From positions 26,069 through 90,068 of the forward strand of contig JBMNFY010000011.1 in NCBI GenBank assembly GCA_050949565.1: a DNA stretch of 64,000 bases. Direction: 5' to 3'. How positions within the stretch are numbered: position 1 is the stretch's first letter; every line of letters begins with the position of its first letter. The notes under the pieces are model-generated. The model ran no database searches, was not told the origin of the DNA, and was given only the letters and a program-made list of their open reading frames with translations. This stretch comes from Kiritimatiellia bacterium. Its GTDB lineage: Bacteria; Verrucomicrobiota; Kiritimatiellia; RFP12; UBA1067. This document shows, piece after piece, positions 1-64,000 of this stretch. The position numbers and the translations under genes are program-made.

Positions 1-821
1 GGCACTCCCACTTCAGTTATCACAGCCCGCCAGCGGTGGAGCACGTCCACGAGGGCTGTGTCGAAATTGTACTGTGCCAGCGCGGTGCCTTGACCTTCAA
101 GAAAAACAACAGGTTCTACCACCTGATGCCGGGCGACATCATCATCAACCGACCCTGGGAGAAACACTGCCTGTTTAGTCACCCCAGGAGTCTTTCGACC
201 TTTTGGCTGTTGGCGCGCGTGCAACCCGCCTCCGCGCCGTTGTTGAATTTGCCGGAGAAGGAAAGCCGCACGTTGAAAAAGGCTTTGCTGACACTCTCCC
301 CGCAAGTACGCCGGGACGACGGCAGGGTGCGCCAAGCGTTCGTGCGCCTGCTCAAATACTACGACTCGCGCAAGAGCGACAAACGCCTGCTGGGATTACT
401 CGGAACCAGCCTGCATCTGCTCATGGCCACGATTGAGACAGCCAGCCATAATCATTCGTTGTCGCTTTCAAACCGCATCAAACAGGTGATTTCAGAAATG
501 CGCCGTAACCCGGGTGCCAACTACGTGATCGACGACATGGCGCATGAGGCCAATCTTTCTCCCGGTCACTTCATGTCGCGCTTCAAGCAGATCGTCGGCG
601 TACCGCCGTATCAGTTCTTGCTTGAATGCCGAATCAACAGCGCGAAAGAGCAGTTGCGTGCAACCCAGCGCAACATCACCGATATCGCCATGTCGTTGGG
701 CTACTCGTCTTCCCAACACTTTGCGAGCGCCTTCAAACGCGCAACCGGGATGACCCCCTCCGCATGGCGCGCCAAGTTCCGCAGCGACGCGGAATTAACA
801 GACGGGAGTTTTTATGTGTAA
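1..821 (+). CDS. AraC/XylS-family transcriptional regulator (5' end probably outside the window)
   Basis: The frame is open from the window start (codons from nt 3 read HSHFSYHSPPAVEHVHEG, a cupin-like sensor strand). The C-terminal double HTH 'ANLSPGHFMSRFKQIVGVPPYQFLLECRINSAKEQL...IAMSLGYSSSQHFASAFKRATGMTPSAWR' is the AraC signature. Confidence 0.85.
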   Translation, partial: HSHFSYHSPPAVEHVHEGCVEIVLCQRGALTFKKNNRFYHLMPGDIIINRPWEKHCLFSHPRSLSTFWLLARVQPASAPLLNLPEKESRTLKKALLTLSPQVRRDDGRVRQAFVRLLKYYDSRKSDKRLLGLLGTSLHLLMATIETASHNHSLSLSNRIKQVISEMRRNPGANYVIDDMAHEANLSPGHFMSRFKQIVGVPPYQFLLECRINSAKEQLRATQRNITDIAMSLGYSSSQHFASAFKRATGMTPSAWRAKFRSDAELTDGSFYV

Positions 822-2433
822 GGCTTTGAAGTCGTATCTTGTGCGCGAGTTGTTATTTGGTTGTGTGGTTGCGGGCATGTTCGCGATCGCGCACGCTGAG
901 TCGCCCCAACTCACGGCGGAGACGCTGCCGGCAGCGCGGCGTGAGGCTGCCGCGCGCAAGCGCCGCGTCATCATGAACAACGACGGCAACGACTCGCGTA
1001 CGGCACCCAGCAAAGACCGGGCCGGTTTCTTGCAATCGCGCTCGGTGCCGCTGGCCGGTTCGCAGGTCGATGCCATTTTCTACTGCACCGGCATCTGGGG
1101 AACCTTCACCCACAAAAGCGCGACGGCGGAACTGCGGGTCGGTTCGGACCAAGGCTATCAGGAGTGGGCCGCGCATCTGGCGGATGACGGCGGCCCGGAT
1201 GCACTGGGAACGATTGTGGATTTCGGACACCGGCACGGCATGGAGGTGTTCTGGTCCTTGCGCATGAACGACACGCACGACGCGGGCGATCCGACCATGA
1301 TGAGCGCATGGAAAAAGGCGAACCCGGAGTGTCTGGCGGGGAAGTGGGAGGATCGCGGTACATACTGCGGCGGCGGCAAACGCTGGTCGGCGGTCAACTA
1401 CACGCATCCGCTGGTGCGCGACCGCACGGTGGGATGGTTCGGCGAGGTAGCGGAGAATTACGACGTGGACGGCGTGGAGTTGGATTTCTTCCGGCATCCG
1501 GTCTTCTTCGCCTCCACGCTACACGGGCGTGACGCCACTACGGAAGAGTGCGAGGCCATGAGTTCGGTCGTCAGGCGTATACGCGCGGCAATTGACGCAC
1601 AGGCGCTCCGTCGCGGCCGTCCTGTGCTGCTGGCTATCCGCGTGCCAGACTCGGCCGGCTATTGTCGCGCTCTGGGACTGGACGTGGAGCAATGGCTGAA
1701 AGAGGGCCTGGTGGACCTGATGACTGTGAGCGGATATTTCCGCCTGAACCCGTGGCAGGTCAGCGTGGAACTCGGACGCAAGTACGGGGTTCCGGTGTAT
1801 GCGGGCCTGAGTGAGTCGCGCTTTCGGGACAACGAAATCCGAGCATTGCGTCAGTCGGCCGCAGGCTACCGCGGACGGGCGGCCGAGGCTTGGGCGGCGG
1901 GAGCGGCGGGTATGTACACCTTCAACCTTTTCAATCCCAAGTCGCCGGTGTTCCGCGAAATCGGCGATCCGGTGGCCTTGGCCAGCATGGATAAGGTCAT
2001 GACCACCGGCGCCCGGTCGGTCAGCGGCGCGCGCAGTTGGATGCATGACGGCTTGCGTTTCCTGAACCGTCCCTATCCGTTGCCAGAGCGCCCCCGCAAG
2101 CTGAGTCCGGGCCGGACGGAAAAGGTGGTGCTCCCCGTGTCCGATCGGTTGGATGCGGACAAGGTCACGGTGACTGCGGCCCTGCGAGTCACAGGCATTG
2201 AAGATGCGGCGGTGCTGACGGTGAGCGTGAATGGGAAAACGTTGGAAGGCGGCAAGATGAAGGACAAGTGGGTGGAGTATCCCGTGGCCGTCGGCGATCT
2301 GCGTCAGGGTGACAACCGGATTGCTGTTGTGCTTGATGCGGGCCAAAAAGCGAATGCGGAGCTTCTCGACCTGCTGCTCTGGATTCGCTATCCCCCGGCA
2401 CCGCAGTCCGCCAAATCAAAAACTCAACATTGA
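814..2433 (+). CDS. exported glycoside-hydrolase-like TIM-barrel protein (GHL10-like; family-level guess)
   Basis: 539-aa ORF with a Sec signal (LLFGCVVAGMFAIAHA/ES). Motifs 'RRVIMNNDGND', 'FWSLRMNDTHD' and 'VDGVELDFFRHP' resemble glycoside-hydrolase-like TIM barrels. It overlaps the araC-like gene by 8 nt. Confidence 0.55.
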   Translation: MCKALKSYLVRELLFGCVVAGMFAIAHAESPQLTAETLPAARREAAARKRRVIMNNDGNDSRTAPSKDRAGFLQSRSVPLAGSQVDAIFYCTGIWGTFTHKSATAELRVGSDQGYQEWAAHLADDGGPDALGTIVDFGHRHGMEVFWSLRMNDTHDAGDPTMMSAWKKANPECLAGKWEDRGTYCGGGKRWSAVNYTHPLVRDRTVGWFGEVAENYDVDGVELDFFRHPVFFASTLHGRDATTEECEAMSSVVRRIRAAIDAQALRRGRPVLLAIRVPDSAGYCRALGLDVEQWLKEGLVDLMTVSGYFRLNPWQVSVELGRKYGVPVYAGLSESRFRDNEIRALRQSAAGYRGRAAEAWAAGAAGMYTFNLFNPKSPVFREIGDPVALASMDKVMTTGARSVSGARSWMHDGLRFLNRPYPLPERPRKLSPGRTEKVVLPVSDRLDADKVTVTAALRVTGIEDAAVLTVSVNGKTLEGGKMKDKWVEYPVAVGDLRQGDNRIAVVLDAGQKANAELLDLLLWIRYPPAPQSAKSKTQH

Positions 2434-2487
2434 CCCGAAGCGGTAAAAAGCCCTATACTGCTTTGTTTAACCATTGGAGGCGTTTTC

Positions 2488-2730
2488 GTGAATGTTGAAC
2501 TGATTGAAAGAGCGCGAGCCCGGATCCCTAGTGTTCCGGTTCTCGTGAATATGGTTTCCAAACGTGTCCGTCAGCTCAATATGGGCGAACGGCCCTACGT
2601 GAAGCCGCTCTCGATCGACGAGGATAAGGCGGACATCGCCCTGCGTGAGATCGCAGAGGGCCTGCTGATTGCTGAAGTTGATTTCAGCGCGATTGCCCGG
2701 GCTGAAGCGGCGCACTCACGGTGGTCTTAA
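2488..2730 (+). CDS. rpoZ: DNA-directed RNA polymerase subunit omega
   Basis: GTG start with a GGAGG box 7 nt upstream (2476-2480). 'VLVNMVSKRVRQLN' and 'ALREIAEGLL' match conserved RpoZ segments. 80 aa. Confidence 0.8.
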   Translation: MNVELIERARARIPSVPVLVNMVSKRVRQLNMGERPYVKPLSIDEDKADIALREIAEGLLIAEVDFSAIARAEAAHSRWS

Positions 2731-2766
2731 GCGCCGCCCTGACGGCGGCTTGAGCGTGGACCGGGC

Positions 2767-3249
2767 ATGAGCGAGAAGGACAAAAAAAGGAGCGGCGGCA
2801 ATCTGGCGGTCAACCGCAGGGCGACGCACGACTATTTTGTCCTAGATCGGCTAGAGGCGGGTATCGAGTTGGTCGGCACTGAAGTCAAGGTCGTGCGGAA
2901 CGGCGAAGCGAGTTTAACAGGCTCCTACGCCCAAGTGAAAGACGGCCAGCTTTTCCTGAACCAAGTGCGGATACCTCCCTACGCATTCGGCAACCGGTTT
3001 AATCACGACTCGCTGCGAACCCGCCGCCTGCTGGTTCACAAGAGCGAGGTCCGCAAATTGCAGGCGATGACAGAACAGAAAGGCCTTTCACTGATCCCGT
3101 TGCGGCTCTATCTGTCGCCCAAAGGGCTGGTGAAAGTGGAATTGGGCATTTGCCGTGGCAAGGCCCGCGAGGACAAACGCGAAACGATTAAACGCCGCGA
3201 GGCGGATCTCGAGGCGCGGCGTGCGATTTCGCAGCAGTACAGAGGTTGA
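2767..3249 (+). CDS. smpB: SsrA-binding protein
   Basis: 'NRRATHDYFVLDRLEAGIELVGTEVKVVRNG', 'IPPYAFGNRFNHDSLRTRRLLVHKSEVRKL' and 'LIPLRLYL..GLVKVELGICRGK' are canonical SmpB. 160 aa. Confidence 0.93.
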   Translation: MSEKDKKRSGGNLAVNRRATHDYFVLDRLEAGIELVGTEVKVVRNGEASLTGSYAQVKDGQLFLNQVRIPPYAFGNRFNHDSLRTRRLLVHKSEVRKLQAMTEQKGLSLIPLRLYLSPKGLVKVELGICRGKAREDKRETIKRREADLEARRAISQQYRG

Positions 3250-3268
3250 GTTTAAGGAGGTTGAGACT

Positions 3269-3517
3269 ATGATGTTGCCACTGGGTTTTTCTCCGTTCAA
3301 CGTGGGGCCGACGGAGCTGATCGTTGTATTGGTCATTGTGCTGATTCTCTTCGGCGGGAAGAAGCTGCCGGATCTGGCGCGCTCGTTGGGCCGCAGCCTG
3401 GGCGAATTCAAAAAGGGCAAGGAAGAGGGCGAGAAACTGACCAACGAGAAGGTCAAGGAGATCGTCGATGACATCAAGAGCGAGGAGCCCGAAAAGGTGG
3501 AAGGCCCTAAGGCTTAA
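3269..3517 (+). CDS. tatA: Sec-independent (Tat) translocase subunit TatA/E
   Basis: Internal ATG at 3269 preceded by AAGGAGG (3254-3260). TM helix plus amphipathic helix 'GPTELIVVLVIVLILFGGKKLPDLARSLGRSLGEFKKG' is the TatA signature. Confidence 0.9.
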   Translation: MMLPLGFSPFNVGPTELIVVLVIVLILFGGKKLPDLARSLGRSLGEFKKGKEEGEKLTNEKVKEIVDDIKSEEPEKVEGPKA

Positions 3518-5328
3518 CCCCGCCAGCCGATCGCCGCGCCGACTCTCCATCCTGCCCGCCACGCTCGCGCGCGCCGTGCGGCTGGTCTGGTTCAGCGACC
3601 GGCGGCTCGCTTTGGGGCACACGGCGTTGATCGTGCTGCAGGCGCTTTTGCCGCTCGGCACGATGGTGGCGTTGAAACAGGTGATCGATCACGCCACCCG
3701 CCTCTTCAGTGGTGCCGGGCGTGTCCCTTTCACATGGTCCAGTGCCATCGACCGTCTGGCGACCGATGCCGGTTTTCAAACACTGGTTCTCTGGGTGGTA
3801 GCCGGTGCGTTCTGCTTGGTGCTGTCCGCCGCCGCGCGTCTGCTTATTTCATGGGTCGCCGAATTCCACGCTATCTCGGTGACCGACCGCATCTACGATC
3901 TGTTGCACGGCGCGTTGTTACGCGCCGACTATGCGTTTTTTGAAAATCCCGACGACCAAAACCGTCTCTACATGGCGCGTGAAGAGGCGCTCGACCGCCC
4001 CATGCGCCTGTTGGCCGGACTCGGCCAGTTATTGCACAGCGTGATTGGCATCAGCGGCATTTTCGTCATTCTGGCCAGCTTCACACCTTGGCTACCGTTG
4101 CTGCTCGGTCTGAGCGCCCTGCCGGTACTCCTGTTCAAGCTCGACCGCACGCGCCGTTTCTACGAGTGGCGCAAAGACCTCACGCCGCTAGATCGCCACG
4201 CCTCCTACTACCACTCGATCATGACCGAAAATGAAGGAGCCAAGGAGATCCGCCTGTACGGGCATGGCGACTTCTGCCGCGAGCGCTTCGCCGTCGCCCG
4301 CGCCCGGTTGCGCGAGGCACGCGTGGCGTGGCGTCGCTTCGTGTTGACGCGTGAGGCCTTGGGACTCTTTATCGGTCTTGCCGTCACCGGCATGATTTTG
4401 CTCTGGATGACCTCGCGCTTGCTGGCCGGTGCCGTCACGGTCGGTGCGCTGGTGCTCTGCGTGCAGTCGGTTCAGCGCGGCCAGCAAGCCGTCGCGGCTC
4501 TGCTCAATGCGGTGTCGGCGCTCTTTGAGGATGCGCTGTTCCTGCAAAGTTTTGAAGAACTCCTGCATCAGCCGCGCCGCGTCAGCACGCCCGCAAATCC
4601 GGTGCCGATCCCCGACGCGATCCGCACCGGCATCACCTTCGACAACGTCAGCTTCACCTATCCCGGTTGTGCCGAACCGGCGCTGCGCAACCTCACCTTC
4701 ACCCTCCGCCCCGGCGAGCGGGTCGCGCTGGCCGGACCGAACGGCGCCGGCAAATCCACGCTCGTCAAACTGCTGTGCCGCCTCTACGACCCCGGCAGCG
4801 GACGCATCTTGATTGATGGGATCGACCTCCGGGCGTTTGATCCCGAGGCGTGGCGTCAGCGCATCGGTGCGCTCTTCCAAGACTTCAACCACTACCAGTT
4901 CACCTTGCGCGACAACATCCGCATCGGTCATCCTGAAACACCGGAAGACTCCCCGGAGATCGAGCGCGCGGCGCACGACGCCGGCTTGGGGCCCCTGCTC
5001 AAGAGCTGGCCGCAAGGGCTCGACACGCGGCTCGGACGCTGGCTTCACGACGGCATCGAGCCCAGCATCGGCCAGTGGCAGAAGATCGCGCTGGCGCGCG
5101 CCTTTCCTGCGCCCCGCGCTGCTGACCATTCTCGACGAGCCGACCAGCGCCTTGGACAGCACCGCGCAGCGCGAAACCTTTGAGGCGCTTGCCCGTCTCA
5201 GCCACGGGCGCATCGCCCTCTTCACCAGCCACCGCCAGCTTACGCCCGGCATGGCCGACCGCCTGCTGATCCTGCGTGATGGCAAGCTCGTATCCGACGG
5301 CTCGCTGGAAGAGCGAATGAGGCAGTAG
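3468..5328 (+). pseudogene. ABC exporter (fused permease/ATPase, MsbA-like) disrupted by a 1-nt frameshift near nt 5106
   Basis: Frame A (3468-5183) has six-TM-like hydrophobic segments, Walker A 'GPNGAGKST' and signature 'SIGQWQKIALARAF'. Walker B 'LLTILDEPTSALD' and the H-loop 'LFTSHR' continue only in the frame of ORF 4813-5328. The junction 'gcc ttt C ctg cgc ccc' has one extra C at 5106/5107. The start codon is uncertain because ATG 3468 overlaps tatA by 50 nt. Confidence 0.75.
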
Positions 5329-5521
5329 GCAGTGGGCAGTGGGCAGCGCTTGACTCGCGACCCGCGACCCGCGACTTGCGGCTCCCAAATTCCAAGAGCC
5401 TATTCGCATCATTTGCGCCATTCGCGGTTCCCAAAACCCGAGCCCTGTTCCCAAAAAAACCTTGGCGTTCTTGGTGCCTTGGCGGTTCCAAAAAGCCGAG
5501 CCCTGCCCCAAACCGGAGCCC
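5321..5521. repeat. mosaic of short tandem modules between convergent genes
   Basis: Modules: 'ggcagt(a/g)g' x3 (5321-5346), 'cgcgaccc' x3 (5354-5376), 'cttggcg(t)t' x3 (5459-5488), 'ccgagccctg' twice. 'cttggcggttccaaaaa' recurs at 52274-52290. Confidence 0.8.
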
Positions 5522-8500
5522 TTACTCGCGCGTCCGGCGCAGACGCGCGATAGCCTCGCGCACAGCGGTCACCGTGTGTTGCTCCGCCACCGACAGCGCC
5601 GACAACTCTCCGGCACGCGCCAACGCCTGATCGGCCGCGTCTGGATTACCGCGCTTCACTGCGATCAACGCATCGACCACATTCAGACGCGCGTCATCAG
5701 CGTTGATCTGGCGCGCTTTGGCCAGTGCCTCCGTAGCGGGGTCCGGCAGGTTTTTCTCGGCCAAGACATGCGCCAACGTCGCCCACCCTTCGTAACGCTC
5801 GGGCGCGAGTTCGGTCGCCTGTCGTGCGACCTTTTCCGCTTCGTCGAGCTTACGAATGCGGCAGAGCACCTCGGCGAAGTTGTTGAGCGCCGCAAGCATT
5901 GGTTTCTCGTCCGCGACGCTGCGCCGCAGATAGCCCTCCGCATCGCCATACTGCCCCTGCTCCAGCCGGATCGTGCCCATGATAAAGTTGGCGTAGGGAT
6001 GCTCCGGCCTTTGGCGCAGGATGGTAAGCGCGCGCGCCTCGGCCGTTCGCCGATCCTCTAGCGACACATCCAGCGTCAACAACACATCCAGCAGCGCCTG
6101 AACATCGGGACGGATCAGCGCCGCGCGCTGGAAGCACAGCCGCGCATTTTTGAGTCCTTGCTTGCCCTTGCTCTGCCAGACACGCCCCTGAATCACTTGT
6201 GTAAAGTAACCATCCTGGTCCTTGCTGATCTTGGTCAGGCGCGGCAGCACCTTGGTCTCGACCGCGCCGATGTCATCCTGCTCGATCATCGCCATCGCCA
6301 GCATCGCCAGCGTCATCGGCGTGGCATCAGGCTCCTCCGCCATCTCCTGCAACAGCACGCGAGCGCGCGACAGGTCACCCGACACCAGATAAAGCGCCGC
6401 CCAATCCTGCCGCAACTGGCGTCGCGGCGCACCGGCCTTCTCGCCGTTTTCCAAGATGGCGCGCGCCTCATCCACAATACTGCGTTGCAGTGCGAGGCGT
6501 GCCAGTCCAGAAATCGCAAAGGTATTCTTAGGGTCGCGTTCAAGCGCCTTCTTATACTCGGCGGCACTCTGTTTGAAGTCACCGCGCATTTCGTAGAGCG
6601 AGGCCATCATCGCGGAGAGCGCCGCGCGTTTCTGCTCGTCCTGCTGCATGGCATACGCACCGCGCAAGCCGGCCAGCACTGATCCGGGGCTGCTCGACAA
6701 CGCCCACTGCCACCCCATGCGCACAAACAGCTCAACATTGCGCACATAACCGTAATGGCGGCTGAGTGACCAGAGCGGATAGCGATCACGGCCGTGCTCC
6801 ACCTTGTCGCGAAGTTGGCGCTCGATCGTCTCTTTCATCTCGGGGTGCATTCCGCGCGCCACCGCGTCAAAGAGATTCAGCAAAGCGCTGATGTTGTCGG
6901 GATAGATCTCGCGCGCCTTGAGATACGCCTCAAAGGCCGCTTCCGGCTGCTTCAAATCATCAAGCGTCACCCCCGCATTGTTTGCAACAAACGCCATGTG
7001 GCGCAACAGGGCCACGCGGTAGCGGTAGCCTAACTGACGCGGCTTGCCCTCGCCCCACTCAACAAATGGCTGCCAGCGCGTCCAAAAGGCCCGGTGCGAC
7101 TCTAGCAACTTATCCGCCGCGATGTCCTCTGTGCGCGACGCGGCACCGTAAAACAACCGGTCCGGCACTGGCACCAGTCCCGCGCCGTACCACAGATCCG
7201 GCAACCCCATGCAGATTGCCTTATCTGCCATTGCCGTGTCTGCCGAGAAGAGGTCGTCGATAAAGAGATGGAAGCTGTACGCCAACAGGCTCTCGGCGCG
7301 CAGACGTGCGCGTTCGCTGAAGCGCGTGTCGGCCGTGAACGTCCGGCGCACCGCGTCCGTATAATGCGTCTCGCGCGCCCGATACGGACAGAGCAGATGC
7401 ACGGTCTGCCCGCGCTCCCGTGCGCGGATCAACAGATTAGCGTCGATGATCCCGTTCGCCACCACCCAGTCGCGCTGTCCCAGTCCGTCCAGCACCTCAT
7501 CCGCAGCGCGATCAGCGAAAGCCCCGTTATCGGCCACCAGCCAGCGGACGTTTAACACGCCCGCCACCAGAATAGCCACGACCAGTATTGGCATCGCCAT
7601 CAGCCCGACACCACGACCGGCATTAAATAGGATTGTCGTAGATCGGGCCAGCGGATGCGGCAACGGGGGTTCGTCATCATCCTCTTTGTCGAATGGGATC
7701 TCGACATCCACCGGGTCGTCAAGCAGAGCTAGGGCGCGCCACGAGGCGGTGAGCAGTGCGATCCCAACACCGGCAATCAGATAGGTCGCGGCCGGAACGA
7801 CGCCCGCCTTCGCAACCACCCCCCACGGCCCGAAGGGAACGTTAAAGAGCAGCAGCAGGGCAAAAATGGTAAGCACGAGACTTAATATGAAGGCGCTCCA
7901 CGAACGGCGATTATCCAGCGAGCGAAGCGCCGCAAAAAAGCTCAATGCCGCTGAACCGAGTCCCAGCACGAAGACCGGGAACCACAAATGCTCAGGGAAC
8001 ATCTGGCCAATCGCCTGCGCCTGCTCACGCAACACCGATACCGTCACGTGCAGCATCGCTTGGAGCGTCACCTCCAAGCCCCGGCTCAGCACAAACTGCC
8101 GTGCGGCGAACGCATGCACACCGGCCAGCGCCAAAGCCGCCAGCACAGCCGTACCAAACAGACGGCCGACCCGGCACCACTCGAGCTTCCACTCCACGAC
8201 CACGGCGAAAACCGCCATCACCGGCAAGGCCACCAGAAACAGCGGCGACTCGGCCATACCCGCGCCATACAGAAGGCCAAAGAACAGTAGCCACACGGTG
8301 CGCTTCGAACGCGCGTAGACGGTCAGCAGGTGCGCACAGGCCATCAGCAACGCCACGTCGAAGATTTGCGGCTGAAACCGCGTAGCCGCCTGCCAGACCG
8401 GCAGGCTGAGACCGACCGCCAGCGCCGCCACCCAGCCCGCAAAGCGTGCGTTGCGTGAGGCATGCGTCACTGCGGACTCTTCGCGCATGGCCTCGAAAAC

Positions 8501-8821
8501 AACAAACCAGACCACCTTGAACGTCCATCCGACCGCGAGTGCGCCGGCCACCGCCGCCATCAGGTTCAAACGGAGTGGCAGAGAGAGCCAAGGCAGACGC
8601 ACAACGTGTCCGGCCGCCCACATGAGGAGCGGGTGCGACGGCACTTCGCGCACATCCAGGCCCGCCGCCCACGCGATCCATGTGGCCGAGGCTCCTGGAA
8701 ACGCATAATCAAGCGCCGTCGCCGCATAGAGCGCCAGCGCCGCCAGGGTCAGGAGCCAAAAAGAAACGCGCGACCGTCGCAGCCGGCCGCGCGTGATGGG
8801 ACGAAACTCAAGAAACAGCAT
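5522..8821 (-). CDS. polytopic membrane protein with a C-terminal TPR array (GT-C/DUF2723-like topology is a guess)
   Basis: 1099-aa ORF. About 400 N-terminal residues carry many hydrophobic helices (LLTLAALALYAA, LNLMAAVAGALAVGWTF and others). The C-terminal ~600 aa has repeated TPR-like 34-mers ('AEYKKALERDPKNTFAISGLARLAL', 'FQRAALIRPDVQALLD'). It starts 9 nt after the preceding PEP-CTERM gene. Confidence 0.8.
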   Translation of the reverse strand: MLFLEFRPITRGRLRRSRVSFWLLTLAALALYAATALDYAFPGASATWIAWAAGLDVREVPSHPLLMWAAGHVVRLPWLSLPLRLNLMAAVAGALAVGWTFKVVWFVVFEAMREESAVTHASRNARFAGWVAALAVGLSLPVWQAATRFQPQIFDVALLMACAHLLTVYARSKRTVWLLFFGLLYGAGMAESPLFLVALPVMAVFAVVVEWKLEWCRVGRLFGTAVLAALALAGVHAFAARQFVLSRGLEVTLQAMLHVTVSVLREQAQAIGQMFPEHLWFPVFVLGLGSAALSFFAALRSLDNRRSWSAFILSLVLTIFALLLLFNVPFGPWGVVAKAGVVPAATYLIAGVGIALLTASWRALALLDDPVDVEIPFDKEDDDEPPLPHPLARSTTILFNAGRGVGLMAMPILVVAILVAGVLNVRWLVADNGAFADRAADEVLDGLGQRDWVVANGIIDANLLIRARERGQTVHLLCPYRARETHYTDAVRRTFTADTRFSERARLRAESLLAYSFHLFIDDLFSADTAMADKAICMGLPDLWYGAGLVPVPDRLFYGAASRTEDIAADKLLESHRAFWTRWQPFVEWGEGKPRQLGYRYRVALLRHMAFVANNAGVTLDDLKQPEAAFEAYLKAREIYPDNISALLNLFDAVARGMHPEMKETIERQLRDKVEHGRDRYPLWSLSRHYGYVRNVELFVRMGWQWALSSSPGSVLAGLRGAYAMQQDEQKRAALSAMMASLYEMRGDFKQSAAEYKKALERDPKNTFAISGLARLALQRSIVDEARAILENGEKAGAPRRQLRQDWAALYLVSGDLSRARVLLQEMAEEPDATPMTLAMLAMAMIEQDDIGAVETKVLPRLTKISKDQDGYFTQVIQGRVWQSKGKQGLKNARLCFQRAALIRPDVQALLDVLLTLDVSLEDRRTAEARALTILRQRPEHPYANFIMGTIRLEQGQYGDAEGYLRRSVADEKPMLAALNNFAEVLCRIRKLDEAEKVARQATELAPERYEGWATLAHVLAEKNLPDPATEALAKARQINADDARLNVVDALIAVKRGNPDAADQALARAGELSALSVAEQHTVTAVREAIARLRRTRE

Positions 8822-8830
8822 GGTTCGTCT

Positions 8831-9328
8831 TTACATGTGCTTCCTGCGCCGTAGCGCCGCCACCGCCGCGCCGACCACCAGAAGCATGGCTGTGCTAGGT
8901 TCGGGAACCGGTGCCCAACCTGTAAAGGAGTTGGGCGTGAAGTAGTCCGTGATAATGTCGAACTCGCTGGTGCTGATCGACGCCGTATCGTTCCACGCCA
9001 ACGAAGACTGACTAACCGCATATTGACCATCCGTGTAGTTGAACAGCACGACGTAATAGGCACCCGCGTTGCGCGTGGTCGCGTCGGTCGTCTCCTGCGG
9101 GAAAAGGGTCGTGCCCTCGAATGCATTCACGTTCCACGCAAGTGACTCAACACCCGGCGACCAGACGTTGTTGTTGATCGAAGGCGCATTACCATCGGCC
9201 ACATAGACCAAGCTGGCGTACTCCGTGCCTGTCGGAACGCTCTCCGCCGCCCAACCGATGACCACAGCCTGCGAGGCCAGAACACCGGTCAAGAACACCA
9301 AGCATGCCGTCAAAACTGTCTTATTCAT
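8831..9328 (-). CDS. PEP-CTERM sorting-domain exported protein
   Basis: N-terminal signal (LTACLVFLTGVLASQA). The C-terminus 'VPEPSTAMLLVVGAAVAALRRRKHM' is a PEP motif, a TM helix and a basic tail. Confidence 0.88.
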   Translation of the reverse strand: MNKTVLTACLVFLTGVLASQAVVIGWAAESVPTGTEYASLVYVADGNAPSINNNVWSPGVESLAWNVNAFEGTTLFPQETTDATTRNAGAYYVVLFNYTDGQYAVSQSSLAWNDTASISTSEFDIITDYFTPNSFTGWAPVPEPSTAMLLVVGAAVAALRRRKHM

Positions 9329-9355
9329 AACTTTATCCCTCGTGTCCTTTCAGGC

Positions 9356-10165
9356 TTATTCGCCATCAGGCTTGAAAGTAAACGTCCCGTTGCCGGAACG
9401 GCGATAGTACCAGAAACCCTGACCGGCGGGAATGTCGGCGGCGGGCAACGCAATGCCTCCCGTCGTCGTGACCCACTTGCCGTTGAACTGCGTCTTGGAG
9501 CCACCGGTGTAGTAGTGGTAGGTGGTGTAATAGGTGCCGTCACCCTTGCTCACCAAGATGCGGTCGGTTGTCGCGCTAATTCCGTTCGCGCCGACCGCTC
9601 CAGCCCAGTCGAGATCATTGAGGTCAAACGCTGTTAATCCCGCATAGCTGATCAGGTTCAACCCCTCGCCGATGGTGGTGGACTGCTTCGCCGTAGAAAC
9701 CTGGCCTTTGACGTAGACCGAAGAACCGGCTCCAGCGGTCCGCTTGATCCAGAATCCTTGACCACGCGCGATATCAAAGGTACTGGCGGCGGGCGGAGTC
9801 AACTCCTTCTTCGTTCCGTCCGGCATCAACTGCTCCGTGGTGATCGGGGTCCAGCCGACGCCGGTTTGGTTGTAGTAATAGTAGTAGATTGGACCCGTGG
9901 CGTCGGTCGTGAGCACCACCAACTGATCGGCGCTGCCCGGATCGCTGGCGTGGGTCAGCCCGTAGGTTGCAACCAAGTCGCTCAGCTTGCTGGCCACACC
10001 GGCCTGCATGCAGGCCTCAAACGGCACCGCGACGATCGTGTTCTTGGCGGCGGCCGCCGGGATTTCAACGAACCCGACCACATTGGTTCCTTCGACCGGA
10101 TCCATCGCCGCATGCACGAGACCGGCTGCCGCAACTACCGCAAAAGTTATCCATCCTTTTTTCAT
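9356..10165 (-). CDS. exported hypothetical protein with an internal two-fold repeat
   Basis: Signal peptide (ITFAVVAAAGLVHA/A). Two homologous halves each end in 'GQGFW(I/Y)(K/Y)R..G.G' (GQGFWIKRTAGAGSSVYVKG and GQGFWYYRRSGNGTFTFK). Confidence 0.8.
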   Translation of the reverse strand: MKKGWITFAVVAAAGLVHAAMDPVEGTNVVGFVEIPAAAAKNTIVAVPFEACMQAGVASKLSDLVATYGLTHASDPGSADQLVVLTTDATGPIYYYYYNQTGVGWTPITTEQLMPDGTKKELTPPAASTFDIARGQGFWIKRTAGAGSSVYVKGQVSTAKQSTTIGEGLNLISYAGLTAFDLNDLDWAGAVGANGISATTDRILVSKGDGTYYTTYHYYTGGSKTQFNGKWVTTTGGIALPAADIPAGQGFWYYRRSGNGTFTFKPDGE

Positions 10166-10190
10166 GGCATTCCCTTTCTAGCCTGCTCGC

Positions 10191-10946
10191 TTACTGCGCG
10201 ATCACCTTGAAAAAGCGTACTGTGTCACCGGCCGGCACCTCGACGGCCGCCGGCAACTCCGCACCCGACTCACCCTGCACGAGCGTCTGAGCAGAGACCT
10301 GCACACGGCTCGCCACGGTCTGCCAACCGTCATTCAGGGAGGTCGCACTCTGCACCTGATAAAGTGCCTTGTCAGAGACATTCTTGATGCGCAGGTTCAC
10401 ACGGCCGTTGCCCGCCTGCATCGAGGCGATCTCCGGCTGAGGTGTCCCCTCGGGAGACGACGTCGATCCAGCAGCGCTGAGCCCTCCCCCGGCGGCGGCC
10501 GTACCGCCTACGGTGCCGAGGCTGAGCGCGGAAGCCGTACCGCTTGCGGCGCTCGCACCCTGCGCGGCGACCAGACCGCCGATCGCCCCGTCGGCCTTGC
10601 GCGTATCGAGCAGGACAATCACCCACGCGCCGCCTTCCGGATAGGTCGCGGCCGAGTACTGGATGGCCTTATATCCGCACTTGGCCCCCTCTACCGCCTG
10701 CCCGGTGGTGGCGATCACGTTGTTGTCAGGATCGACCAGCGAACCATCGGTATAGACACCGCCGAAAACCTGACCCTGCTTGACATACACCAGCAGGTAA
10801 GTCTCACCGACCAAGACAGACGTCCCGTCGGCATAGGTATCGGGTCCGGGCGTGGACATCGCGAGCGTCCGCTGATCCTTCACCTCCGCCCCGAACATCG
10901 TGGTTGCCACGAGCAACCCACTGAACACTAAAAGCGCTTTTTTCAT
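10191..10946 (-). CDS. exported hypothetical protein (Ala/Gly/Ser-rich linker)
   Basis: Signal peptide (LLVFSGLLVATTMFGA/E) and an AAGGAGA RBS upstream. A low-complexity A/G/S linker is followed by a C-terminal beta-rich domain ending 'RFFKVIAQ'. Confidence 0.78.
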   Translation of the reverse strand: MKKALLVFSGLLVATTMFGAEVKDQRTLAMSTPGPDTYADGTSVLVGETYLLVYVKQGQVFGGVYTDGSLVDPDNNVIATTGQAVEGAKCGYKAIQYSAATYPEGGAWVIVLLDTRKADGAIGGLVAAQGASAASGTASALSLGTVGGTAAAGGGLSAAGSTSSPEGTPQPEIASMQAGNGRVNLRIKNVSDKALYQVQSATSLNDGWQTVASRVQVSAQTLVQGESGAELPAAVEVPAGDTVRFFKVIAQ

Positions 10947-10967
10947 CGTGTGTCTCCTTGAGATAGC

Positions 10968-12152
10968 TTAGGGAACGATGTATGGTTTGAAATACCGATA
11001 TCCGCCGCTCGGAATCGTGTAGGTGTAGGTCGCCGCGCCGCCGGTGAAGTTGGCGAACGAAGGCGTGATCGCACCATCCAGCAATGTCCAATTAACATCG
11101 GTAACATCCACCTTCCCGTAAATCTGGACCCGTCCGTTGATCTTACCGGTTTTAACCGCGTTATTGACCTTCAAGGAAAGCGTCAAGGCCAGCTCCGTCG
11201 GCGAGGTCATTTCGATCTTCGAGATGCCGAAGTCGTAGCCCTCAACCTTCGTGACCGCATTCCCGCCGATACTGTCCAGCAGGTAGGCCTGATTGATCTG
11301 CGCCTGTGAGAGATCGCTCAAACCGCCCTGTCCCGTCACGTTGCCGTCGCTCAGCCAAGCGTTGACCCGCGTGAGTTCCTCGTCCGACAGCGAGGTGGGC
11401 GCCGGCAGTGTCGGCACGGCCTGTGTCGGCCCCGGCACCACGTAGGCCGGATCGCCGTGGCTGACGTACAGGTTGTCGATCATCCCCGTGCCGTAGAAGT
11501 TAACCGACGCCAATGTGTTCGCCGCGCCGGCGTTTCTGACGGCCAGATCCGTGAAGACCGGGGCGTCGTTCAGCAGCACATCGAATTTGTTGTCCTGAAG
11601 CTTGACGGTCACTTGGTACCACATGTTGGTGTCGAGCGCCGCCGCGTTGGTTGTGGCTCCGTCGCCGTGCACCACCACCAGCTTGGCATCGGCTGTCAGG
11701 AAGAGCGCCATCTTGGAACTGGCCAGCAGGTCAGGGTCGGGCGCATTGACCAGCGGATCGAACTTCATGCGCAGGTCCACATAAACCGGCTTGCCGTTGA
11801 ATGAGACCGCAGTGGCGTCCGCATAAGCCAACGTGTTGGAGACCACTTCGCCGTCCGTCTCAAGTTGCAACACCTTGGAGTTTGTATCGAACCAGACGTT
11901 CGATCGCGCCGGCAGCCCGGTCATGGCGGGGAAGTCGTTGGACAGGACGTTATAGCCCGCCCTCGCCGCCCAGTCCGGAACAGCCGTCCCCTCGAACGCC
12001 TCCCGATAAGCGCCAGCCTGCATCGGGCTGACGTTCCATGCTTGAGGAACCGTTGAATCTGCCGTCTGCGCGTTCCCGTGCAGAACGAGCGCGAGCGCAC
12101 ACGCGGCCCCCGCTCCGGCGATTCTCGCCAACCTTGTTTTGGTAGACATCAT
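10968..12152 (-). CDS. exported LamG/concanavalin-like domain protein
   Basis: Signal peptide (AGAACALALVLHGNAQT) and a GGAGA RBS. 'NMWYQVTVKLQDNKFDVLLNDAPVF...NFYGTGMIDNLYV' is typical of a LamG jelly-roll. The C-terminal domain ends 'RYFKPYIVP', like the next gene. Confidence 0.75.
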   Translation of the reverse strand: MMSTKTRLARIAGAGAACALALVLHGNAQTADSTVPQAWNVSPMQAGAYREAFEGTAVPDWAARAGYNVLSNDFPAMTGLPARSNVWFDTNSKVLQLETDGEVVSNTLAYADATAVSFNGKPVYVDLRMKFDPLVNAPDPDLLASSKMALFLTADAKLVVVHGDGATTNAAALDTNMWYQVTVKLQDNKFDVLLNDAPVFTDLAVRNAGAANTLASVNFYGTGMIDNLYVSHGDPAYVVPGPTQAVPTLPAPTSLSDEELTRVNAWLSDGNVTGQGGLSDLSQAQINQAYLLDSIGGNAVTKVEGYDFGISKIEMTSPTELALTLSLKVNNAVKTGKINGRVQIYGKVDVTDVNWTLLDGAITPSFANFTGGAATYTYTIPSGGYRYFKPYIVP

Positions 12153-12410
12153 AGCTCGTCTCCATGCCGGATCCCTTGCGGAACCCCGTCAAAAAAAACT
12201 ATTCCCAATCGTTACGGGGTAGTGTATCGCAATTGACGGCCCCCCGACAAGCGGAAAAAAACGAAATTTTTCGGAAAAACGCCCTGAAAAACTCAAACAC
12301 CAAGTTTTTCTTGGCTATCGCCCGTCTATGACCTCATGTAGAGGGCTTCAGCGCGGTATGACACACCTTCTTCTCCCTCAGGGGCGGCTCGCTCTGTCAT
12401 TCAACTGATC

Positions 12411-13283
12411 TTATTGGACGTGACGACAGCGCGGATAATTGCTGCACCCCCAGAACTGGCTTCCAGCCTTGGCCCCTCGTCTTGCCGTACGCAGAACCAT
12501 GTCGGCCCCGCATTTGGGGCACTGCCTTGTCTGCTGCGGCTCAGCGGACGTTGGCACTTCCGCACTTTCGACAACTTCGTCCTCAACGGTTTCTGGTCCC
12601 TGTTGGGCGGGACGCAGACTCTGGACGTATGCTTTGTGCTGACGGGCGGTCTTCCACCCTGGCGTAAGGCGATTCTCGCGGATCGCGGCTTCCACTGCCG
12701 TCACAGCCTCCACATCAAAAAGGATGTCTCGGTGGCTACTTATGTAGCGGACACAACTACCCGGATGCGTGACGTGCGTTGGAAGCTTATCTCGCGTCTT
12801 CAACGTACACTCGCCGGTGAAAACGATGACGGACTTGACCTGCTCTTTGGACAGACCGAGCAGTTCTCGCAAACACTCCGTGTGCTTATAATTCTGCAAT
12901 AGTGGATTCTGGAATTTCTGGCTGTGGCCACCATGAATCTTCTGTGTCCACTGCCGGTCGTGCTCGCCACCGAATATCCAGCCTTTGTAATGTTTTGTCT
13001 CAACGACAAACACACCGTACGGGGAAACGACGATGTGATCGATCTGCGTGGTGCCGCCCCGACCATCGGGGATTGTCACATTGTTGATAACTCGGTAAAC
13101 ATCTTTGGGCAGAGACAGCTTAAACCCCAAGCGCATCAGCATCTCGCCGAACCACCCTTTCACGCCGGGCATTCGAAAAATTGGCGTGAAAATCAATATC
13201 AGACCAACGAGGGTAAACAAGAGTGGATTCTGCGTCCATATTTGCCCAAACGACTTCATTGCTGCTTTTATCAGTTGATCCAT
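12411..13283 (-). CDS. NERD-domain nuclease-like protein with an N-terminal TM helix and a C-terminal topoisomerase-type C4 zinc ribbon
   Basis: 'YRVINNVTIPDGRGGTTQIDHIVVSPYGVFVVETKHYKGWIFG...QNPLLQNYKH' is the NERD core. The C-terminus is 'CPKCGADMVLRTARRGAKAGSQFWGCSNYPRCRH'. Line 13201-13260 is 27/60 GC against 41/60 in the adjacent purD line 13501-13560. Confidence 0.85.
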   Translation of the reverse strand: MDQLIKAAMKSFGQIWTQNPLLFTLVGLILIFTPIFRMPGVKGWFGEMLMRLGFKLSLPKDVYRVINNVTIPDGRGGTTQIDHIVVSPYGVFVVETKHYKGWIFGGEHDRQWTQKIHGGHSQKFQNPLLQNYKHTECLRELLGLSKEQVKSVIVFTGECTLKTRDKLPTHVTHPGSCVRYISSHRDILFDVEAVTAVEAAIRENRLTPGWKTARQHKAYVQSLRPAQQGPETVEDEVVESAEVPTSAEPQQTRQCPKCGADMVLRTARRGAKAGSQFWGCSNYPRCRHVQ

Positions 13284-13404
13284 CCCTCGTTCCTTCAGTT
13301 AATAATCAGATGACAGACTGAATAGATAATATGACACGACCGCTTTCCCCTGTCAAACTGGAACCAGAAACCAAAATTCCGCGCGCGCGGTGGAAGTATT
13401 CTGC

Positions 13405-13434
13405 TTGATTATCGTGCGCCGGTTTTTCTATCAT
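13405..13434 (+). promoter_or_regulatory. candidate sigma70-type promoter of purD (TTGATT-N18-TATCAT), 8 nt before the ATG
   Basis: -35 'ttgatt' at 13405-13410 and -10 'tatcat' at 13429-13434. No Shine-Dalgarno precedes ATG 13443, so the transcript may be leaderless. Confidence 0.35.
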
Positions 13435-13442
13435 CCCAAGCC

Positions 13443-14723
13443 ATGGCTATGAAAATTCTTGTTGTTGGTGGCGGCGGACGCGAGCATGCGATTGCGTGGC
13501 GGCTCGTGCGCGACACATCCCGCCCTGAGATTTTTTGCGCGCCGGGCAATGCCGGCACGGCATCTGATGCGTGCAACCTGCCGATCCAGGCCGATGATAT
13601 CCCGGCCCTGCTGGCATGGGCACGAGAGCACCAACCGGACCTCACGGTGGTCGGCCCTGAAGCGCCGCTCTGCCTCGGCATTACCGACGCTTTCACCGCA
13701 GCCGGGCTGCGCGTCTTCGGCCCGCGCCAGGCCGCCGCGCAGATGGAGGGCAGCAAGCGTTTCGCCAAGGAGATCATGAACGCCGCTGGTGTGCCGACTG
13801 CCCGTGCGCTGGTCTTCGATGATGCCGAAGCCGCCGTGGCGGCACTCCCCTCTTTCTCCCTGCCGGTGGTGGTCAAAGCCGACGGTCTCGCCGCAGGCAA
13901 GGGCGTGGTGATCGCCCAAACCCATGATGAAGCGGCTGACGCAATCCGCTCGATGCTGGTGGACGCCGTCTTTGGCGCGGCTGGCGCAGAGATTCTGATT
14001 GAGGAGTTTCTGGAAGGCGAGGAGGCCTCGATTCTCGCCCTGATCGATGGCGAGCACGCGGTGCTACTACCGCCATCGCAGGACCACAAGCGTGTCTTCA
14101 ACGCCGATCAAGGCCCCAACACCGGCGGCATGGGAGCCTACTCGCCGGCGCCGGTGGTCACCCCCGATCTGTTACCGACCATCAAAGAGCGGATCATCCT
14201 GCCGGTCGTGCGCGAACTGCGCCAGCGCGGTATCGTTTACAAGGGCGTGCTCTACGCCGGACTGATGATCGGCCCCAAGGGCATCTCCGTTCTGGAGTTC
14301 AACGCGCGTTTCGGCGATCCCGAGACCGAGGCCGTGCTGCCCCGTATCGGCGGCGACCTCATCCCCGCGCTCGAAGCCTGCATCGACGGCACGCTGACCG
14401 ACGCGCATGTGCAGGTCCGCCCTGAAGCCGCAGCCACCGTGATCCTGGCCTCCGGCGGCTACCCTGGATCCTACCGTAAGGGTCTCCCCATCTCCGGACT
14501 CGATCAGGCCGCCGCTGCAGATGACGCCATCGTCTTCCACGCGGGCACCGCGTTGAAGGACGGCCAGATCGTTACCGCAGGCGGACGCGTACTCGCCGTC
14601 ACCGCGCTGGGTGCCGATCTGCGTGCCGCCGTGGGTCGCGCTTATGAGGCTGCGGCCAAGATTCACTTTGATGGCGTACACTATCGCACGGATATCGCCC
14701 ACCGCGCTTTTGACCGGGGATAA
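13443..14723 (+). CDS. purD: phosphoribosylamine--glycine ligase
   Basis: 'MKILVVGGGGREHAIAWRL', 'VVKADGLAAGKGVVIA', 'DHKRVFNADQGPNTGGMGAYSP' and 'EFNARFGDPETE' are canonical PurD. Confidence 0.95.
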   Translation: MAMKILVVGGGGREHAIAWRLVRDTSRPEIFCAPGNAGTASDACNLPIQADDIPALLAWAREHQPDLTVVGPEAPLCLGITDAFTAAGLRVFGPRQAAAQMEGSKRFAKEIMNAAGVPTARALVFDDAEAAVAALPSFSLPVVVKADGLAAGKGVVIAQTHDEAADAIRSMLVDAVFGAAGAEILIEEFLEGEEASILALIDGEHAVLLPPSQDHKRVFNADQGPNTGGMGAYSPAPVVTPDLLPTIKERIILPVVRELRQRGIVYKGVLYAGLMIGPKGISVLEFNARFGDPETEAVLPRIGGDLIPALEACIDGTLTDAHVQVRPEAAATVILASGGYPGSYRKGLPISGLDQAAAADDAIVFHAGTALKDGQIVTAGGRVLAVTALGADLRAAVGRAYEAAAKIHFDGVHYRTDIAHRAFDRG

Positions 14724-14744
14724 CAGACAAGACCCTTGAAATAA

Positions 14745-14864
14745 CCCTCGTGGCATGGGCGTCCATTCCATGTGAAACACGGGCAAGATGCCCGTGCCAC
14801 GCGTGAAACACGGGCAAGATGCCCGTGCCACGTATGAAACACGGGCAAGATGCCCGTGCCACAC
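14745..14864. repeat. hairpin repeat element: leader plus 3 tandem 31-bp units
   Basis: Units at 14772-14802, 14803-14833 and 14834-14864 read '(g/a)tgaaacacgggcaagatgcccgtgccac(gc/gt/ac)'. Each holds an 8-bp stem CACGGGCA-aga-TGCCCGTG. The leader 'ccctcgtggcatgggcgtcc' and one unit recur at 36277-36332. Confidence 0.9.
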
Positions 14865-14931
14865 CTGCAGCACTCAACTATCGACGCTCGGGAGGGATTC
14901 CCGAACGTTCTTTCAACAGGAGACCTCACAC

Positions 14932-15444
14932 ATGTCCACACCTCTCGTCGGTATCGTCATGGGCAGCGATTCGGATTGGCCGCTCGTGCAGAAGGCCGCA
15001 GACACCCTTAAAGCTTTTGATGTCGCATTTGACGTGCGCGTCATCTCCGCACACCGCACACCGGAACTCGCCTCTGATTACGCGGCCAACGCCGAAGCGC
15101 GCGGCCTCAAGGTCATCATCGCGGCGGCCGGCGGTGCCGCCCACCTCGGCGGCGTGCTCGCCGCCCACACGGTCCTCCCGGTGATCGGCATTCCGGTCGC
15201 CGGCGGTGCGCTCAACGGTCTTGATGCGCTCTACGCCACGCTCCAGATGCCGGCCGGTGTCCCGGTCGCCACCGTGACGCTCGGCAGCGCGGGCCCGGTC
15301 AACGCCGCCCTGCTCGCCGTCCAGATCCTCGGCACTGCCGATCCAGAGTTGCGCAAGAAATTCCGCGTCTACAAGGACGGCCTGAAGGACAAGGTCGCAG
15401 AAGGCAACGCCAAGGTGCAGGCGCAACTTGAAGCTAGGATTTAG
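14932..15444 (+). CDS. purE: 5-(carboxyamino)imidazole ribonucleotide mutase
   Basis: Internal ATG 14932 downstream of 'caggag'. 'VGIVMGSDSDWPLVQKAADTL..FDV.FDVRVISAHRTPE' and 'IIAAAGGAAHLGGVLAAHTVLPVIGIPV' are canonical PurE. The first 48 codons of ORF 14788 are translated repeat sequence. Confidence 0.93.
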   Translation: MSTPLVGIVMGSDSDWPLVQKAADTLKAFDVAFDVRVISAHRTPELASDYAANAEARGLKVIIAAAGGAAHLGGVLAAHTVLPVIGIPVAGGALNGLDALYATLQMPAGVPVATVTLGSAGPVNAALLAVQILGTADPELRKKFRVYKDGLKDKVAEGNAKVQAQLEARI

Positions 15445-15530
15445 GATTTAGGATTTAGGAGTTGGGACAGGTCTGGGCTCGCGAAGCGCAATGAAACCCT
15501 GAGACCCTGAAACCCTGAAACCCTGAAACC
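15435..15530. repeat. short tandem modules ('aggattt' x3-4, then 'accctga(a/g)' x4)
   Basis: 'taggatttaggatttaggatttaggagttggga' (15435-15467) overlaps the purE stop codon. 'aaccctgagaccctgaaaccctgaaaccctgaaacc' follows at 15494-15530. The 'ggatttaggag' module recurs at 26789-26817 and, inverted, at 56082-56124. Confidence 0.85.
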
Positions 15531-15555
15531 AGCCTCCGCGCACGGCGCGGAGGCT
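15531..15555. terminator. GC-rich hairpin between convergent purE and the kinase gene
   Basis: 11-bp perfect stem 'agcctccgcgc-acg-gcgcggaggct'. It has no U-tract and overlaps the stop codon of the minus-strand kinase. Confidence 0.45.
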
Positions 15556-16670
15556 CACAGCGCGGCGAGCAACTCGCGGATCGCCCGTTCGCGCGCCTCA
15601 ATGGATTCGCACAGGCGGAACTGCACGCGGGCGCGGTTGAGATTCTGCTCCGGCTGGCGAATCTTGAAATAGACGCTGCCGGCCAGATAGTCTTGGAAGA
15701 AACGCAGCCCCAGTTCAAACGTGATCAACCGGATCGCGTCGTACAGGTAGTGGCGGTCCGCCTCGGTCAGGAACGCGCGGGCGTGTTTCATGTAGCCCTT
15801 GCAGAACGCAGCGCAGAGGTCGAGGTCAAACACCACCTTGCTGAGGTTCTGCTCCTCCTCGCCTGCTGGATTGCAGATTGAGCGCAGGGCGTCACCGAAG
15901 TCGTAGTGGATCAGGCCGGGACTCACGGTGTCGAGGTCGATCATCGCCGTACCCTTGCCGGTGAAATCATCGATCATGATATTGTTGACCTTGGGGTCGC
16001 CGTGCATCAGCCGTAGCGACAACTCGCCTCTCTGCAACGCATCCTGCAACGTACCGGCGAACCCGCGTCGATCTTCGATGAACTTCGCCATGCGGCGCGC
16101 CTCCATCGACGCATTAAGCCGCTTCTCGGCCAGCGGCTCGTTCTGGAGCGTTGCGTCATACTGCGCCATATAGTTGGGCGTGATGTGAAACCCCGGCAGC
16201 GGATCGATGATGTCTGCGGGATCCAGATCCGAGACCAGCCAGTGGAAATGCCCCAGCACGGCACCGCACTCCGCCGCATGCTCGGCATTCTGCGCCTCGT
16301 CGTAAGCGGTGGCCGACGCGATTTTCGTGATCACGCGCCAGATGTCGCCGGTCTCGTCCACGAAATAATCTTCGCCGGTGCGCGTCTTGACGATACGCGG
16401 CATCTGCCAGACGCGATCTGTCCGGCCAGCCTCGGCCTCGGCCTCCAGTTTGGCGTGCACATGCGCCGTCAGCCGGTGCAGGTTGCGCATGATCACCTCG
16501 GGCTGCGGAAAGACCTTGCGGTTGACCCGCTGCAAGATCACCTGTTCCTCCGCAAAGGTGTTGCGGAAGATACCCAGAAAGGTATCGTTGACGTTCCCGC
16601 TGCCTGTCGGGTTGATGGTAACCAGCCGGCCCGATATCTCGAACTGGCGCATCATCAGAGACAATTCCAT
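15555..16670 (-). CDS. APH-fold sugar 1-kinase, N-acetylhexosamine 1-kinase (NahK)-like
   Basis: 'LRLMHGDPKVNNIMIDDFTGKGTAMIDLDTVSPGLIHYDFGDALR' and 'FELGLRFFQDYLAGSVYFKIRQPEQNLNRARVQFRL' align by eye with Bifidobacterium NahK ('THNDTKLNNILMD...IIDLDTIMPGS..FDFGDSIR', 'RFLADYLEGDIYF..PEHNL.R'). Start chosen at ATG 16670, 8 nt after AAGGAAG. Confidence 0.75.
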   Translation of the reverse strand: MELSLMMRQFEISGRLVTINPTGSGNVNDTFLGIFRNTFAEEQVILQRVNRKVFPQPEVIMRNLHRLTAHVHAKLEAEAEAGRTDRVWQMPRIVKTRTGEDYFVDETGDIWRVITKIASATAYDEAQNAEHAAECGAVLGHFHWLVSDLDPADIIDPLPGFHITPNYMAQYDATLQNEPLAEKRLNASMEARRMAKFIEDRRGFAGTLQDALQRGELSLRLMHGDPKVNNIMIDDFTGKGTAMIDLDTVSPGLIHYDFGDALRSICNPAGEEEQNLSKVVFDLDLCAAFCKGYMKHARAFLTEADRHYLYDAIRLITFELGLRFFQDYLAGSVYFKIRQPEQNLNRARVQFRLCESIEARERAIRELLAAL

Positions 16671-16771
16671 TCGCATCACTTCCTTGTTGTCACGTAATGA
16701 CAGGCATTTTTCATGGTTTACGCACAAAACGCAACCCCAAAAAACCAGGGGCGGGGTTTTGCTTCCGGACT

Positions 16772-19360
16772 TTATTGCGGTGTTCCGCTCATGCGGACGG
16801 GGATGATGTCCCCCTTGTCGTTGAAGTACATGCGGTCGAGGCAAACCACACGGTGGTGCGCAGACAGCGATGGTATAGGACGGCGATGGTAACAAATGTA
16901 CCAATCGTCGGTACCGGGAATGTTGATCACGGAATGATGTCCCGCGCCAGTTGCCAAAGGGCGCTGTGAGTCGAGTATCCGTCCCTTGAATTCAAAAGGA
17001 CCAAAAGGTGAAGACGACACGCTGTAGTTGACGCAATAGGAATCCTTTGTCCAGCTACCACTCGAATACATGAAGTACCAGACGCCTTTCCTCTCGAACA
17101 TCACGGAGCCCTCGACATAATCTTGCGGGGTGATGTCACGCCAAATCCTCCCGTCATCAAGCGGCTGCAACGACTTGAAATCCGGTGCCAGCTTGACGAG
17201 ATTGCAGCGGCCCCATCCTCCATAGATCATGTACCACTCGCCTTCGTAGCAAAAGACATACTGGTCGATCGGCTGAGCACCATTCCAGAAACGATCGATG
17301 AGAGGCTTGCCGATCAAATCGCGGTACGGCCCCTCCGGACGATCCGCAACCGCCACGCCGATACCACCGTACTTGCTGATGCCCGGCTCCGGTTGCGGCT
17401 CACCGTCCTCGCGCCGGCCGCCGACAGGGTAAGCGTCGTTTGCGCCAAAGAAGAGATAGTACTTGCCGTCCTTCTCGTGGGCGTCGGGTGCCCACAGGCA
17501 GCCCCGCGCCCAAGTGACCTCATTCGTCGTCAAAATCCGCGCGTGCTTCGTCCAGACCTTCAGGTCCGGCGATGAGAATGCATCCATCGCAACCTGCTGC
17601 TCGAACGGGAGCGACATCGTCGGGAAAATCCAATAGGTTTTTCCGTATCGCCGGATCTGCGGATCGGCATACCATCCGGGCAGAATCGGATTTCCTCCTG
17701 TCTCAAAGGTCTGCTTGTCACCCTCGATGTCGCCACGTTTCTTCCCCGTCACATACTCCCTGCATGCCCAGTAGGCAGGCTTTGGCGAAAAGTCTTTGTG
17801 GACGATGCCAAAGTGGTGTTCGCTATAGTACGGGTCTTTTTCGACCGCGAGAAATTCATAGATGAAGTACCTTTCAACACCATTCGCGAAGGCGGACTTT
17901 ATCGCATCGACCGTATACTTCGCTTGCTGGGATTCGTCACTCGTGCCGACTGATCGCCCACGGCTGGACACGATCACACGGCCCTTCATGTCGCTGCCGA
18001 AGAGATACGCCGCCGCGCCGACGGCGGGTCCGCCACTCTTGTCCTTGCCGACCAGCAGCGGAACCATCTGATCACCGGGCTGGAGCAGACGTGCAGAGAA
18101 AAACCGATCCGCAGAAAGTCCAGCCGGATCGCATTTCAACCCTACGGTGCTCGCCTCTTCCGACGGGAACGTCTTCGTTGACTGCGGCATTGCCTTGTTG
18201 TCCCACCATGCCTCGACACCAATGCGCAAACGGTTGCGCGCGGCAGCCCCTTCCCTTGCGCCGTGTGCTGAGGAACCGGCATACTGGCCGCCGCGCATCG
18301 GATAGTAAAGCGGGTAACCCCCGAAGAGAACGAGCGTTCCGCCTTTTTTCACAAAGTCAACGACCGCATCAATCGTGTCGTCAGGATACCGTTCACCGAA
18401 CGGGAAGACGACCAGATCAATCTCCCCACGAGGAAGGCGAGCGTTGAGTTCCTCAGCCGAACACACGGTACACGTCGAGCCGACAGGCAATATCTCCTGC
18501 AACGAACGCGCGAACTCAGCAGCGGTGGCTCCGGGTATGCCCAGGTCAACATACACCGCGCGCCAAGCCTTCTGGTCTGGTCTTGCGATTTTGAGCCCCG
18601 CCTTAAGGACCGGCGTTTCCGGCACCCTTGCCCTGTGTGTCGGCCAGCCCATTTCCGTAATCCAAATCGGACGGTCGGCAATACCGTTCCGCGCCATCAT
18701 CTGCTTCAAGTTCTTAAGGTCCTCCGTCAACCCCGGTTCCGGCGGATTCGGGTGACGGTAGGGATGGACATTGACAATGTCAAAGGCGTCCTTCGCACCC
18801 GCTTTGATGGCCGCCTCAATGAAATCGTACGCACACCCCGCCGTGCCGCCGAAGGCGACCAGAACAGTCGGATCGACGGCCTTTACCTCCTCATACGCCA
18901 CCTTCAACACCTCGGCGTACTTTTCAGGATTCGGATCCTTCCAGAAGGCACTGATGTTGGCCTCGTTCCAGATCTCGACCACGGGGATCCGCCCTTTGAA
19001 ATGCCGCGCCGACTCACGGATAAATGCGCGCCATTCCGTGAGATGCTCATTCACCGGCTGCGCCCACCCCGGAACGCCATGAAAAATCGGCAATACCTTG
19101 ATGCCGTATTTCGCCGCGTCATCAACGACTTGATCATACCGCGAGAAATCAAATGGACCATTCTTGGCTTTCTGGCAGTGATGCCAATCGAAGTCGCTGC
19201 GGACGTAATCGAAGCCCGCATCCTGCATCATTTCGTAGGTACGGATACGGTTGTTGAACTCATCCCGCGTCACATGCGCGCAGACGCCGACACGCCCGTC
19301 TGCCTGCGCCATGATCGCCGCCGCCACCAACAACGGAGCAATAACTTTGATGTTCATCAT
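16772..19360 (-). CDS. exported multidomain glycoside hydrolase (clan GH-A TIM barrel + GATase1-like middle domain + GH43 beta-propeller)
   Basis: Signal peptide from ATG 19360 (MMNIKVIAPLLVAAAIMAQA). Catalytic-type motifs 'VVEIWNEANISAFW' and 'IWITEMGWP' fit GH-A. 'GNPILPGWYADPQIRRYGKTYWIFPT' and 'LWAPDAHEKDGKYYLFF' fit GH43. Confidence 0.8.
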   Translation of the reverse strand: MMNIKVIAPLLVAAAIMAQADGRVGVCAHVTRDEFNNRIRTYEMMQDAGFDYVRSDFDWHHCQKAKNGPFDFSRYDQVVDDAAKYGIKVLPIFHGVPGWAQPVNEHLTEWRAFIRESARHFKGRIPVVEIWNEANISAFWKDPNPEKYAEVLKVAYEEVKAVDPTVLVAFGGTAGCAYDFIEAAIKAGAKDAFDIVNVHPYRHPNPPEPGLTEDLKNLKQMMARNGIADRPIWITEMGWPTHRARVPETPVLKAGLKIARPDQKAWRAVYVDLGIPGATAAEFARSLQEILPVGSTCTVCSAEELNARLPRGEIDLVVFPFGERYPDDTIDAVVDFVKKGGTLVLFGGYPLYYPMRGGQYAGSSAHGAREGAAARNRLRIGVEAWWDNKAMPQSTKTFPSEEASTVGLKCDPAGLSADRFFSARLLQPGDQMVPLLVGKDKSGGPAVGAAAYLFGSDMKGRVIVSSRGRSVGTSDESQQAKYTVDAIKSAFANGVERYFIYEFLAVEKDPYYSEHHFGIVHKDFSPKPAYWACREYVTGKKRGDIEGDKQTFETGGNPILPGWYADPQIRRYGKTYWIFPTMSLPFEQQVAMDAFSSPDLKVWTKHARILTTNEVTWARGCLWAPDAHEKDGKYYLFFGANDAYPVGGRREDGEPQPEPGISKYGGIGVAVADRPEGPYRDLIGKPLIDRFWNGAQPIDQYVFCYEGEWYMIYGGWGRCNLVKLAPDFKSLQPLDDGRIWRDITPQDYVEGSVMFERKGVWYFMYSSGSWTKDSYCVNYSVSSSPFGPFEFKGRILDSQRPLATGAGHHSVINIPGTDDWYICYHRRPIPSLSAHHRVVCLDRMYFNDKGDIIPVRMSGTPQ

Positions 19361-19500
19361 CGTTTCTTCAATCGCAATAGAGTAAGTGAATAAAGATCCG
19401 CCAGCCAGCGACCGACGGGAGTACGCTTTTTTCAGGTACCGAATGAAGTTCATTTTGGCATGCAGGCAGAATCTCGGCAAGGACAAACAAAACAGCGCGC

Positions 19501-19529
19501 TTGTTTGGGTGGCGCGGACCCTGTATAAT
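19501..19529 (+). promoter_or_regulatory. candidate promoter of der: TTGTTT-N17-TATAAT, 8 nt before the ATG
   Basis: A perfect 'tataat' (19524-19529) is preceded by 'tg' and a -35-like 'ttgttt' (19501-19506). There is no SD before ATG 19538, so a leaderless or near-leaderless mRNA is implied. Confidence 0.4.
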
Positions 19530-19537
19530 CAGGGCGC

Positions 19538-21055
19538 ATGATTCCCCAACAGACAGAGACGGCAAAAGACCGGGTGATTGTGATTGTCGGACGCCCCAAC
19601 GTCGGCAAATCCGCCATCTTCAACCGCATCGCGGGACGCCGGATCGCGATCGTGCACGACGAGAGCGGCGTGACCCGCGACCGGTTGGTGCGCGAGGTGG
19701 AGTGGGACGATGAGCGCTTTCAACTGGTGGACACCGGCGGCGTGGTGATGCTCGATGCCGAAGGCCGCAAGAACACCATTGAGTCCGGCATCCGCGCCCA
19801 AGTGGACGCAGCGCTTGATGATGCCGCCGTGGCGATCTTGGTGGTAGACGTGCAACAGGGCGTGCATCCGTTGGACGAAGAGGTCGCCAGCATCATCCGC
19901 AAGCGCGGTGTGCCCTGTGTGGTCGCGGTCAACAAGTGCGACCAGCCGCAGCATGAGCCTGGCGCCGCCGAGTTTGCACGTCTCGGATTCCCCCTCTTTC
20001 CCGTGGCGGCCCAGCACAACCGCGGCATGGGTGACCTGATGGATGCGGTGTTGCCCCACCTGCCGGAAGTCGCCAACGAGACGGAGGAAAAACCGCTGCG
20101 CGTCGCGATCGTTGGACGCCCCAACGCCGGCAAGTCCTCGTACATCAACCGACTGCTGCGCGAGGATCGCGTGATCGTCTCCGATGTCGCCGGCACCACG
20201 CGCGATTCGATCGACGTTCCCTTCACGATCGGCAGCGGCGATCAGGCGCGCCACTATGTTTTGGTAGACACGGCCGGCATGCGCAACAGGCACCGCGTCG
20301 ACAGTGCGGTAGAACGTTTCAGCCTGTTCCGCGCCGAGGAGAGCATCAAAGACGCCGACGTCGTGGTGCTGGTGCTTGATCCAGAACTGGGCCCCACCGT
20401 GCAGGACAAACATATCGCGTCCTTGATCCAGAAAAACAAAAAGGGCTGCGTGCTGATGATGAACAAGTGGGACCTTGCTCAGGAGAAAGGGATGACGCAG
20501 ACCCAGACCGAGCCGGTACTGCGCGCGATCATGCCGTTCATGAATTACGTGCCACTGGTGTTCGTCTCGGCCAAGACCGGCTACAACATACGCCGCAGCA
20601 TTGAGGTCATCGACGCCGTAGCCACCCAGACGCGAACTAAGCTACCGACGGGCATGCTGAACCGCACACTGGTTGAAGCGACGCGCCGGGTGGTTGCTCC
20701 CTTGCGCGGCGGCAAGCGCCTGCGCGTCTACTACGCGGTGCAACTCGGCGTGGCGCCCATCACGATCCGCATGTTCGTAAACGACCCCAAGATCGCGACC
20801 AGGCCCTACACCGATTTCATGATACGCGCGCTACGCGAGCGCTTCGGTCTCGAAGGCGCGCCGGTCGAAATCCTCTACCGTGCGCGTTCGCGTCCCGAAC
20901 TCAGTGCAAGTGCGGGCGCGGCAGCGGACGCATCGGTAGTTGGAGACCCAGACGCCGAGACCAAGACAGTGAACCGCCCTACCCGACCGCCCCGCCGCAA
21001 AGCCAAAGCACGGTCTCCCAAGAAATCGCCGCCCCGCCGTACGAAATCCCGTTAA
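19538..21055 (+). CDS. der: ribosome-biogenesis GTPase Der (EngA) with a basic C-terminal tail
   Basis: Two G domains: 'VGRPNVGKSAIFNR...DTGG...NKCD' and 'VGRPNAGKSSYINR...DTAG...NKWD'. A KH-like C-terminal domain follows. The extra tail reads 'RPTRPPRRKAKARSPKKSPPRRTKSR'. Confidence 0.93.
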   Translation: MIPQQTETAKDRVIVIVGRPNVGKSAIFNRIAGRRIAIVHDESGVTRDRLVREVEWDDERFQLVDTGGVVMLDAEGRKNTIESGIRAQVDAALDDAAVAILVVDVQQGVHPLDEEVASIIRKRGVPCVVAVNKCDQPQHEPGAAEFARLGFPLFPVAAQHNRGMGDLMDAVLPHLPEVANETEEKPLRVAIVGRPNAGKSSYINRLLREDRVIVSDVAGTTRDSIDVPFTIGSGDQARHYVLVDTAGMRNRHRVDSAVERFSLFRAEESIKDADVVVLVLDPELGPTVQDKHIASLIQKNKKGCVLMMNKWDLAQEKGMTQTQTEPVLRAIMPFMNYVPLVFVSAKTGYNIRRSIEVIDAVATQTRTKLPTGMLNRTLVEATRRVVAPLRGGKRLRVYYAVQLGVAPITIRMFVNDPKIATRPYTDFMIRALRERFGLEGAPVEILYRARSRPELSASAGAAADASVVGDPDAETKTVNRPTRPPRRKAKARSPKKSPPRRTKSR

Positions 21056-21097
21056 CCTCCGCATGAGTGCCCGACATGTATGGTAAAAAAACAGGTT

Positions 21098-21190
21098 GTT
21101 TGTTTAACGCAGAGGTGCAGAGACGCAGAGGTTTTTTGGGGAGCCCTGATCGGGTGTTTCACGCGAAGGCGCGAAGACGCGAAGGATTGG
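21098..21190. repeat. ~93-bp composite repeat (copy 1; inverted copy at 63457-63556)
   Basis: 'gtttgtttaacgcagaggtgcagagacgcagaggttttttgggg...gggtgtttcacgcgaaggcgcgaagacgcgaaggattgg'. Its reverse complement matches 63457-63556 apart from an indel-bearing central segment. A partial third copy lies at 53165-53207. Confidence 0.88.
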
Positions 21191-21213
21191 AGGGCGAGTG
21201 TCCTCACGAGCCG

Positions 21214-21306
21214 CCTTCCGCTACGCGGAAGGATGGTCTCAAACTTCCTCGCAGAGCACCGGGAGGGACGAGCGTCGCTCGTCCGCGGGCAAGCAGACGC
21301 TTGCCC
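21214..21306. repeat. three consecutive 8-bp-stem GC hairpins
   Basis: 'ccttccgc-tac-gcggaagg' (21214-21232), 'ggacgagc-gtc-gctcgtcc' (21266-21284) and 'gggcaagc-agac-gcttgccc' (21287-21306). A degenerate relative 'caagcgtctgcttg' sits at 58321-58334. Confidence 0.8.
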
Positions 21307-21439
21307 CTCCCAGCGCTTCGCAAGCCGATGACAAGTGCTGGAGGGTGACATCTGGATGGCGCGATAAAAATAGAAACCTTTGTGTCCTTGCCTTTGTGTG
21401 AGATTGACTTGATTCGCGGGCTCCGCCCGCACTAGTTGT

Positions 21440-22846
21440 ATGTACCGAAAAATTTCCGTTCAATGGTGGCGTTTCTGGATGGCCGGTGAAGGGCTCTCGG
21501 TCAAGACCGGCCGCGCGTTATTGCTCTGTGCCCTGACCGGCCTCATAGCCGGGTTGGCGGCATCGGGATTCTATTGGTTGCTGGAGAGCGCCCGCTACTA
21601 TCTGATGGAAGGGCTGGCGCACTACACGCCGCCGCTTGCAGCAGGTGAAACGGCGATCTATCCGACCGTGCATCACACGGAACGACTGCGCTGGGTGCTA
21701 CTGGTACTGCCAGCCTTAGGTGCCATGGCAGGCGCGCTGCTCGTCAAGTTCTTCGCGCCATCCGCTGGCGGACACGGTACCGACGCCGCGATCAACGCCT
21801 ACCACCGCAACGAAGGACGGATTCCTTTTGCCGTGATTCCAGTCAAGGCGGTTGCCTCGGCACTGGTGATCGGTTCGGGGGGTTCCGCTGGTTGCGAGGG
21901 GCCAGTCACACAAATCGGTGCGGGTTGCGGCTCGGCCTTGGCCAGTCTGCTCAAACTCGACGCTGCCGAGCGTCGCGTCCTGATGGCGGCTGGTCTGGCT
22001 GCGGGCGTGGGCGCGATTTTCCGCGCACCGCTGGCGGGCGCGATTTTCGCGGCGGAGATTTTCTACAGCGGCCTCGACATCGAGTACGAAATCTTGATGC
22101 CTTCGCTGGTAGCATCGACTGTCGCCTACACGGTCTTCGCGCTTTTCTTCGGCTGGCACCCGCTCTTCGTCATGCCGGATTACACCTTTGCCGATCCGCG
22201 TAAACTGCTACCGTACCTCTTTCTCGCATTGGTGGTTGCCCTTGGCGCGAAGTTCTATATCTTGGTTTTCCGGCAGTTTGAATCCGCAAGCCGCACCTGG
22301 CGCGTGCCAACATGGGTCAAGCCCGGGATCGGTGGCTTGCTGACCGGTCTGATCGGCTTCTTCCTGCCTCAGGTTCTGGGCTCTGGCTACGGCATCATCC
22401 AGCAGACGCTCGTGGTCGACAGTCCGCTTGCCGAACGTTTCGGAGGACTCTCGCTAGCAATGCTTCTCCTGATCTTTTTCGGCAAGGTTTTCGCGACCGC
22501 ATTCACGGTCGCCAGCGGCGGAAGCGGCGGCGTATTCGGTCCGGCGCTGGTCTCGGGCGCGGCGCTCGGAGCGGCCACCGGCTTAGCGCTGACGCGCCTC
22601 TTCCCCGGTCTCGAACTCCATCCCGGCGCCTTCGCGCTGGTCGGCATGGCCGGCTTTCTGGCCGCCTCGGTGCGTGTGCCGATCGCAGCGATCATCATGG
22701 TCAGCGAGATCACCGGCAATCACAACCTGCTGCTGCCCAGTATGTGGGTATGCGGCGTATCCTACTGGCTCAGCAACGGCTGGACCATCTACCGCAGCCA
22801 AGTGCGCACCCGCGACTGCTCCCCCGCACACATGCGCGGAGGATAA
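21440..22846 (+). CDS. ClC-family chloride channel / H+-Cl- antiporter
   Basis: About 10-12 hydrophobic helices. Selectivity-filter-like motifs are 'GSGGSAGCEGP', 'GAIFRAPLAGAIFAAE' and 'GGSGGVFGPAL'. The start could be the downstream Met (MAGEG). Confidence 0.85.
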   Translation: MYRKISVQWWRFWMAGEGLSVKTGRALLLCALTGLIAGLAASGFYWLLESARYYLMEGLAHYTPPLAAGETAIYPTVHHTERLRWVLLVLPALGAMAGALLVKFFAPSAGGHGTDAAINAYHRNEGRIPFAVIPVKAVASALVIGSGGSAGCEGPVTQIGAGCGSALASLLKLDAAERRVLMAAGLAAGVGAIFRAPLAGAIFAAEIFYSGLDIEYEILMPSLVASTVAYTVFALFFGWHPLFVMPDYTFADPRKLLPYLFLALVVALGAKFYILVFRQFESASRTWRVPTWVKPGIGGLLTGLIGFFLPQVLGSGYGIIQQTLVVDSPLAERFGGLSLAMLLLIFFGKVFATAFTVASGGSGGVFGPALVSGAALGAATGLALTRLFPGLELHPGAFALVGMAGFLAASVRVPIAAIIMVSEITGNHNLLLPSMWVCGVSYWLSNGWTIYRSQVRTRDCSPAHMRGG

Positions 22847-22851
22847 ATTAA

Positions 22852-25431
22852 ATGCGCTTGCCGCAAAACAGCACGACAGTTATCCTTACGGGCATGTGTA
22901 TGGGGAGGACAGGGGAAGTCGCTTCACGACGGTGCACGCGCTTGAAGGCGTTGGCGCTGCTCTCCGCTTCGCTGATGACGGGTGGCTGGGTTGTGTCCGC
23001 CGCGCCTGCGCCGACGGTATGGCTGTGGCACGAAGAAGGAATGCCGGACAGCCTGCCCGGACTCGCGGAACGCTTGCGCATGGAGGGTTTCGCGCTACAA
23101 CTCACGGACGGCGCGACGCTCGTAACAAAAGGCTTGAAGCCGGGTGCACCGGATGTGTTGGTGCTGCCCTACGGCGACCGCTACCCGGCGGCCGTGGCCG
23201 CCGCACTTAACACTCCGGCCGCGCGCGGCTGCGCTCTGGTGGTAACGGGCGGCGAACGGTCGTTCGACCAACCGATCTATTCAACCGCAGCAGGCGCACG
23301 AACCCTCACGGCGACGGGTGACGAATTGGCGTGTCTCGCACAGGATGCGGCATGGAATCGACCGCTGGCTGGACCGGATGACCGCGTGCGCACAGAAGTC
23401 GTCGGCAACGCCGTGCGCGTGACGCTGGGGCTGGCCGCCTATGCGTACGCCGGGATCGATCTGCCGCCGATGGACGCTGCCGACGCCGTGCTCGAACTTG
23501 AGTTGCGGGGCAAGCCGCCAGTGCAACGTCTTTCGCTGGACCTCCACGAAAAAGACGGAACCCGCTGGAAACAGATTGTGCCCGTATCGCCGGAGTGGAC
23601 ACGCCACCGCGTTCATTTCGCGCAGTTCCTGCCGTACGCCTCGCCCCGCGCCGCCGGACGCGAGGGGCCATCGCCAACGCATGTGACAAGGCTCTCTGTC
23701 GGCTCGACGCATACGATGGCAGGGCGTAAGGACGACTGCGTTTTCGAACTGCGCGGTGTGCGTGTGTTGCGTGCGCAGGTCACGACGGCGCAGGTCGCCG
23801 CCACACCGCCGTTCGTCGATGCGAACCTCTCGGTGGCGCATTGGTTCGGCGCGCAGCATGTCGGTGAATCGCGCAGCAAGCCCGCGCCGCAGTTACGTGA
23901 CGGCATGCGACGTGCGCAAGCGGAGACGCCGTTCCTGTATGCGCACACCGCTCCGCTCCAAGGATCACGCTGGGCGGTATTCGATCTCGCGGCGGTCTCA
24001 GCGGAGCGGCGTGAAACTGATGCTGACCGTGTCGTACAGGCGGTCAGGGCGTTGGCTACGGGGGTCTGGCAACAGACACCGCGCCCCCGTTTCCGCGCCG
24101 CAGAAGATCGCGTGGTGATGGATGTCTGTCTGCCGCTGATGAATCCCGGCACCGCGCAGGCAACCGTGACGGCGACGTTGCACATGGGCGGTACCGAGCC
24201 GATTTCGCGTACGTTCACGCTGCCGCCGCGCCAAAGCAAGACGATCGATATGATTTTGGCAGAGGGCATCGCGGCACCGCTCCTGACGCAAACGCCGCTC
24301 GATCTGCGTGTGGAGACGCGCGCCTCGACTGGGCCGGTTGTGGGGGACGCGCGTTTCCGTTTCGACGCCCGCGCCGCGTTGCGCGGCATCTGCGACACCA
24401 TGCTGGCGCACGCCAAGGAAGACGGCCGTCTGCACGGCTACTCGTTTATCGACAACCGCGGCATCCGTGTCCTGCTGGGTGGATACGAGATCTTTGGCGA
24501 CAGCCGCTACCGAGATGCCGCCCTGCGATGGGGTATGACCCAACTGACCGAGCAACGCGAAGACGGCGGATACCGCATGGGCTACGGCATTACATCCAAG
24601 GGCGAAGAGTGTTATGTTGCGGACGGCGGGGAGATCGTCGTCGGTATCCTACGGCTGGCGGCCTACGCTGAACCCGACTTGCGCGAACGTCTGCTCGCCA
24701 GTGCGGACCGCTACATGCGTTACCGCGAGTCGTTCCGCGTGGCCGAGGGCGGTATCGGCGTCGGCTGGTGCCTGTTCGATTACGGGCAGCGACCGCCCAC
24801 GCCCCTGAACACGCCGACGCGCATCTACGCCCCGGAGCGCAACACCTACACGATCGGTTGCTCGTTGGCCGGAGCCTACGGACACGCCGCGTTGCGCGGA
24901 CAGCCCGACCTCTTCCGACAAGCCGCTGCCGATGCCGACTGGCTGATGCCGCGGACCAGCAAACTGAACGGGGCCTTTATCGAGAGCTTCGTATTCGCGC
25001 ACGCTTTCGCCGTGACCCCGGAAAGACGCAAACTCTACGCGGATTACCTGCACTCGGCTTTTCTTGATCCGATGCTGAGCGCGGCCAACAAAGAGCGGAC
25101 ATGGTGGTTCGACGGCCAAGGACGCCATGCCCTAAATCTCTTCGGTCTGGTATACTGTGCACACCGGCTGGAAGAGCGAGCGGAGTTGACCGCCGAGATT
25201 TATCGCGCACTGTGTGCGATGTTTTCGTCGGACGCGCCGCGATCGATCCCCGAAATTCTCGCTGGACAACAGTTGAGACAACCGGAATGGCTGGCCATCA
25301 GCTACGGCACGCTGGGGCTGGTCGATGCCGTGTCGCCACTGGCAAGTATGGCGCGATGGACGGATGGTCCGCCTCGTGAAACCTCTCGCAAGACAGATCA
25401 CAAAAAACACCAACAAAAGGACAAATCATGA
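22852..25431 (+). CDS. exported hypothetical protein (N-terminal GATase1-like region, C-terminal alpha/alpha-barrel-like region)
   Basis: 859-aa uninterrupted ORF with a hydrophobic leader 'LKALALLSASLMTGGWVVSAAPA'. 'DVLVLPYGDRYPAAV...ALVVTGGE' resembles ThuA/GATase1. 'EDGGYRMGYGITSKGEECYVADGGEIVVGILRLAAY' resembles toroidal glycoside hydrolases. Function unknown. Confidence 0.6.
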   Translation: MRLPQNSTTVILTGMCMGRTGEVASRRCTRLKALALLSASLMTGGWVVSAAPAPTVWLWHEEGMPDSLPGLAERLRMEGFALQLTDGATLVTKGLKPGAPDVLVLPYGDRYPAAVAAALNTPAARGCALVVTGGERSFDQPIYSTAAGARTLTATGDELACLAQDAAWNRPLAGPDDRVRTEVVGNAVRVTLGLAAYAYAGIDLPPMDAADAVLELELRGKPPVQRLSLDLHEKDGTRWKQIVPVSPEWTRHRVHFAQFLPYASPRAAGREGPSPTHVTRLSVGSTHTMAGRKDDCVFELRGVRVLRAQVTTAQVAATPPFVDANLSVAHWFGAQHVGESRSKPAPQLRDGMRRAQAETPFLYAHTAPLQGSRWAVFDLAAVSAERRETDADRVVQAVRALATGVWQQTPRPRFRAAEDRVVMDVCLPLMNPGTAQATVTATLHMGGTEPISRTFTLPPRQSKTIDMILAEGIAAPLLTQTPLDLRVETRASTGPVVGDARFRFDARAALRGICDTMLAHAKEDGRLHGYSFIDNRGIRVLLGGYEIFGDSRYRDAALRWGMTQLTEQREDGGYRMGYGITSKGEECYVADGGEIVVGILRLAAYAEPDLRERLLASADRYMRYRESFRVAEGGIGVGWCLFDYGQRPPTPLNTPTRIYAPERNTYTIGCSLAGAYGHAALRGQPDLFRQAAADADWLMPRTSKLNGAFIESFVFAHAFAVTPERRKLYADYLHSAFLDPMLSAANKERTWWFDGQGRHALNLFGLVYCAHRLEERAELTAEIYRALCAMFSSDAPRSIPEILAGQQLRQPEWLAISYGTLGLVDAVSPLASMARWTDGPPRETSRKTDHKKHQQKDKS

Positions 25432-26774
25432 AACGACTGATGATTGCGGCGGCGGCCGCATGTCTCTCTCTCTCACTGTGTTCGTCGGTACATGCCCGAC
25501 TGATCGACACGGTCCCTATGATCGTGCGCGCGGACAATGACGCCACCATAACGCTGACCTTTGAAAATGAACCGCTGCTCGCCAAGCCGGATGACGTGCA
25601 GGCGGAATACGTCTGCGCGGACGGACTCGACGCCAACGGCGTGCCGCTCGGCTACGGACGTTTTCAGGCGATACCGTGCGAGATCCGCGACAACACGCTG
25701 ACGGTAACCGTCCGCTTCCGTGGCGAAACCCAACACACCATCCGGGTCATTCAAAAAAGTTCCAATCCCAAAAAGCCCAAGGTGCTGGGCGTGGCCCAGC
25801 TCTACTCGCTGCGCCCAGACTACTTCGCCCTGCGGCCTTATCGGGGCGACATGCACATGCACAGCAAATTCTCGGACGGCAACAAGAACGAATCGCCGGC
25901 CCTGATGGTCGCCACCTGCCGCAAACTCGGACAGGACTTCGCCATCGAGACCGACCACCACGCCTATGCCGGCTCGCTGGATGCCATCGCGGCGTTTTCA
26001 AAACTCCCGACGGACATGAAGACATTCCCCGGAGAAGAGGTACACAGCCCCGGAAACGGCGTGCACATCCTGTCGCTCGGCGCGTCGGAGAGCATGACGG
26101 ATTGGTTCACGAAATCAAGGGCCGAGTACGATCAGGCGGTCGCGGCGGAACGAGCCAAATTGCCGGACACGATCCCCGATAGCTTCAAGCACCAAATCGC
26201 CGCCTCGTTCGCGGTTTGGGACAAGATCCGTGCCTGCGGCGGCATCGCCGTGTTTTGCCACCCCTACTGGCGGCCAGCCTACCGGCAGTACGTCCCTGCC
26301 ATCGTCTCCGACTACCTGTTGGAAACGGCGAAGTTTGACGCGATGGAAGTGCTCAATTGCGACAGTAGCGAACTCAGCATCCTCCACTACAACGAACTGC
26401 GTGCACAAGGCAAAAAGATCGCTGGCATCGGTGTCACCGACGCCCACGCATCCAAGAACTTGGGGGTCGCCTACACCTTGGTTCTGGCTGAGCAATTGGA
26501 CTTCCCGTCGCTGGCCAAGAACATCCGCCTGCGTAACTGTGCGGCGGTGGATATCGACCCCGTTTCAAAACGGCAAACCGTCACCGGCGAGTTCCGTTTC
26601 TCCCGTTACGCCCTCTTCCTGCTCAAGCATTTCTTCCCGCTTCAGGATGACATCTGCCGTAAGGAAGGCGAGTGGCTGCTGAAGGCGCTTGAAGGTGACG
26701 AGCAGGCCATCGCCTCGTTGAAGGCATCGCAAGGAACGACACCCGCGCTCAGGGTCAAGTATTGGCAGAAATGA
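25428..26774 (+). CDS. exported PHP-domain metallohydrolase (CehA/McbA-like)
   Basis: ATGA overlap with the previous gene. Signal peptide (AAAACLSLSLCSSVHA). 'YRGDMHMHSKFSDG' and 'AIETDHH' are PHP metal-binding motifs. 'GVTDAH' appears later in the protein. Confidence 0.7.
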   Translation: MKRLMIAAAAACLSLSLCSSVHARLIDTVPMIVRADNDATITLTFENEPLLAKPDDVQAEYVCADGLDANGVPLGYGRFQAIPCEIRDNTLTVTVRFRGETQHTIRVIQKSSNPKKPKVLGVAQLYSLRPDYFALRPYRGDMHMHSKFSDGNKNESPALMVATCRKLGQDFAIETDHHAYAGSLDAIAAFSKLPTDMKTFPGEEVHSPGNGVHILSLGASESMTDWFTKSRAEYDQAVAAERAKLPDTIPDSFKHQIAASFAVWDKIRACGGIAVFCHPYWRPAYRQYVPAIVSDYLLETAKFDAMEVLNCDSSELSILHYNELRAQGKKIAGIGVTDAHASKNLGVAYTLVLAEQLDFPSLAKNIRLRNCAAVDIDPVSKRQTVTGEFRFSRYALFLLKHFFPLQDDICRKEGEWLLKALEGDEQAIASLKASQGTTPALRVKYWQK

Positions 26775-26788
26775 TCGCATGGCAGTTA

Positions 26789-26850
26789 GCATTTAGGAGT
26801 TAGGATTTAGGAGTTTTTCAGGATCGGGATCGGGATCGCTATCGGGATCG
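26789..26850. repeat. short tandem modules ('(a)tttaggag', 'gggatcg')
   Basis: 'gcatttaggagttaggatttaggagttttt' followed by 'ggatcgggatcgggatcgctatcgggatcg'. The second block recurs almost verbatim at 55938-55972. Confidence 0.88.
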
Positions 26851-26856
26851 TTCTTC

Positions 26857-29800
26857 ATGGATATTGTGGACTTCGTGGACGTTGTGGACACGCAACAGAG
26901 TGACTACAAGGCTGTACCGCGCACACGAGGCGTGTGCCTCCTGTTGGTGATCGTAAGCACCGGCGCGGCGGTTTTCGCCGCGCCGGGCGGACGCTGGACG
27001 TTTGACGGCTCGCCGGCGGACAGCAGCGGCAACGGCCTGCACGCGAAGATAACGGGCACGCCGCAGTACGTGGCGGCGCGGGACGGTCAGGCGCTGCGAT
27101 TGGAAGGGAGCGCGGCAACCATCCCCGACGCGCCCGGTCTGCGGCTCGCGCGCGGTATGCGCATCGAAACGCGCGTGCGCTTTGACGCGCTGGCGGACGG
27201 CAACGCTTGGATTGATGTCGCCATAAAGGGCAGCTACAATCACGGCGAGTATATCCTGCGCGTCAATCCCGAATCGGAGGGCCGCCAGTTCGGCTTTTTC
27301 GTAAACACCGGTGCCTGGGAGCCGCGCGTTAACGGACGCGTCCGCGTGACCACCAATGTCTGGTACGATGTGGCGGCGGGATGGGACGAACAGGGCCTCT
27401 GGCTGACGGTGAATGGCGATACGACGCGCACGGCCCGCAATGGTCTTCCGGTCACCACTTGGGGGCCGTTACGCGTCGGCCCGTTTCACGGCGCGATCGA
27501 TACGCTGAGCGTCCAGCGCACGGACGACGGTTTGCAAGGGATCGGCCTCTGGCCATTCGAGGGCGACTTGCGCGACCGCACGGAACATGGACGCCACTGG
27601 CGTGCCGACGGTGCTACCTTCGTGTCTGCGGAACACGGCGGCTTAGCATTGAACGCAACCTCCGCCGCACCCGAATTGCCCAGTCACGCCGACCTGCAAC
27701 TTGCAGCGGGGCTCCGGCTCGACTGCGCGGTGCTATTCAACGACATACCGACCAACATCACACCGATCGTGATGAAACAGGGCGAGTACATGCTGCGCCT
27801 CGATGCGCAATCAGAGGGCGGGCTTCTTGCGTTTTTTGTCAACCTCGATGGCAAGTGGGAGTCGCGTGTGCGGAGCGTGCAGCGTCCCGAGCCCGGTGTC
27901 TGGTATTACGTTTCCGCAAACTGGAATGGCTTTGAGCTTATGCTGGATGTCAACGGCGAACGCAACCAAGTCACGCGCGTGGGCGTGCCCCGCCCCGGCT
28001 CGGCACCGCTCAAACTCGGGCGGTTCAACGGCGCGATCGACAACCTGCATATTGAGAATCCCCGGCCAGCCGTGGTGCGGCTACGCAACCTCACGACGCA
28101 TGCTGTCCTGCTGCATGCCGGACAGCCGGTCCGAGTGAGTGCCGAGGTGGTCCACTATGCCCAAGCCGTCACGGGTTGCGTTGCGACACTCGATCTGCCG
28201 ACCGGCGTGACCTGCGACACGCCGGTGTCCGTACCGCTCGCACTGCTTGCCCCAACCGAGGCGCAGACCGTAGAATGGACGTTGCGCGCGAATACCGGCC
28301 AAGTCGCCACAGCGACGTTCCGGCTGGTCGCCAACGGCGAGACCCTGCATCAGGCCAAGAAAACACTGCCCTTTTTCGGTGCCGCTGACCGTGCACTCGG
28401 GACTGGCGTATGGACACCGCCGCCGCGTCCGACCGATACGCAGGCCGCAACCTATTACGTGGACAGTGTATATGGCGACAATGCCAACGCCGGCACGTCA
28501 CCCACAGCCGCGTGGCGCGATTTCACGCCGGTCAACGGGCGCACGCTCGGTCCCGGTGAACGCCTACTGCTGCGCCGTGGCAGCGTGTTCAATCAGGAAC
28601 TCAGACTCTCGGCGCGTGGCACACCTGAAGTGTGGGCCGAGATCGGCAGCTACGGCGAGGGCGCACGACCGGTCATCCGCCGCAACTGGGATATCGATGA
28701 TCGTTGCGCGTTGATCGAGAGCCCCGACTATCTGGCCGTCCGCGGCCTGACAGTCTGTTTTGCGGGCAAGGGCTTCGTGGTCCACTACGCGCACAGCGGA
28801 CATCGCGGCCTGCTGATCGAAGATTGTGTGGCGCACCACATCGAGGGCCTTTACCGCCACAACAGCCACGGCATCCCCGAGTGGCTCCACCGGCGCGGCG
28901 CACCCGGCGACAGCGCGCGATCATGCGGGTTCGGCGTCAGCGGCTCGGCAGCATCCATGTTGGTGATCCGCGACTGTGAGATGTTCCAATGTTCCAGTGG
29001 CTTTTTCTTCGCTGGGCACGATGTCACCATCGACCGTGTCTTCTGTCACGACAACTTCACGCACAATACATCGCCGCATCCGTTTCTGGTGTCGGTCTGG
29101 CGGGCGTATCTGCAGAACAGCGTGTTCGACGCGGCGGGCTGGCATGCTTACGCCGGCACCATGGGGATCATGCTGGGCAACCAGAACGGACTGATCATCC
29201 GCAACTGCCACTTCCTCAACCAGCCGGACTCCGGTTCGCACGACGAAGGCGGCGTCGACTTCGAGGCGGGCGGCGACGGCTGCCTGATCGACCACTGCAC
29301 CTTCCGCAACAACGCCGGCGCGGCGATCGAAGTACTTGGATTGAAATCACCCCAGGCGCGTAATGTCGAGATCGCGAATTCGCGCTTCATCCGCAACAAC
29401 GTCGCCAACAAACTCGGCCCTTCGGAAATTTTCATCTGGGGCGGCAACCGCGACCCCGAAGTCTGCTGTAGCACGGGAACCATCCGCGACAACGGCTACG
29501 TGCTCACGCCCGGCGTACTGTTCTTCACCAACCAGGCCCCCGCGTTGACCCGCTGGACCTTGACGAACAACACCCAGTACGCCACCAGCGAAGAACTGGA
29601 GCGCGCCATGCCGTTCAACGATCCGCCGCGAGTGAATGCCGGTCGCGAAATCTGGACCGATCAGCCGCAGGTGCGCCTGACCGGCTCGGTCACAGATGAT
29701 GCGCGCCCCGCGCCCGCACGGCTCGCCGTGCGCTGGGAGTTATTGCACGGCCCCGGCACGGTGGTGTTCGATGATCCGTCCGCGGCTGTCACCGATGCGC

Positions 29801-30402
29801 GTTTCTCCGCGCCCGGAGATTATCTGCTCCGTCTGGTGGCGGATGACGGCGAGCTGTGGCGCAGCGCCCTGACCACCGTGCATCTCCTGCCGCCGCGTAC
29901 TACAGTGGCGCGTGCGTGGACCTTTGAAACGACACACGACAAGGAGGGGTGGAGCGACTGGGATCTCGGCACGAGCGACCAAGACTGGCGTGACCAAAAA
30001 TGGGCCTGCATCTCGCGACCGGTCAAACACGTCGCCGGCGGCTTTTACTCCGTAGCGGTCGAAAAGAGTGCCGGGGCGTACCTGCTCTCAGCCGACGCAC
30101 TTAACGTGCCGCTCGCTTCCGCACCGCGCTTCACGATCCGCATGCAGAACCGCACCGGCGCGACGAGCATGCGCCTACGCTTCACCACCGATACCGAACC
30201 GTCATGGGAAGCGAACCTCGGCATACGTTTCGCCGTGAACAACTATGATCCCTCGCCGCACCTCTACACGGTAGAGATGAGCGCGGTTGACGGTTGGCGC
30301 GGAACGCTCAAGCAGCTCAGGCTCGAACTCACCGACGGCACACCCATCACCGGCTCCTGCCGTATCGACTACATCTGGCTGGGCGGCTCTGCCCAGCCCT
30401 AG
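26857..30402 (+). CDS. large exported LamG-repeat / right-handed beta-helix protein
   Basis: 1181 aa. Two LamG-type modules ('GEYILRVNPESEGRQFGFFVNTGAWE...WYDVAAGWDEQGLWLTVNG' and 'GEYMLRLDAQSEGGLLAFFVNLDGKWE...WYYVSANWNGFELMLDVNG'). Then beta-helix-like repeats ('IRNCHFLNQPDSGSHDEGGVDFEAGGDGCLIDHCTFRNNAGAAIEV'). The start codon is uncertain because the first 12 codons lie in a 'gtggac' tandem. Confidence 0.8.
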   Translation: MDIVDFVDVVDTQQSDYKAVPRTRGVCLLLVIVSTGAAVFAAPGGRWTFDGSPADSSGNGLHAKITGTPQYVAARDGQALRLEGSAATIPDAPGLRLARGMRIETRVRFDALADGNAWIDVAIKGSYNHGEYILRVNPESEGRQFGFFVNTGAWEPRVNGRVRVTTNVWYDVAAGWDEQGLWLTVNGDTTRTARNGLPVTTWGPLRVGPFHGAIDTLSVQRTDDGLQGIGLWPFEGDLRDRTEHGRHWRADGATFVSAEHGGLALNATSAAPELPSHADLQLAAGLRLDCAVLFNDIPTNITPIVMKQGEYMLRLDAQSEGGLLAFFVNLDGKWESRVRSVQRPEPGVWYYVSANWNGFELMLDVNGERNQVTRVGVPRPGSAPLKLGRFNGAIDNLHIENPRPAVVRLRNLTTHAVLLHAGQPVRVSAEVVHYAQAVTGCVATLDLPTGVTCDTPVSVPLALLAPTEAQTVEWTLRANTGQVATATFRLVANGETLHQAKKTLPFFGAADRALGTGVWTPPPRPTDTQAATYYVDSVYGDNANAGTSPTAAWRDFTPVNGRTLGPGERLLLRRGSVFNQELRLSARGTPEVWAEIGSYGEGARPVIRRNWDIDDRCALIESPDYLAVRGLTVCFAGKGFVVHYAHSGHRGLLIEDCVAHHIEGLYRHNSHGIPEWLHRRGAPGDSARSCGFGVSGSAASMLVIRDCEMFQCSSGFFFAGHDVTIDRVFCHDNFTHNTSPHPFLVSVWRAYLQNSVFDAAGWHAYAGTMGIMLGNQNGLIIRNCHFLNQPDSGSHDEGGVDFEAGGDGCLIDHCTFRNNAGAAIEVLGLKSPQARNVEIANSRFIRNNVANKLGPSEIFIWGGNRDPEVCCSTGTIRDNGYVLTPGVLFFTNQAPALTRWTLTNNTQYATSEELERAMPFNDPPRVNAGREIWTDQPQVRLTGSVTDDARPAPARLAVRWELLHGPGTVVFDDPSAAVTDARFSAPGDYLLRLVADDGELWRSALTTVHLLPPRTTVARAWTFETTHDKEGWSDWDLGTSDQDWRDQKWACISRPVKHVAGGFYSVAVEKSAGAYLLSADALNVPLASAPRFTIRMQNRTGATSMRLRFTTDTEPSWEANLGIRFAVNNYDPSPHLYTVEMSAVDGWRGTLKQLRLELTDGTPITGSCRIDYIWLGGSAQP

Positions 30403-30429
30403 CGATTTTGCACACACAGCCAAACTTTT

Positions 30430-30472
30430 GCATGTTTTCTGCGAAAACAGTTGCATGGATGCCAAAACATGC
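30430..30472. promoter_or_regulatory. nested inverted repeats immediately upstream of the ATPase/RloB module (possible operator)
   Basis: Outer arms 'gcatgtttt' (30430-30438) and 'aaaacatgc' (30464-30472). Inner palindrome 'tgttttc-tgc-gaaaaca' (30433-30449). 'ttgcat' occurs twice (30428, 30451). No SD precedes ATG 30485. Confidence 0.35.
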
Positions 30473-30484
30473 TACTCTAGTTCC

Positions 30485-31819
30485 ATGATTATTCAATTTT
30501 CCGTTTCGAACTACCGGTGTTTTCGGGAGTTTCAGACGCTTAATCTGACGGCAAGCAGTGATAAGTCGTTACCTGACAACTGTATTGTCACATCGCTGGC
30601 GGGACGCCCCGAAAGACGTTGGCTCAAAGGCGCTGCGATTTATGGCGCGAACGCGAGCGGTAAGTCAACGGTTCTGAATGCTTTGAAGGCACTGGCAGGA
30701 ATGGTCATCCACTCCGCAAAGATCACGGATGCCACGGAACCGATCAGGCAGATTGATCCATTTGCTCTGTGTCCCGATCATCCCGAAGTCCCTACAGCCT
30801 TCGGGGTTGTGTTTGTTGTCGATGACACGCGATATGAATACCGAGTGGCGGCCACGCGCAAACGTATCTGGCACGAATCGTTGCGGGCGTTTCCCAGCGC
30901 TCGCGCACAGACGTGGTATGCTCGTGACTGGAGTCCGGAATCCGCCTCCTATGTCTGGACGCCGGAACGGCCGACGGGATTTCAGCGCGATCCTCAACTG
31001 GAGAGCTATACACTGAGCAACATGCTGTTCCTGTCAAAAGCGGTAGCCAACAACCGTGCAGAGTTGGAGCCGATCTTCCGTTGGTTTAAAGAAAATTTGG
31101 TTTTCTTGGACATGAGTGCGCGGAGCCACCTGTCACTTGACTACACACTCAATCAGATCGAGCAACAAGGCGAATATTGTGCGTCAATCAAAGAACTGTT
31201 ACGCCATGCGGACATCGGCGTAACCGGTGTGGAAACAATTGAGGACGGTTCTCCTGAAAAGGTCGAAAAACTATTCGCTGATGTCCCCGTAGAAATCCAA
31301 AAGCGTTTTATCAAAGAAACGTGGTTACGCCCTTCGTTGATACACGCAGGAATGACGCCTGTTCAGATTCCTTTGCCATGGGAGACCGAATCGGCGGGCA
31401 CTCGCCGTTTGTTTGCACTGGCGGGGCCGTGGCTGGATATTCTTAACCGAGGGAAGGTAGTCTGCATCGACGAGTTGGAGACCAGCATGCACCCGCACAT
31501 GGTGCGGGAACTGCTACGGCTGTTTTTCGATCCAGCCGTTAATACCGGTGGTGCGCAAGTGATCTTCACGACCCACAATCCGCTCTTGCTCGACACAACC
31601 CTGTTGCGCCGCGACCAAGTGTGGTTCACCGACAAGGATAACAAAGGCGCAGCTCACCTCTATCCCCTGACCGACTATAGTCCCCGCAAAGGCGAGTCGC
31701 TCGTCCGTGGCTACCTCTCCGGAAGGTACGGAGCGCTGCCATTCATCCCTGCAGGACTGCTCGATGCAATACCGTCGTACGAGGGGAAAGAGACAACTCC
31801 GGAGGTTCCCCATGACTGA
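30485..31819 (+). CDS. AAA_21/AAA_15-type ABC-like ATPase (AbiLi / RloA-like)
   Basis: N-terminus 'MIIQFSVSNYRCFREFQTLNL' is typical for this family. Walker A 'GANASGKST' (nt 30644-30670), signature-like 'ESAGTRRLF', Walker B 'VVCIDELETSMHP' and H-loop 'IFTTHNPLLLD'. An alternative start at 30455 adds 10 aa. Confidence 0.85.
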   Translation: MIIQFSVSNYRCFREFQTLNLTASSDKSLPDNCIVTSLAGRPERRWLKGAAIYGANASGKSTVLNALKALAGMVIHSAKITDATEPIRQIDPFALCPDHPEVPTAFGVVFVVDDTRYEYRVAATRKRIWHESLRAFPSARAQTWYARDWSPESASYVWTPERPTGFQRDPQLESYTLSNMLFLSKAVANNRAELEPIFRWFKENLVFLDMSARSHLSLDYTLNQIEQQGEYCASIKELLRHADIGVTGVETIEDGSPEKVEKLFADVPVEIQKRFIKETWLRPSLIHAGMTPVQIPLPWETESAGTRRLFALAGPWLDILNRGKVVCIDELETSMHPHMVRELLRLFFDPAVNTGGAQVIFTTHNPLLLDTTLLRRDQVWFTDKDNKGAAHLYPLTDYSPRKGESLVRGYLSGRYGALPFIPAGLLDAIPSYEGKETTPEVPHD

Positions 31820-32564
31820 CGGTTGCGGTTATGATCCGGAATGGTGGAAAATACCCAAGGCGGCAAGTATCGCTCGAAAACGCCGGGCCACCACGTCCCG
31901 CGCAACCGCCAAGCCGGGGGACGCTTTTTTGATTGTCACCGAAGGACAAGTAACAGAACCAGTCTACTTCAACTGTTTACTGAAAGATCTCCGGTTGCAC
32001 ACTGTTCACGTTAAGGTCATACCCGGTCACACTCCCGATCCGCTTCGCGTGATTGATACTGCGGTCGAAGAGGTCAAGGCTCACCAGAAGAAATACAAGA
32101 ACGGTTTGCTTGCGCAAGATGAGCCGTCAAAATTCGATCATGTCTGGGTTGTCATCGACACTGACGTTGCGGTCCGGACGGGGTGTTGGAATGACGTGAA
32201 GCAACTCGCGGCTACACAAAAAGTAAAGCTTGCGCACTCAACACCCTGTTTCGAATACTGGTTGCTTTTGCATCTGTCGTACACGACCCGTGGAGATCTG
32301 GTGGATGGCGATGCCGCCAAGCGTGCGGTGGAAAAGGAGTTGGGCCGGGACTATTCGACAAACGAAAAAGTTGCTCGTGACGTCATGCCGCTATTCATGA
32401 ATCACTGGCCAGAGGCGGTACGCCATGCGCAAAGAGTGCGTCAACATCATGCCGATGCCAACACCCCCGAGCCAGCCAATCCATCTACCGAGGTTGATCG
32501 CCTCGTCCAAGCGCTGAGTGATTCGAGTCGCTACGGTCGACAGGCCGCAATCACAACGGAATAA
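31812..32564 (+). CDS. RloB-family (AbiLii-like, Toprim-like) protein
   Basis: GGAGG (31801-31805) lies 6 nt before ATG 31812, which overlaps the ATPase stop by 8 nt. Motifs 'FLIVTEGQVTEPVYF', 'HVWVVIDTD' and 'STPCFEYWLLLHL' match the RloB pattern (TEG..TE..YF / D.D / NPCFE.WLLLH). Confidence 0.85.
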   Translation: MTDGCGYDPEWWKIPKAASIARKRRATTSRATAKPGDAFLIVTEGQVTEPVYFNCLLKDLRLHTVHVKVIPGHTPDPLRVIDTAVEEVKAHQKKYKNGLLAQDEPSKFDHVWVVIDTDVAVRTGCWNDVKQLAATQKVKLAHSTPCFEYWLLLHLSYTTRGDLVDGDAAKRAVEKELGRDYSTNEKVARDVMPLFMNHWPEAVRHAQRVRQHHADANTPEPANPSTEVDRLVQALSDSSRYGRQAAITTE

Positions 32565-32652
32565 AAACAGCCGCGCAAGCCCCCTTCACACGAAAAGGGC
32601 GTAAAACCCGCTCCGTGCCTCATCTTGCTTTTGAGTGGTCGGAGAGTAACGC

Positions 32653-34035
32653 CTACACGGTATCGGGTATCTCGTAGCCGGACCGGTAGGATGCTTTGAC
32701 CATAGCGGTAGCGGCGGGATTGTCGAAGGCGTTGGCTGCCGCGTCGTACTTCAGCGCCACATTCCCCAAGCGGTGGGCGATGTTGCCCATGTGGGCGACC
32801 ATGTTGCTGGCATGGGCGACCGCGATGTCGGCGTTGGGTGCCTTGCGGCTCTTCACGCAGGCGATGAAGTTGCGGTAGTGCTCCAAATCGCCCGCCTGCC
32901 CGTGCATCTTTTCCACTACCTGACTGCTGCCCTTCTCCACCACAAATCCGCCGCCATGACGACCGAGGATCATCAGTTGCTTCTGTCCGTAGATCTCAAT
33001 GCGCGTGGCGTTCTGCTTCCAGTCCGAAACCAGATGCTTCTTGCGCAGCACGTCGCTGCTCTTTTCCATGTAGGCGGGATATTGGCTCATGTCAAAGGTC
33101 ATCGCGAACGTCGGAAACTCCCAAGCGACATTCAGGACATCGGGCACCTCGGAATCGTCCCCTTTGCGGGTGACAAACTGGCCGCCCAGCGCGCGCACGC
33201 TCGTGGGCAGGCCGGGGTCGCCCATCATCATCAGGGCCAGGTCGATCTGGTGGATACCGTCGTCGGTCATGTCGCCGCCGCAGTAGTCCCAGTAAAAATG
33301 CCAGCCGCCGCCACGCCAGATGCGCTGGTGATAGGGCCGCAAGGCGGCGCGTCCCAGCCAGCGGTCCCAGTCGAAGCCTGCCGGTTGCTGGCCGGGGTCG
33401 CCCAGTTTGAAGGGCGAGCCGCTCTTGAGGTTGAAGACCTTGACCAGACCGATCTCGCCAAGCTGCCCGCTCTGCACAATCTCGCGCGCCCGAAGGTTGT
33501 ACTCAGTCGAACGGTTCTGTGTGCCGACCTGCACGACCCGCCGGTATTTGGCTGCGGCCTCGACCATCTTCCCGCTCTCCCACATGCAGAATGAATGCGG
33601 TTTCTCGACGTAGACATCCTTGCCGGCCTGACACGCCTGGATGGTCAGCGGTGCATGCCAGTTGTCGTGGGTTGCGACGATAACCGCGTCGATATCTTTA
33701 GCTTCCAGAATCTTGCGGTAGTCTTTCTCAAAGCGCGGTTTCTCCGTTTGCACCGGCTGAATGAATGTCCACATCTGATCCATGCGCTCATCGCTCAGAT
33801 CAGAGATTGCCACGCAGTGGGCGCCGGCATCTTCAATCATCACGCGCAAGATGAAGCGACCGCGGCCGCCGCAACCGATAATTGCGACATTGACCCGTTC
33901 GTTCGCCCCGGCCACACGCTCCGCGCTCAACGCCTGCCACGCGCCGAGCCCCGCCGCCGCTGCGGACGCGCGCTTGATAAAGCCGCGCCGCGTGCTTGTC
34001 GCACCCTTCGTCAACAGTTCTGAATGGTCTTTCAT
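32653..34035 (-). CDS. Tat-exported Gfo/Idh/MocA-family NAD(P) oxidoreductase
   Basis: Twin-arginine leader 'TRRGFIKRASAAAAGLGAWQALSA'. Rossmann motif 'VNVAIIGCGGRGR'. 'EKPHSF' fits the family EKP motif. Confidence 0.85.
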   Translation of the reverse strand: MKDHSELLTKGATSTRRGFIKRASAAAAGLGAWQALSAERVAGANERVNVAIIGCGGRGRFILRVMIEDAGAHCVAISDLSDERMDQMWTFIQPVQTEKPRFEKDYRKILEAKDIDAVIVATHDNWHAPLTIQACQAGKDVYVEKPHSFCMWESGKMVEAAAKYRRVVQVGTQNRSTEYNLRAREIVQSGQLGEIGLVKVFNLKSGSPFKLGDPGQQPAGFDWDRWLGRAALRPYHQRIWRGGGWHFYWDYCGGDMTDDGIHQIDLALMMMGDPGLPTSVRALGGQFVTRKGDDSEVPDVLNVAWEFPTFAMTFDMSQYPAYMEKSSDVLRKKHLVSDWKQNATRIEIYGQKQLMILGRHGGGFVVEKGSSQVVEKMHGQAGDLEHYRNFIACVKSRKAPNADIAVAHASNMVAHMGNIAHRLGNVALKYDAAANAFDNPAATAMVKASYRSGYEIPDTV

Positions 34036-34037
34036 TC

Positions 34038-36239
34038 TTATTCCTCCTTTAACGGTTGAAGTGACGTCTCGCGGATGAAGATGTTGCGGAACTGCATAAG
34101 GGAGGGTGGGCTGTTCCAGACACCGTCCTGCATGCTGCCGTGATGCTGTAGCGCGATCGGACCGCTTTCAGGCAGATTCGGGATGGCGACGCCAGGCAGG
34201 ACGGCCTTGCCGTTGAGCAGCACGCGCACGGTGTTGCCGCGCATCGCGATCTCAAAGCGGTTCCATTTACCGACCGGATTGTCCGCCTTGAGCTTCGGCG
34301 TAACGCCAGCGCGCACCTCGGGCGGCATAGCGCGGTCAAGCCGCACTCCATACATTTCACCGGAGCCGATCGGCCAGCACCAGATGTTCACTTGGTATTT
34401 GCCGGAGCCGCGCAGAAAGACGCCGGAGTCCGAATCCGGAATCGCAAGCGCGATGACCTTGCCGTCCGGCCCTTTCTCATCGCTGCCGTCTGGCAGGATG
34501 GAGCGGGCATTGGGATTCGTGTAAGGCGTTTCCTTGATCCTCCAGTCAACGACCAAATCAAAGTCCTTAAACGCTTGCTGGCTCCACAGGTTCTTATCGC
34601 CCGCCGCTTCGCTGCGGGCATCGTAGTCGATCACGCCATCGATCACCTTCCAGTGCCCGTTGTCGCCTTCGGGAACCTTCCAGCCACGCAGGTCAACGCC
34701 GTTGAACAGCGGCACAAAACCGTCGCCCTCGCGCGCGATCTCTTCGGGCTTGGGCTGAGTGGAGGGCAACTCTTTGATGCGGATGTTACGGAATTGGCAT
34801 TCCGAGCCTTCGGACTCTAGCATGAGGTAGCCCTTGCGCGGCGAGGCCCCATAAGCGATGGTGACCTCTTTGCCGTTGACGCTGAGGCTGATGTCGCCGT
34901 TGATCGCCGCCACGCGGTAGTGGTTCCATTCCGGGGAAGGACGGGTACGCTCTTCAGCGGGGAAGCTGCGCTGACCGTTCGGCGAGATACGCCCGGCCAC
35001 GGTCAGCTTCGCACCGTTGACGGCGAAAACATCACCGTGTGTACTGTACCACTCATTCTTGCCCTTTACGTTGAATCCCGGATCAAGGACCTGTATCTCG
35101 ATGCCGCGCGAGAAGGGCGAGCCGGCGACCGGCAGGGCATCGGCCCAGATGAAGAGACCGGAGTTGCCGCCTGACTTCATGTGTCGCCACTCGAAGTCGA
35201 TGATAAAGTTCTCATACATTTTCTCGGTGCGCAGGGTGCCGATCGGATCACCGGTAGTGATGATCAGCCCATCGCGCACAAAAAATGTCTCCGGCGCGAT
35301 GCTGCACGGCACCCAACCGGTGAGGTCGCGTCCGTTGAAGAGCGGCACGAAGCCGCTCTCCTCGCCTTTGAGCGGCACGCGCCACTGGCTACCGTCGTTG
35401 CGCTTCGCGCGCGCAGCCCATTCGGGCTTAGCTTGCTCGGGCGTCGCAGCCGGACGCGGCGTGTAGTAATCGTGCTGTTTGAGCGAGAAGACCGCCTCAT
35501 CCGCTGAGAGGCGCACCAGAACATAGCCGATATCGCCCCAGTGTCCGGTGGAGGGCAGGCACAGGGTCTGCACGCCGCTGGTCTCCTGCTGCAACCAATT
35601 GTGGTTGTGGCCGTACACATACCCCTTACAGGCGGGTGTAGCCGCGAGTAGCGTGGCGATGCCGGTCTCGTGAAGCGGATGGTGAGCACCAACGAAGACT
35701 GGTTTGCTGCGTCCGCTCAATACGGTCCGCAACCAAGCGCGCTGCGCGTCGTCCAGACCGCCATGCACCGGGCCTTCGAGGCAGGAGTCCAACAGCACGA
35801 AATCGGCATGCGGCGTTTCAACCAACGACACCAGCCGATCCGGCACGAGTGACGCGGCGGCGCACTCCGGGAAAATGGCGAAGAACGGCGCGCGCCGGTC
35901 GTGGTTACCAAATGCGGCATGCCAGCGGACGCCAGCGTCGTCGAGCGGCTTGACCAGCGTCTTGAGCATGCGGTAGTCATTGGTGGCACCGCGATCGATC
36001 GAGAGGTCGCCATAGAACAGCACGTTGGCGGGACGCGGGTTGAGCGCCAGCACCTCACGCACACAGCGCTCCAAACCCGCGCGCTGGTGCTGGTTTTTGT
36101 TGTCCATCGTCACATGTAAATCAGCGAAGAGCGCCACCAGATTCGGATCAAGCGGGATATCCGCGGCCAGCGCGGTAAGCGCGCCTAGCATAGCCAGTGC
36201 GACGGCCAGCAACCGGGTTTTCGACAACATCGTGTTCAT
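34038..36239 (-). CDS. exported metallophosphoesterase fused to two DUF1080 (3-keto-disaccharide hydrolase-like) domains
   Basis: Start at ATG 36239 (AAGGAG 7 nt upstream) with signal 'LLAVALAMLGALTALA'. 'GDLSIDRG...GNHD...GHNH' are calcineurin-like motifs. DUF1080 occurs twice ('GFVPLFNGRDLTGW...FEWRHMKSGGNSGLFIW' and 'GFVPLFNGVDLRGWKV'). Confidence 0.82.
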   Translation of the reverse strand: MNTMLSKTRLLAVALAMLGALTALAADIPLDPNLVALFADLHVTMDNKNQHQRAGLERCVREVLALNPRPANVLFYGDLSIDRGATNDYRMLKTLVKPLDDAGVRWHAAFGNHDRRAPFFAIFPECAAASLVPDRLVSLVETPHADFVLLDSCLEGPVHGGLDDAQRAWLRTVLSGRSKPVFVGAHHPLHETGIATLLAATPACKGYVYGHNHNWLQQETSGVQTLCLPSTGHWGDIGYVLVRLSADEAVFSLKQHDYYTPRPAATPEQAKPEWAARAKRNDGSQWRVPLKGEESGFVPLFNGRDLTGWVPCSIAPETFFVRDGLIITTGDPIGTLRTEKMYENFIIDFEWRHMKSGGNSGLFIWADALPVAGSPFSRGIEIQVLDPGFNVKGKNEWYSTHGDVFAVNGAKLTVAGRISPNGQRSFPAEERTRPSPEWNHYRVAAINGDISLSVNGKEVTIAYGASPRKGYLMLESEGSECQFRNIRIKELPSTQPKPEEIAREGDGFVPLFNGVDLRGWKVPEGDNGHWKVIDGVIDYDARSEAAGDKNLWSQQAFKDFDLVVDWRIKETPYTNPNARSILPDGSDEKGPDGKVIALAIPDSDSGVFLRGSGKYQVNIWCWPIGSGEMYGVRLDRAMPPEVRAGVTPKLKADNPVGKWNRFEIAMRGNTVRVLLNGKAVLPGVAIPNLPESGPIALQHHGSMQDGVWNSPPSLMQFRNIFIRETSLQPLKEE

Positions 36240-36260
36240 CAAGGTTCTCCTTATTCGGTC

Positions 36261-36361
36261 GAGGTTCTTGCAAAACCCCTCGTGGCATGGGCGTCCCGCC
36301 CATGAAACACGGGCAAGATGCCCGTGCCACACTTGTAGGCAAGGGGTTTTGCAAGACCCTC
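36261..36361. mobile_element. 101-bp MITE-like element with 20-bp terminal inverted repeats around the double-hairpin repeat
   Basis: Left TIR 'gaggttcttgcaaaacccct' (36261-36280) matches the right TIR 'aggggttttgcaagaccctc' (36342-36361) at 19/20 as a reverse complement. The core carries 'catgggcg-tcc-cgcccatg' and 'cacgggca-aga-tgcccgtg', the unit tandemised at 14772-14864. No coding capacity. Confidence 0.6.
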
Positions 36362-36371
36362 GGTCATTTGG

Positions 36372-37481
36372 TCATTCGGTGCGGCGCGCGGCCAGCACCT
36401 CGTCATAAACAGCCAACGTTTTTTCCACCATCTGATCAAGTGAAAAACGCGCGAGCGCATCTTCGCGAAGCCCGGTCAGCGTGTGGCGCGAGGCTTCGAC
36501 CAGCCGGTCGGCAAGTTGGGCGGCGTCGCCCGGCTCGACCAGCCAGCCGTTGACCCCTTCGCGCACGATGTCAAGCGCTCCGCCGAAACGGGTGGCAATC
36601 ACCGGGCAGTCCATCGCCAGCGCCTCCGCCATCGAGCGGCCAAAGGCTTCGGGTTTGGCTTGATTGCCCGACACCAAAACATGGGCGCAGGCGTAGATTT
36701 CGGCAACCTGGCTCTGGCTGCCGGCAAACACCACATGCTCATCGAGCCCCAGACGGCGCACCTGCTCATGCAGAGATTGTGCATAGTCGGCGCGTGCGGG
36801 CTCGACGCCACCGACGATCACGGTCTTGATGGTCGGCAGGCGTTCACGCACCGCAGCCGTGGCGTCGATCAGCACGTCGTATCCTTTGAGCTGCGTGATA
36901 CGACCGACACCCAACACCACAAAACGGCCCTCCAACTCGAAGCGACGCCGAAAGTCGGCCATGAACGCCGTGTCGGTCCGTGCCGGATCGAAACGTTGAG
37001 GATCGATGCCGCGCGGAATCAAGCGGAGTCGCTCGTCCGGCGTACCGTAGTGGGCGCGGACAAAATCAAGAACAGCGGTACTGGGGCAGATCACACGCTC
37101 GCCCATGGTCATAATACGGCTATAGGCGCTCACGCTATTGAAGCCGTGTACGGTAGAGACCACGGGCAAGCGCAACGAACGGTTGGCCAGACGTACGAGC
37201 CAGCCCGGCACCCGGCTGCGGAAATGGATGAGATCCGGTTGGATCGCCACCAGCGCGCGTCGCAACGCTGCGGCGCGCGCTAGGGCCGTAAGGGGATTCT
37301 TCGACTTGACCTCCAGCGTCACATGCCGACCGCCCTCACGCTCCACGGTCGATACCATCCTTCCGCCGCTCGAGATTACGGTACTGACGTGGCCGCGCCG
37401 GACGAACTCGCGATTAAGCTCGACCGTGCCGCGTTCCACGCCGCCCTCGTCAAGCGCCGGAAGGATCTGGAGAATATGCAT
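36372..37481 (-). CDS. GT4-family (group 1) glycosyltransferase
   Basis: 'MHILQILPALDEGGVERGTVEL' is the GT4 N-terminal domain. The C-terminal 'EAFGRSMAEALAMDCPVIATRFGGALDIV..GVNGWLV' contains the E-x7-E region. Confidence 0.88.
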   Translation of the reverse strand: MHILQILPALDEGGVERGTVELNREFVRRGHVSTVISSGGRMVSTVEREGGRHVTLEVKSKNPLTALARAAALRRALVAIQPDLIHFRSRVPGWLVRLANRSLRLPVVSTVHGFNSVSAYSRIMTMGERVICPSTAVLDFVRAHYGTPDERLRLIPRGIDPQRFDPARTDTAFMADFRRRFELEGRFVVLGVGRITQLKGYDVLIDATAAVRERLPTIKTVIVGGVEPARADYAQSLHEQVRRLGLDEHVVFAGSQSQVAEIYACAHVLVSGNQAKPEAFGRSMAEALAMDCPVIATRFGGALDIVREGVNGWLVEPGDAAQLADRLVEASRHTLTGLREDALARFSLDQMVEKTLAVYDEVLAARRTE

Positions 37482-37524
37482 GCAAGAACCCGCCGTTGCG
37501 GGGTTCTCGATCCAGCCGACGGAT

Positions 37525-38394
37525 CTATTTCAGATCGTTGAACATCTGAAACGCTTCGGCCGGTTTGAGCCCCTGGTGAACGACCGCCCCGACCGCCTGG
37601 ATCATTGCCGCAGGCTTTTCCGACTGGAAGACGTTGCGCCCCATATCCACACCGGCGGCACCGCTCTGGATCGCCCTGTAGGCCAAATCCAGCGCCTCCA
37701 GCTCGGGCAGCTTCTTGCCACCCGCGATCACGATCGGCACCGGGCAGCAAGCCACGACTTTCTCAAAGCCTTCGGTGTAGTAGGTTTTCACGATGTTTGC
37801 GCCGTTCTCCGCGCACAGCCGCGAGGCCAGCCCGAAGTAACGCGCATCGCGCGCCATGTCCTTACCGACCGCCGTCACGCCCATCACCGGAATGCCATAG
37901 GCCTGACCCTCATCGACCGCCTGATAGAGGTTCGCCACGGTCTCAGCCTCGGTGGCGGCATCGCCGACCGACACCATCACCGCGATAGCCGAGGCGTTGA
38001 CCTTCACCGCGTCCTGAATGTCGATCACCACGTTGTGGTTGAGTTCGGTCAGGATCGAGGTGCCAGCATCCGCGCGCAGACAAATCGGCTTGCGGCTAGT
38101 CGGCGGCACTAACGAACGCAGCACGCCGCGCGTACACATCAAGCAATCCGCGTGCTCAATCAGCGGCACAATGCTGAGATCGATGCGCTCGACGCCCGAG
38201 GTCGGCCCCATAATGAAACCGTGATCGAAAGCCAGCATCACGGTACGCCCCGTGGCCGGGTTGAATATCCGGCTCAAGCGATCCTTCATACCCCAGTCGA
38301 GATTATTCGACCCCTTGAGAAAAAAGCCGTCGGTACACTGTTCCACGCCGATCCCATACTCCTTACCGTCGCGGATATCATCTAAATCTGCCAT
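37525..38394 (-). CDS. LsrF/DhnA-type class I aldolase family protein (3-hydroxy-5-phosphonooxypentane-2,4-dione thiolase-like)
   Basis: The N-terminus 'MADLDDIRDGKEYG...LKGSNNLDWGMKDRLSRIFNPATGRTVMLAFDHGFIMGPTSG.ERID' tracks E. coli LsrF almost residue for residue. 'IVKTYY', 'CPVPIVIAGGKKLPE' and 'GAAGVDMGRNVFQS' are also shared. Confidence 0.85.
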   Translation of the reverse strand: MADLDDIRDGKEYGIGVEQCTDGFFLKGSNNLDWGMKDRLSRIFNPATGRTVMLAFDHGFIMGPTSGVERIDLSIVPLIEHADCLMCTRGVLRSLVPPTSRKPICLRADAGTSILTELNHNVVIDIQDAVKVNASAIAVMVSVGDAATEAETVANLYQAVDEGQAYGIPVMGVTAVGKDMARDARYFGLASRLCAENGANIVKTYYTEGFEKVVACCPVPIVIAGGKKLPELEALDLAYRAIQSGAAGVDMGRNVFQSEKPAAMIQAVGAVVHQGLKPAEAFQMFNDLK

Positions 38395-38407
38395 AGTTCT
38401 CTCCTTT

Positions 38408-39043
38408 TCAACTTACTGCCTTGAGCGACTTCGCGAAGGACGCGAAAATGCAGGCCATCGAGGCCGCGCCGGCATCGCGCGGACCGATCGAACGCTCACC
38501 GAGGTTTTTCGCGCGCCCGAATTTGGCGCGCATCTCGCAAGTGGCTTCCGCCCCTTGCTCTGCGGCTACGGCCGCCCGCTCGAACATCACGACGATGCCT
38601 TGAGAGTGGGCGGACAGCAATGCCTCGGTCGCGGGGATCAGCGCATCCATCAGTGTCTTATCGCCGATGCGGGCGCGCGTGACATACCCCAGTTCCTTGA
38701 GCCCGCCGTTGAAGACCTTAGCCAGCGCTGCGGCATCAAGTTCCGTCGCGCCTTCCAGCGCGGTATCGCTCATGCCCTGCAACCAAGAGCCGTACAGCGT
38801 GCTGGTCGAGCCGCAAGCCTCGTTTTGCAAGGCTTCGCTCAGCGACTTAAGGTAGCTTTTGAAGTCTGCGCCATCGGCCTTCTCCATCGCCCGGAAGGCC
38901 GTTACGATGGCCGTCCCGTGATCGCCGTCGCCGCCGGCGGCGGCGTCCAACTCGGAGAAGTGTTTTTCCTCCGCGCGGATCGCCTCGCCAGCCGTAGCGA
39001 TCATCTCCTTGAACGTCTGAAGCGTCAGCATCATGTCTGTCAC
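38408..39043 (-). CDS. dhaL: dihydroxyacetone-kinase family, ADP-binding subunit DhaL
   Basis: 'ELDAAAGGDGDHGTAI' (nucleotide/Mg site), 'STSTLYGSW' and 'GRAKNLGERSIGPRDAGA' are DhaL-like. Confidence 0.85.
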   Translation of the reverse strand: MTDMMLTLQTFKEMIATAGEAIRAEEKHFSELDAAAGGDGDHGTAIVTAFRAMEKADGADFKSYLKSLSEALQNEACGSTSTLYGSWLQGMSDTALEGATELDAAALAKVFNGGLKELGYVTRARIGDKTLMDALIPATEALLSAHSQGIVVMFERAAVAAEQGAEATCEMRAKFGRAKNLGERSIGPRDAGAASMACIFASFAKSLKAVS

Positions 39044-39061
39044 TCGTTATAGGTTGCGGGC

Positions 39062-40060
39062 TCAGGCATTCCAGTACGGCGTACGGGCGGGCGCACTGAG
39101 ATACTCCCGGTGATCCGCATCGAGCTTGCACAGGATCATCTGGAACCCGGCCATCTCCTGCACGGTCAGATACTCGCCGCAAGCGCCGGGCGTGACATTG
39201 ATGCCCTTGTCGGCAAGAATCTGCGCAGCTTTACGGTAGACGATCAGCATCTCCATCAGCGTGGTCGCGCCGACGCCGTTGATGATCAGCAACGCCGTAT
39301 CGCCAGCCTTGACACCGGACGCCTGCATCAGCGGTGCGATCATACGGGCGGCCGTCTCGTCAGCCGTGAGAATCTTGGTGCGGCCACCGCCGGCTTCGCC
39401 GTGCTGGCCCATGCCGATCTCCATCTCGTCATCCGGCAACACCGTGATCGGCTCGCCGTTTTGTGGATGCGTGCAGCCGGTCATGGCCACCGCCAGCGTC
39501 GCCACATGACGATTGAAGCGCTCGCCGATATCCATGATCTCGTCGAGGCTCTTACCGGCTTCCGCCGCCGCGCCAATCACCTTGTAAAGCGGGACACAGC
39601 CCCCCAGGCCGCGCCTCTCATCCGGGTCAGCATCAACACCGGGGCCGATGTCGTCGTGCGTCACGATCTCGCGGACCTTAATGCCCTCTTTCTCGGCGTC
39701 ACGCAACGCCTTGGAGGCGCTCATGCGGTCGCCGTCATGGTTCAGCGTAACCAGCACGATACCCGCATCGCGCTTGAGCAGACGCAGCGCTTCGAGCAAC
39801 TTGGGCGCGCCCGGCGCGGCGAAAACGTCGCCCACCACACTCGCGTCCAACATGCCCTCGCCCACATACCCGCTGAGCGCGGGCTCGTGTCCGGAGCCAC
39901 CCAGCGTGACGATCGCGACCTTGCTCTCGTCCTTCGGCGTGGCGCGCATCACGATCCTGTCGCTTACGAGCTTGACTTTGCCCTTGTAGCACGAGACCAG
40001 TCCTTCCAGCAATTCCTTGGTCAGATTCGCTGGATCATTAATAAACTTCTTCATCGCCAT
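39062..40060 (-). CDS. dhaK: dihydroxyacetone-kinase family, substrate-binding subunit DhaK
   Basis: 'MKKFINDP..L..ELLEGL' and 'VAIVTLGGSGHEPALSGYVGEGMLDASVVGDVFAAP' match the DhaK hemiaminal-His region. 'MEIGMGQHGE' is also present. Confidence 0.88.
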   Translation of the reverse strand: MAMKKFINDPANLTKELLEGLVSCYKGKVKLVSDRIVMRATPKDESKVAIVTLGGSGHEPALSGYVGEGMLDASVVGDVFAAPGAPKLLEALRLLKRDAGIVLVTLNHDGDRMSASKALRDAEKEGIKVREIVTHDDIGPGVDADPDERRGLGGCVPLYKVIGAAAEAGKSLDEIMDIGERFNRHVATLAVAMTGCTHPQNGEPITVLPDDEMEIGMGQHGEAGGGRTKILTADETAARMIAPLMQASGVKAGDTALLIINGVGATTLMEMLIVYRKAAQILADKGINVTPGACGEYLTVQEMAGFQMILCKLDADHREYLSAPARTPYWNA

Positions 40061-40072
40061 GTTTAAACTCCC

Positions 40073-40381
40073 TTACACCAATTGTATGTACTCGACCGCC
40101 ACGTCGCCGTCATACACGAACGCGATTTTCATCGTCGGGAACGTGGTGATCGGCCAGAGCACGTTCTTGCCTTGCAACGCCTTTTCGATGTCATCGACGA
40201 CGTAGGCCACATGCGCCTCTCCCTGAATCGCCGCCGCCATCGGACTATCCGGCTCGAAGTAGAGGAACTCGATCTTGTACGGATGCTTGCTGGCGTCGGT
40301 GATCCACACCTTCAGCGGCTCGATAAAGGACATGTCGTCCAGTTTCTCAAACACCGGAACACCTGTGTGATTGTACGTCAT
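40073..40381 (-). CDS. small VOC (glyoxalase/bleomycin-resistance fold)-like protein
   Basis: 102 aa. 'AHVAYVVDDIEKAL' resembles the VOC 'H(I/V)A..V.D.D.A' strand-helix. The assignment is weak. Confidence 0.45.
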   Translation of the reverse strand: MTYNHTGVPVFEKLDDMSFIEPLKVWITDASKHPYKIEFLYFEPDSPMAAAIQGEAHVAYVVDDIEKALQGKNVLWPITTFPTMKIAFVYDGDVAVEYIQLV

Positions 40382-40424
40382 TTTGTTTCTCCCTCTCTTT
40401 AACGTTTTCGTCTTGTTTCAAACC

Positions 40425-41153
40425 TTACAGCGCGGCACCCGGCACCGTGAAACGCAGCCCTGCACTGTCATGGAAAGTCGCGTACTCGGTGACAATCGCC
40501 CCATCCTTGCCGGCCTGCATGAAGTGCCAGGTCTCAGGACCGGCCAGCTTATGCACCTTGCCGTCCGCCTCCCACTTCTCGACGTGCACGCACTTGAGGT
40601 GCGGAATCTGCAACTTGGACAGCATGGCCTTGGCCTCGGGGAACTGATCGAGGTTCGGCTCGCCAACCTCGCTGAACCCGTACACATAACCGTTGCGCAC
40701 CTGCCAGCTCTCGATCTTGCAACGGATCGTCTTGCCGTCCGCGTCCTTCGTAGGCAGATGGCGATGCTCGGCGATGCTCTGTCCGGGCAGCAGATAGATG
40801 TCGTGTCCGAAATACCCCTCAGCCTTCTCATTGCACCAAATCACGCCACCCATACCGAGCGCCGTAAAATCGCCCTTACCGAAATCAATCGCCCAGAACG
40901 GTCCATCCGGACGCTTCAACTCGGCATAGACAGGCACATTGAACTTCTCCATCAAATCGTAATACGCCTGCTTGGCCTTGGCCACATCGAATTTCCCGTC
41001 CTTGTAAAAATCCTCGTTCCTCATTTGTGTTGTCTCCTTTTTGTATCCGCAACACGGGCTCGTGCAGCCCGCAGTTAAACCCATCAGTCCTGCACCCACT
41101 CCGACAGCCACCAGGCCGGTCAACACTGAGCGCATCGAAATCATCTGTTTCAT
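40425..41153 (-). CDS. lipoprotein-signal D-lyxose/D-mannose isomerase-family cupin
   Basis: Start at ATG 41153 (AGGAGG upstream) with lipobox 'GLMGLTAG/C'. 'LLPGQSIAEHRHLP..DADGKTIRCKIESWQVRNGYVYGF' and 'HFMQAGKDGAIVTEYATF' parallel B. subtilis YdaE ('FPGQTCPEHRHPP...GKQETFRCRYGKVYLYV', 'HWFQAGEEGAVVTEMSS'). Confidence 0.7.
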   Translation of the reverse strand: MKQMISMRSVLTGLVAVGVGAGLMGLTAGCTSPCCGYKKETTQMRNEDFYKDGKFDVAKAKQAYYDLMEKFNVPVYAELKRPDGPFWAIDFGKGDFTALGMGGVIWCNEKAEGYFGHDIYLLPGQSIAEHRHLPTKDADGKTIRCKIESWQVRNGYVYGFSEVGEPNLDQFPEAKAMLSKLQIPHLKCVHVEKWEADGKVHKLAGPETWHFMQAGKDGAIVTEYATFHDSAGLRFTVPGAAL

Positions 41154-41284
41154 GGTCGTTTCCTTTCCTCCTGGCCGCACCAGTTGCGATGCCGCCACCT
41201 GTTAGACATATTGAATCGTATTGGGTCCCAGTTTAGCCCAATCCGCCGCCCGTGTAAATCCGGAATCTCGAAAGCACAGCCGCG

Positions 41285-44200
41285 TTATTTCAGCAGAATC
41301 AAGGTGCCGGGCGACTTCGACTTCACCACGCCCGTCCCGCTGAACACCTCGGGGTGCGTCAATGCGCCGTACTGACCACCGACATAGCGCACGCCGTTGA
41401 TCACCAGATCGCCCACAACGAACTTGCCCGGATAGTCCAACTCCACACGCGCGCCGGTCTCGATCGTGAGTGACGACTCGTCGCTGGACAACGCTTGCAG
41501 TGCCGCGATTTCAGAGACTCCGCTGATCCGTATATCATCGATCAACGAGCACGGATCGCCCTGCGGAATCAACTCCGTAGACCCCTGAAACTTCAGGATA
41601 TGCGTGCCGGCCGTAACATGGACCAGCGGTATCGTCGCCGTGAGGTAGCCGCGTTCCGTCACGGTCACGCTGCCGCACACCGCGCCCGCCAATTGCACGT
41701 AAATCACATGATTCGTGTACCAAATCCCGGCGTTATAGCGCGGACAGTAGGCGAAGGTCAGGGTATAGGTGCCGTCCACGGGGAAGTTGAGCGTCACCTG
41801 AATGGAACCGTTTCTGCGCACGTAGGCGGTCTGGACGCCCTCCGGCGCGTATGCCAACGCAGTGGCCGCGAAATAACTGCCGTTACGCTGATAGCCGGCA
41901 TCATCGGTATTGAACGTCCAGCCCGGGCAGCCGGTCGCCGCCGCGCCGCGCCGGTCCTTCGCTCCCTGCTCGCCCCCCTCCGGCAGCAACGGGTTGCTTT
42001 CGAAGCCCGCATACGGCACGTCGACCGTGACATAGGTCCGTGCGCCGCGAACCGCGAAAAGGCCTTCGCTGACGGTAAGTGCACCGGTAAACGGCGTGCT
42101 GTTTTCCGGGCAATCTGTCAGGGCGAATGTTCCCTGCCCGAGCTTCCGCCACGCTCCCTCCAGCGTGTTGACCGCCAGATCGGCCTCGGTCACGCGCAGG
42201 TTTGTGCCCGCCGCGTCCTCGCTCACCAGCCGGTGCAGCGTCTGCCGGTGCTGCACTTCGCCGAGTTCGTTGGTCGCGCCGACAACCTCGAAGGCCGCGC
42301 CTGCCGAAACCGTGACCGCGCTTTCGGGCGCGAGCAGATTGACCAGTGCGTTTGACGGACTGGCCAGAGTGAAGTCGAGACGCAACGTGCCGTTGGAGAC
42401 CAGCGTCGGCCCCGTATAGGTCATGGGCGCCGCGATTTTGAGTATACCGGTGCCCTGCTTGACCAATGCACCGGTCGAATCCGGTGCCTGCGCGAAACCC
42501 TTGCCGCGGATCGCAACCTCATAGTCCAGCGTATCGATAATCGCACCGCCATTGCAGATCAGCGGCGCGGCCGACGCTTCGGACAACGCTATGAAAAAGT
42601 CTGTGTTGCGGGCAGCTTCGACCACCGTGCCGTTGAAGAGCAGCGGACTCAGGCTGAGGTGCTGATCGGTGGCATTGGGCACGCCGAGCACCGGCAGCCG
42701 CAGACGACCGCCATCCAGCGACAGTTGCGTGGCGTTCCCTTCCACGAAACGGAGTTCATTGCCCACCGTCACGAATGCGTCATTGGTGATGGAGACCACG
42801 GCATTCGAACCGGCGATGTCCAGCCAGTCCGCCCTGAAGTCACAGCCTTCGTCAAACACCACGCTGCAACCGTCCGCAGTGTCCCAGCCGCACGAGAGCT
42901 TGCGGAGGCGGCCCCGTACATTCGACCAGCGGTGCAGCGCAGCGCCGCTGCCGGGCAGCGCATCGCCCGCCAGATAGAGATCGACGTAGCCAAAGTACGC
43001 GCCGTCCGCGTTGACGACCGTCAACGGCACGCCATCGTCACGGCCATCCGGGAAACACGACAAGTCATCGTGAGGCTGAATCACAAAGCCGGCGAACGCA
43101 TGGGCGCGCGGGGTTTCGATGCCGCGCGTGAAGGTGACCGTCGAGCCAGACGGCACGACAAAGCGCGTCGAGCGGTCGTTGGCATAGATCTGGTTCGGCA
43201 CATAAATCATGTTGCCGAATGTGCCGCCCGCGCGCGGCTCGAAACGTCCGCCAGTGGCGAAAGAGAGATCTCCGCCGCCGATCGCATCGACAGCATCGGC
43301 CGCTACCACACCGCCGCCCACATGCAGGCCACCCGCCAGCGAAAACGGGCCTTGCAAATCGAGTCGGCCGTCGCCGGTTTTGACCAGCGTCACGGGACCG
43401 TCAGGCCGATCGCCCAATGCGGTGCCCGGCACGGTATTGGTCTCATCCGTCGGCACGCGAAGCGTCAGGCTCACCGGATACGCGGCCGTCGCATTCGTCA
43501 CCTTGCCAAAACCGCCGCCATCCGCTTGTAGGCCGCCGTTGAGACGGACGTCCAACGCTCCAACATCCAGCGTCGCGTCAGCCGCCAGCCTGACGGGATC
43601 CGCGACCTGCTTGACCGTCGTGCCAATGGCAAAGCGGAAGCTGCCGGCGGTCACGCCGTACTCACTCTCACTCTGCGATGCCAGTGCGGCCGTCGGGAAC
43701 GTCAGCGCACCACCCTGCGTGCTATAGGCACCGGGCAGGAACGAAATCGCACCTTCACCGTCATTCAGCGTGCCCGCCCACTCGCCGACGCCCTCTTTGC
43801 CGGCTTCGATGTAGCGGTCTCCCTCACGAAAGCCAAAGGTCACTAGCGCGTATTCGCCCGGTCCCAGCGCGACCGGTTCCGGCAAACGGTGGAAGCGATA
43901 CCCGCCTTCGAGCGGATAGGTCTCCGCAGCACCCAAGGCGGTCACGGCCAACGGCACCCCACCGGTGCGCGCGAAAATGGCAACCTTTTTGAAGTGCCCG
44001 TTCCCATCCCCAGCGCTGTCGTACGCACCCAGATGCGTGACGGTGATCAGCCGGTTGACCTGAAAGTCTGTACGCAGTGAGACTGAGACACCGCCTGCAC
44101 CGGTGTTATGAAGCGCTGGGTCGGCGGCATACGCCTGGAAAAAGCGCGGTGCTGCGTCGTTGAAAGCCAGCGAGCCCTGCTGCACCGCCAGTCCGCCGAG

Positions 44201-47200
44201 CGTGGCGGCACCGGTCACGACAGCGCCGCCGTCTCCGGTTTTGGTCAGCGTCTGCACACTGACCACGTCAGCGGCCAGTGTAACTTGGGAGCCGTCATCG
44301 ACCGTCACAGCCGGAGATGAACCGCTGAAATCCAACACACCGCTCTCAATGGTGCGCTCGGCCCCCGCAACGGACAACGTTCCAATGTTTTGCAGGCCGC
44401 CCTGCAGCGAGATGGTCTGTGCCGTCGCAACATCGTTTGTGATAATGGCGGCTGCACCAACACCTCCAGCGCGGATACCGCCCTGCCAATTGGTGGCAGT
44501 GGGCCAGTCGGCTTCTGCTGCGGTACCGATCCACACGCCATCTGCGGTCTGCTTGATCGGCCCATCAGCCAACAACACCTGCCGGGCGTGCGCCGCATAG
44601 ACCTCGCGCGGATCATGCGCGTAGGCGGTCAGCACCTGCTCGCCGTTGTGCTCGCTGTCGTCCCCCAACCGATAGAGGGCACGCGCCACGGCCAACTCCT
44701 TGAGGCAGTGGTTGCGCTCAATGTCAGCCTGCGCGTTTGAAAAGTCGGTAATCAGCGGCGCTGTCGCGGCATTCGGCAACGCATAGCCCTGCACGAGCGG
44801 TAACAAGGCGGCAAGCCACATGGCGGCAGAACCGCTGTCAAAGCTTTCGCTTGCCAACGCGACCGCACGGTAATGGGAGAAGCTCGACGCGGCGTTGAAC
44901 TGGATGGCCTTGGCAAGCAACGGCGAGACGCCTCCCGGATCCAACGTGCGTCCGAGCGCGATCAGATAGCTATCCATCATGCTCACGGAACGTCCATATT
45001 GGCCCATGCCGCGGAAATTCCAACCGGCATCCCATGGATTCGAGCTTACGACATCAACCAGCGTCTGCGCACCGACCGGATCGCCCAGCAACCCCAGAAC
45101 GTGAGCGTAGATCAGCCGATCCGCCGGACTGCCTGCACTGGCATACGCCGTGCGCAACATCGGCAGCGCGGTGGCGGTGTCGGCCAGCACCGTGGGCAAC
45201 GTGGCATAGTTATCGACCAAGCCTGTAACAGCCAGTTGAATCACATCTTGGGAGAGCGGGAAGCTGTCCGTGTTATTGGCGTAAGCAGCATCAATAATGC
45301 CCACACCAACCAGATGCGCTTGCAGCGCCGCGATGTCTACCGAACGCACGTCGACACCGGCCTGAACGGCCAGCGCCGCGGCGTAACCGGCCGCATAGCC
45401 TTGGTTCTGCACGTCGCGTTGCATGCGCAGCAGCGGCATGGCGTCGCGATGCGCGCTGATGCCAAGCCCTGTCACCAGCAGACCGTCCAGCGTCTTGGGC
45501 AACAACGCGCGGAACGGCAGGCTTGCCGTCCAAGAGGACGTGCCGGGGTCGTAGACGAAGAAGAGGTCATGCACCGTGAATCCGTGCGAGTCAAAGTTGC
45601 TGGTCGGCCGCACGATCGTGTCGGGCCATGTGCGGTTGTTCAAGATGTCGATCGGCGTGACAGTCACCGCGCCCACCAGACGACGCCGCTCACGCGTCGC
45701 GGGATTCTGTGCGGCATCCCAGGTCGACGCAGGCATACTCTTGCGCGCGCGCCGCGCGAAGAAAAACACGTCGGTCACATCGGCATCGCCCACGAAACCA
45801 ATATCGTTGTTGAGATAGCTGTTGCCCAGCACATGCCGTGCCCAGCCCGCGCCCTGCACGGCAGGTTCACTGCCCGTGATGAACTCGGTCTGAGCACCGG
45901 CGGCTGCGGCCACATCGGCGTTGCCGGTCGAATCGATCACCGTCTGCGCACGGATGACGCCGCGCTGGCCGTCGGGCAACACGACCACCACGCCCTTCAC
46001 CGCATCGCCGTCGACCACCGCCCCGTTCGCGAGCGTCCCGTAAAGCACGCGCACGTCGGCGGCACGGCACGCCTGCCTATACCACTCTGCCTTGGCGGTG
46101 TAGAGCGCGGCACCGGTCGCCTTCCAGCCGGGGTCAACATCATTCGCCGTAAACCCGCACGCATTGCCGTAGTAGTACGCGCCGATGCGCCCGTCGGTCT
46201 GCACACCGCCCATCGTGTAGAGCACATCCAGCACCAGCGTGTCGGCACCGGCGCGGCCGGCACTGATCGCGGCCGGCGCACCCGCCGTGCCCGCCCCGAC
46301 CACCAAGACCCCGCACGTCGCCAGCACCGGCAGCGAACGTTCACCCTCCTCGACCACACCCAGCGCGTTCGTGGCCACCGGCGGCAGTCCTGCCAGCGCT
46401 TCACGCACCTCTTCGGTCCCCGGCACAACGCCAACATCCGGCGGCAGCGAGACACCGGCGAGCGGTGCGCGAGCCAGCGCCTCGACGGCCGCGACCGCAC
46501 CAATGCGATCGGCCAGAGACATCATGCGCACCGGATGCTGCAGGTCGGCCGCCAGAGAACGCGGCAGGTCGGCCCGCACGCCCAGCACGTAGAGATACGG
46601 CACGTCTTGAGGCCGGAATGCGTCCAGATCCAGCGCATTGGCACCGGGCCACGCCGTGGCCTGCTCGGACGCCACACCGACGATGTGATCCGGCGGCAAC
46701 CACGAGAGACGGTCCGCCTGATCCAAGCAGGTCTTGGTCCACGTCAGATCACGCGCTGTCTGCTCGATCTCCAAAAGCTCCAGCATGCCGCCCGTTTGCA
46801 TGGGCACGGTGAAACTGCAACGGTAAACGCGTCCATCCACACTCGTCGGCATGCCTGCCGGCGCCTCCACACCACCGATCGTGACCGGATAGGTATGGCT
46901 CGGCAGGGCCTCGACACTCAGCCCCGGCGCGGAGGGTGCGTTCGTAGCATCTGCGATCACAATCCGCGAGAACGAGTAATCACCAGGCGTAAAGTCGGTC
47001 TTGACCGCCCCCGCGCAACGGGCGGGCCACGCGCCCTCGGTCGCGTCGATGACGACCCGCGCCGTCACCGCTTGGCGTCCCGCGCGGTTCGCCAGCACCA
47101 CGCCAGCAGGGTTTCCATCGGCATCCCGCAGGACATCGCACACCGGCGCACCGCCCAGAAAAGGGACCCCCTGCTCTTCCAACGTAAGGTCCAGCGTGCG

Positions 47201-48007
47201 CTTCAGCGTCAGCGGCGTGACGTGGCAACAACTGCCCCCTACCGGATCATTCGGGTCGGTATGGACGACCAGTTCGTCGAGCAACTGACGCACATACGTA
47301 CCTCCCGGCGTGATATTGCACGCTAGACGCAGAAAGCGGGCACTGAACGGAGCGCCCGGCACGATCCGGGCGACCCAAGTACTGTCGCCGTCCGTTGTCA
47401 ATTGCTCAAGTTCTGTGTTGTATGCGACGGCAGTCCACGTCACGCCGTCATCACTGCGCTCAAGGCCGGCGACCGTTGTTGAAAATGGGCTATTGCCGGA
47501 GAGGCGGACGTAGTAGTACAGATCCAGTTGCGTCACACTGCCCGCGCCGGCAAATGTGACCGTGATCACTACGTCCGAGTTATACTGGACGCTGCCTGTG
47601 ACTGCATTGAACTTAACGCCATCGGTCAACCGGGTATTACCGGGATCGCCGTGCGAGGCGTCCGGCACGACATTCGCCTGATAGGTAAACGGTACCTCGA
47701 GCGAGAAAACCTGTTGCGCCAACGGATGGGTATGGAATTCAGGAACCAGCGCGGGCCAGAGCTCACGCGTCCCGGCCAGATCGTCGCCCAGATAGGTGCG
47801 TGGTGCCACAAGAAACACGCTGGCCCCATTAGTTTTCGCGGCCACCGCCGCAGCCACCGCCGCGCTGCCGCCGCCGACCACCACGACATCCGCATCGCGG
47901 ACCACCGGCACGGAACGTGCGGTCTGCGCCACAGGTTCTGCTCTCAAAACGGCCTGCGTCAGGCACGTCGCACCCACACACATGATCGCAACACACGTTC
48001 TCATCAC
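41285..48007 (-). CDS. giant (2240 aa) exoprotein: 2 FAD-oxidoreductase domains + discoidin-like insert + autotransporter-associated beta-strand repeats + DUF642/CBM-like domain
   Basis: Signal 'VAIMCVGATCLTQAVLRA'. Dinucleotide folds 'DVVVVGGGSAAVAAAVAAKTNGASVFLV' and 'VLVVGAGTAGAPAAISAGRAGADTLVLD'. 'RLTDGV...DDGVTW...ARFLRL' is discoidin-like. Repeated 'G.LTK.G.G.L.L.G' beta-strand repeats follow. 'GFESNP...GWTF' is DUF642-like. The protein ends 'KSKSPGTLILLK'. Confidence 0.8.
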   Translation of the reverse strand: MMRTCVAIMCVGATCLTQAVLRAEPVAQTARSVPVVRDADVVVVGGGSAAVAAAVAAKTNGASVFLVAPRTYLGDDLAGTRELWPALVPEFHTHPLAQQVFSLEVPFTYQANVVPDASHGDPGNTRLTDGVKFNAVTGSVQYNSDVVITVTFAGAGSVTQLDLYYYVRLSGNSPFSTTVAGLERSDDGVTWTAVAYNTELEQLTTDGDSTWVARIVPGAPFSARFLRLACNITPGGTYVRQLLDELVVHTDPNDPVGGSCCHVTPLTLKRTLDLTLEEQGVPFLGGAPVCDVLRDADGNPAGVVLANRAGRQAVTARVVIDATEGAWPARCAGAVKTDFTPGDYSFSRIVIADATNAPSAPGLSVEALPSHTYPVTIGGVEAPAGMPTSVDGRVYRCSFTVPMQTGGMLELLEIEQTARDLTWTKTCLDQADRLSWLPPDHIVGVASEQATAWPGANALDLDAFRPQDVPYLYVLGVRADLPRSLAADLQHPVRMMSLADRIGAVAAVEALARAPLAGVSLPPDVGVVPGTEEVREALAGLPPVATNALGVVEEGERSLPVLATCGVLVVGAGTAGAPAAISAGRAGADTLVLDVLYTMGGVQTDGRIGAYYYGNACGFTANDVDPGWKATGAALYTAKAEWYRQACRAADVRVLYGTLANGAVVDGDAVKGVVVVLPDGQRGVIRAQTVIDSTGNADVAAAAGAQTEFITGSEPAVQGAGWARHVLGNSYLNNDIGFVGDADVTDVFFFARRARKSMPASTWDAAQNPATRERRRLVGAVTVTPIDILNNRTWPDTIVRPTSNFDSHGFTVHDLFFVYDPGTSSWTASLPFRALLPKTLDGLLVTGLGISAHRDAMPLLRMQRDVQNQGYAAGYAAALAVQAGVDVRSVDIAALQAHLVGVGIIDAAYANNTDSFPLSQDVIQLAVTGLVDNYATLPTVLADTATALPMLRTAYASAGSPADRLIYAHVLGLLGDPVGAQTLVDVVSSNPWDAGWNFRGMGQYGRSVSMMDSYLIALGRTLDPGGVSPLLAKAIQFNAASSFSHYRAVALASESFDSGSAAMWLAALLPLVQGYALPNAATAPLITDFSNAQADIERNHCLKELAVARALYRLGDDSEHNGEQVLTAYAHDPREVYAAHARQVLLADGPIKQTADGVWIGTAAEADWPTATNWQGGIRAGGVGAAAIITNDVATAQTISLQGGLQNIGTLSVAGAERTIESGVLDFSGSSPAVTVDDGSQVTLAADVVSVQTLTKTGDGGAVVTGAATLGGLAVQQGSLAFNDAAPRFFQAYAADPALHNTGAGGVSVSLRTDFQVNRLITVTHLGAYDSAGDGNGHFKKVAIFARTGGVPLAVTALGAAETYPLEGGYRFHRLPEPVALGPGEYALVTFGFREGDRYIEAGKEGVGEWAGTLNDGEGAISFLPGAYSTQGGALTFPTAALASQSESEYGVTAGSFRFAIGTTVKQVADPVRLAADATLDVGALDVRLNGGLQADGGGFGKVTNATAAYPVSLTLRVPTDETNTVPGTALGDRPDGPVTLVKTGDGRLDLQGPFSLAGGLHVGGGVVAADAVDAIGGGDLSFATGGRFEPRAGGTFGNMIYVPNQIYANDRSTRFVVPSGSTVTFTRGIETPRAHAFAGFVIQPHDDLSCFPDGRDDGVPLTVVNADGAYFGYVDLYLAGDALPGSGAALHRWSNVRGRLRKLSCGWDTADGCSVVFDEGCDFRADWLDIAGSNAVVSITNDAFVTVGNELRFVEGNATQLSLDGGRLRLPVLGVPNATDQHLSLSPLLFNGTVVEAARNTDFFIALSEASAAPLICNGGAIIDTLDYEVAIRGKGFAQAPDSTGALVKQGTGILKIAAPMTYTGPTLVSNGTLRLDFTLASPSNALVNLLAPESAVTVSAGAAFEVVGATNELGEVQHRQTLHRLVSEDAAGTNLRVTEADLAVNTLEGAWRKLGQGTFALTDCPENSTPFTGALTVSEGLFAVRGARTYVTVDVPYAGFESNPLLPEGGEQGAKDRRGAAATGCPGWTFNTDDAGYQRNGSYFAATALAYAPEGVQTAYVRRNGSIQVTLNFPVDGTYTLTFAYCPRYNAGIWYTNHVIYVQLAGAVCGSVTVTERGYLTATIPLVHVTAGTHILKFQGSTELIPQGDPCSLIDDIRISGVSEIAALQALSSDESSLTIETGARVELDYPGKFVVGDLVINGVRYVGGQYGALTHPEVFSGTGVVKSKSPGTLILLK

Positions 48008-48092
48008 GCCTACCTCCTACGCTCCTCGCCAGCCCATCTAATACTTACTGGCTAGCACTGTACCGAAAACAGCGTGGCTTGGTCAACAGGGA

Positions 48093-49505
48093 TCAAGAGA
48101 CAATGCCCAGCGGCGGCGTCTTTTCCCAGACACCACGGGTGAAGTCCGGCACGTCCACCGAACGACTGCGATTCGCCACGGAATCCGCGCTCAACGTGCC
48201 GACCGCGCTCCAAGCGGCCGCGTCGTACACGGTCTGGTCCAGCGGTTCGCCGTTGCGCAGACAGTAGATCACGCGCCAGTTCATGATGAAGTCCATGCCG
48301 CCGTGTCCGCCGACCCGTTTCGCCTCGGCGCCCATGCGCTTCCAGAGCGGATGGTCGTAAGCTTCGAACCACGGTGCCATGTCTTGATCCCAGGCATGGT
48401 AGTTGGTGGTCTTTTTGTCGCCCAGAATCTTCTGGATCGCAGGCGGCAGATCCTCTTTCTTATAGTCCAGCGCAATGCGGTTCGGGAAACCACCGAACGT
48501 TCCGCGCGTGCCCTGAATCAAATTGTGGCGGCTGTAAGGGCGCGGGGTGGTCTCGTCCCACTGCACCATGATCGAGCGCCCCTTGACAGTTTTGATGATC
48601 GTGGTGTTGATGTCACCGCAACGCCACTCCTTGATCTGGTTCCACTTGTGGTCAGCGGGGAAGCGCTCTTTGGCATACAGCGCGCGACCGAGCGCCGGAG
48701 ACGACACCGAACTCAGATAATCAAAGCGATCCCCCTGGTTGATGCCCATGTACTGCGCTATCGGGCCCAGGCCGTGGGTCGGATACAGGTTGCCGTTGCG
48801 CCGCGCGTAGTGCAAGGTGCGCCACGAGCCCGTGCCGTGCTCCACTTGGTTCATCTGCCCGCGCAGCTCATGGATATAGGCGGCTTCACCGTGCAGCAAC
48901 TCACCGAAAAGCCCTTGCCTGACCATGTTCAGCACCATCAGCTCCTCACGCCCATAATTGACGTTCTCAAGCATCATGCAGTGACGCCGCGTCTTCTCCG
49001 CCGTATCAACCAGCGCCCAGCACTCTTCTGTTGTGATCGCGGCGGGAACCTCGAGGAAAGCGTGCTTTCCAGCCCGCATCGTATCAAGCGCCTGTGGCGT
49101 GTGCAGTTCCCAAGGGGTTGCGATATAGACGATATCGACATCGTCACGCTCGAGCATCTTTTTGTAGGCTTCCGGACCATCGCTGAACGTCGCCGGCTTC
49201 GGCTTCCCTGCATCGGCAACGCGCTTGAGCGCACGATCTAACGTGGGCTGGTGGATGTCGCACAGCGCCGTGACCTCCGCCCCCTCGATTTTGAGCATGT
49301 CACCAAGATGGCCGCTGCCGCGTCCTAAGCCGATGAAACCCACGCGCACACGCTCCATCTTCGGCGTTCTGAGCCCCATCACAGTAGTTCCTGCACTACC
49401 TTGGGCGCGCGCTGAGGTCGGCTTAAGTACCTGCGCGGCAGCCGCACCGTATCCGGCCACGGCTGACAATTTCAGAAAATCACGACGCGATGCTTTGTAC
49501 GACAT
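48093..49505 (-). CDS. Tat-exported GH109-like NAD-dependent glycosidase (Gfo/Idh/MocA fold)
   Basis: Start at ATG 49505 (GGGAGA upstream) with Tat leader '[22 protein letters not shown]'. '[36 protein letters not shown]', '[12 protein letters not shown]', 'YDHPLWKR', 'GGHGGMDF' and 'VPDFTRGVW' parallel Elizabethkingia GH109 as I recall it. Confidence 0.75.
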
Positions 49506-49607
49506 TTCTTTCTCCCTGCTCTTTTGTCTGTTGCACAGTTTCAATTGAAAACTGTGTGGTATATTAAATCCTACATGCCCTTCAAGCAAGCGCAAAGGCG
49601 AGCATCA

Positions 49608-51716
49608 TCACTCACTGCGCGCGGGACGTCGCATCCCCATCTTTTCAAGCGGCAGCGGCTTGAACCCCGGGATGCGCGTGAAGACCGGCGAATCGGGCTT
49701 CAACCGGAAATCTCGCTGCTGCATGTTGACGAACCCGGGATCGTCAAATGTCACGAATTGGAGTTCGTTGGTCACCCAGCGGTTGCTCTTAACCTCATCG
49801 CACTTCACAAACAGATTGCGCACGGCGATGTTGTCGCGCGCGGCACCGGGCTTTGGATCCATGAACCCGATCAACTCCGGATATGCCTCGGTATAGGGCG
49901 GCTGCGTGATGTCCACCTCTTTGAGCAGCCGCTCCTGCCACAGCGGTGCCTCGATGAATGCCTTCCAACGCGCATCATTCCACGGAGCGGAACCCAACGC
50001 GCGTTTGCACTCGATGAAGACGCAGTTGTCCACGGTGTTGCCGTGTCCGCCATGCGAAAAGACCGTGCCGAAAGAACCTTTGCCGGGGTCGCCGCAACGG
50101 AAGAACAGATTGCCGTAGACCGTTTCGCCGCCATCGCCGTCGTCAAAGTAAACCGCCGCGTTGCCATGCCCGCGCGGGCTCCCGATCTCGCTCCACAGGT
50201 TGTAGCGCAGCACGTTGCCGCGACAAGACGGATTACGCCCCTTGTAGAATGCGGCCGCGTCGTCAGAGGCCATGCAGACGTTGCTGACCACGTTGTACTC
50301 GAACAGGTGGTTGTTGCCGTGCATGCTGATCGCCTGATGCGGCGCGTCGTGAATCAGATTGTGGCGGGCCACGTTGCCGACACCGGAAAAATGCAGCGCG
50401 CTGGCGTACGTGAACTGATGCACGGAGAAACGCCGGATGTGCGTATCTTCCAGCACATGCCCCGCAGGCGTCAGCGTCTTGCGGTCTCCTCCGCCCAACG
50501 TCACGCCGCCCGTGCCGGTGTCGTAAATGTCGCACCGCGCGATCCGGTTGGATGCGCCGCCGTTCATGTGAATCGACTTGCGCCGCAAATTGCGGAACAC
50601 GCACTCCTCCACGGTCACCCGCCGACACTCGGTGATCGTCAGTCCATCTCCCTGCCCCTCTTCAAAGATCAGACCGCGCAACGCGATGTCGGTCGCATTC
50701 TGCAAAACGATGAGCGGTTCGTCACGCACCGCCAGCGCAACCCGTGCCTGCGTAAGATCCTGATCGGGCCAGAGGTAGAGCCGGTTCGCCGCGACATCAA
50801 TGAAGTATTCGCCGGGACGATCCAACTCTTCGAGTAGATTGACCGCACGCCAGCGGCGCGGCGACGGATTGCCCTGGCGCACACCGTAAACATGCGCCAC
50901 CTTGAACGTAATCCGGCGCTGCGCGGGATCGATGGCCGCCACGCGGATCGCGTCGTCATACCAGTCGAAACACCAGAACCCATGCAGCCACACGCCCCGC
51001 TCCACCCGCCAACGCGCCGGACGGTCGCCCTCGTACTCAAATACGCCGCCGCGATTCTCTTTGGGACGCGCCTTCTTCGGGTCAGCCGAATCCGAAACCG
51101 ATCCATCGTTGCGCATCGTTCCTTGGTCGATGATCTTGGCGATCGTCGCCCAGCCCTCGTTCGGCCAGCAAGCCAGCGTCATACGGCGACCGTTGACAAA
51201 CAGTTCCGGAATACCGAACGGCAACCGGAAATTGTCGCGCGGCACAGAGGTCTTCGGGAAACCCAGCGCATTCAGGTCCGCACAGCGCACCTGTCCGCGT
51301 GCCGCCGGATCGAGGCGTTCGTCGATCGCATCCCCCGCAAGCGGTTGGAACGCACCGCAAGGAATCGGACGCGCACCGGTCAGAGAGACCACGGCACCCG
51401 GCGCCGCCTTATAGACGATCGGCGCACCCTCCGCGCCGGAGTCTTCCGCTTCCAACTTTAAACTGCGGGTCAACGCATAGCGTCCGGCATGCAACACCAC
51501 CTCGGCGCCGCCCGGCAACGCCCCTGCTTTCTTAGCTGCGCGCACCGCATCACGCGCCCGTTCCAGCGTCGCAAACGGCGCATCGGCACTTCCCGGCCCC
51601 GCATCATTACCGTCCGGCCGCACATGAAACACACGCGCATCCGCACCGTACACGCCGAGCGCCGTTCCCCACACGCCTGCCAAGCAGAGCACCGTCATTC
51701 CGTATTTCAGCATCAT
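49608..51716 (-). CDS. exported right-handed parallel beta-helix protein (pectate-lyase-fold)
   Basis: ATGATG start with an ATGA overlap onto the ogt stop. Signal 'MTVLCLAGVWGTALGVYGA'. 'FHVRPDGNDAGPGSADAPFATLERARDAV' is the typical N-terminal cap. Repeated 'N.I.R.DI.DTG.GG' and 'H.N...N.V' coils follow. Confidence 0.8.
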   Translation of the reverse strand: MMLKYGMTVLCLAGVWGTALGVYGADARVFHVRPDGNDAGPGSADAPFATLERARDAVRAAKKAGALPGGAEVVLHAGRYALTRSLKLEAEDSGAEGAPIVYKAAPGAVVSLTGARPIPCGAFQPLAGDAIDERLDPAARGQVRCADLNALGFPKTSVPRDNFRLPFGIPELFVNGRRMTLACWPNEGWATIAKIIDQGTMRNDGSVSDSADPKKARPKENRGGVFEYEGDRPARWRVERGVWLHGFWCFDWYDDAIRVAAIDPAQRRITFKVAHVYGVRQGNPSPRRWRAVNLLEELDRPGEYFIDVAANRLYLWPDQDLTQARVALAVRDEPLIVLQNATDIALRGLIFEEGQGDGLTITECRRVTVEECVFRNLRRKSIHMNGGASNRIARCDIYDTGTGGVTLGGGDRKTLTPAGHVLEDTHIRRFSVHQFTYASALHFSGVGNVARHNLIHDAPHQAISMHGNNHLFEYNVVSNVCMASDDAAAFYKGRNPSCRGNVLRYNLWSEIGSPRGHGNAAVYFDDGDGGETVYGNLFFRCGDPGKGSFGTVFSHGGHGNTVDNCVFIECKRALGSAPWNDARWKAFIEAPLWQERLLKEVDITQPPYTEAYPELIGFMDPKPGAARDNIAVRNLFVKCDEVKSNRWVTNELQFVTFDDPGFVNMQQRDFRLKPDSPVFTRIPGFKPLPLEKMGMRRPARSE

Positions 51717-52180
51717 CCCCTCATCCCCCTTTTTTCCAGCGCCAGCAGCCACGCCTTGCGCGACAGCCCGCCGCCATATCCCACCAAACTCCCGTCCGCG
51801 CCGATCACACGGTGGCACGGAATGATGATCGCAATCGGGTTGCGGTTATTGGCCATACCGACCGCGCGCGTGGCCTTGGGATTCCCGACAGCCGCCGCTG
51901 CCCGCTGATAACTCCACATCTCACCATACGGGATCGTTTCAAGCACAGCCCACACACGCCGTTGAAACGGCGTTCCCACCGGAGCCAACGGTAGCGAAAA
52001 AACCGTCAACCTGCCATCCAGATACGCCTGCAACTGGCGGAACGTCTCATCCAGCAACGCCCCCTCCGCCACGCTAGCATCCCTTGCCTCCTCGTCGGCA
52101 AAAAACACCCGCGTCACCGCGCCGTCCTTCACCTCAACGCCAATCCAACCCAGCTCTGTTTTTCGATAAGCAAGTGCCAT
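51713..52180 (-). CDS. ogt: methylated-DNA--protein-cysteine methyltransferase
   Basis: Active site 'IIIPCHRVIGADGSLVGYGGGL..K.WLL..E' and upstream 'TPFQRRVW..L..IPYGE..SY'. Confidence 0.93.
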   Translation of the reverse strand: MALAYRKTELGWIGVEVKDGAVTRVFFADEEARDASVAEGALLDETFRQLQAYLDGRLTVFSLPLAPVGTPFQRRVWAVLETIPYGEMWSYQRAAAAVGNPKATRAVGMANNRNPIAIIIPCHRVIGADGSLVGYGGGLSRKAWLLALEKRGMRG

Positions 52181-52194
52181 GACCTTTTCTGTTA

Positions 52195-52231
52195 ACGCTC
52201 AACCATGAAACACATGAAACTTCATGAAAAT
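52195..52231. repeat. 37-bp direct repeat, left copy (flanks mazEF)
   Basis: 'aacgctcaaccatgaaacacatgaaacttcatgaaaa' is identical to 53069-53105. Confidence 0.95.
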
Positions 52232-52365
52232 CAGGGACGAGCAGGTACCCATCCCTCTTGGCGATCTCGGCATCTTGGCGGTTCCAAAAACTCCCCAAAA
52301 AATCTGTGTAATCTGTGCCATCTGTGGATAGAAATATCAGTGGATGAGAATAAATTGGCGGGGGT

Positions 52366-52692
52366 TCACTCCCCGTACATTTCCGTAATGGCACGGCGCA
52401 GAGCCGCAGCATCGCACTCGGGCAACGACCCCAGCTTGCGGCCAAACCGTTTTTTGCTGATGGTTCGGATTTGATCAACCGCGATTTCTGCCGGTCTGCC
52501 GGCGCATCGGATCTGAATGCGTGACCGCCAGCCCGGATGTATCTGGCTGGTCAACGGGCAGACCGTCACTGTCGCCAACACCTCATTCAGGGCATCCAGG
52601 CTCACAATCACAACCGGCCGTGTCTTGGCAATCTCTGATCCACGCACAGGATCCAGTTCTGCCCAAAAAATGTCGTACCGTTTTATATTCAC
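52366..52692 (-). CDS. mazF: type II toxin, PemK/MazF-family endoribonuclease
   Basis: 'YDIFWAELDPVRGSEIAKTRPVVIVS...VTVCPLTS' is the MazF/PemK core. It overlaps the antitoxin gene by 4 nt. Confidence 0.88.
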   Translation of the reverse strand: MNIKRYDIFWAELDPVRGSEIAKTRPVVIVSLDALNEVLATVTVCPLTSQIHPGWRSRIQIRCAGRPAEIAVDQIRTISKKRFGRKLGSLPECDAAALRRAITEMYGE

Positions 52693-53018
52693 ATCCGCGC
52701 CGATTGTTTTGGATGGACGCGATAAGCGGCCGGTTTTTCAGCCGCCCGTTCTGCCTCCCACGGAACGGTTTCGATTCCATCGGACGCAGTGACCTCCCAT
52801 GCTAACCAATCCTCTTCCTCGGCGGCCATCGCCCGCGCCGTTTCCGCCCATGACAACTTTTGCCCCGTCTGCGGTTTCGGGCACAACAAGATGCCATCCT
52901 GAGTCTCATTCAGCACAAGCGTCTCCCCCACGTCGTATCTGCGCAGCACGTCCGCAGGGATTCTCACTCCGCGCGAATTCCCGATCCTCACAACTTTCAC
53001 CTCAACCGTTTGCATCAT
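52689..53018 (-). CDS. mazE: type II antitoxin, AbrB/MazE/SpoVT-type
   Basis: 'VKVVRIGNSRGVRIPADVLRRYDVGETL' is a swapped-hairpin AbrB/MazE DNA-binding domain, followed by an acidic C-terminal tail. Confidence 0.85.
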   Translation of the reverse strand: MMQTVEVKVVRIGNSRGVRIPADVLRRYDVGETLVLNETQDGILLCPKPQTGQKLSWAETARAMAAEEEDWLAWEVTASDGIETVPWEAERAAEKPAAYRVHPKQSARM

Positions 53019-53068
53019 AACCTCCCAACCAATACGTAATTACAGTACCAACATTTCGATGCAAGGTC

Positions 53069-53105
53069 AACGCTCAACCATGAAACACATGAAACTTCAT
53101 GAAAA
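53069..53105. repeat. 37-bp direct repeat, right copy (flanks mazEF)
   Basis: Identical to 52195-52231. The downstream spacers also share 'ccccaaaaa(a)tc..taatctgtg..gat'. Confidence 0.95.
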
Positions 53106-53164
53106 ACCATGCCATGCCTTTCCGTGTGTTCAGTGTATTCCGTGGTTAAAAACCCCGCGCCACG

Positions 53165-53207
53165 CCCCCAAAAAACTCTGCGTCTCTGCGCCTCTGCGTT
53201 AAAAACC
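53165..53207. repeat. partial third copy of the 'ctctgcgtctctgcgcctctgcgttaaa' module
   Basis: 'cccccaaaaaactctgcgtctctgcgcctctgcgttaaaaacc' matches 63514-63556 and the reverse complement of 21098-21140. Confidence 0.85.
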
Positions 53208-53253
53208 CCGAGCCATGCCCCAAAAATCGTAATCTGTGGATGCAAAAAAACGC

Positions 53254-55824
53254 TCAATTCGCCACGATGTTAATCAAGCGGTTGGGGACGCAGATGACCT
53301 TACGGATCGTCTTGCCGTCCAAGGCTTCGCGCACCGCATCCTGCTCCAGCGCGAGCCGCTGCATCGTCTCCTCGTCGGCCGACGACGGCATCATGACGCG
53401 CGCCTTGGGCTTGCCCAGCACCTGCACGAGGATCTCCACCTCGTCCACCTTGAGATACTCTTCGTCGTACTCAGGCCAGGGCTCGTAGGCGAGCGTCTTA
53501 TCGTGCCCCAGACGCTCCCAAAGCTCTTCGCCCAGATGCGGCGCGAACGGGGACAGCAGCAGCACGAAGGTCTCCGCCGCCTCGCGCGGCAGCGGCTTGG
53601 CGTTGCCGGAGAAGCCATTGACGAAGATCATCATCTGGCTGATGGCCGTATTGAAACTCATTGCATCGAGATCGTCCGTCACCTTTTTGATGGTGGCGTG
53701 CAGCAGACGGCGCTGCTCCGCGTCCAACGGGTCATCCGTGATCGGCTGTTCCACAACCATACGGAAGGCACGCTTGAGAAAACGGAACACGCCCTCCACA
53801 CCTTTGGTATTCCAAGGCTTGACCGCCTCCAGCGGCCCCATGAACATCTCGTACAGGCGCATGCTGTCCGCGCCGTACTCGCGGATGACATCGTCGGGAT
53901 TGACCACATTCTTCAGCGACTTGGACATCTTGGCCGGGAACTCGACGAGCTTCTCGCCGGTCTCGGTGTGGAAAGCGCCTTCGGTGCGCTGTTCCACCTT
54001 CTCCATCGGCACCAGCGCACCGCGCGCGTCCTTGTAGGAGAGACCCAGAATCATGCCTTGGTTCACGAGCTTCTGGAACGGCTCAGGGGTTGACACATAG
54101 CCCAGATCAAACAGCACCTTGTGCCAGAAGCGGGAATAGAGCAGATGCAGTACCGCGTGTTCCGCGCCGCCGACGTACAAGTCCACCGGCATCCAATACT
54201 TTTCTTTGGCCGTATCGAACGCGGCACGCTCGTTGCGCGGATCGATGTAGCGCAGATAGTACCAGCAGGAGCCCGCCCACTGCGGCATCGTGTTGGTCTC
54301 GCGACGCCCCTTCGCCCCAGTGACCGGATCGGTGTAATCAAGCCATGCGCCCGCCTTTGCGAGCGGCGGCTCGCCGGTGCCGGTGGGCTTGTAGTCCTCC
54401 AACTCGGGCAGGAGCAGCGGCAGATCGTTATCATCCACCAGACGGATGGAGCCGTCCTCCATGTGAATCACCGGGAAAGGCTCACCCCAGTAGCGCTGCC
54501 GACTGAAGAGCCAGTCGCGCAGCTTGTACTTCACCGCGGCCTTGCCGACCCCGCGCGCGGCCAGCCACTCGGTGGTCACGCGCATGGAATCAGCGACAGC
54601 CATGCCGTTGATATCGAGCCCCTCGCTATTCGCCGAGCCGATCATGCGGCCATTGCCGGTCCAGCAGGCGCGGCCGGCCAGCACGTCATCCACAGATACG
54701 CCTTCAGCCGCCGCCTCGTCCGCGTCGGGCTCGATGATGCAGACGATCGGCAACTTGAATGTCTGGGCGAACTCAAAGTCACGCGTGTCATGCGCCGGCA
54801 CGGCCATGATCGCGCCCGTGCCGTAACTGATCAGCACGTAGTCGGCGATCCAGATGGGAATCTCTCCGCCGGTCACGGGATTGACCGCGTACGCGCCGGT
54901 GAAGACTCCGGTCTTCTCGGTGTTCAGCTCGGTGCGATCCATGTCGCTCTTACGCGCGGCCTCCTCGCGGTAGCGGTCAACGTCGGTCCGCTGCGCGTCG
55001 GTCGTAATGCGCGTCACCAGCGGATGCTCGGGAGCCAGCACCATGTAGGTCGCACCGAACAGGGTGTCGGGACGCGTGGTGTACACTGTGACCTTTTCGT
55101 CGCATCCCGCGATTGTGAAATCGACCTCCGCGCCCTCCGACTTACCGATCCAATTGCGCTGCATCTCTTTGATGCCTTCCGGCCAGTCCAGTCCGTCCAG
55201 ATCCGCCAGCAGGCGCTCGGCATACTCTGTGATGCGCAGCATCCATTGACGCATCGGCCTGCGGATCACCGGATGGTTGCCGCGTTCGCTGCGTCCGTCG
55301 ATCACCTCTTCGTTGGCGAGCACCGTACCGAGTGCGGGGCACCAGTTCACCGGCACCTCGGCCATGTAGGCGAGGCCCTTCTTGTAAAGCTGCGTAAAAA
55401 TCCACTGCGTCCACTTGTAGTAGCCGGGATCGGTGGTGTTCACCTCGCGATCCCAATCGTAACTGAATCCCAGCGCTTTGATCTGCTGGCGGAAACGATT
55501 AATATTGCGTTCGGTCGTGATCGCGGGATGCGTACCGGTCTCGACCGCATACTGCTCAGCCGGCAGACCGAATGCGTCCCAGCCCATCGGATGCAGCACG
55601 TTGAAACCGCGCATGCGCTTGTACCGGCAAAGGATGTCCGTCGCCGTATAGCCTTCGGGATGGCCGACGTGCAATCCTGAGCCGCTCGGATACGGAAACA
55701 TATCGAGGCAATAGAACTTCGGCTTGCCCGCTTCAAAGTCATTCACCTTGAAGGTTTTGTTCGTCTCCCAATACGTCTGCCATTTTTTTTCAATCGCGGT
55801 GAAATCATACTCGTTCGTCGTCAT
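53254..55824 (-). CDS. leuS: leucine--tRNA ligase
   Basis: Start at '[20 protein letters not shown]'. '[16 protein letters not shown]' is the HIGH motif and 'KMSKSLKN' is KMSKS. An editing-domain insertion is present. 856 aa. Confidence 0.95.
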
Positions 55825-55894
55825 AACCGATTCCCATGGGTTAAAGAAAGTGGCATTGTAGCACGCAGCCCGCGAAACATCCACACCGAGAGAT

Positions 55895-55972
55895 GTTAGT
55901 TCATTAGTTCATTAGCGTTAGTGCATTAGTTTGGTCATCGGGATCGGGATCGCTATCGGGATCGGGATCGCC
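55895..55972. repeat. short tandem modules ('ttcattag' variants, then 'gggatcg' block)
   Basis: 'gttagttcattagttcattagcgttagtgcattagtt' (55895-55932). 'tcgggatcgggatcgctatcgggatcgggatcgcc' (55938-55972) equals the 26821-26850 block. 'tagttcattagtgcat' recurs inverted at 63580-63595. Confidence 0.88.
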
Positions 55973-55990
55973 GCCAGTCAACCTCTCTTT

Positions 55991-56016
55991 ATTGCGGCCA
56001 CCCAGTGGCTCGCAAT
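55991..56016. repeat. 'attgcg-ccac/gtgg-cgcaat' hairpin family, copy 1
   Basis: 'attgcggccac-cca-gtggctcgcaat' (11-bp stem with one bulge). Confidence 0.75.
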
Positions 56017-56081
56017 GATGAGTGTAAAAACGGACGGGAGGATGGGCACCGGGCGCGCGCAGGATATGCAATGAGGGGTAC

Positions 56082-56124
56082 AAAACTCCTAACTCCTAAA
56101 TCCTAAATCCCAACTCCTAAATCC
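56082..56124. repeat. inverted copy of the 'ggatttaggag' module
   Basis: 'aaaactcctaactcctaaatcctaaatcccaactcctaaatcc' is the reverse complement of the module type seen at 15435-15467 and 26789-26817. Confidence 0.88.
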
Positions 56125-56165
56125 GCGCGTAGCGCGGCTGCGCGGCGCAAGGTTTTAACCTCATC

Positions 56166-56190
56166 TTTGTGACCACTGGGTGGTCACAAA
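56166..56190. repeat. hairpin family, copy 2
   Basis: Perfect 11-bp stem 'tttgtgaccac-tgg-gtggtcacaaa'. Confidence 0.8.
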
Positions 56191-56280
56191 AAGTGGGCGG
56201 ATTGACTGACGCCGCGCGGAATTGGTACCCTGAACCAAACTCCAATTGTGAGCCCACCCCGTAAACAGCAGGTGTCCGGT

Positions 56281-58269
56281 ATGATGATCCATGTTCTCCG
56301 CGCAAAGAATCGCGTCCCGCTGTGCGTCGCATTTGTCGCTTTGGCACTGACCGCCGCATCTCAGTCCATCTACGAAAGCGTATGCGGGGAAGCGCGTCAC
56401 ATTTCGCGTACTTCTCTGGCGGTCGCCGCGCCGCGCGAGGTTTGGGAGGCCACGCTAAAGCAACGCAGATCGATGTGGCACGAGATGCTGGGGCTGTCGC
56501 CCATGCCCGAGCGCGGCCCCCTGAAGGCGACCGTGACAGGGGTACTCGATCGCGGCGACTATGTGGTCGAGAAGATTCATTTCCAGAGTCTTCCCGGTGC
56601 CTACGTGATAGGCAACCTCTACCGTCCGGCGAAGGTGACCGGACGCCTGCCCGCAGTCTTGTACCTGTGCGGGCACTCCAAAGGGAAGGTCAATCCGCCA
56701 TATCAGGCTAACCCGCGTTGGTTCGGCCAGCACGGATACGTGGCGCTTGTGCTGGATCCCATACAGCTTGGAGAGTCGCAAGGATTTCATCACGGCACCT
56801 ACAGCGAAAAACGCTGGGATTGGCCCAGCCGGGGCTACACGCCTTTGGGCACGGAGGTGTGGAATGCCATGCGCGCGCTCGACTACTTGGAGACCCGGCC
56901 TGACGTTGACGCTGGTCGCATGGGTGTGACCGGCCTCAGCGGCGGCGGCGTTGTTTCATGGTGCCTCGGGGCGGCGGACGAACGGGTCAAGGTTGTGGTG
57001 CCGGTGTGCCAGAGCGGCAGTATCGAAGACGTGGCGATAGACCGCTCCGCCGACGGTCACTGCGACTGTGCGTTCTGGATCAACTATTACCGCTGGTGCT
57101 GGCCTGACATCGGTTCGCTGATAGCGCCACGCGCCTTGTTGATCGCCTCCGGCACGGAGGACATCTTGTGGCGTCCGTCAGGTTTCCGTGATGTGGCGCA
57201 CCGCATCCGCGGCCAGTACATAGCACTGGACGCTACGGGACACTTTGATCTGGTCGAAGACGTCGCGCCGCACGGTTATACGCCAAAGTTGCGTAAGGCC
57301 ATTTTTACGTGGTTCAACAGGCACCTGAAGGGCGACCCCACGCCGGTCGAGGATGACGTGACCGAGTTCGTCGAGCCGGAGGAGAACCTGCTGGTGTTCG
57401 GCGGCAAGTTGCCCGCGGACGACCTCACGCGGACGATCGACACCGTGCTGGTCCAACATGGCGCGCAGCCTGAAGTCACGACTGCGGCGGAGTGGCAGGC
57501 GCACCAGCGGGACGCGCTCGAACGGTTGCGCGCGTCAACATTCCGTAACATTCCGGCTGACCACGCGCCGCGCGGACGTAACGTCCGCCAAGATGGCAGC
57601 ACGAAAAACGGAGAGTTTTTCATCACCCGCGAGTTCGCGTCATGCGACGGACTCAACCTGCGCGTGAAGATCATGCGGCGCGCCGGTGCGCCGCAGCCTG
57701 TGCCGACGGTGGCGTACGCCATTCAGCCTGCGGCGAAAAGCACGTTTTCCGGTGGCGGCTCTTCGCGTCCGGCCATCGCCGCACCACTGACGACCGCCGG
57801 CGTCGAGGTTCGCAATACGGGTTTCACTTCGGTCGGTCCGGGGTACCTGTGGACGTTACGGCGGACCTACCCGCTCTTGGGGCAGACGCTGCCTGAACGG
57901 CAGGTGTGCGACCTGCTGGCTGGCATCGCGCTGTTGCGACGGGACACCCCCACCGGCCCGGTGGCCTTGTACGGGCAGGGACACACGGCGGTGCTGGCGG
58001 TTTATGCGGCCTTGCTCGATCCAGAGGTCAGCGAGGTCATCCTCGCTGGCTTGCCCGAGAGCCACACCGACCCCAATACGCCTGAATTTCTGGGCGTTCT
58101 GCGCGTCGGCGATCTGCCGCACAACCTCGCGTTGCTGTGGCCGCGCCCCATCACGTTCATAGGCACCGTACCGCCAGCTTACGCATACACGCGGCAGGTC
58201 TACGAAAAACTAGGCACCGCCGACCGCTTCCGAGTGATCGACAGTGCGAAAGCATGGCGTCCGCTGTAG
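56281..58269 (+). CDS. exported alpha/beta-hydrolase (acetyl-xylan-esterase / dienelactone-hydrolase-like)
   Basis: Start at 'MMIHVLRAKNRVPLCVAFVALALTAASQ' (signal). Nucleophile elbow 'GVTGLSGGG'. 'LYLCGHS' is an oxyanion-type segment. The long C-terminal extension has unknown function. Confidence 0.72.
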   Translation: MMIHVLRAKNRVPLCVAFVALALTAASQSIYESVCGEARHISRTSLAVAAPREVWEATLKQRRSMWHEMLGLSPMPERGPLKATVTGVLDRGDYVVEKIHFQSLPGAYVIGNLYRPAKVTGRLPAVLYLCGHSKGKVNPPYQANPRWFGQHGYVALVLDPIQLGESQGFHHGTYSEKRWDWPSRGYTPLGTEVWNAMRALDYLETRPDVDAGRMGVTGLSGGGVVSWCLGAADERVKVVVPVCQSGSIEDVAIDRSADGHCDCAFWINYYRWCWPDIGSLIAPRALLIASGTEDILWRPSGFRDVAHRIRGQYIALDATGHFDLVEDVAPHGYTPKLRKAIFTWFNRHLKGDPTPVEDDVTEFVEPEENLLVFGGKLPADDLTRTIDTVLVQHGAQPEVTTAAEWQAHQRDALERLRASTFRNIPADHAPRGRNVRQDGSTKNGEFFITREFASCDGLNLRVKIMRRAGAPQPVPTVAYAIQPAAKSTFSGGGSSRPAIAAPLTTAGVEVRNTGFTSVGPGYLWTLRRTYPLLGQTLPERQVCDLLAGIALLRRDTPTGPVALYGQGHTAVLAVYAALLDPEVSEVILAGLPESHTDPNTPEFLGVLRVGDLPHNLALLWPRPITFIGTVPPAYAYTRQVYEKLGTADRFRVIDSAKAWRPL

Positions 58270-58348
58270 GTCAGGCTTGAGCGGTTGGAGTTGATCGTTT
58301 TTGCGAAGCGCCGAAAGGGACAAGCGTCTGCTTGACCGGTGGCAATGC

Positions 58349-58386
58349 AAAAAAGTACGGCGGGACGTCCTGTCCCGCCGTACTTT
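58349..58386 (-). terminator. strong intrinsic terminator (reads best on the minus strand, after pckG; also usable on the plus strand)
   Basis: 12-bp perfect stem 'gtacggcgggac-gtcct-gtcccgccgtac' (58355-58383). It is flanked by A6 (58349-58354, a U6 tract on the minus strand) and TTT (58384-58386). Confidence 0.7.
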
Positions 58387-58429
58387 ACCACTCCGTGACG
58401 AAACACAGAGCAGAGCTTTTACACTCGTC

Positions 58430-58455
58430 ATTGCGATCCACTGAGTGGTCGCAAT
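58430..58455. repeat. hairpin family, copy 3 (immediately after the pckG stop)
   Basis: 'attgcga(t)ccac-tga-gtggtcgcaat'. Confidence 0.75.
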
Positions 58456-58460
58456 AAGGC

Positions 58461-60368
58461 TTACTTCTCCAGCGCGGCTTTGATCTCGGCCAGCTTCGCC
58501 TTGAGCGCGTACGGCATGCGACTGCCGAACGGCTCGTACGATTTAGCGACAGCCTCGATCTCCTTCTTCCAGCCTTCGACGTCCACGGAGAGCAACTCCT
58601 TCATCGTCTTCTTCATCTCGGACGCACTACGCTGCGGATCGACATACCCGGTCATATCGATCGCGTCGGGCGTCGGCAGGAAGCCGATGGGCGTCTCCAC
58701 CGCCTTGCCCTTGCCTTCGATGCGCTCGCAGACCCACTTCAAGACACGGATGTTGTCGCCAAAGCCGTTCCACATGAAGCCCTTTTCGTCCTTGCGGAAC
58801 CAGTTCGTGAAGAACACCTTGGGCAGCTTGTTCACATCCGTGCGCAACGGCATGGTCAGCCAATGCAGCATGTAGTCGGCCGCATTGTAGCCGAAGAACG
58901 GCAGCATCGCCATCGGGTCACGGCGCACCACGCCGACCTCAGCGAGGTTAGCGGCGGTGGTTTCGGAGCCGGCGGCGGAACCCATGAACACCGCATGCGT
59001 CCAGTCCTTGGCCTGGTTCACCAGCGGGATCACAGTCGGACGGCGACCGCCAAACAGGAAGGCGGAAACCGGTACGCCGTTGGGGTCTTCCCACTCGTCG
59101 GCGATTACCGGGCACTGCGCGGCAGGCGCGGTGAAACGGGCGTTCGGATGCGCGGCCTTGACCTTCTTGCCATCTTTGTCGACCGTATCAGGCGTCCAAT
59201 CGTTGCCCTGCCAGTCGATCGCGTGCGCCGGTGCCGGCACGCCCATGCCCTCCCACCAGATGTCGCCATCGTCGGTGAGCGCGCAGTTCGTGAAGATCGT
59301 GTTTTTCGTGATCGTGCGCATGGCGTTGGGGTTGCTGTCCATCGAGGTTCCCGGCGCCACACCGAAGAAACCGCTTTCGGGGTTGATCGCATACAGACGG
59401 CCATCCGCGCCGATCTTCATCCACGCGATATCGTCGCCGATCGTCTCGATCTTCCAGCCCGGGAGACGCGGCTCCATCATGGCGAGGTTGGTCTTGCCGC
59501 ACGCGCTCGGGAAAGCCGCCGTGATGTAATTCACCTTGCCCTCCGGCGAGGTGAGCTTCAGGATCAGCATGTGCTCGGCCAGCCAGCCCTCCTTGCGGGC
59601 GAGGCTGGAGGCGATACGCAGCGCCAGGCACTTCTTGCCGAGCAGGGCGTTGCCGCCGTAACCCGAACCGAACGACCAGATCTCGCTCGTCTCGGGGAAG
59701 TGCGAGATGTACTTCTTCTCAAGCGGGGCGCACGGCCAGGGCACATCCTTCTGCCTCGGCTTCAGCGGCGCGCCGACCGAGTGCAGGCACTTGATAAACT
59801 CGCCGTCCTTGCCCAACTGCTTCAGCACCTTCGTGCCGACGCGGGTCATGATGATCATGTTGACCACAACGTAAGGCGAATCGGTCAGTTCGACGCCGAT
59901 CTTGGAGATGGGAGAGCCGATCGGCCCCATCGAGAAGGGGATCACATACAGTGTGCGGCCTTTCATGCACCCCTTATAGAGACCGGTCATCGTCGCCTTC
60001 AACTCAGCCGGGGCGACCCAGTTGTTCGTCGGGCCGGCGTCCTCCTGCTTCGTGGTCGAAATGTACGTGCGGTTTTCGACGCGCGCCACGTCCGACCAGT
60101 GCGAGCGAGCCAGATAGCATCCGGGACGCTTCTTGGGGTTGAGCTTGATAAACGCGCCGCTCTCGACCATGCTTTCGCAAATCGCGGTGTATTCCTTCTT
60201 GGTACCGTTACACCAGTAGACATCCTTTGCCTGGGTCAGCTTGGCAAAATCATTCACCCACTTGATCAGCTCTTCGTGCTGGGTGGGATACTTGGCGGCG
60301 GATGCCTTGGCGGCTTTTGTCTTTGCAGTCGTTTTACACGCGCGTTTTGCAGTCTTCTTACAGGACAT
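58461..60368 (-). CDS. pckG: phosphoenolpyruvate carboxykinase (GTP) with a Lys/Ala-rich N-terminal extension
   Basis: Start at ATG 60368 (GGAGA 8 nt upstream). '[12 protein letters not shown]' is the kinase-1a P-loop. 'GDDIAWM', '[14 protein letters not shown]' and 'FLFGGRR' are GTP-PEPCK signatures. Confidence 0.93.
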
Positions 60369-60717
60369 TTTGGTGATCTCCATGCTTGGTCTTTTTGTCA
60401 CTCTAGCGGCCCGCCCAAGCTCCGGGCATGAGCAGCGGTAAAGTTGGCGCAACATGGTACAAATCATTCCCCCCACCGACAAGTGAAATTTTTTTCGACC
60501 GCGCTGCCCCTAGGGTTCGATTACGCCACTCACCATTAACTAACTTTACACTGCCGTGCATGCTCCCTTATGATGAGTGGTCGAACATCAAGAACGATAA
60601 GGGCAATCGGGTGGTGACAGGGGACGGTTAATCTCGTACAGTTGGTCCTCGCACTTCGTCGGTTACACCTCGTCGTTTTGTACTTCGGCGCGTACACTTA
60701 GTTTCTGCCGAATTGAC

Positions 60718-60795
60718 GACTAAGTGTTTTCGACTAAGTGTGTAAGACTAAGTGTGTAGGACTAAGTGTGTAGGACTAAGTGTGTAGGACTAAGG
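60718..60795. repeat. 14-bp tandem repeat, about 5.5 copies ('gactaagtgtgtag')
   Basis: Units at 60718, 60732, 60746, 60760 and 60774 (the last three identical), plus a partial unit at 60788 that runs into the RBS 'aagggag' of the next gene. An inverted partial unit 'tacacttagt' lies at 60693-60702. Confidence 0.92.
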
Positions 60796-60808
60796 GAGAA
60801 CGGGCCGC

Positions 60809-62566
60809 ATGGCATGTAAAGGCAGGGAGAGGCGGGATCGGACGTTGCGGCAGTGTGCTCGCGGCGTGGGTCTGGTGGCCTTGGTTTTCAGTTTGACGGT
60901 CGCCTCCCTACTGGCTGTCGACGCCGCGCGTGTCGGTCCCGCTGAAACGGTTCGCTCTGAAGTGCTGACGCAGGCGCTGGCCCAAAGTCGTAGCGAATCC
61001 GCTACAACGCAGACCGTGGCCTTTGCCCGCGAGATGGACCGTCTGGCGCGCCGTGCCTATTTCAACAGTTTCTCATTCCGCCAGCAGGGCATGGCACTGA
61101 TGGTACTGGGCCTGCTGATCACCGCCGGCTGTTTCGGGGTGGCGTACCGGCTGAGTCTGCGCATCCCCGATCCGCGCACCATCGACGGCAATGATCCCGC
61201 ACGCGCCGATCGCTGGGCGGTGAATGCGGTGCTAGCGGCCGGCGCGTTGCTGTTGGTCGGCGCGACTATCCTGCAAGTCCGTCAGCGGCACGCTGACTCC
61301 GTAGCCGACAGGGCGCTGCGCGCCAGCCTCGTCAATCCAGCGTTGAAGCCCGGCGAGACGCATGTCTGCCCATGCCGTCGCGGCACCTCGGCCGCCGATC
61401 TTGCCGCGCAGTGGCCGTTCCTGCGTGGACCTGAGATGTCGGGACGCACCACACTCACCAACCTGCCGCTCGCATGGGACGGGACAACCGACAAGAACAT
61501 CCGCTGGAAAAGCAAACTGCCGCGCGGAGGATCCAGCACACCGGCGGTCTGGGGCCAGCGGCTCTTTCTGACGGCAGGCGATGAGCAGACGCGCAGTGTC
61601 ATGGCGTATGATACCGCAACCGGCGAGTTGCTCTGGTCCACCGACATCCCGGACGGTGCGAAGGGGGGCGAGCCGTTACCGGAGACCAGTGACGATACCG
61701 GATTTGCCGCCTCCTCGCCAGCCTGCGACGAATCGCACGTCTATGCCATTTTCGCCAGTGGCGACTTAGCCGCTCTCGATCATGACGGCAAGATCGTCTG
61801 GCAACTCTATTTGGGGCGTCCCCATAACACTTATGGACACGCTTCGTCGCTCGTCTACTGTGGCGAGATGCTGATCGTGCAGTGGGATCAAGAGGAGCAC
61901 AGCCGCATTCTGGCACTCGATAAGACCTGCGGACGCACGCTCTGGGAGACCCCGCGCACGGCCGGCATGTCTTGGAGCACGCCGCTGATCATGCCGCTGT
62001 GTGACGGCTACGTACTGTTGGTGCATGCCAGCGGCAAGACGTGTGGCATGGAGTTGGCGACCGGCAAGAAACTCTGGGAGGTCGAAGCCGTTACTGGAGA
62101 GATCGCTCCGTCGCTGACATGGGAGAAGGATATCTGGTTGGCCGCAAACTGCTACTCACGCATGGTGGCGTACCGGATGCCGCAAGAGGGTGCACCGGAG
62201 ATGCTCTGGGAGTGGGATGAAGGCAATCTGCCGGATGTCGCCAGCCCGGTGATCGCAGACGGACTCGTCTTTCTGGCTACTGACGCCGGCGAAGTCCTCT
62301 GCCATGACTTGGCTGACGGCAAGCAACTGTGGTACAAGGAGTTTGAGGACGGCTACTATGCCTCGCCTGTCGCTGCCGAGGGCCGGGTCTACATCGTGGA
62401 TCGCAAGAAGGGGCTGTTCCGCGTCTATGCCGTCGCACGTGAGGCCAAGGAGTTGTCCGTCAACCCGATGGGCGAGGCGGTCTGCGCCACGCCGGCCTTT
62501 GCCAATGGGCAGATCTTCGTGCGCGGCCACAGCCACCTCTGGTGTATCGGTGCGGGCGCGCCGTGA
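60809..62566 (+). CDS. membrane-anchored PQQ-like (BamB-type) beta-propeller repeat protein
   Basis: Two or three N-terminal TM helices (VGLVALVFSLTVASLLAV, GMALMVLGLLITAGCF, AVLAAGALLLVGATIL). Then repeated 'G(E/K/R)..LW' blades: 'TGELLWSTD', 'GKIVWQLY', 'GRTLWETP', 'GKKLWEVE', 'GKQLWYKE'. Confidence 0.78.
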   Translation: MACKGRERRDRTLRQCARGVGLVALVFSLTVASLLAVDAARVGPAETVRSEVLTQALAQSRSESATTQTVAFAREMDRLARRAYFNSFSFRQQGMALMVLGLLITAGCFGVAYRLSLRIPDPRTIDGNDPARADRWAVNAVLAAGALLLVGATILQVRQRHADSVADRALRASLVNPALKPGETHVCPCRRGTSAADLAAQWPFLRGPEMSGRTTLTNLPLAWDGTTDKNIRWKSKLPRGGSSTPAVWGQRLFLTAGDEQTRSVMAYDTATGELLWSTDIPDGAKGGEPLPETSDDTGFAASSPACDESHVYAIFASGDLAALDHDGKIVWQLYLGRPHNTYGHASSLVYCGEMLIVQWDQEEHSRILALDKTCGRTLWETPRTAGMSWSTPLIMPLCDGYVLLVHASGKTCGMELATGKKLWEVEAVTGEIAPSLTWEKDIWLAANCYSRMVAYRMPQEGAPEMLWEWDEGNLPDVASPVIADGLVFLATDAGEVLCHDLADGKQLWYKEFEDGYYASPVAAEGRVYIVDRKKGLFRVYAVAREAKELSVNPMGEAVCATPAFANGQIFVRGHSHLWCIGAGAP

Positions 62567-62614
62567 CCACCGCGCCGTTTTTATTTCACAGCTTTTTCAG
62601 AACAGGTCGTCAAT

Positions 62615-63397
62615 ATGCGTGAGTGCTTGGATGTTTTTTTGCTGGCGGTGCTTCAGGGCATCACCGAGTTCCTGCCGATCAGTAGTTCTGGGCACTTAGT
62701 TCTCGCCCAGAATCTGCTCAAGACCAACACGCCGGGCGTGCGGCTGGAGATTGTGCTGCACCTCGGCACCATGATCTCCATCATAGCCTTCTATCGCAAG
62801 CCGCTGTGGGCGTTGACTTGCGGTGTGTTTAAGGGGCAGCGTGCGAGTTGGGCCGCGCTCGGCCGGATCATCCTCTCAGCGGTTCCAGCCGCCTTCTTCT
62901 ACTTCCTGTGCCACGACAAGGTCCATGCCTTTTACGAAGACTCGCAGGCGGTCGGCGGCTTCCTGATTTTCACCGGCGTCGTGCTACTCGCCCTGCGCTG
63001 GATGCGGAGCGGCAACGAATCGGTGAACGGTGCGCGCGCCTTGCTGACCGGTCTTGCGCAGGCACTGGCGGTACTACCCGGCATCAGCCGCTCCGGCATG
63101 ACCATCGCAGCGGCCCGCATGGCTGGAGTCGCGCCGGGACTGGCGGCCGAGTTCTCGTTTCTCATGAGCCTGCCGCTATTGGTCGGTGCCGCGTTGCTGG
63201 ACATCCTCGGACTCACAACACAAAACGGAAGTGCCGACTCCCTGCCCGGCTGGCTTCTTTTCGCCGGTGCGGTCGTCTCAGCCGTAGTGGGCTACGCGGC
63301 ACTGGCACTGCTGGTGCGCACCCTGCACAGCGGACGCTTCTGGCTTTTCGGCCCCTACTGCATCGCGGCGGGGAGCATCACCCTGATCGTGCTTTGA
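62615..63397 (+). CDS. uppP: undecaprenyl-diphosphate phosphatase
   Basis: 'LQGITEFLPISSSGHLVL' and 'PGISRSGMTI' are the two BacA/UppP signature motifs. Eight-TM profile. Confidence 0.93.
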   Translation: MRECLDVFLLAVLQGITEFLPISSSGHLVLAQNLLKTNTPGVRLEIVLHLGTMISIIAFYRKPLWALTCGVFKGQRASWAALGRIILSAVPAAFFYFLCHDKVHAFYEDSQAVGGFLIFTGVVLLALRWMRSGNESVNGARALLTGLAQALAVLPGISRSGMTIAAARMAGVAPGLAAEFSFLMSLPLLVGAALLDILGLTTQNGSADSLPGWLLFAGAVVSAVVGYAALALLVRTLHSGRFWLFGPYCIAAGSITLIVL

Positions 63398-63456
63398 GTG
63401 TGAACGCCGAACCACGAAAATGCCAAGTGGTACGGCTCGTGGGGACAGTCGCCCAC

Positions 63457-63556
63457 CAGTGCTTCGCGTCTTCGCGCCTTCGCGTGAAACACCCGAGCAG
63501 TGCTTTTACTCTCCCCCAAAAACCTCTGCGTCTCTGCGCCTCTGCGTTAAACAAAC
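63457..63556. repeat. ~100-bp composite repeat (inverted copy of 21098-21190)
   Basis: 'ccagtgcttcgcgtcttcgcgccttcgcgtgaaacacccgagcag...cccccaaaaacctctgcgtctctgcgcctctgcgttaaacaaac' compared with the reverse complement of 21098-21190. Confidence 0.88.
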
Positions 63557-63591
63557 CCGAGCAGCGCAAAACAAACTCATGCACTAATGAA

Positions 63592-64000
63592 CTACCGATC
63601 CGACTCCCACTTCTCCAGCCACACGCATCGGTTACCGGGGCCGAACGCCTCAAGGAACGCGGGGGTATTTGTGTCGCACATGCGGTCACGCACAGGCACC
63701 TCCGTGATTTTACCGAACACGCCACCCGTCCGCTCGATGAAGACATTCCCGTCCAGACGCGGCATAGATGAAGACCCGTCGAGGTTTTTGAGCCCGCTCC
63801 CCACATCCATCAAACGGTCAATCGAGTGGCAGATCACGTTATTGCGTATCACGTAGTTGAACGCCCGGTTGCGCTCAGCGTGGAACCACCCCTTCACGTG
63901 CGCCGCGCAACCGCGATCCGCACGCTGTTCGCTGAAGCCCACGCCCGCGTTCATCATGAGATTGTTCGCGTAAAGGATGTTCTCCATACGGCTCGGGTTA
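63592..64000 (-). CDS. C-terminal part of a beta-helix-like protein (5' end outside the window)
   Basis: Stop at 63592-63594 and the frame is open to the window end. 'YVIRNNVICHSIDRLMDVGSG' and 'LDGNVFIE' resemble the parallel beta-helix coils of 49608-51716. Confidence 0.55.
   Translation of the reverse strand, partial: NPSRMENILYANNLMMNAGVGFSEQRADRGCAAHVKGWFHAERNRAFNYVIRNNVICHSIDRLMDVGSGLKNLDGSSSMPRLDGNVFIERTGGVFGKITEVPVRDRMCDTNTPAFLEAFGPGNRCVWLEKWESDR

Follow-up and report, generated by a model that had tools for sequence, protein, structure and literature searches.

A probable horizontally acquired AbiL-family ATPase/RloB cassette at the end of a LamG gene in an anaerobic-digester Kiritimatiellia lineage

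We found that an ATPase gene and an RloB gene, carried on a 64-kb stretch of bacterial DNA that was analyzed as a whole (the window), very probably make up a self-contained AbiL-family cassette that was horizontally acquired and inserted in the last LamG codons of one digester Kiritimatiellia lineage. Judged from its sequence, the pair is an ordinary member of the AbiL family, which defense-system HMM libraries already cover. The host is a MAG lineage of the Kiritimatiellia (PVC), in agreement with the PVC-type organism guessed in the initial annotation, and its source is biogas and anaerobic digesters. The features of the locus are as follows.

26857-30402, plus strand: LamG/beta-helix gene, upstream neighbor
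30403-32638, no strand: inserted cassette, 2,236 nt (sister-locus synteny by tblastn, junction alignment A1, GC)
30426-30446, no strand: imperfect palindrome TTTTGCA-N7-TGCGAAA, 7-bp arms with one mismatch, candidate operator
30451-30478, plus strand: candidate cassette promoter, with -35-like TTGCAT (30451-30456), a 16-nt spacer, and -10-like TACTCT (30473-30478)
30485-31819, plus strand: AbiLi-type ABC ATPase, 444 aa (Pfam, PADLOC, alignment, and phrog matches)
31801-31805, plus strand: GGAGG ribosome-binding site of the RloB gene, within the 3' end of the ATPase gene (sequence)
31812-32564, plus strand: RloB/AbiLii protein, 250 aa (Pfam, PADLOC, conservation, AF2 model)
32571-32593, minus strand: hairpin followed by a T-run, terminator-like, located in the insert, past the 3' end of the convergent oxidoreductase gene (consensus scan)
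32653-34035, minus strand: GFO_IDH_MocA oxidoreductase gene, downstream neighbor

The two genes are adjacent, on the same strand, and form one operon. The ATPase reading frame runs from the ATG at 30485 to the TGA at 31817-31819 and the RloB frame from the ATG at 31812 to the TAA at 32562-32564. They overlap by 8 nt (31812-31819), and the GGAGG lies 6 nt before the RloB ATG. The overlap, the ribosome-binding site, and the position of the pair between a plus-strand LamG gene and a minus-strand oxidoreductase gene had all been described initially, and all were found again here. Close relatives also keep the 8-nt overlap, and the start of RloB across the ATPase stop is, as predicted from this layout, an arrangement of translational coupling. 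The pair is a singleton with no surrounding defense island. An Rfam scan of 29500-33500 returned no RNA family. Terminator-like sites were no commoner than in shuffled sequence, and the hairpin at the end of the insert is therefore weak evidence for a terminator.

The evidence that the pair arrived from elsewhere comes from sister loci and from base composition. Three sister-lineage loci (L013, L014, and L015) keep the hyp448-LamG and GFO-Metallophos-GT4 flanks without the pair, and in all three the stop codons of the LamG and oxidoreductase genes are 3 nt apart. Thus, the cassette interrupts the LamG gene at a point 8 codons short of the ancestral stop. It replaces 13 nt of sister sequence, and nucleotide homology to the cassette of another locus, L082, begins at 30406. 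No other 2.2-kb stretch of the window has a GC content as low as that of the insert (0.536 versus 0.61), and the GC3 of the pair is 0.56 to 0.60, against 0.75 ± 0.04 in the 29 other window genes (z-scores of -4.0 and -4.9). The proposal of a horizontally acquired module is thus supported both by the empty sister sites and by the foreign composition. The GC dip noted earlier at the 5' end of the ATPase gene is real and large, but the hand counts given for it (25/60 and 28/60) were slightly inaccurate; the actual counts are 23/60 and 31/60, and flanking 60-mers contain 37 to 40 G+C. All 10 contigs with an identical oxidoreductase, among the matches listed, carry the pair, and their cassette DNA is identical. 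The observation that no integrase was visible held up: integrase and transposase domains were absent from the 31 window ORFs (at least 200 aa, taken as genes) with Pfam results. We also found no tRNA gene, no flanking direct or inverted repeats, and no target-site duplication. No mobility gene or target-site duplication accounts for the entry of the cassette.

Both proteins matched the expected families far above the Pfam thresholds. The ATPase matched AAA_21 (2.8e-31, profile positions 2 to 304 of 304) and AAA_15 (1.9e-14), the PADLOC AbiLi model PDLC02335 (3.1e-89, 297 bits, residues 1 to 423), and phrog_5836 (2.1e-70). It contains YGANASGKST, VVCIDELETSMHP, and FTTHNP. Its Walker A motif (G54-N-A-S-G-K60), signature-like motif (S303-x-G305-T306), Walker B motif (D329-E330), and H-loop (H364) are all invariant in alignment A3, as in the AAA_15/AAA_21 group of ABC ATPases. 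The 444-aa start is backed by the homologues in the same alignment, all of which begin with MI(I/L)QFSVSNYRCF. Some public contigs carry a 372-aa ATPase call. We rejected a truncated allele as its source, because 10 contigs compared over 2,391 nt showed 0 differences; since the DNA is identical, these calls are gene-caller differences only. The structure model of the ATPase (pLDDT of 54, from a shallow alignment of sequences at least 61% identical) is uninformative about an oligomer or an interface.

RloB matched the full PF13707 profile (positions 1 to 195) at 1e-35, with 124 bits against a cutoff of 31.5 bits, and the PADLOC AbiLii model PDLC02337 at 7.5e-24. It contains TEGQVTEPVYF, VIDTD, and TPCFEYWLLLH. 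Conserved residues in alignment A2 are E44, G45, T48, E49, Y52, W112, and D116 (in D116-T-D118), followed by S143, P145, F147, E148, W150, and H154. E44 and D116 are each conserved in at least 90% of that alignment; in the family consensus, Glu is the commoner residue at the second acidic position. The AF2 model is confident (pLDDT of 93.8) and predicts a sheet of four parallel strands in beta-alpha-beta-alpha-beta-alpha-beta order, with E44 after strand 39-43 and D116-T-D118 after strand 110-116, the Glu/DxD placement of a Toprim domain. Similarity of RloB in sequence or fold to a solved Toprim or OLD structure was not detected: Foldseek of the model against the PDB gave no match at an E value of ≤0.001, sequence and profile searches of the PDB returned nothing relevant, and hhalign of the RloB profile against P2 Old (from NC_001895) gave no match. 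A homologue search with the C-terminal part of P2 Old yielded 5 fragments only, and tblastn of plasmids yielded none. HMMs for AriB, Old, and GajA, run against the window RloB and 118 relatives, produced three isolated weak matches, none of them to AriB. The initial link between RloB and Toprim nucleases was therefore not reproduced: the Glu/DxD pattern lies on the right strands, but both the Foldseek and the P2 Old comparisons were empty. In the predicted model, this pattern on the correct strands is the one feature that supports RloB as a Toprim protein.

The closest relatives of the cassette (65 to 84% amino acid identity) lie in other genomes at other sites. In 76 of 85 related loci, the RloB gene immediately follows that of the ATPase, and the AbiLii model matched all 118 aligned RloB relatives. 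Neighbors of the relatives include SIR2_2, AbiEii, Fic, group II introns, HTH/MqsA-like genes, and Peptidase_M78; often they are SIR2, AbiEii, or toxin-antitoxin genes. Small mobilizable plasmids and phages also harbor members of the AbiL-type family. On viral contigs, we found distant relatives only (27 to 39% identity), which gives no indication of a phage as the carrier of this clade. Both genes are under purifying selection (dN/dS of 0.12 to 0.17). One other Kiritimatiellia has a decayed effector beside an intact ATPase, and same-species variants carry S143A plus F147C at conserved positions, one of them with a frameshift near codon 147. Our search of the literature turned up no publication about AbiL in PVC bacteria.

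Upstream of the ATPase gene lie a candidate operator and a candidate promoter. A palindrome of the type TTTTTGCA-N7-TGCAAAAA is found upstream of many AbiL-type family members. Of 83 upstream regions, 15 contain the strict pattern, compared with 0.4% of background windows of 100 nt, and inverted repeats are enriched there at odd spacers only (for example, 66 observed at spacer 9 versus 37.4 ± 4.7). The half-sites co-vary between lineages (TTTTAAGC/GCTTAAAA, TTTTTGGAA/TTCCAAAAA, and TTGTGA/TCACAA). The window's own copy does not meet the strict pattern, and the palindrome at 30426 to 30446 may be an operator. The -10-like hexamer ends 6 nt before the ATG with no Shine-Dalgarno (SD) sequence, which suggests a leaderless ATPase mRNA. 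Of 11 clade members (at least 57% identity), 9 have TAnnnT at positions -12 to -7 and 1 has an SD-like motif; among 71 distant members, the corresponding numbers are 2 and 42. A promoter scan with the E. coli consensus did not flag 30451 to 30478, and the hexamers are weak by that consensus. Cassettes of this clade probably carry their own promoter and express the ATPase from a leaderless mRNA. We put forward only tentatively, and regard as rather doubtful, a further idea: that AbiL-type operons are autoregulated through a palindromic operator bound by a cassette protein, with a leaderless switch in the window's clade. If true, this would be toxin-antitoxin-style feedback in AbiL-type operons; we know of no description of such feedback for ABC-ATPase/Toprim defense systems. 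A candidate for the operator-binding part is the basic helix at the N terminus of RloB, which the Pfam domain does not include.

By analogy with AriA/AriB of PARIS, with P2 Old, and with assays in which AAA antitoxins neutralized the toxicity of TOPRIM_OLD toxins (PMC10440598), we infer that RloB is a nuclease effector restrained by the ATPase. An ATPase oligomer would hold RloB inactive and, by the same analogies, would sense the infection. Release or activation of RloB would then follow from a phage cue combined with the binding or hydrolysis of ATP. As a metal-dependent Toprim-like nuclease acting through E44 and D116/D118, to which E148 and H154 lie close, RloB would cut host or phage nucleic acid and so abort the infection. 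It may target DNA or, like AriB and Old, tRNA.

A different use of the same parts would be selfish: RloB as toxin and the ATPase as antitoxin of an addiction module that acts by post-segregational killing and gives no phage protection. Pairs of AAA ATPase and TOPRIM_OLD did act as toxin-antitoxin systems in assays (PMC10440598), and the window cassette is a minimal singleton without defense neighbors. The decay of the effector before the ATPase in the other Kiritimatiellia is also the order expected if the effector is the toxic partner. However, the two roles are compatible, PARIS being both, and a fixed chromosomal copy can persist without addiction. Moreover, the relatives cluster with defense genes, and the founding AbiL confers phage resistance (PMC13064643). 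We therefore consider pure addiction unlikely. We asked as well whether the pair had been accessory to restriction-modification, like the Campylobacter RloA/RloB in type I hsd loci, the linkage from which RloB takes its name (PMC10440598). Linkage in cis is contradicted by the neighborhood: genes within 10 kb on either side and the other large ORFs of the window contain no restriction or methylase domain, hsd included. This makes such a role barely credible.

The direction of change at the insertion site could in principle be reversed, with the pair ancestral between LamG and the oxidoreductase and deleted in the sister lineages. The polarity comes from three empty-site MAG loci only, no fully syntenic outgroup was recovered, and remoter relatives of the oxidoreductase (up to 80% identity) do not share the flanking genes. 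Yet the sisters have an intact LamG C terminus, conserved at the protein level (WWRRMFGK/WWHRLFGE) and missing in the window, which a deletion could hardly restore. The GC3 of the pair is 4 to 5 standard deviations below that of host genes, and the most similar cassettes occupy different sites in different genomes, with homology beginning within 3 nt of the left junction. An ancestral pair is thus very improbable. The chance that the cassette is an inactive relic, unexpressed or disabled by changes outside the visible motifs, is slighter still. The weak promoter hexamers and the variant and frameshifted same-species copies speak for a relic, but both window ORFs are intact with all conserved residues, 10 independently sampled contigs carry them with identical DNA, and the family dN/dS is low. 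The reading of a horizontally acquired, self-contained AbiL-family cassette is the one that we retain.

The significance of these findings is modest, and they leave the kind of system unchanged. They record an AbiL-family module in uncultured anaerobic-digester Kiritimatiellia, a group for which we know of almost no experimental phage biology. They also provide an unusually clean example of arrival: a 2.2-kb cassette with a candidate promoter of its own, without a recombinase, and with the empty site kept in sisters. The conserved and populous clade, the confident RloB model without a solved Foldseek neighbor, and the upstream palindrome may aid research on AbiL.

Several known systems resemble the pair. 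MADS was rejected, the match to its MAD3 ATPase reaching 31.4 bits against an NCBIfam equivalog cutoff of 420 bits. The window ATPase matches PDC-M12A of PADLOC over its full length (2.1e-17), and PDC-M12B gave weak matches in 62 of the 118 RloB relatives and none for the window RloB; these scores are far weaker than those for AbiLi and AbiLii. Campylobacter RloA/RloB has a second protein of the same Pfam family, PF13707, but the window pair has no restriction-modification genes nearby, and membership in restriction-linked RloAB was rejected because its neighbors contain no such domains. P2 Old, a tRNase (bioRxiv 10.64898/2026.07.10.737580), and the class 1 OLD nucleases likewise couple an ABC ATPase to a metal-dependent nuclease, which in the window would be RloB. 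The C-terminal half of the ATPase has weak profile similarity to OLD 6p74 (7.5e-4) and P2 Old (E value of 0.0016). However, Old is one fused polypeptide whereas the window system is two proteins, and no similarity of RloB to the Old Toprim region was detected. PARIS has the same split into ATPase and effector, and its tRNase, AriB, is held by a hexamer of AriA (PMC12409363). The window ATPase matches the AriA model (2.9e-35), but with 121 bits versus 297 bits for AbiLi, and its effector is RloB rather than AriB, a DUF4435/Toprim_OLD protein. PARIS membership was rejected because neither the window RloB nor its 118 relatives matched AriB.

AbiL itself was described in Lactococcus lactis as AbiLi plus AbiLii on plasmid pND861 (Deng et al. 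1999, as cited in PMC13064643). It is classed with PARIS as an ABC ATPase plus TOPRIM system whose mode of action is still open (PMC13064643). The lactococcal copy is plasmid-borne, whereas the window copy is a chromosomal singleton in the end of a gene of a PVC anaerobe. To our knowledge, the lactococcal AbiL is the only one with a phenotype on record. Similarity to its proteins is at the HMM level only: tblastn of PLSDB plasmids (E value of ≤1e-3) gave 63 matches, none above 34% identity, and Lactococcus was outside the ten most frequent genera listed, with six further genera beyond these. In both systems, an ABC/AAA_21-type ATPase gene is followed by an RloB-family gene, the lactococcal genes being co-transcribed. 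PADLOC HMMs, used as single-protein scans, name the window proteins AbiLi and AbiLii one by one. This agrees with the AbiLi/AbiLii-like identity first proposed and with its placement in a known superfamily rather than a new architecture.

Two overlapping genes, a GGAGG ahead of the second, and a set of peptide motifs had been described in the initial annotation, and each of them was confirmed from the ORF list and sequence:

30485-31819, plus strand: ATPase ORF of 444 codons, from ATG at 30485 to TGA at 31817-31819
31801-31805, plus strand: GGAGG, 6 nt ahead of the second ATG
31812-32564, plus strand: RloB ORF of 250 codons, with ATG at 31812

The frames overlap by 8 nt in the raw sequence, and the same overlap is retained in the close clade. 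Upstream-extended frames of 510 and 285 aa from the mechanical ORF list were unsupported. Because the ATPase homologues in our alignment all begin with MI(I/L)QFSVSNYRCF, we kept the 444-aa start and dropped the longer frame. A 372-aa ATPase, a form that would lack Walker A, is annotated on some public contigs. Since these contigs do not differ from the window in a single base over 30330-32720, this version is a gene-caller artefact.

Profile searches bore out the proposed AAA_21/AAA_15 and RloB assignments. The ATPase matched the full Pfam AAA_21 profile (2.8e-31) as well as AAA_15, and its PADLOC match to AbiLi (3.1e-89) was far above those to AriA (2.9e-35), PDC-M12A, PtuA, Old, and GajA. 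The second protein matched the full Pfam RloB profile (1e-35; 124 bits against a cut-off of 31.5) and PADLOC AbiLii (7.5e-24). Both families are covered by PHROGs (phrog_5836, 2.1e-70; phrog_16255, 8.9e-27). NCBIfam holds no model for either protein, and a MAD3 identity for the ATPase was rejected at 31 bits against a 420-bit NCBIfam cut-off. The nucleotide-binding residues of the ATPase (G54..K60, S303/G305/T306, D329-E330, and H364) are invariant in the aligned relatives. Across 118 diverse RloB proteins, E44, G45, T48, E49, Y52, W112, D116, S143, P145, F147, E148, W150, and H154 are invariant or at least 90% conserved, and the window RloB carries every one of them. Separately, among same-species RloB variants (P0001 and P0064), one cluster has S143A and F147C, both at positions at least 90% conserved in the family, and in one contig the frame shifts near codon 147, within the conserved S-x-P-C-F-E-x-W motif. 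These variants are possibly inactivated alleles or assembly errors.

The suggestion that RloB is Toprim-like held in part. The predicted RloB structure (pLDDT 93.8, pTM 0.86) has the order beta-alpha-beta-alpha-beta-alpha-beta, with E44 right after strand one and D116-T-D118 ending strand three, a placement that, in the model, is the Toprim pattern. Structure and profile comparisons did not confirm this link. A Foldseek search of the model against the PDB gave zero matches at E<=0.001, with topoisomerase II only far down the list, and a viral RloB-like protein was matched at 7e-9. In PDB sequence and profile searches, neither protein had a solved relative, save a marginal OLD ATPase match (7.5e-4). 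When hhalign was run against P2 Old, the C-terminal half of the ATPase alone aligned (E 0.0016), and RloB was unaligned.

Many metagenome contigs of biogas and anaerobic-digester samples encode exactly these proteins, as do MAGs that are labelled as Kiritimatiellia or Verrucomicrobia, so the guess of a PVC host was right. Among the matches listed, the pair was at the same place, with identical cassette DNA, in 10/10 contigs with an identical oxidoreductase. Comparison of the LamG-to-oxidoreductase interval gave a different result in three sister-lineage loci (L013, L014, and L015), where the pair is missing and the flanking genes are complete and in order: hyp448 and LamG on one side; the oxidoreductase, a Metallophos gene, and GT4 on the other. 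Identity to the window is 89-90% for the oxidoreductase and 80-86% for LamG. The sister LamG genes extend eight codons further (...PWWRRMFGK* and ...SWWHRLFGE*) and stop 3 nt from the convergent oxidoreductase stop. Since the window LamG ends in ...GGSAQP* at 30402 and homology with the sisters picks up again at 32639, the junction sequences define the insert:

30403-32638: inserted segment of 2,236 nt, made up entirely of the two genes, a short stretch upstream of them, and a trailer of about 75 nt

The insertion cost LamG its last 8 codons (window 30380-30402 and 32639-32655 against the sister junctions); the lost tail is basic/aromatic.

The same distribution would arise if the sister lineages had lost the pair through three precise deletions. 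Against this stand the conserved sister LamG C-terminus, the foreign GC3 of the pair, the start at 30406 of homology to another cassette (L082), and the position of the closest cassettes at unrelated sites. Therefore, insertion in the window's lineage is much more likely than three deletions. No other 2.2-kb stretch of the window is as low in GC as the pair's interval (0.536 versus 0.61), and GC3 is 0.596 and 0.562 in its genes versus 0.754±0.040 in 29 other window genes (z = -4.0 and -4.9). The hand counts of G+C in the first two 60-mers of the ATPase gene had been slightly wrong (23 and 31 are correct); the compositional dip that they pointed to is strong. Neither an integrase nor a transposase domain was seen among the 31 window ORFs of at least 200 aa with Pfam results, and searches for a tRNA gene, flanking repeats, or a target duplication were likewise negative.

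Several neighboring observations were made. In a 97%-identical relative (L012, MAG UR.bin27; window 32645-35364), homology ends 7 nt away from the insert's right edge, an unrelated 898-aa gene takes the place of LamG and AbiL, and the Metallophos/3-keto-disaccharide-hydrolase gene lacks 588 nt (window 34148-34734). Either recombination broke the sequence at the oxidoreductase gene end, or the 5-kb contig is chimeric. MAG DAOTKE01 (AMR_MDS_2981) has both a contig with an oxidoreductase identical to the window's (L011, coverage 21x) and the 90%-identical empty-site contig L013 (14x), and it is probably a mix of two related populations. Among 31 genes examined, the sole other compositionally foreign one (12411-13283, minus strand; GC 0.538, GC3 0.615) encodes a protein of 290 aa that combines a NERD nuclease-related domain (4.7e-35) with a zinc ribbon of the topoisomerase type (9.8e-13). 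Its PADLOC match is domain-level, to the NERD part of PglW only, and it adjoins three ORFs without a Pfam match (9356-12152); it is possibly another acquired defence-type gene. A 2,240-aa ORF (41285-48007, minus strand) has FAD_oxidored and PATR (autotransporter-repeat) matches in public gene calls, and its calls are fragmented or vary from 1,089 to 2,239 aa across contigs.

Other cassettes have upstream regions homologous to the 82 nt that separate the left junction from the ATG. These 82 nt include the following:

30451-30456 and 30473-30478, plus strand: candidate cassette-borne promoter, TTGCAT and TACTCT with a 16-nt spacer
30426-30432 and 30440-30446: palindrome copy, TTTTGCA and TGCGAAA, with one mismatch; it failed the strict pattern

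TAnnnT lies exactly 6 nt ahead of the ATG in 9/11 members of at least 57% identity versus 2/71 distant members, and an SD-like motif is present in 1/11 versus 42/71. We infer from sequence that TTGCAT/TACTCT is a promoter giving a leaderless ATPase mRNA in the window's clade. Farther upstream, a palindrome of the form TTTTTGCA-N7-TGCAAAAA recurs in many family members. The strict form occurs in 15/83 upstream regions versus 0.4% of background 100-nt windows (shuffles expect 0.14). A score of at least 9 of 12 was reached in 23/82 regions versus about 7 expected, with the centre between -30 and -61 in 17 of the 23. Inverted repeats in these regions are enriched at odd spacers only, as expected from nested arms around one centre. 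The half-sites are lineage-specific, both arms changing together and symmetrically (L083-L162 and L075-L082). The palindrome of several distant members is placed between TTGACA-like and TAAAAT-like hexamers; the space between -35-like and -10-like hexamers is the classical operator position.

The RloB family comprises 3,535 representative clusters at E<=1e-3, and RloB directly follows the ATPase in 76/85 related loci. The closest ATPase (84% aa) is on another Kiritimatiellia contig from one of the same samples (JGI 3300060803, also the source of L002):

L080, 6812-8460, and L081, 5360-7010: intact ATPase with a decayed RloB partner

Only residues 148-250 of this partner remain, the frame shifts near residue 219, and the locus lies between an rlmN-like gene and BNR/glycerol-3-phosphate dehydrogenase genes. 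The next relatives (65-78% aa) are in other genomes and adjoin SIR2_2 genes, AbiEii with DUF6088, HTH/MqsA-like pairs, Peptidase_M78, Fic, and group II intron reverse transcriptases. Source names place two clade proteins in Spartobacteria and Candidatus Sulfotelmatobacter. Family members are also found on mobilizable Klebsiella and E. coli plasmids of 3.9-5.3 kb, in one Klebsiella prophage, and on viral contigs, with no viral copies within the window's clade. Against the closest homologues, dN/dS is 0.12-0.17 for both genes.

The reading of the pair as a defence module is supported by the PADLOC matches, the empty sites, and the foreign GC3. In PARIS, the AriB tRNase is sequestered by an AriA hexamer and released when phage proteins are sensed (PMC12409363); tRNase activity is now reported for P2 Old as well (bioRxiv 10.64898/2026.07.10.737580), and AAA ATPases paired with TOPRIM_OLD toxins acted as antitoxin and toxin (PMC10440598). 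By analogy with these systems, we propose that the ATPase would be the sensor and keeper of RloB, and that RloB would be a metal-dependent nuclease freed upon infection, with tRNA as its first candidate target. The decayed effector beside the intact ATPase of L080 would fit a costly unguarded effector. A 2026 review states that whether AbiL acts like PARIS is still to be determined (PMC13064643). The clean empty-site evidence, the putative switch to a leaderless promoter, and the co-varying palindrome add useful detail but do not amount to a new system. Judged by the match of both proteins to the AbiLi and AbiLii HMMs, the locus is not a new system but a member of the known AbiL family.
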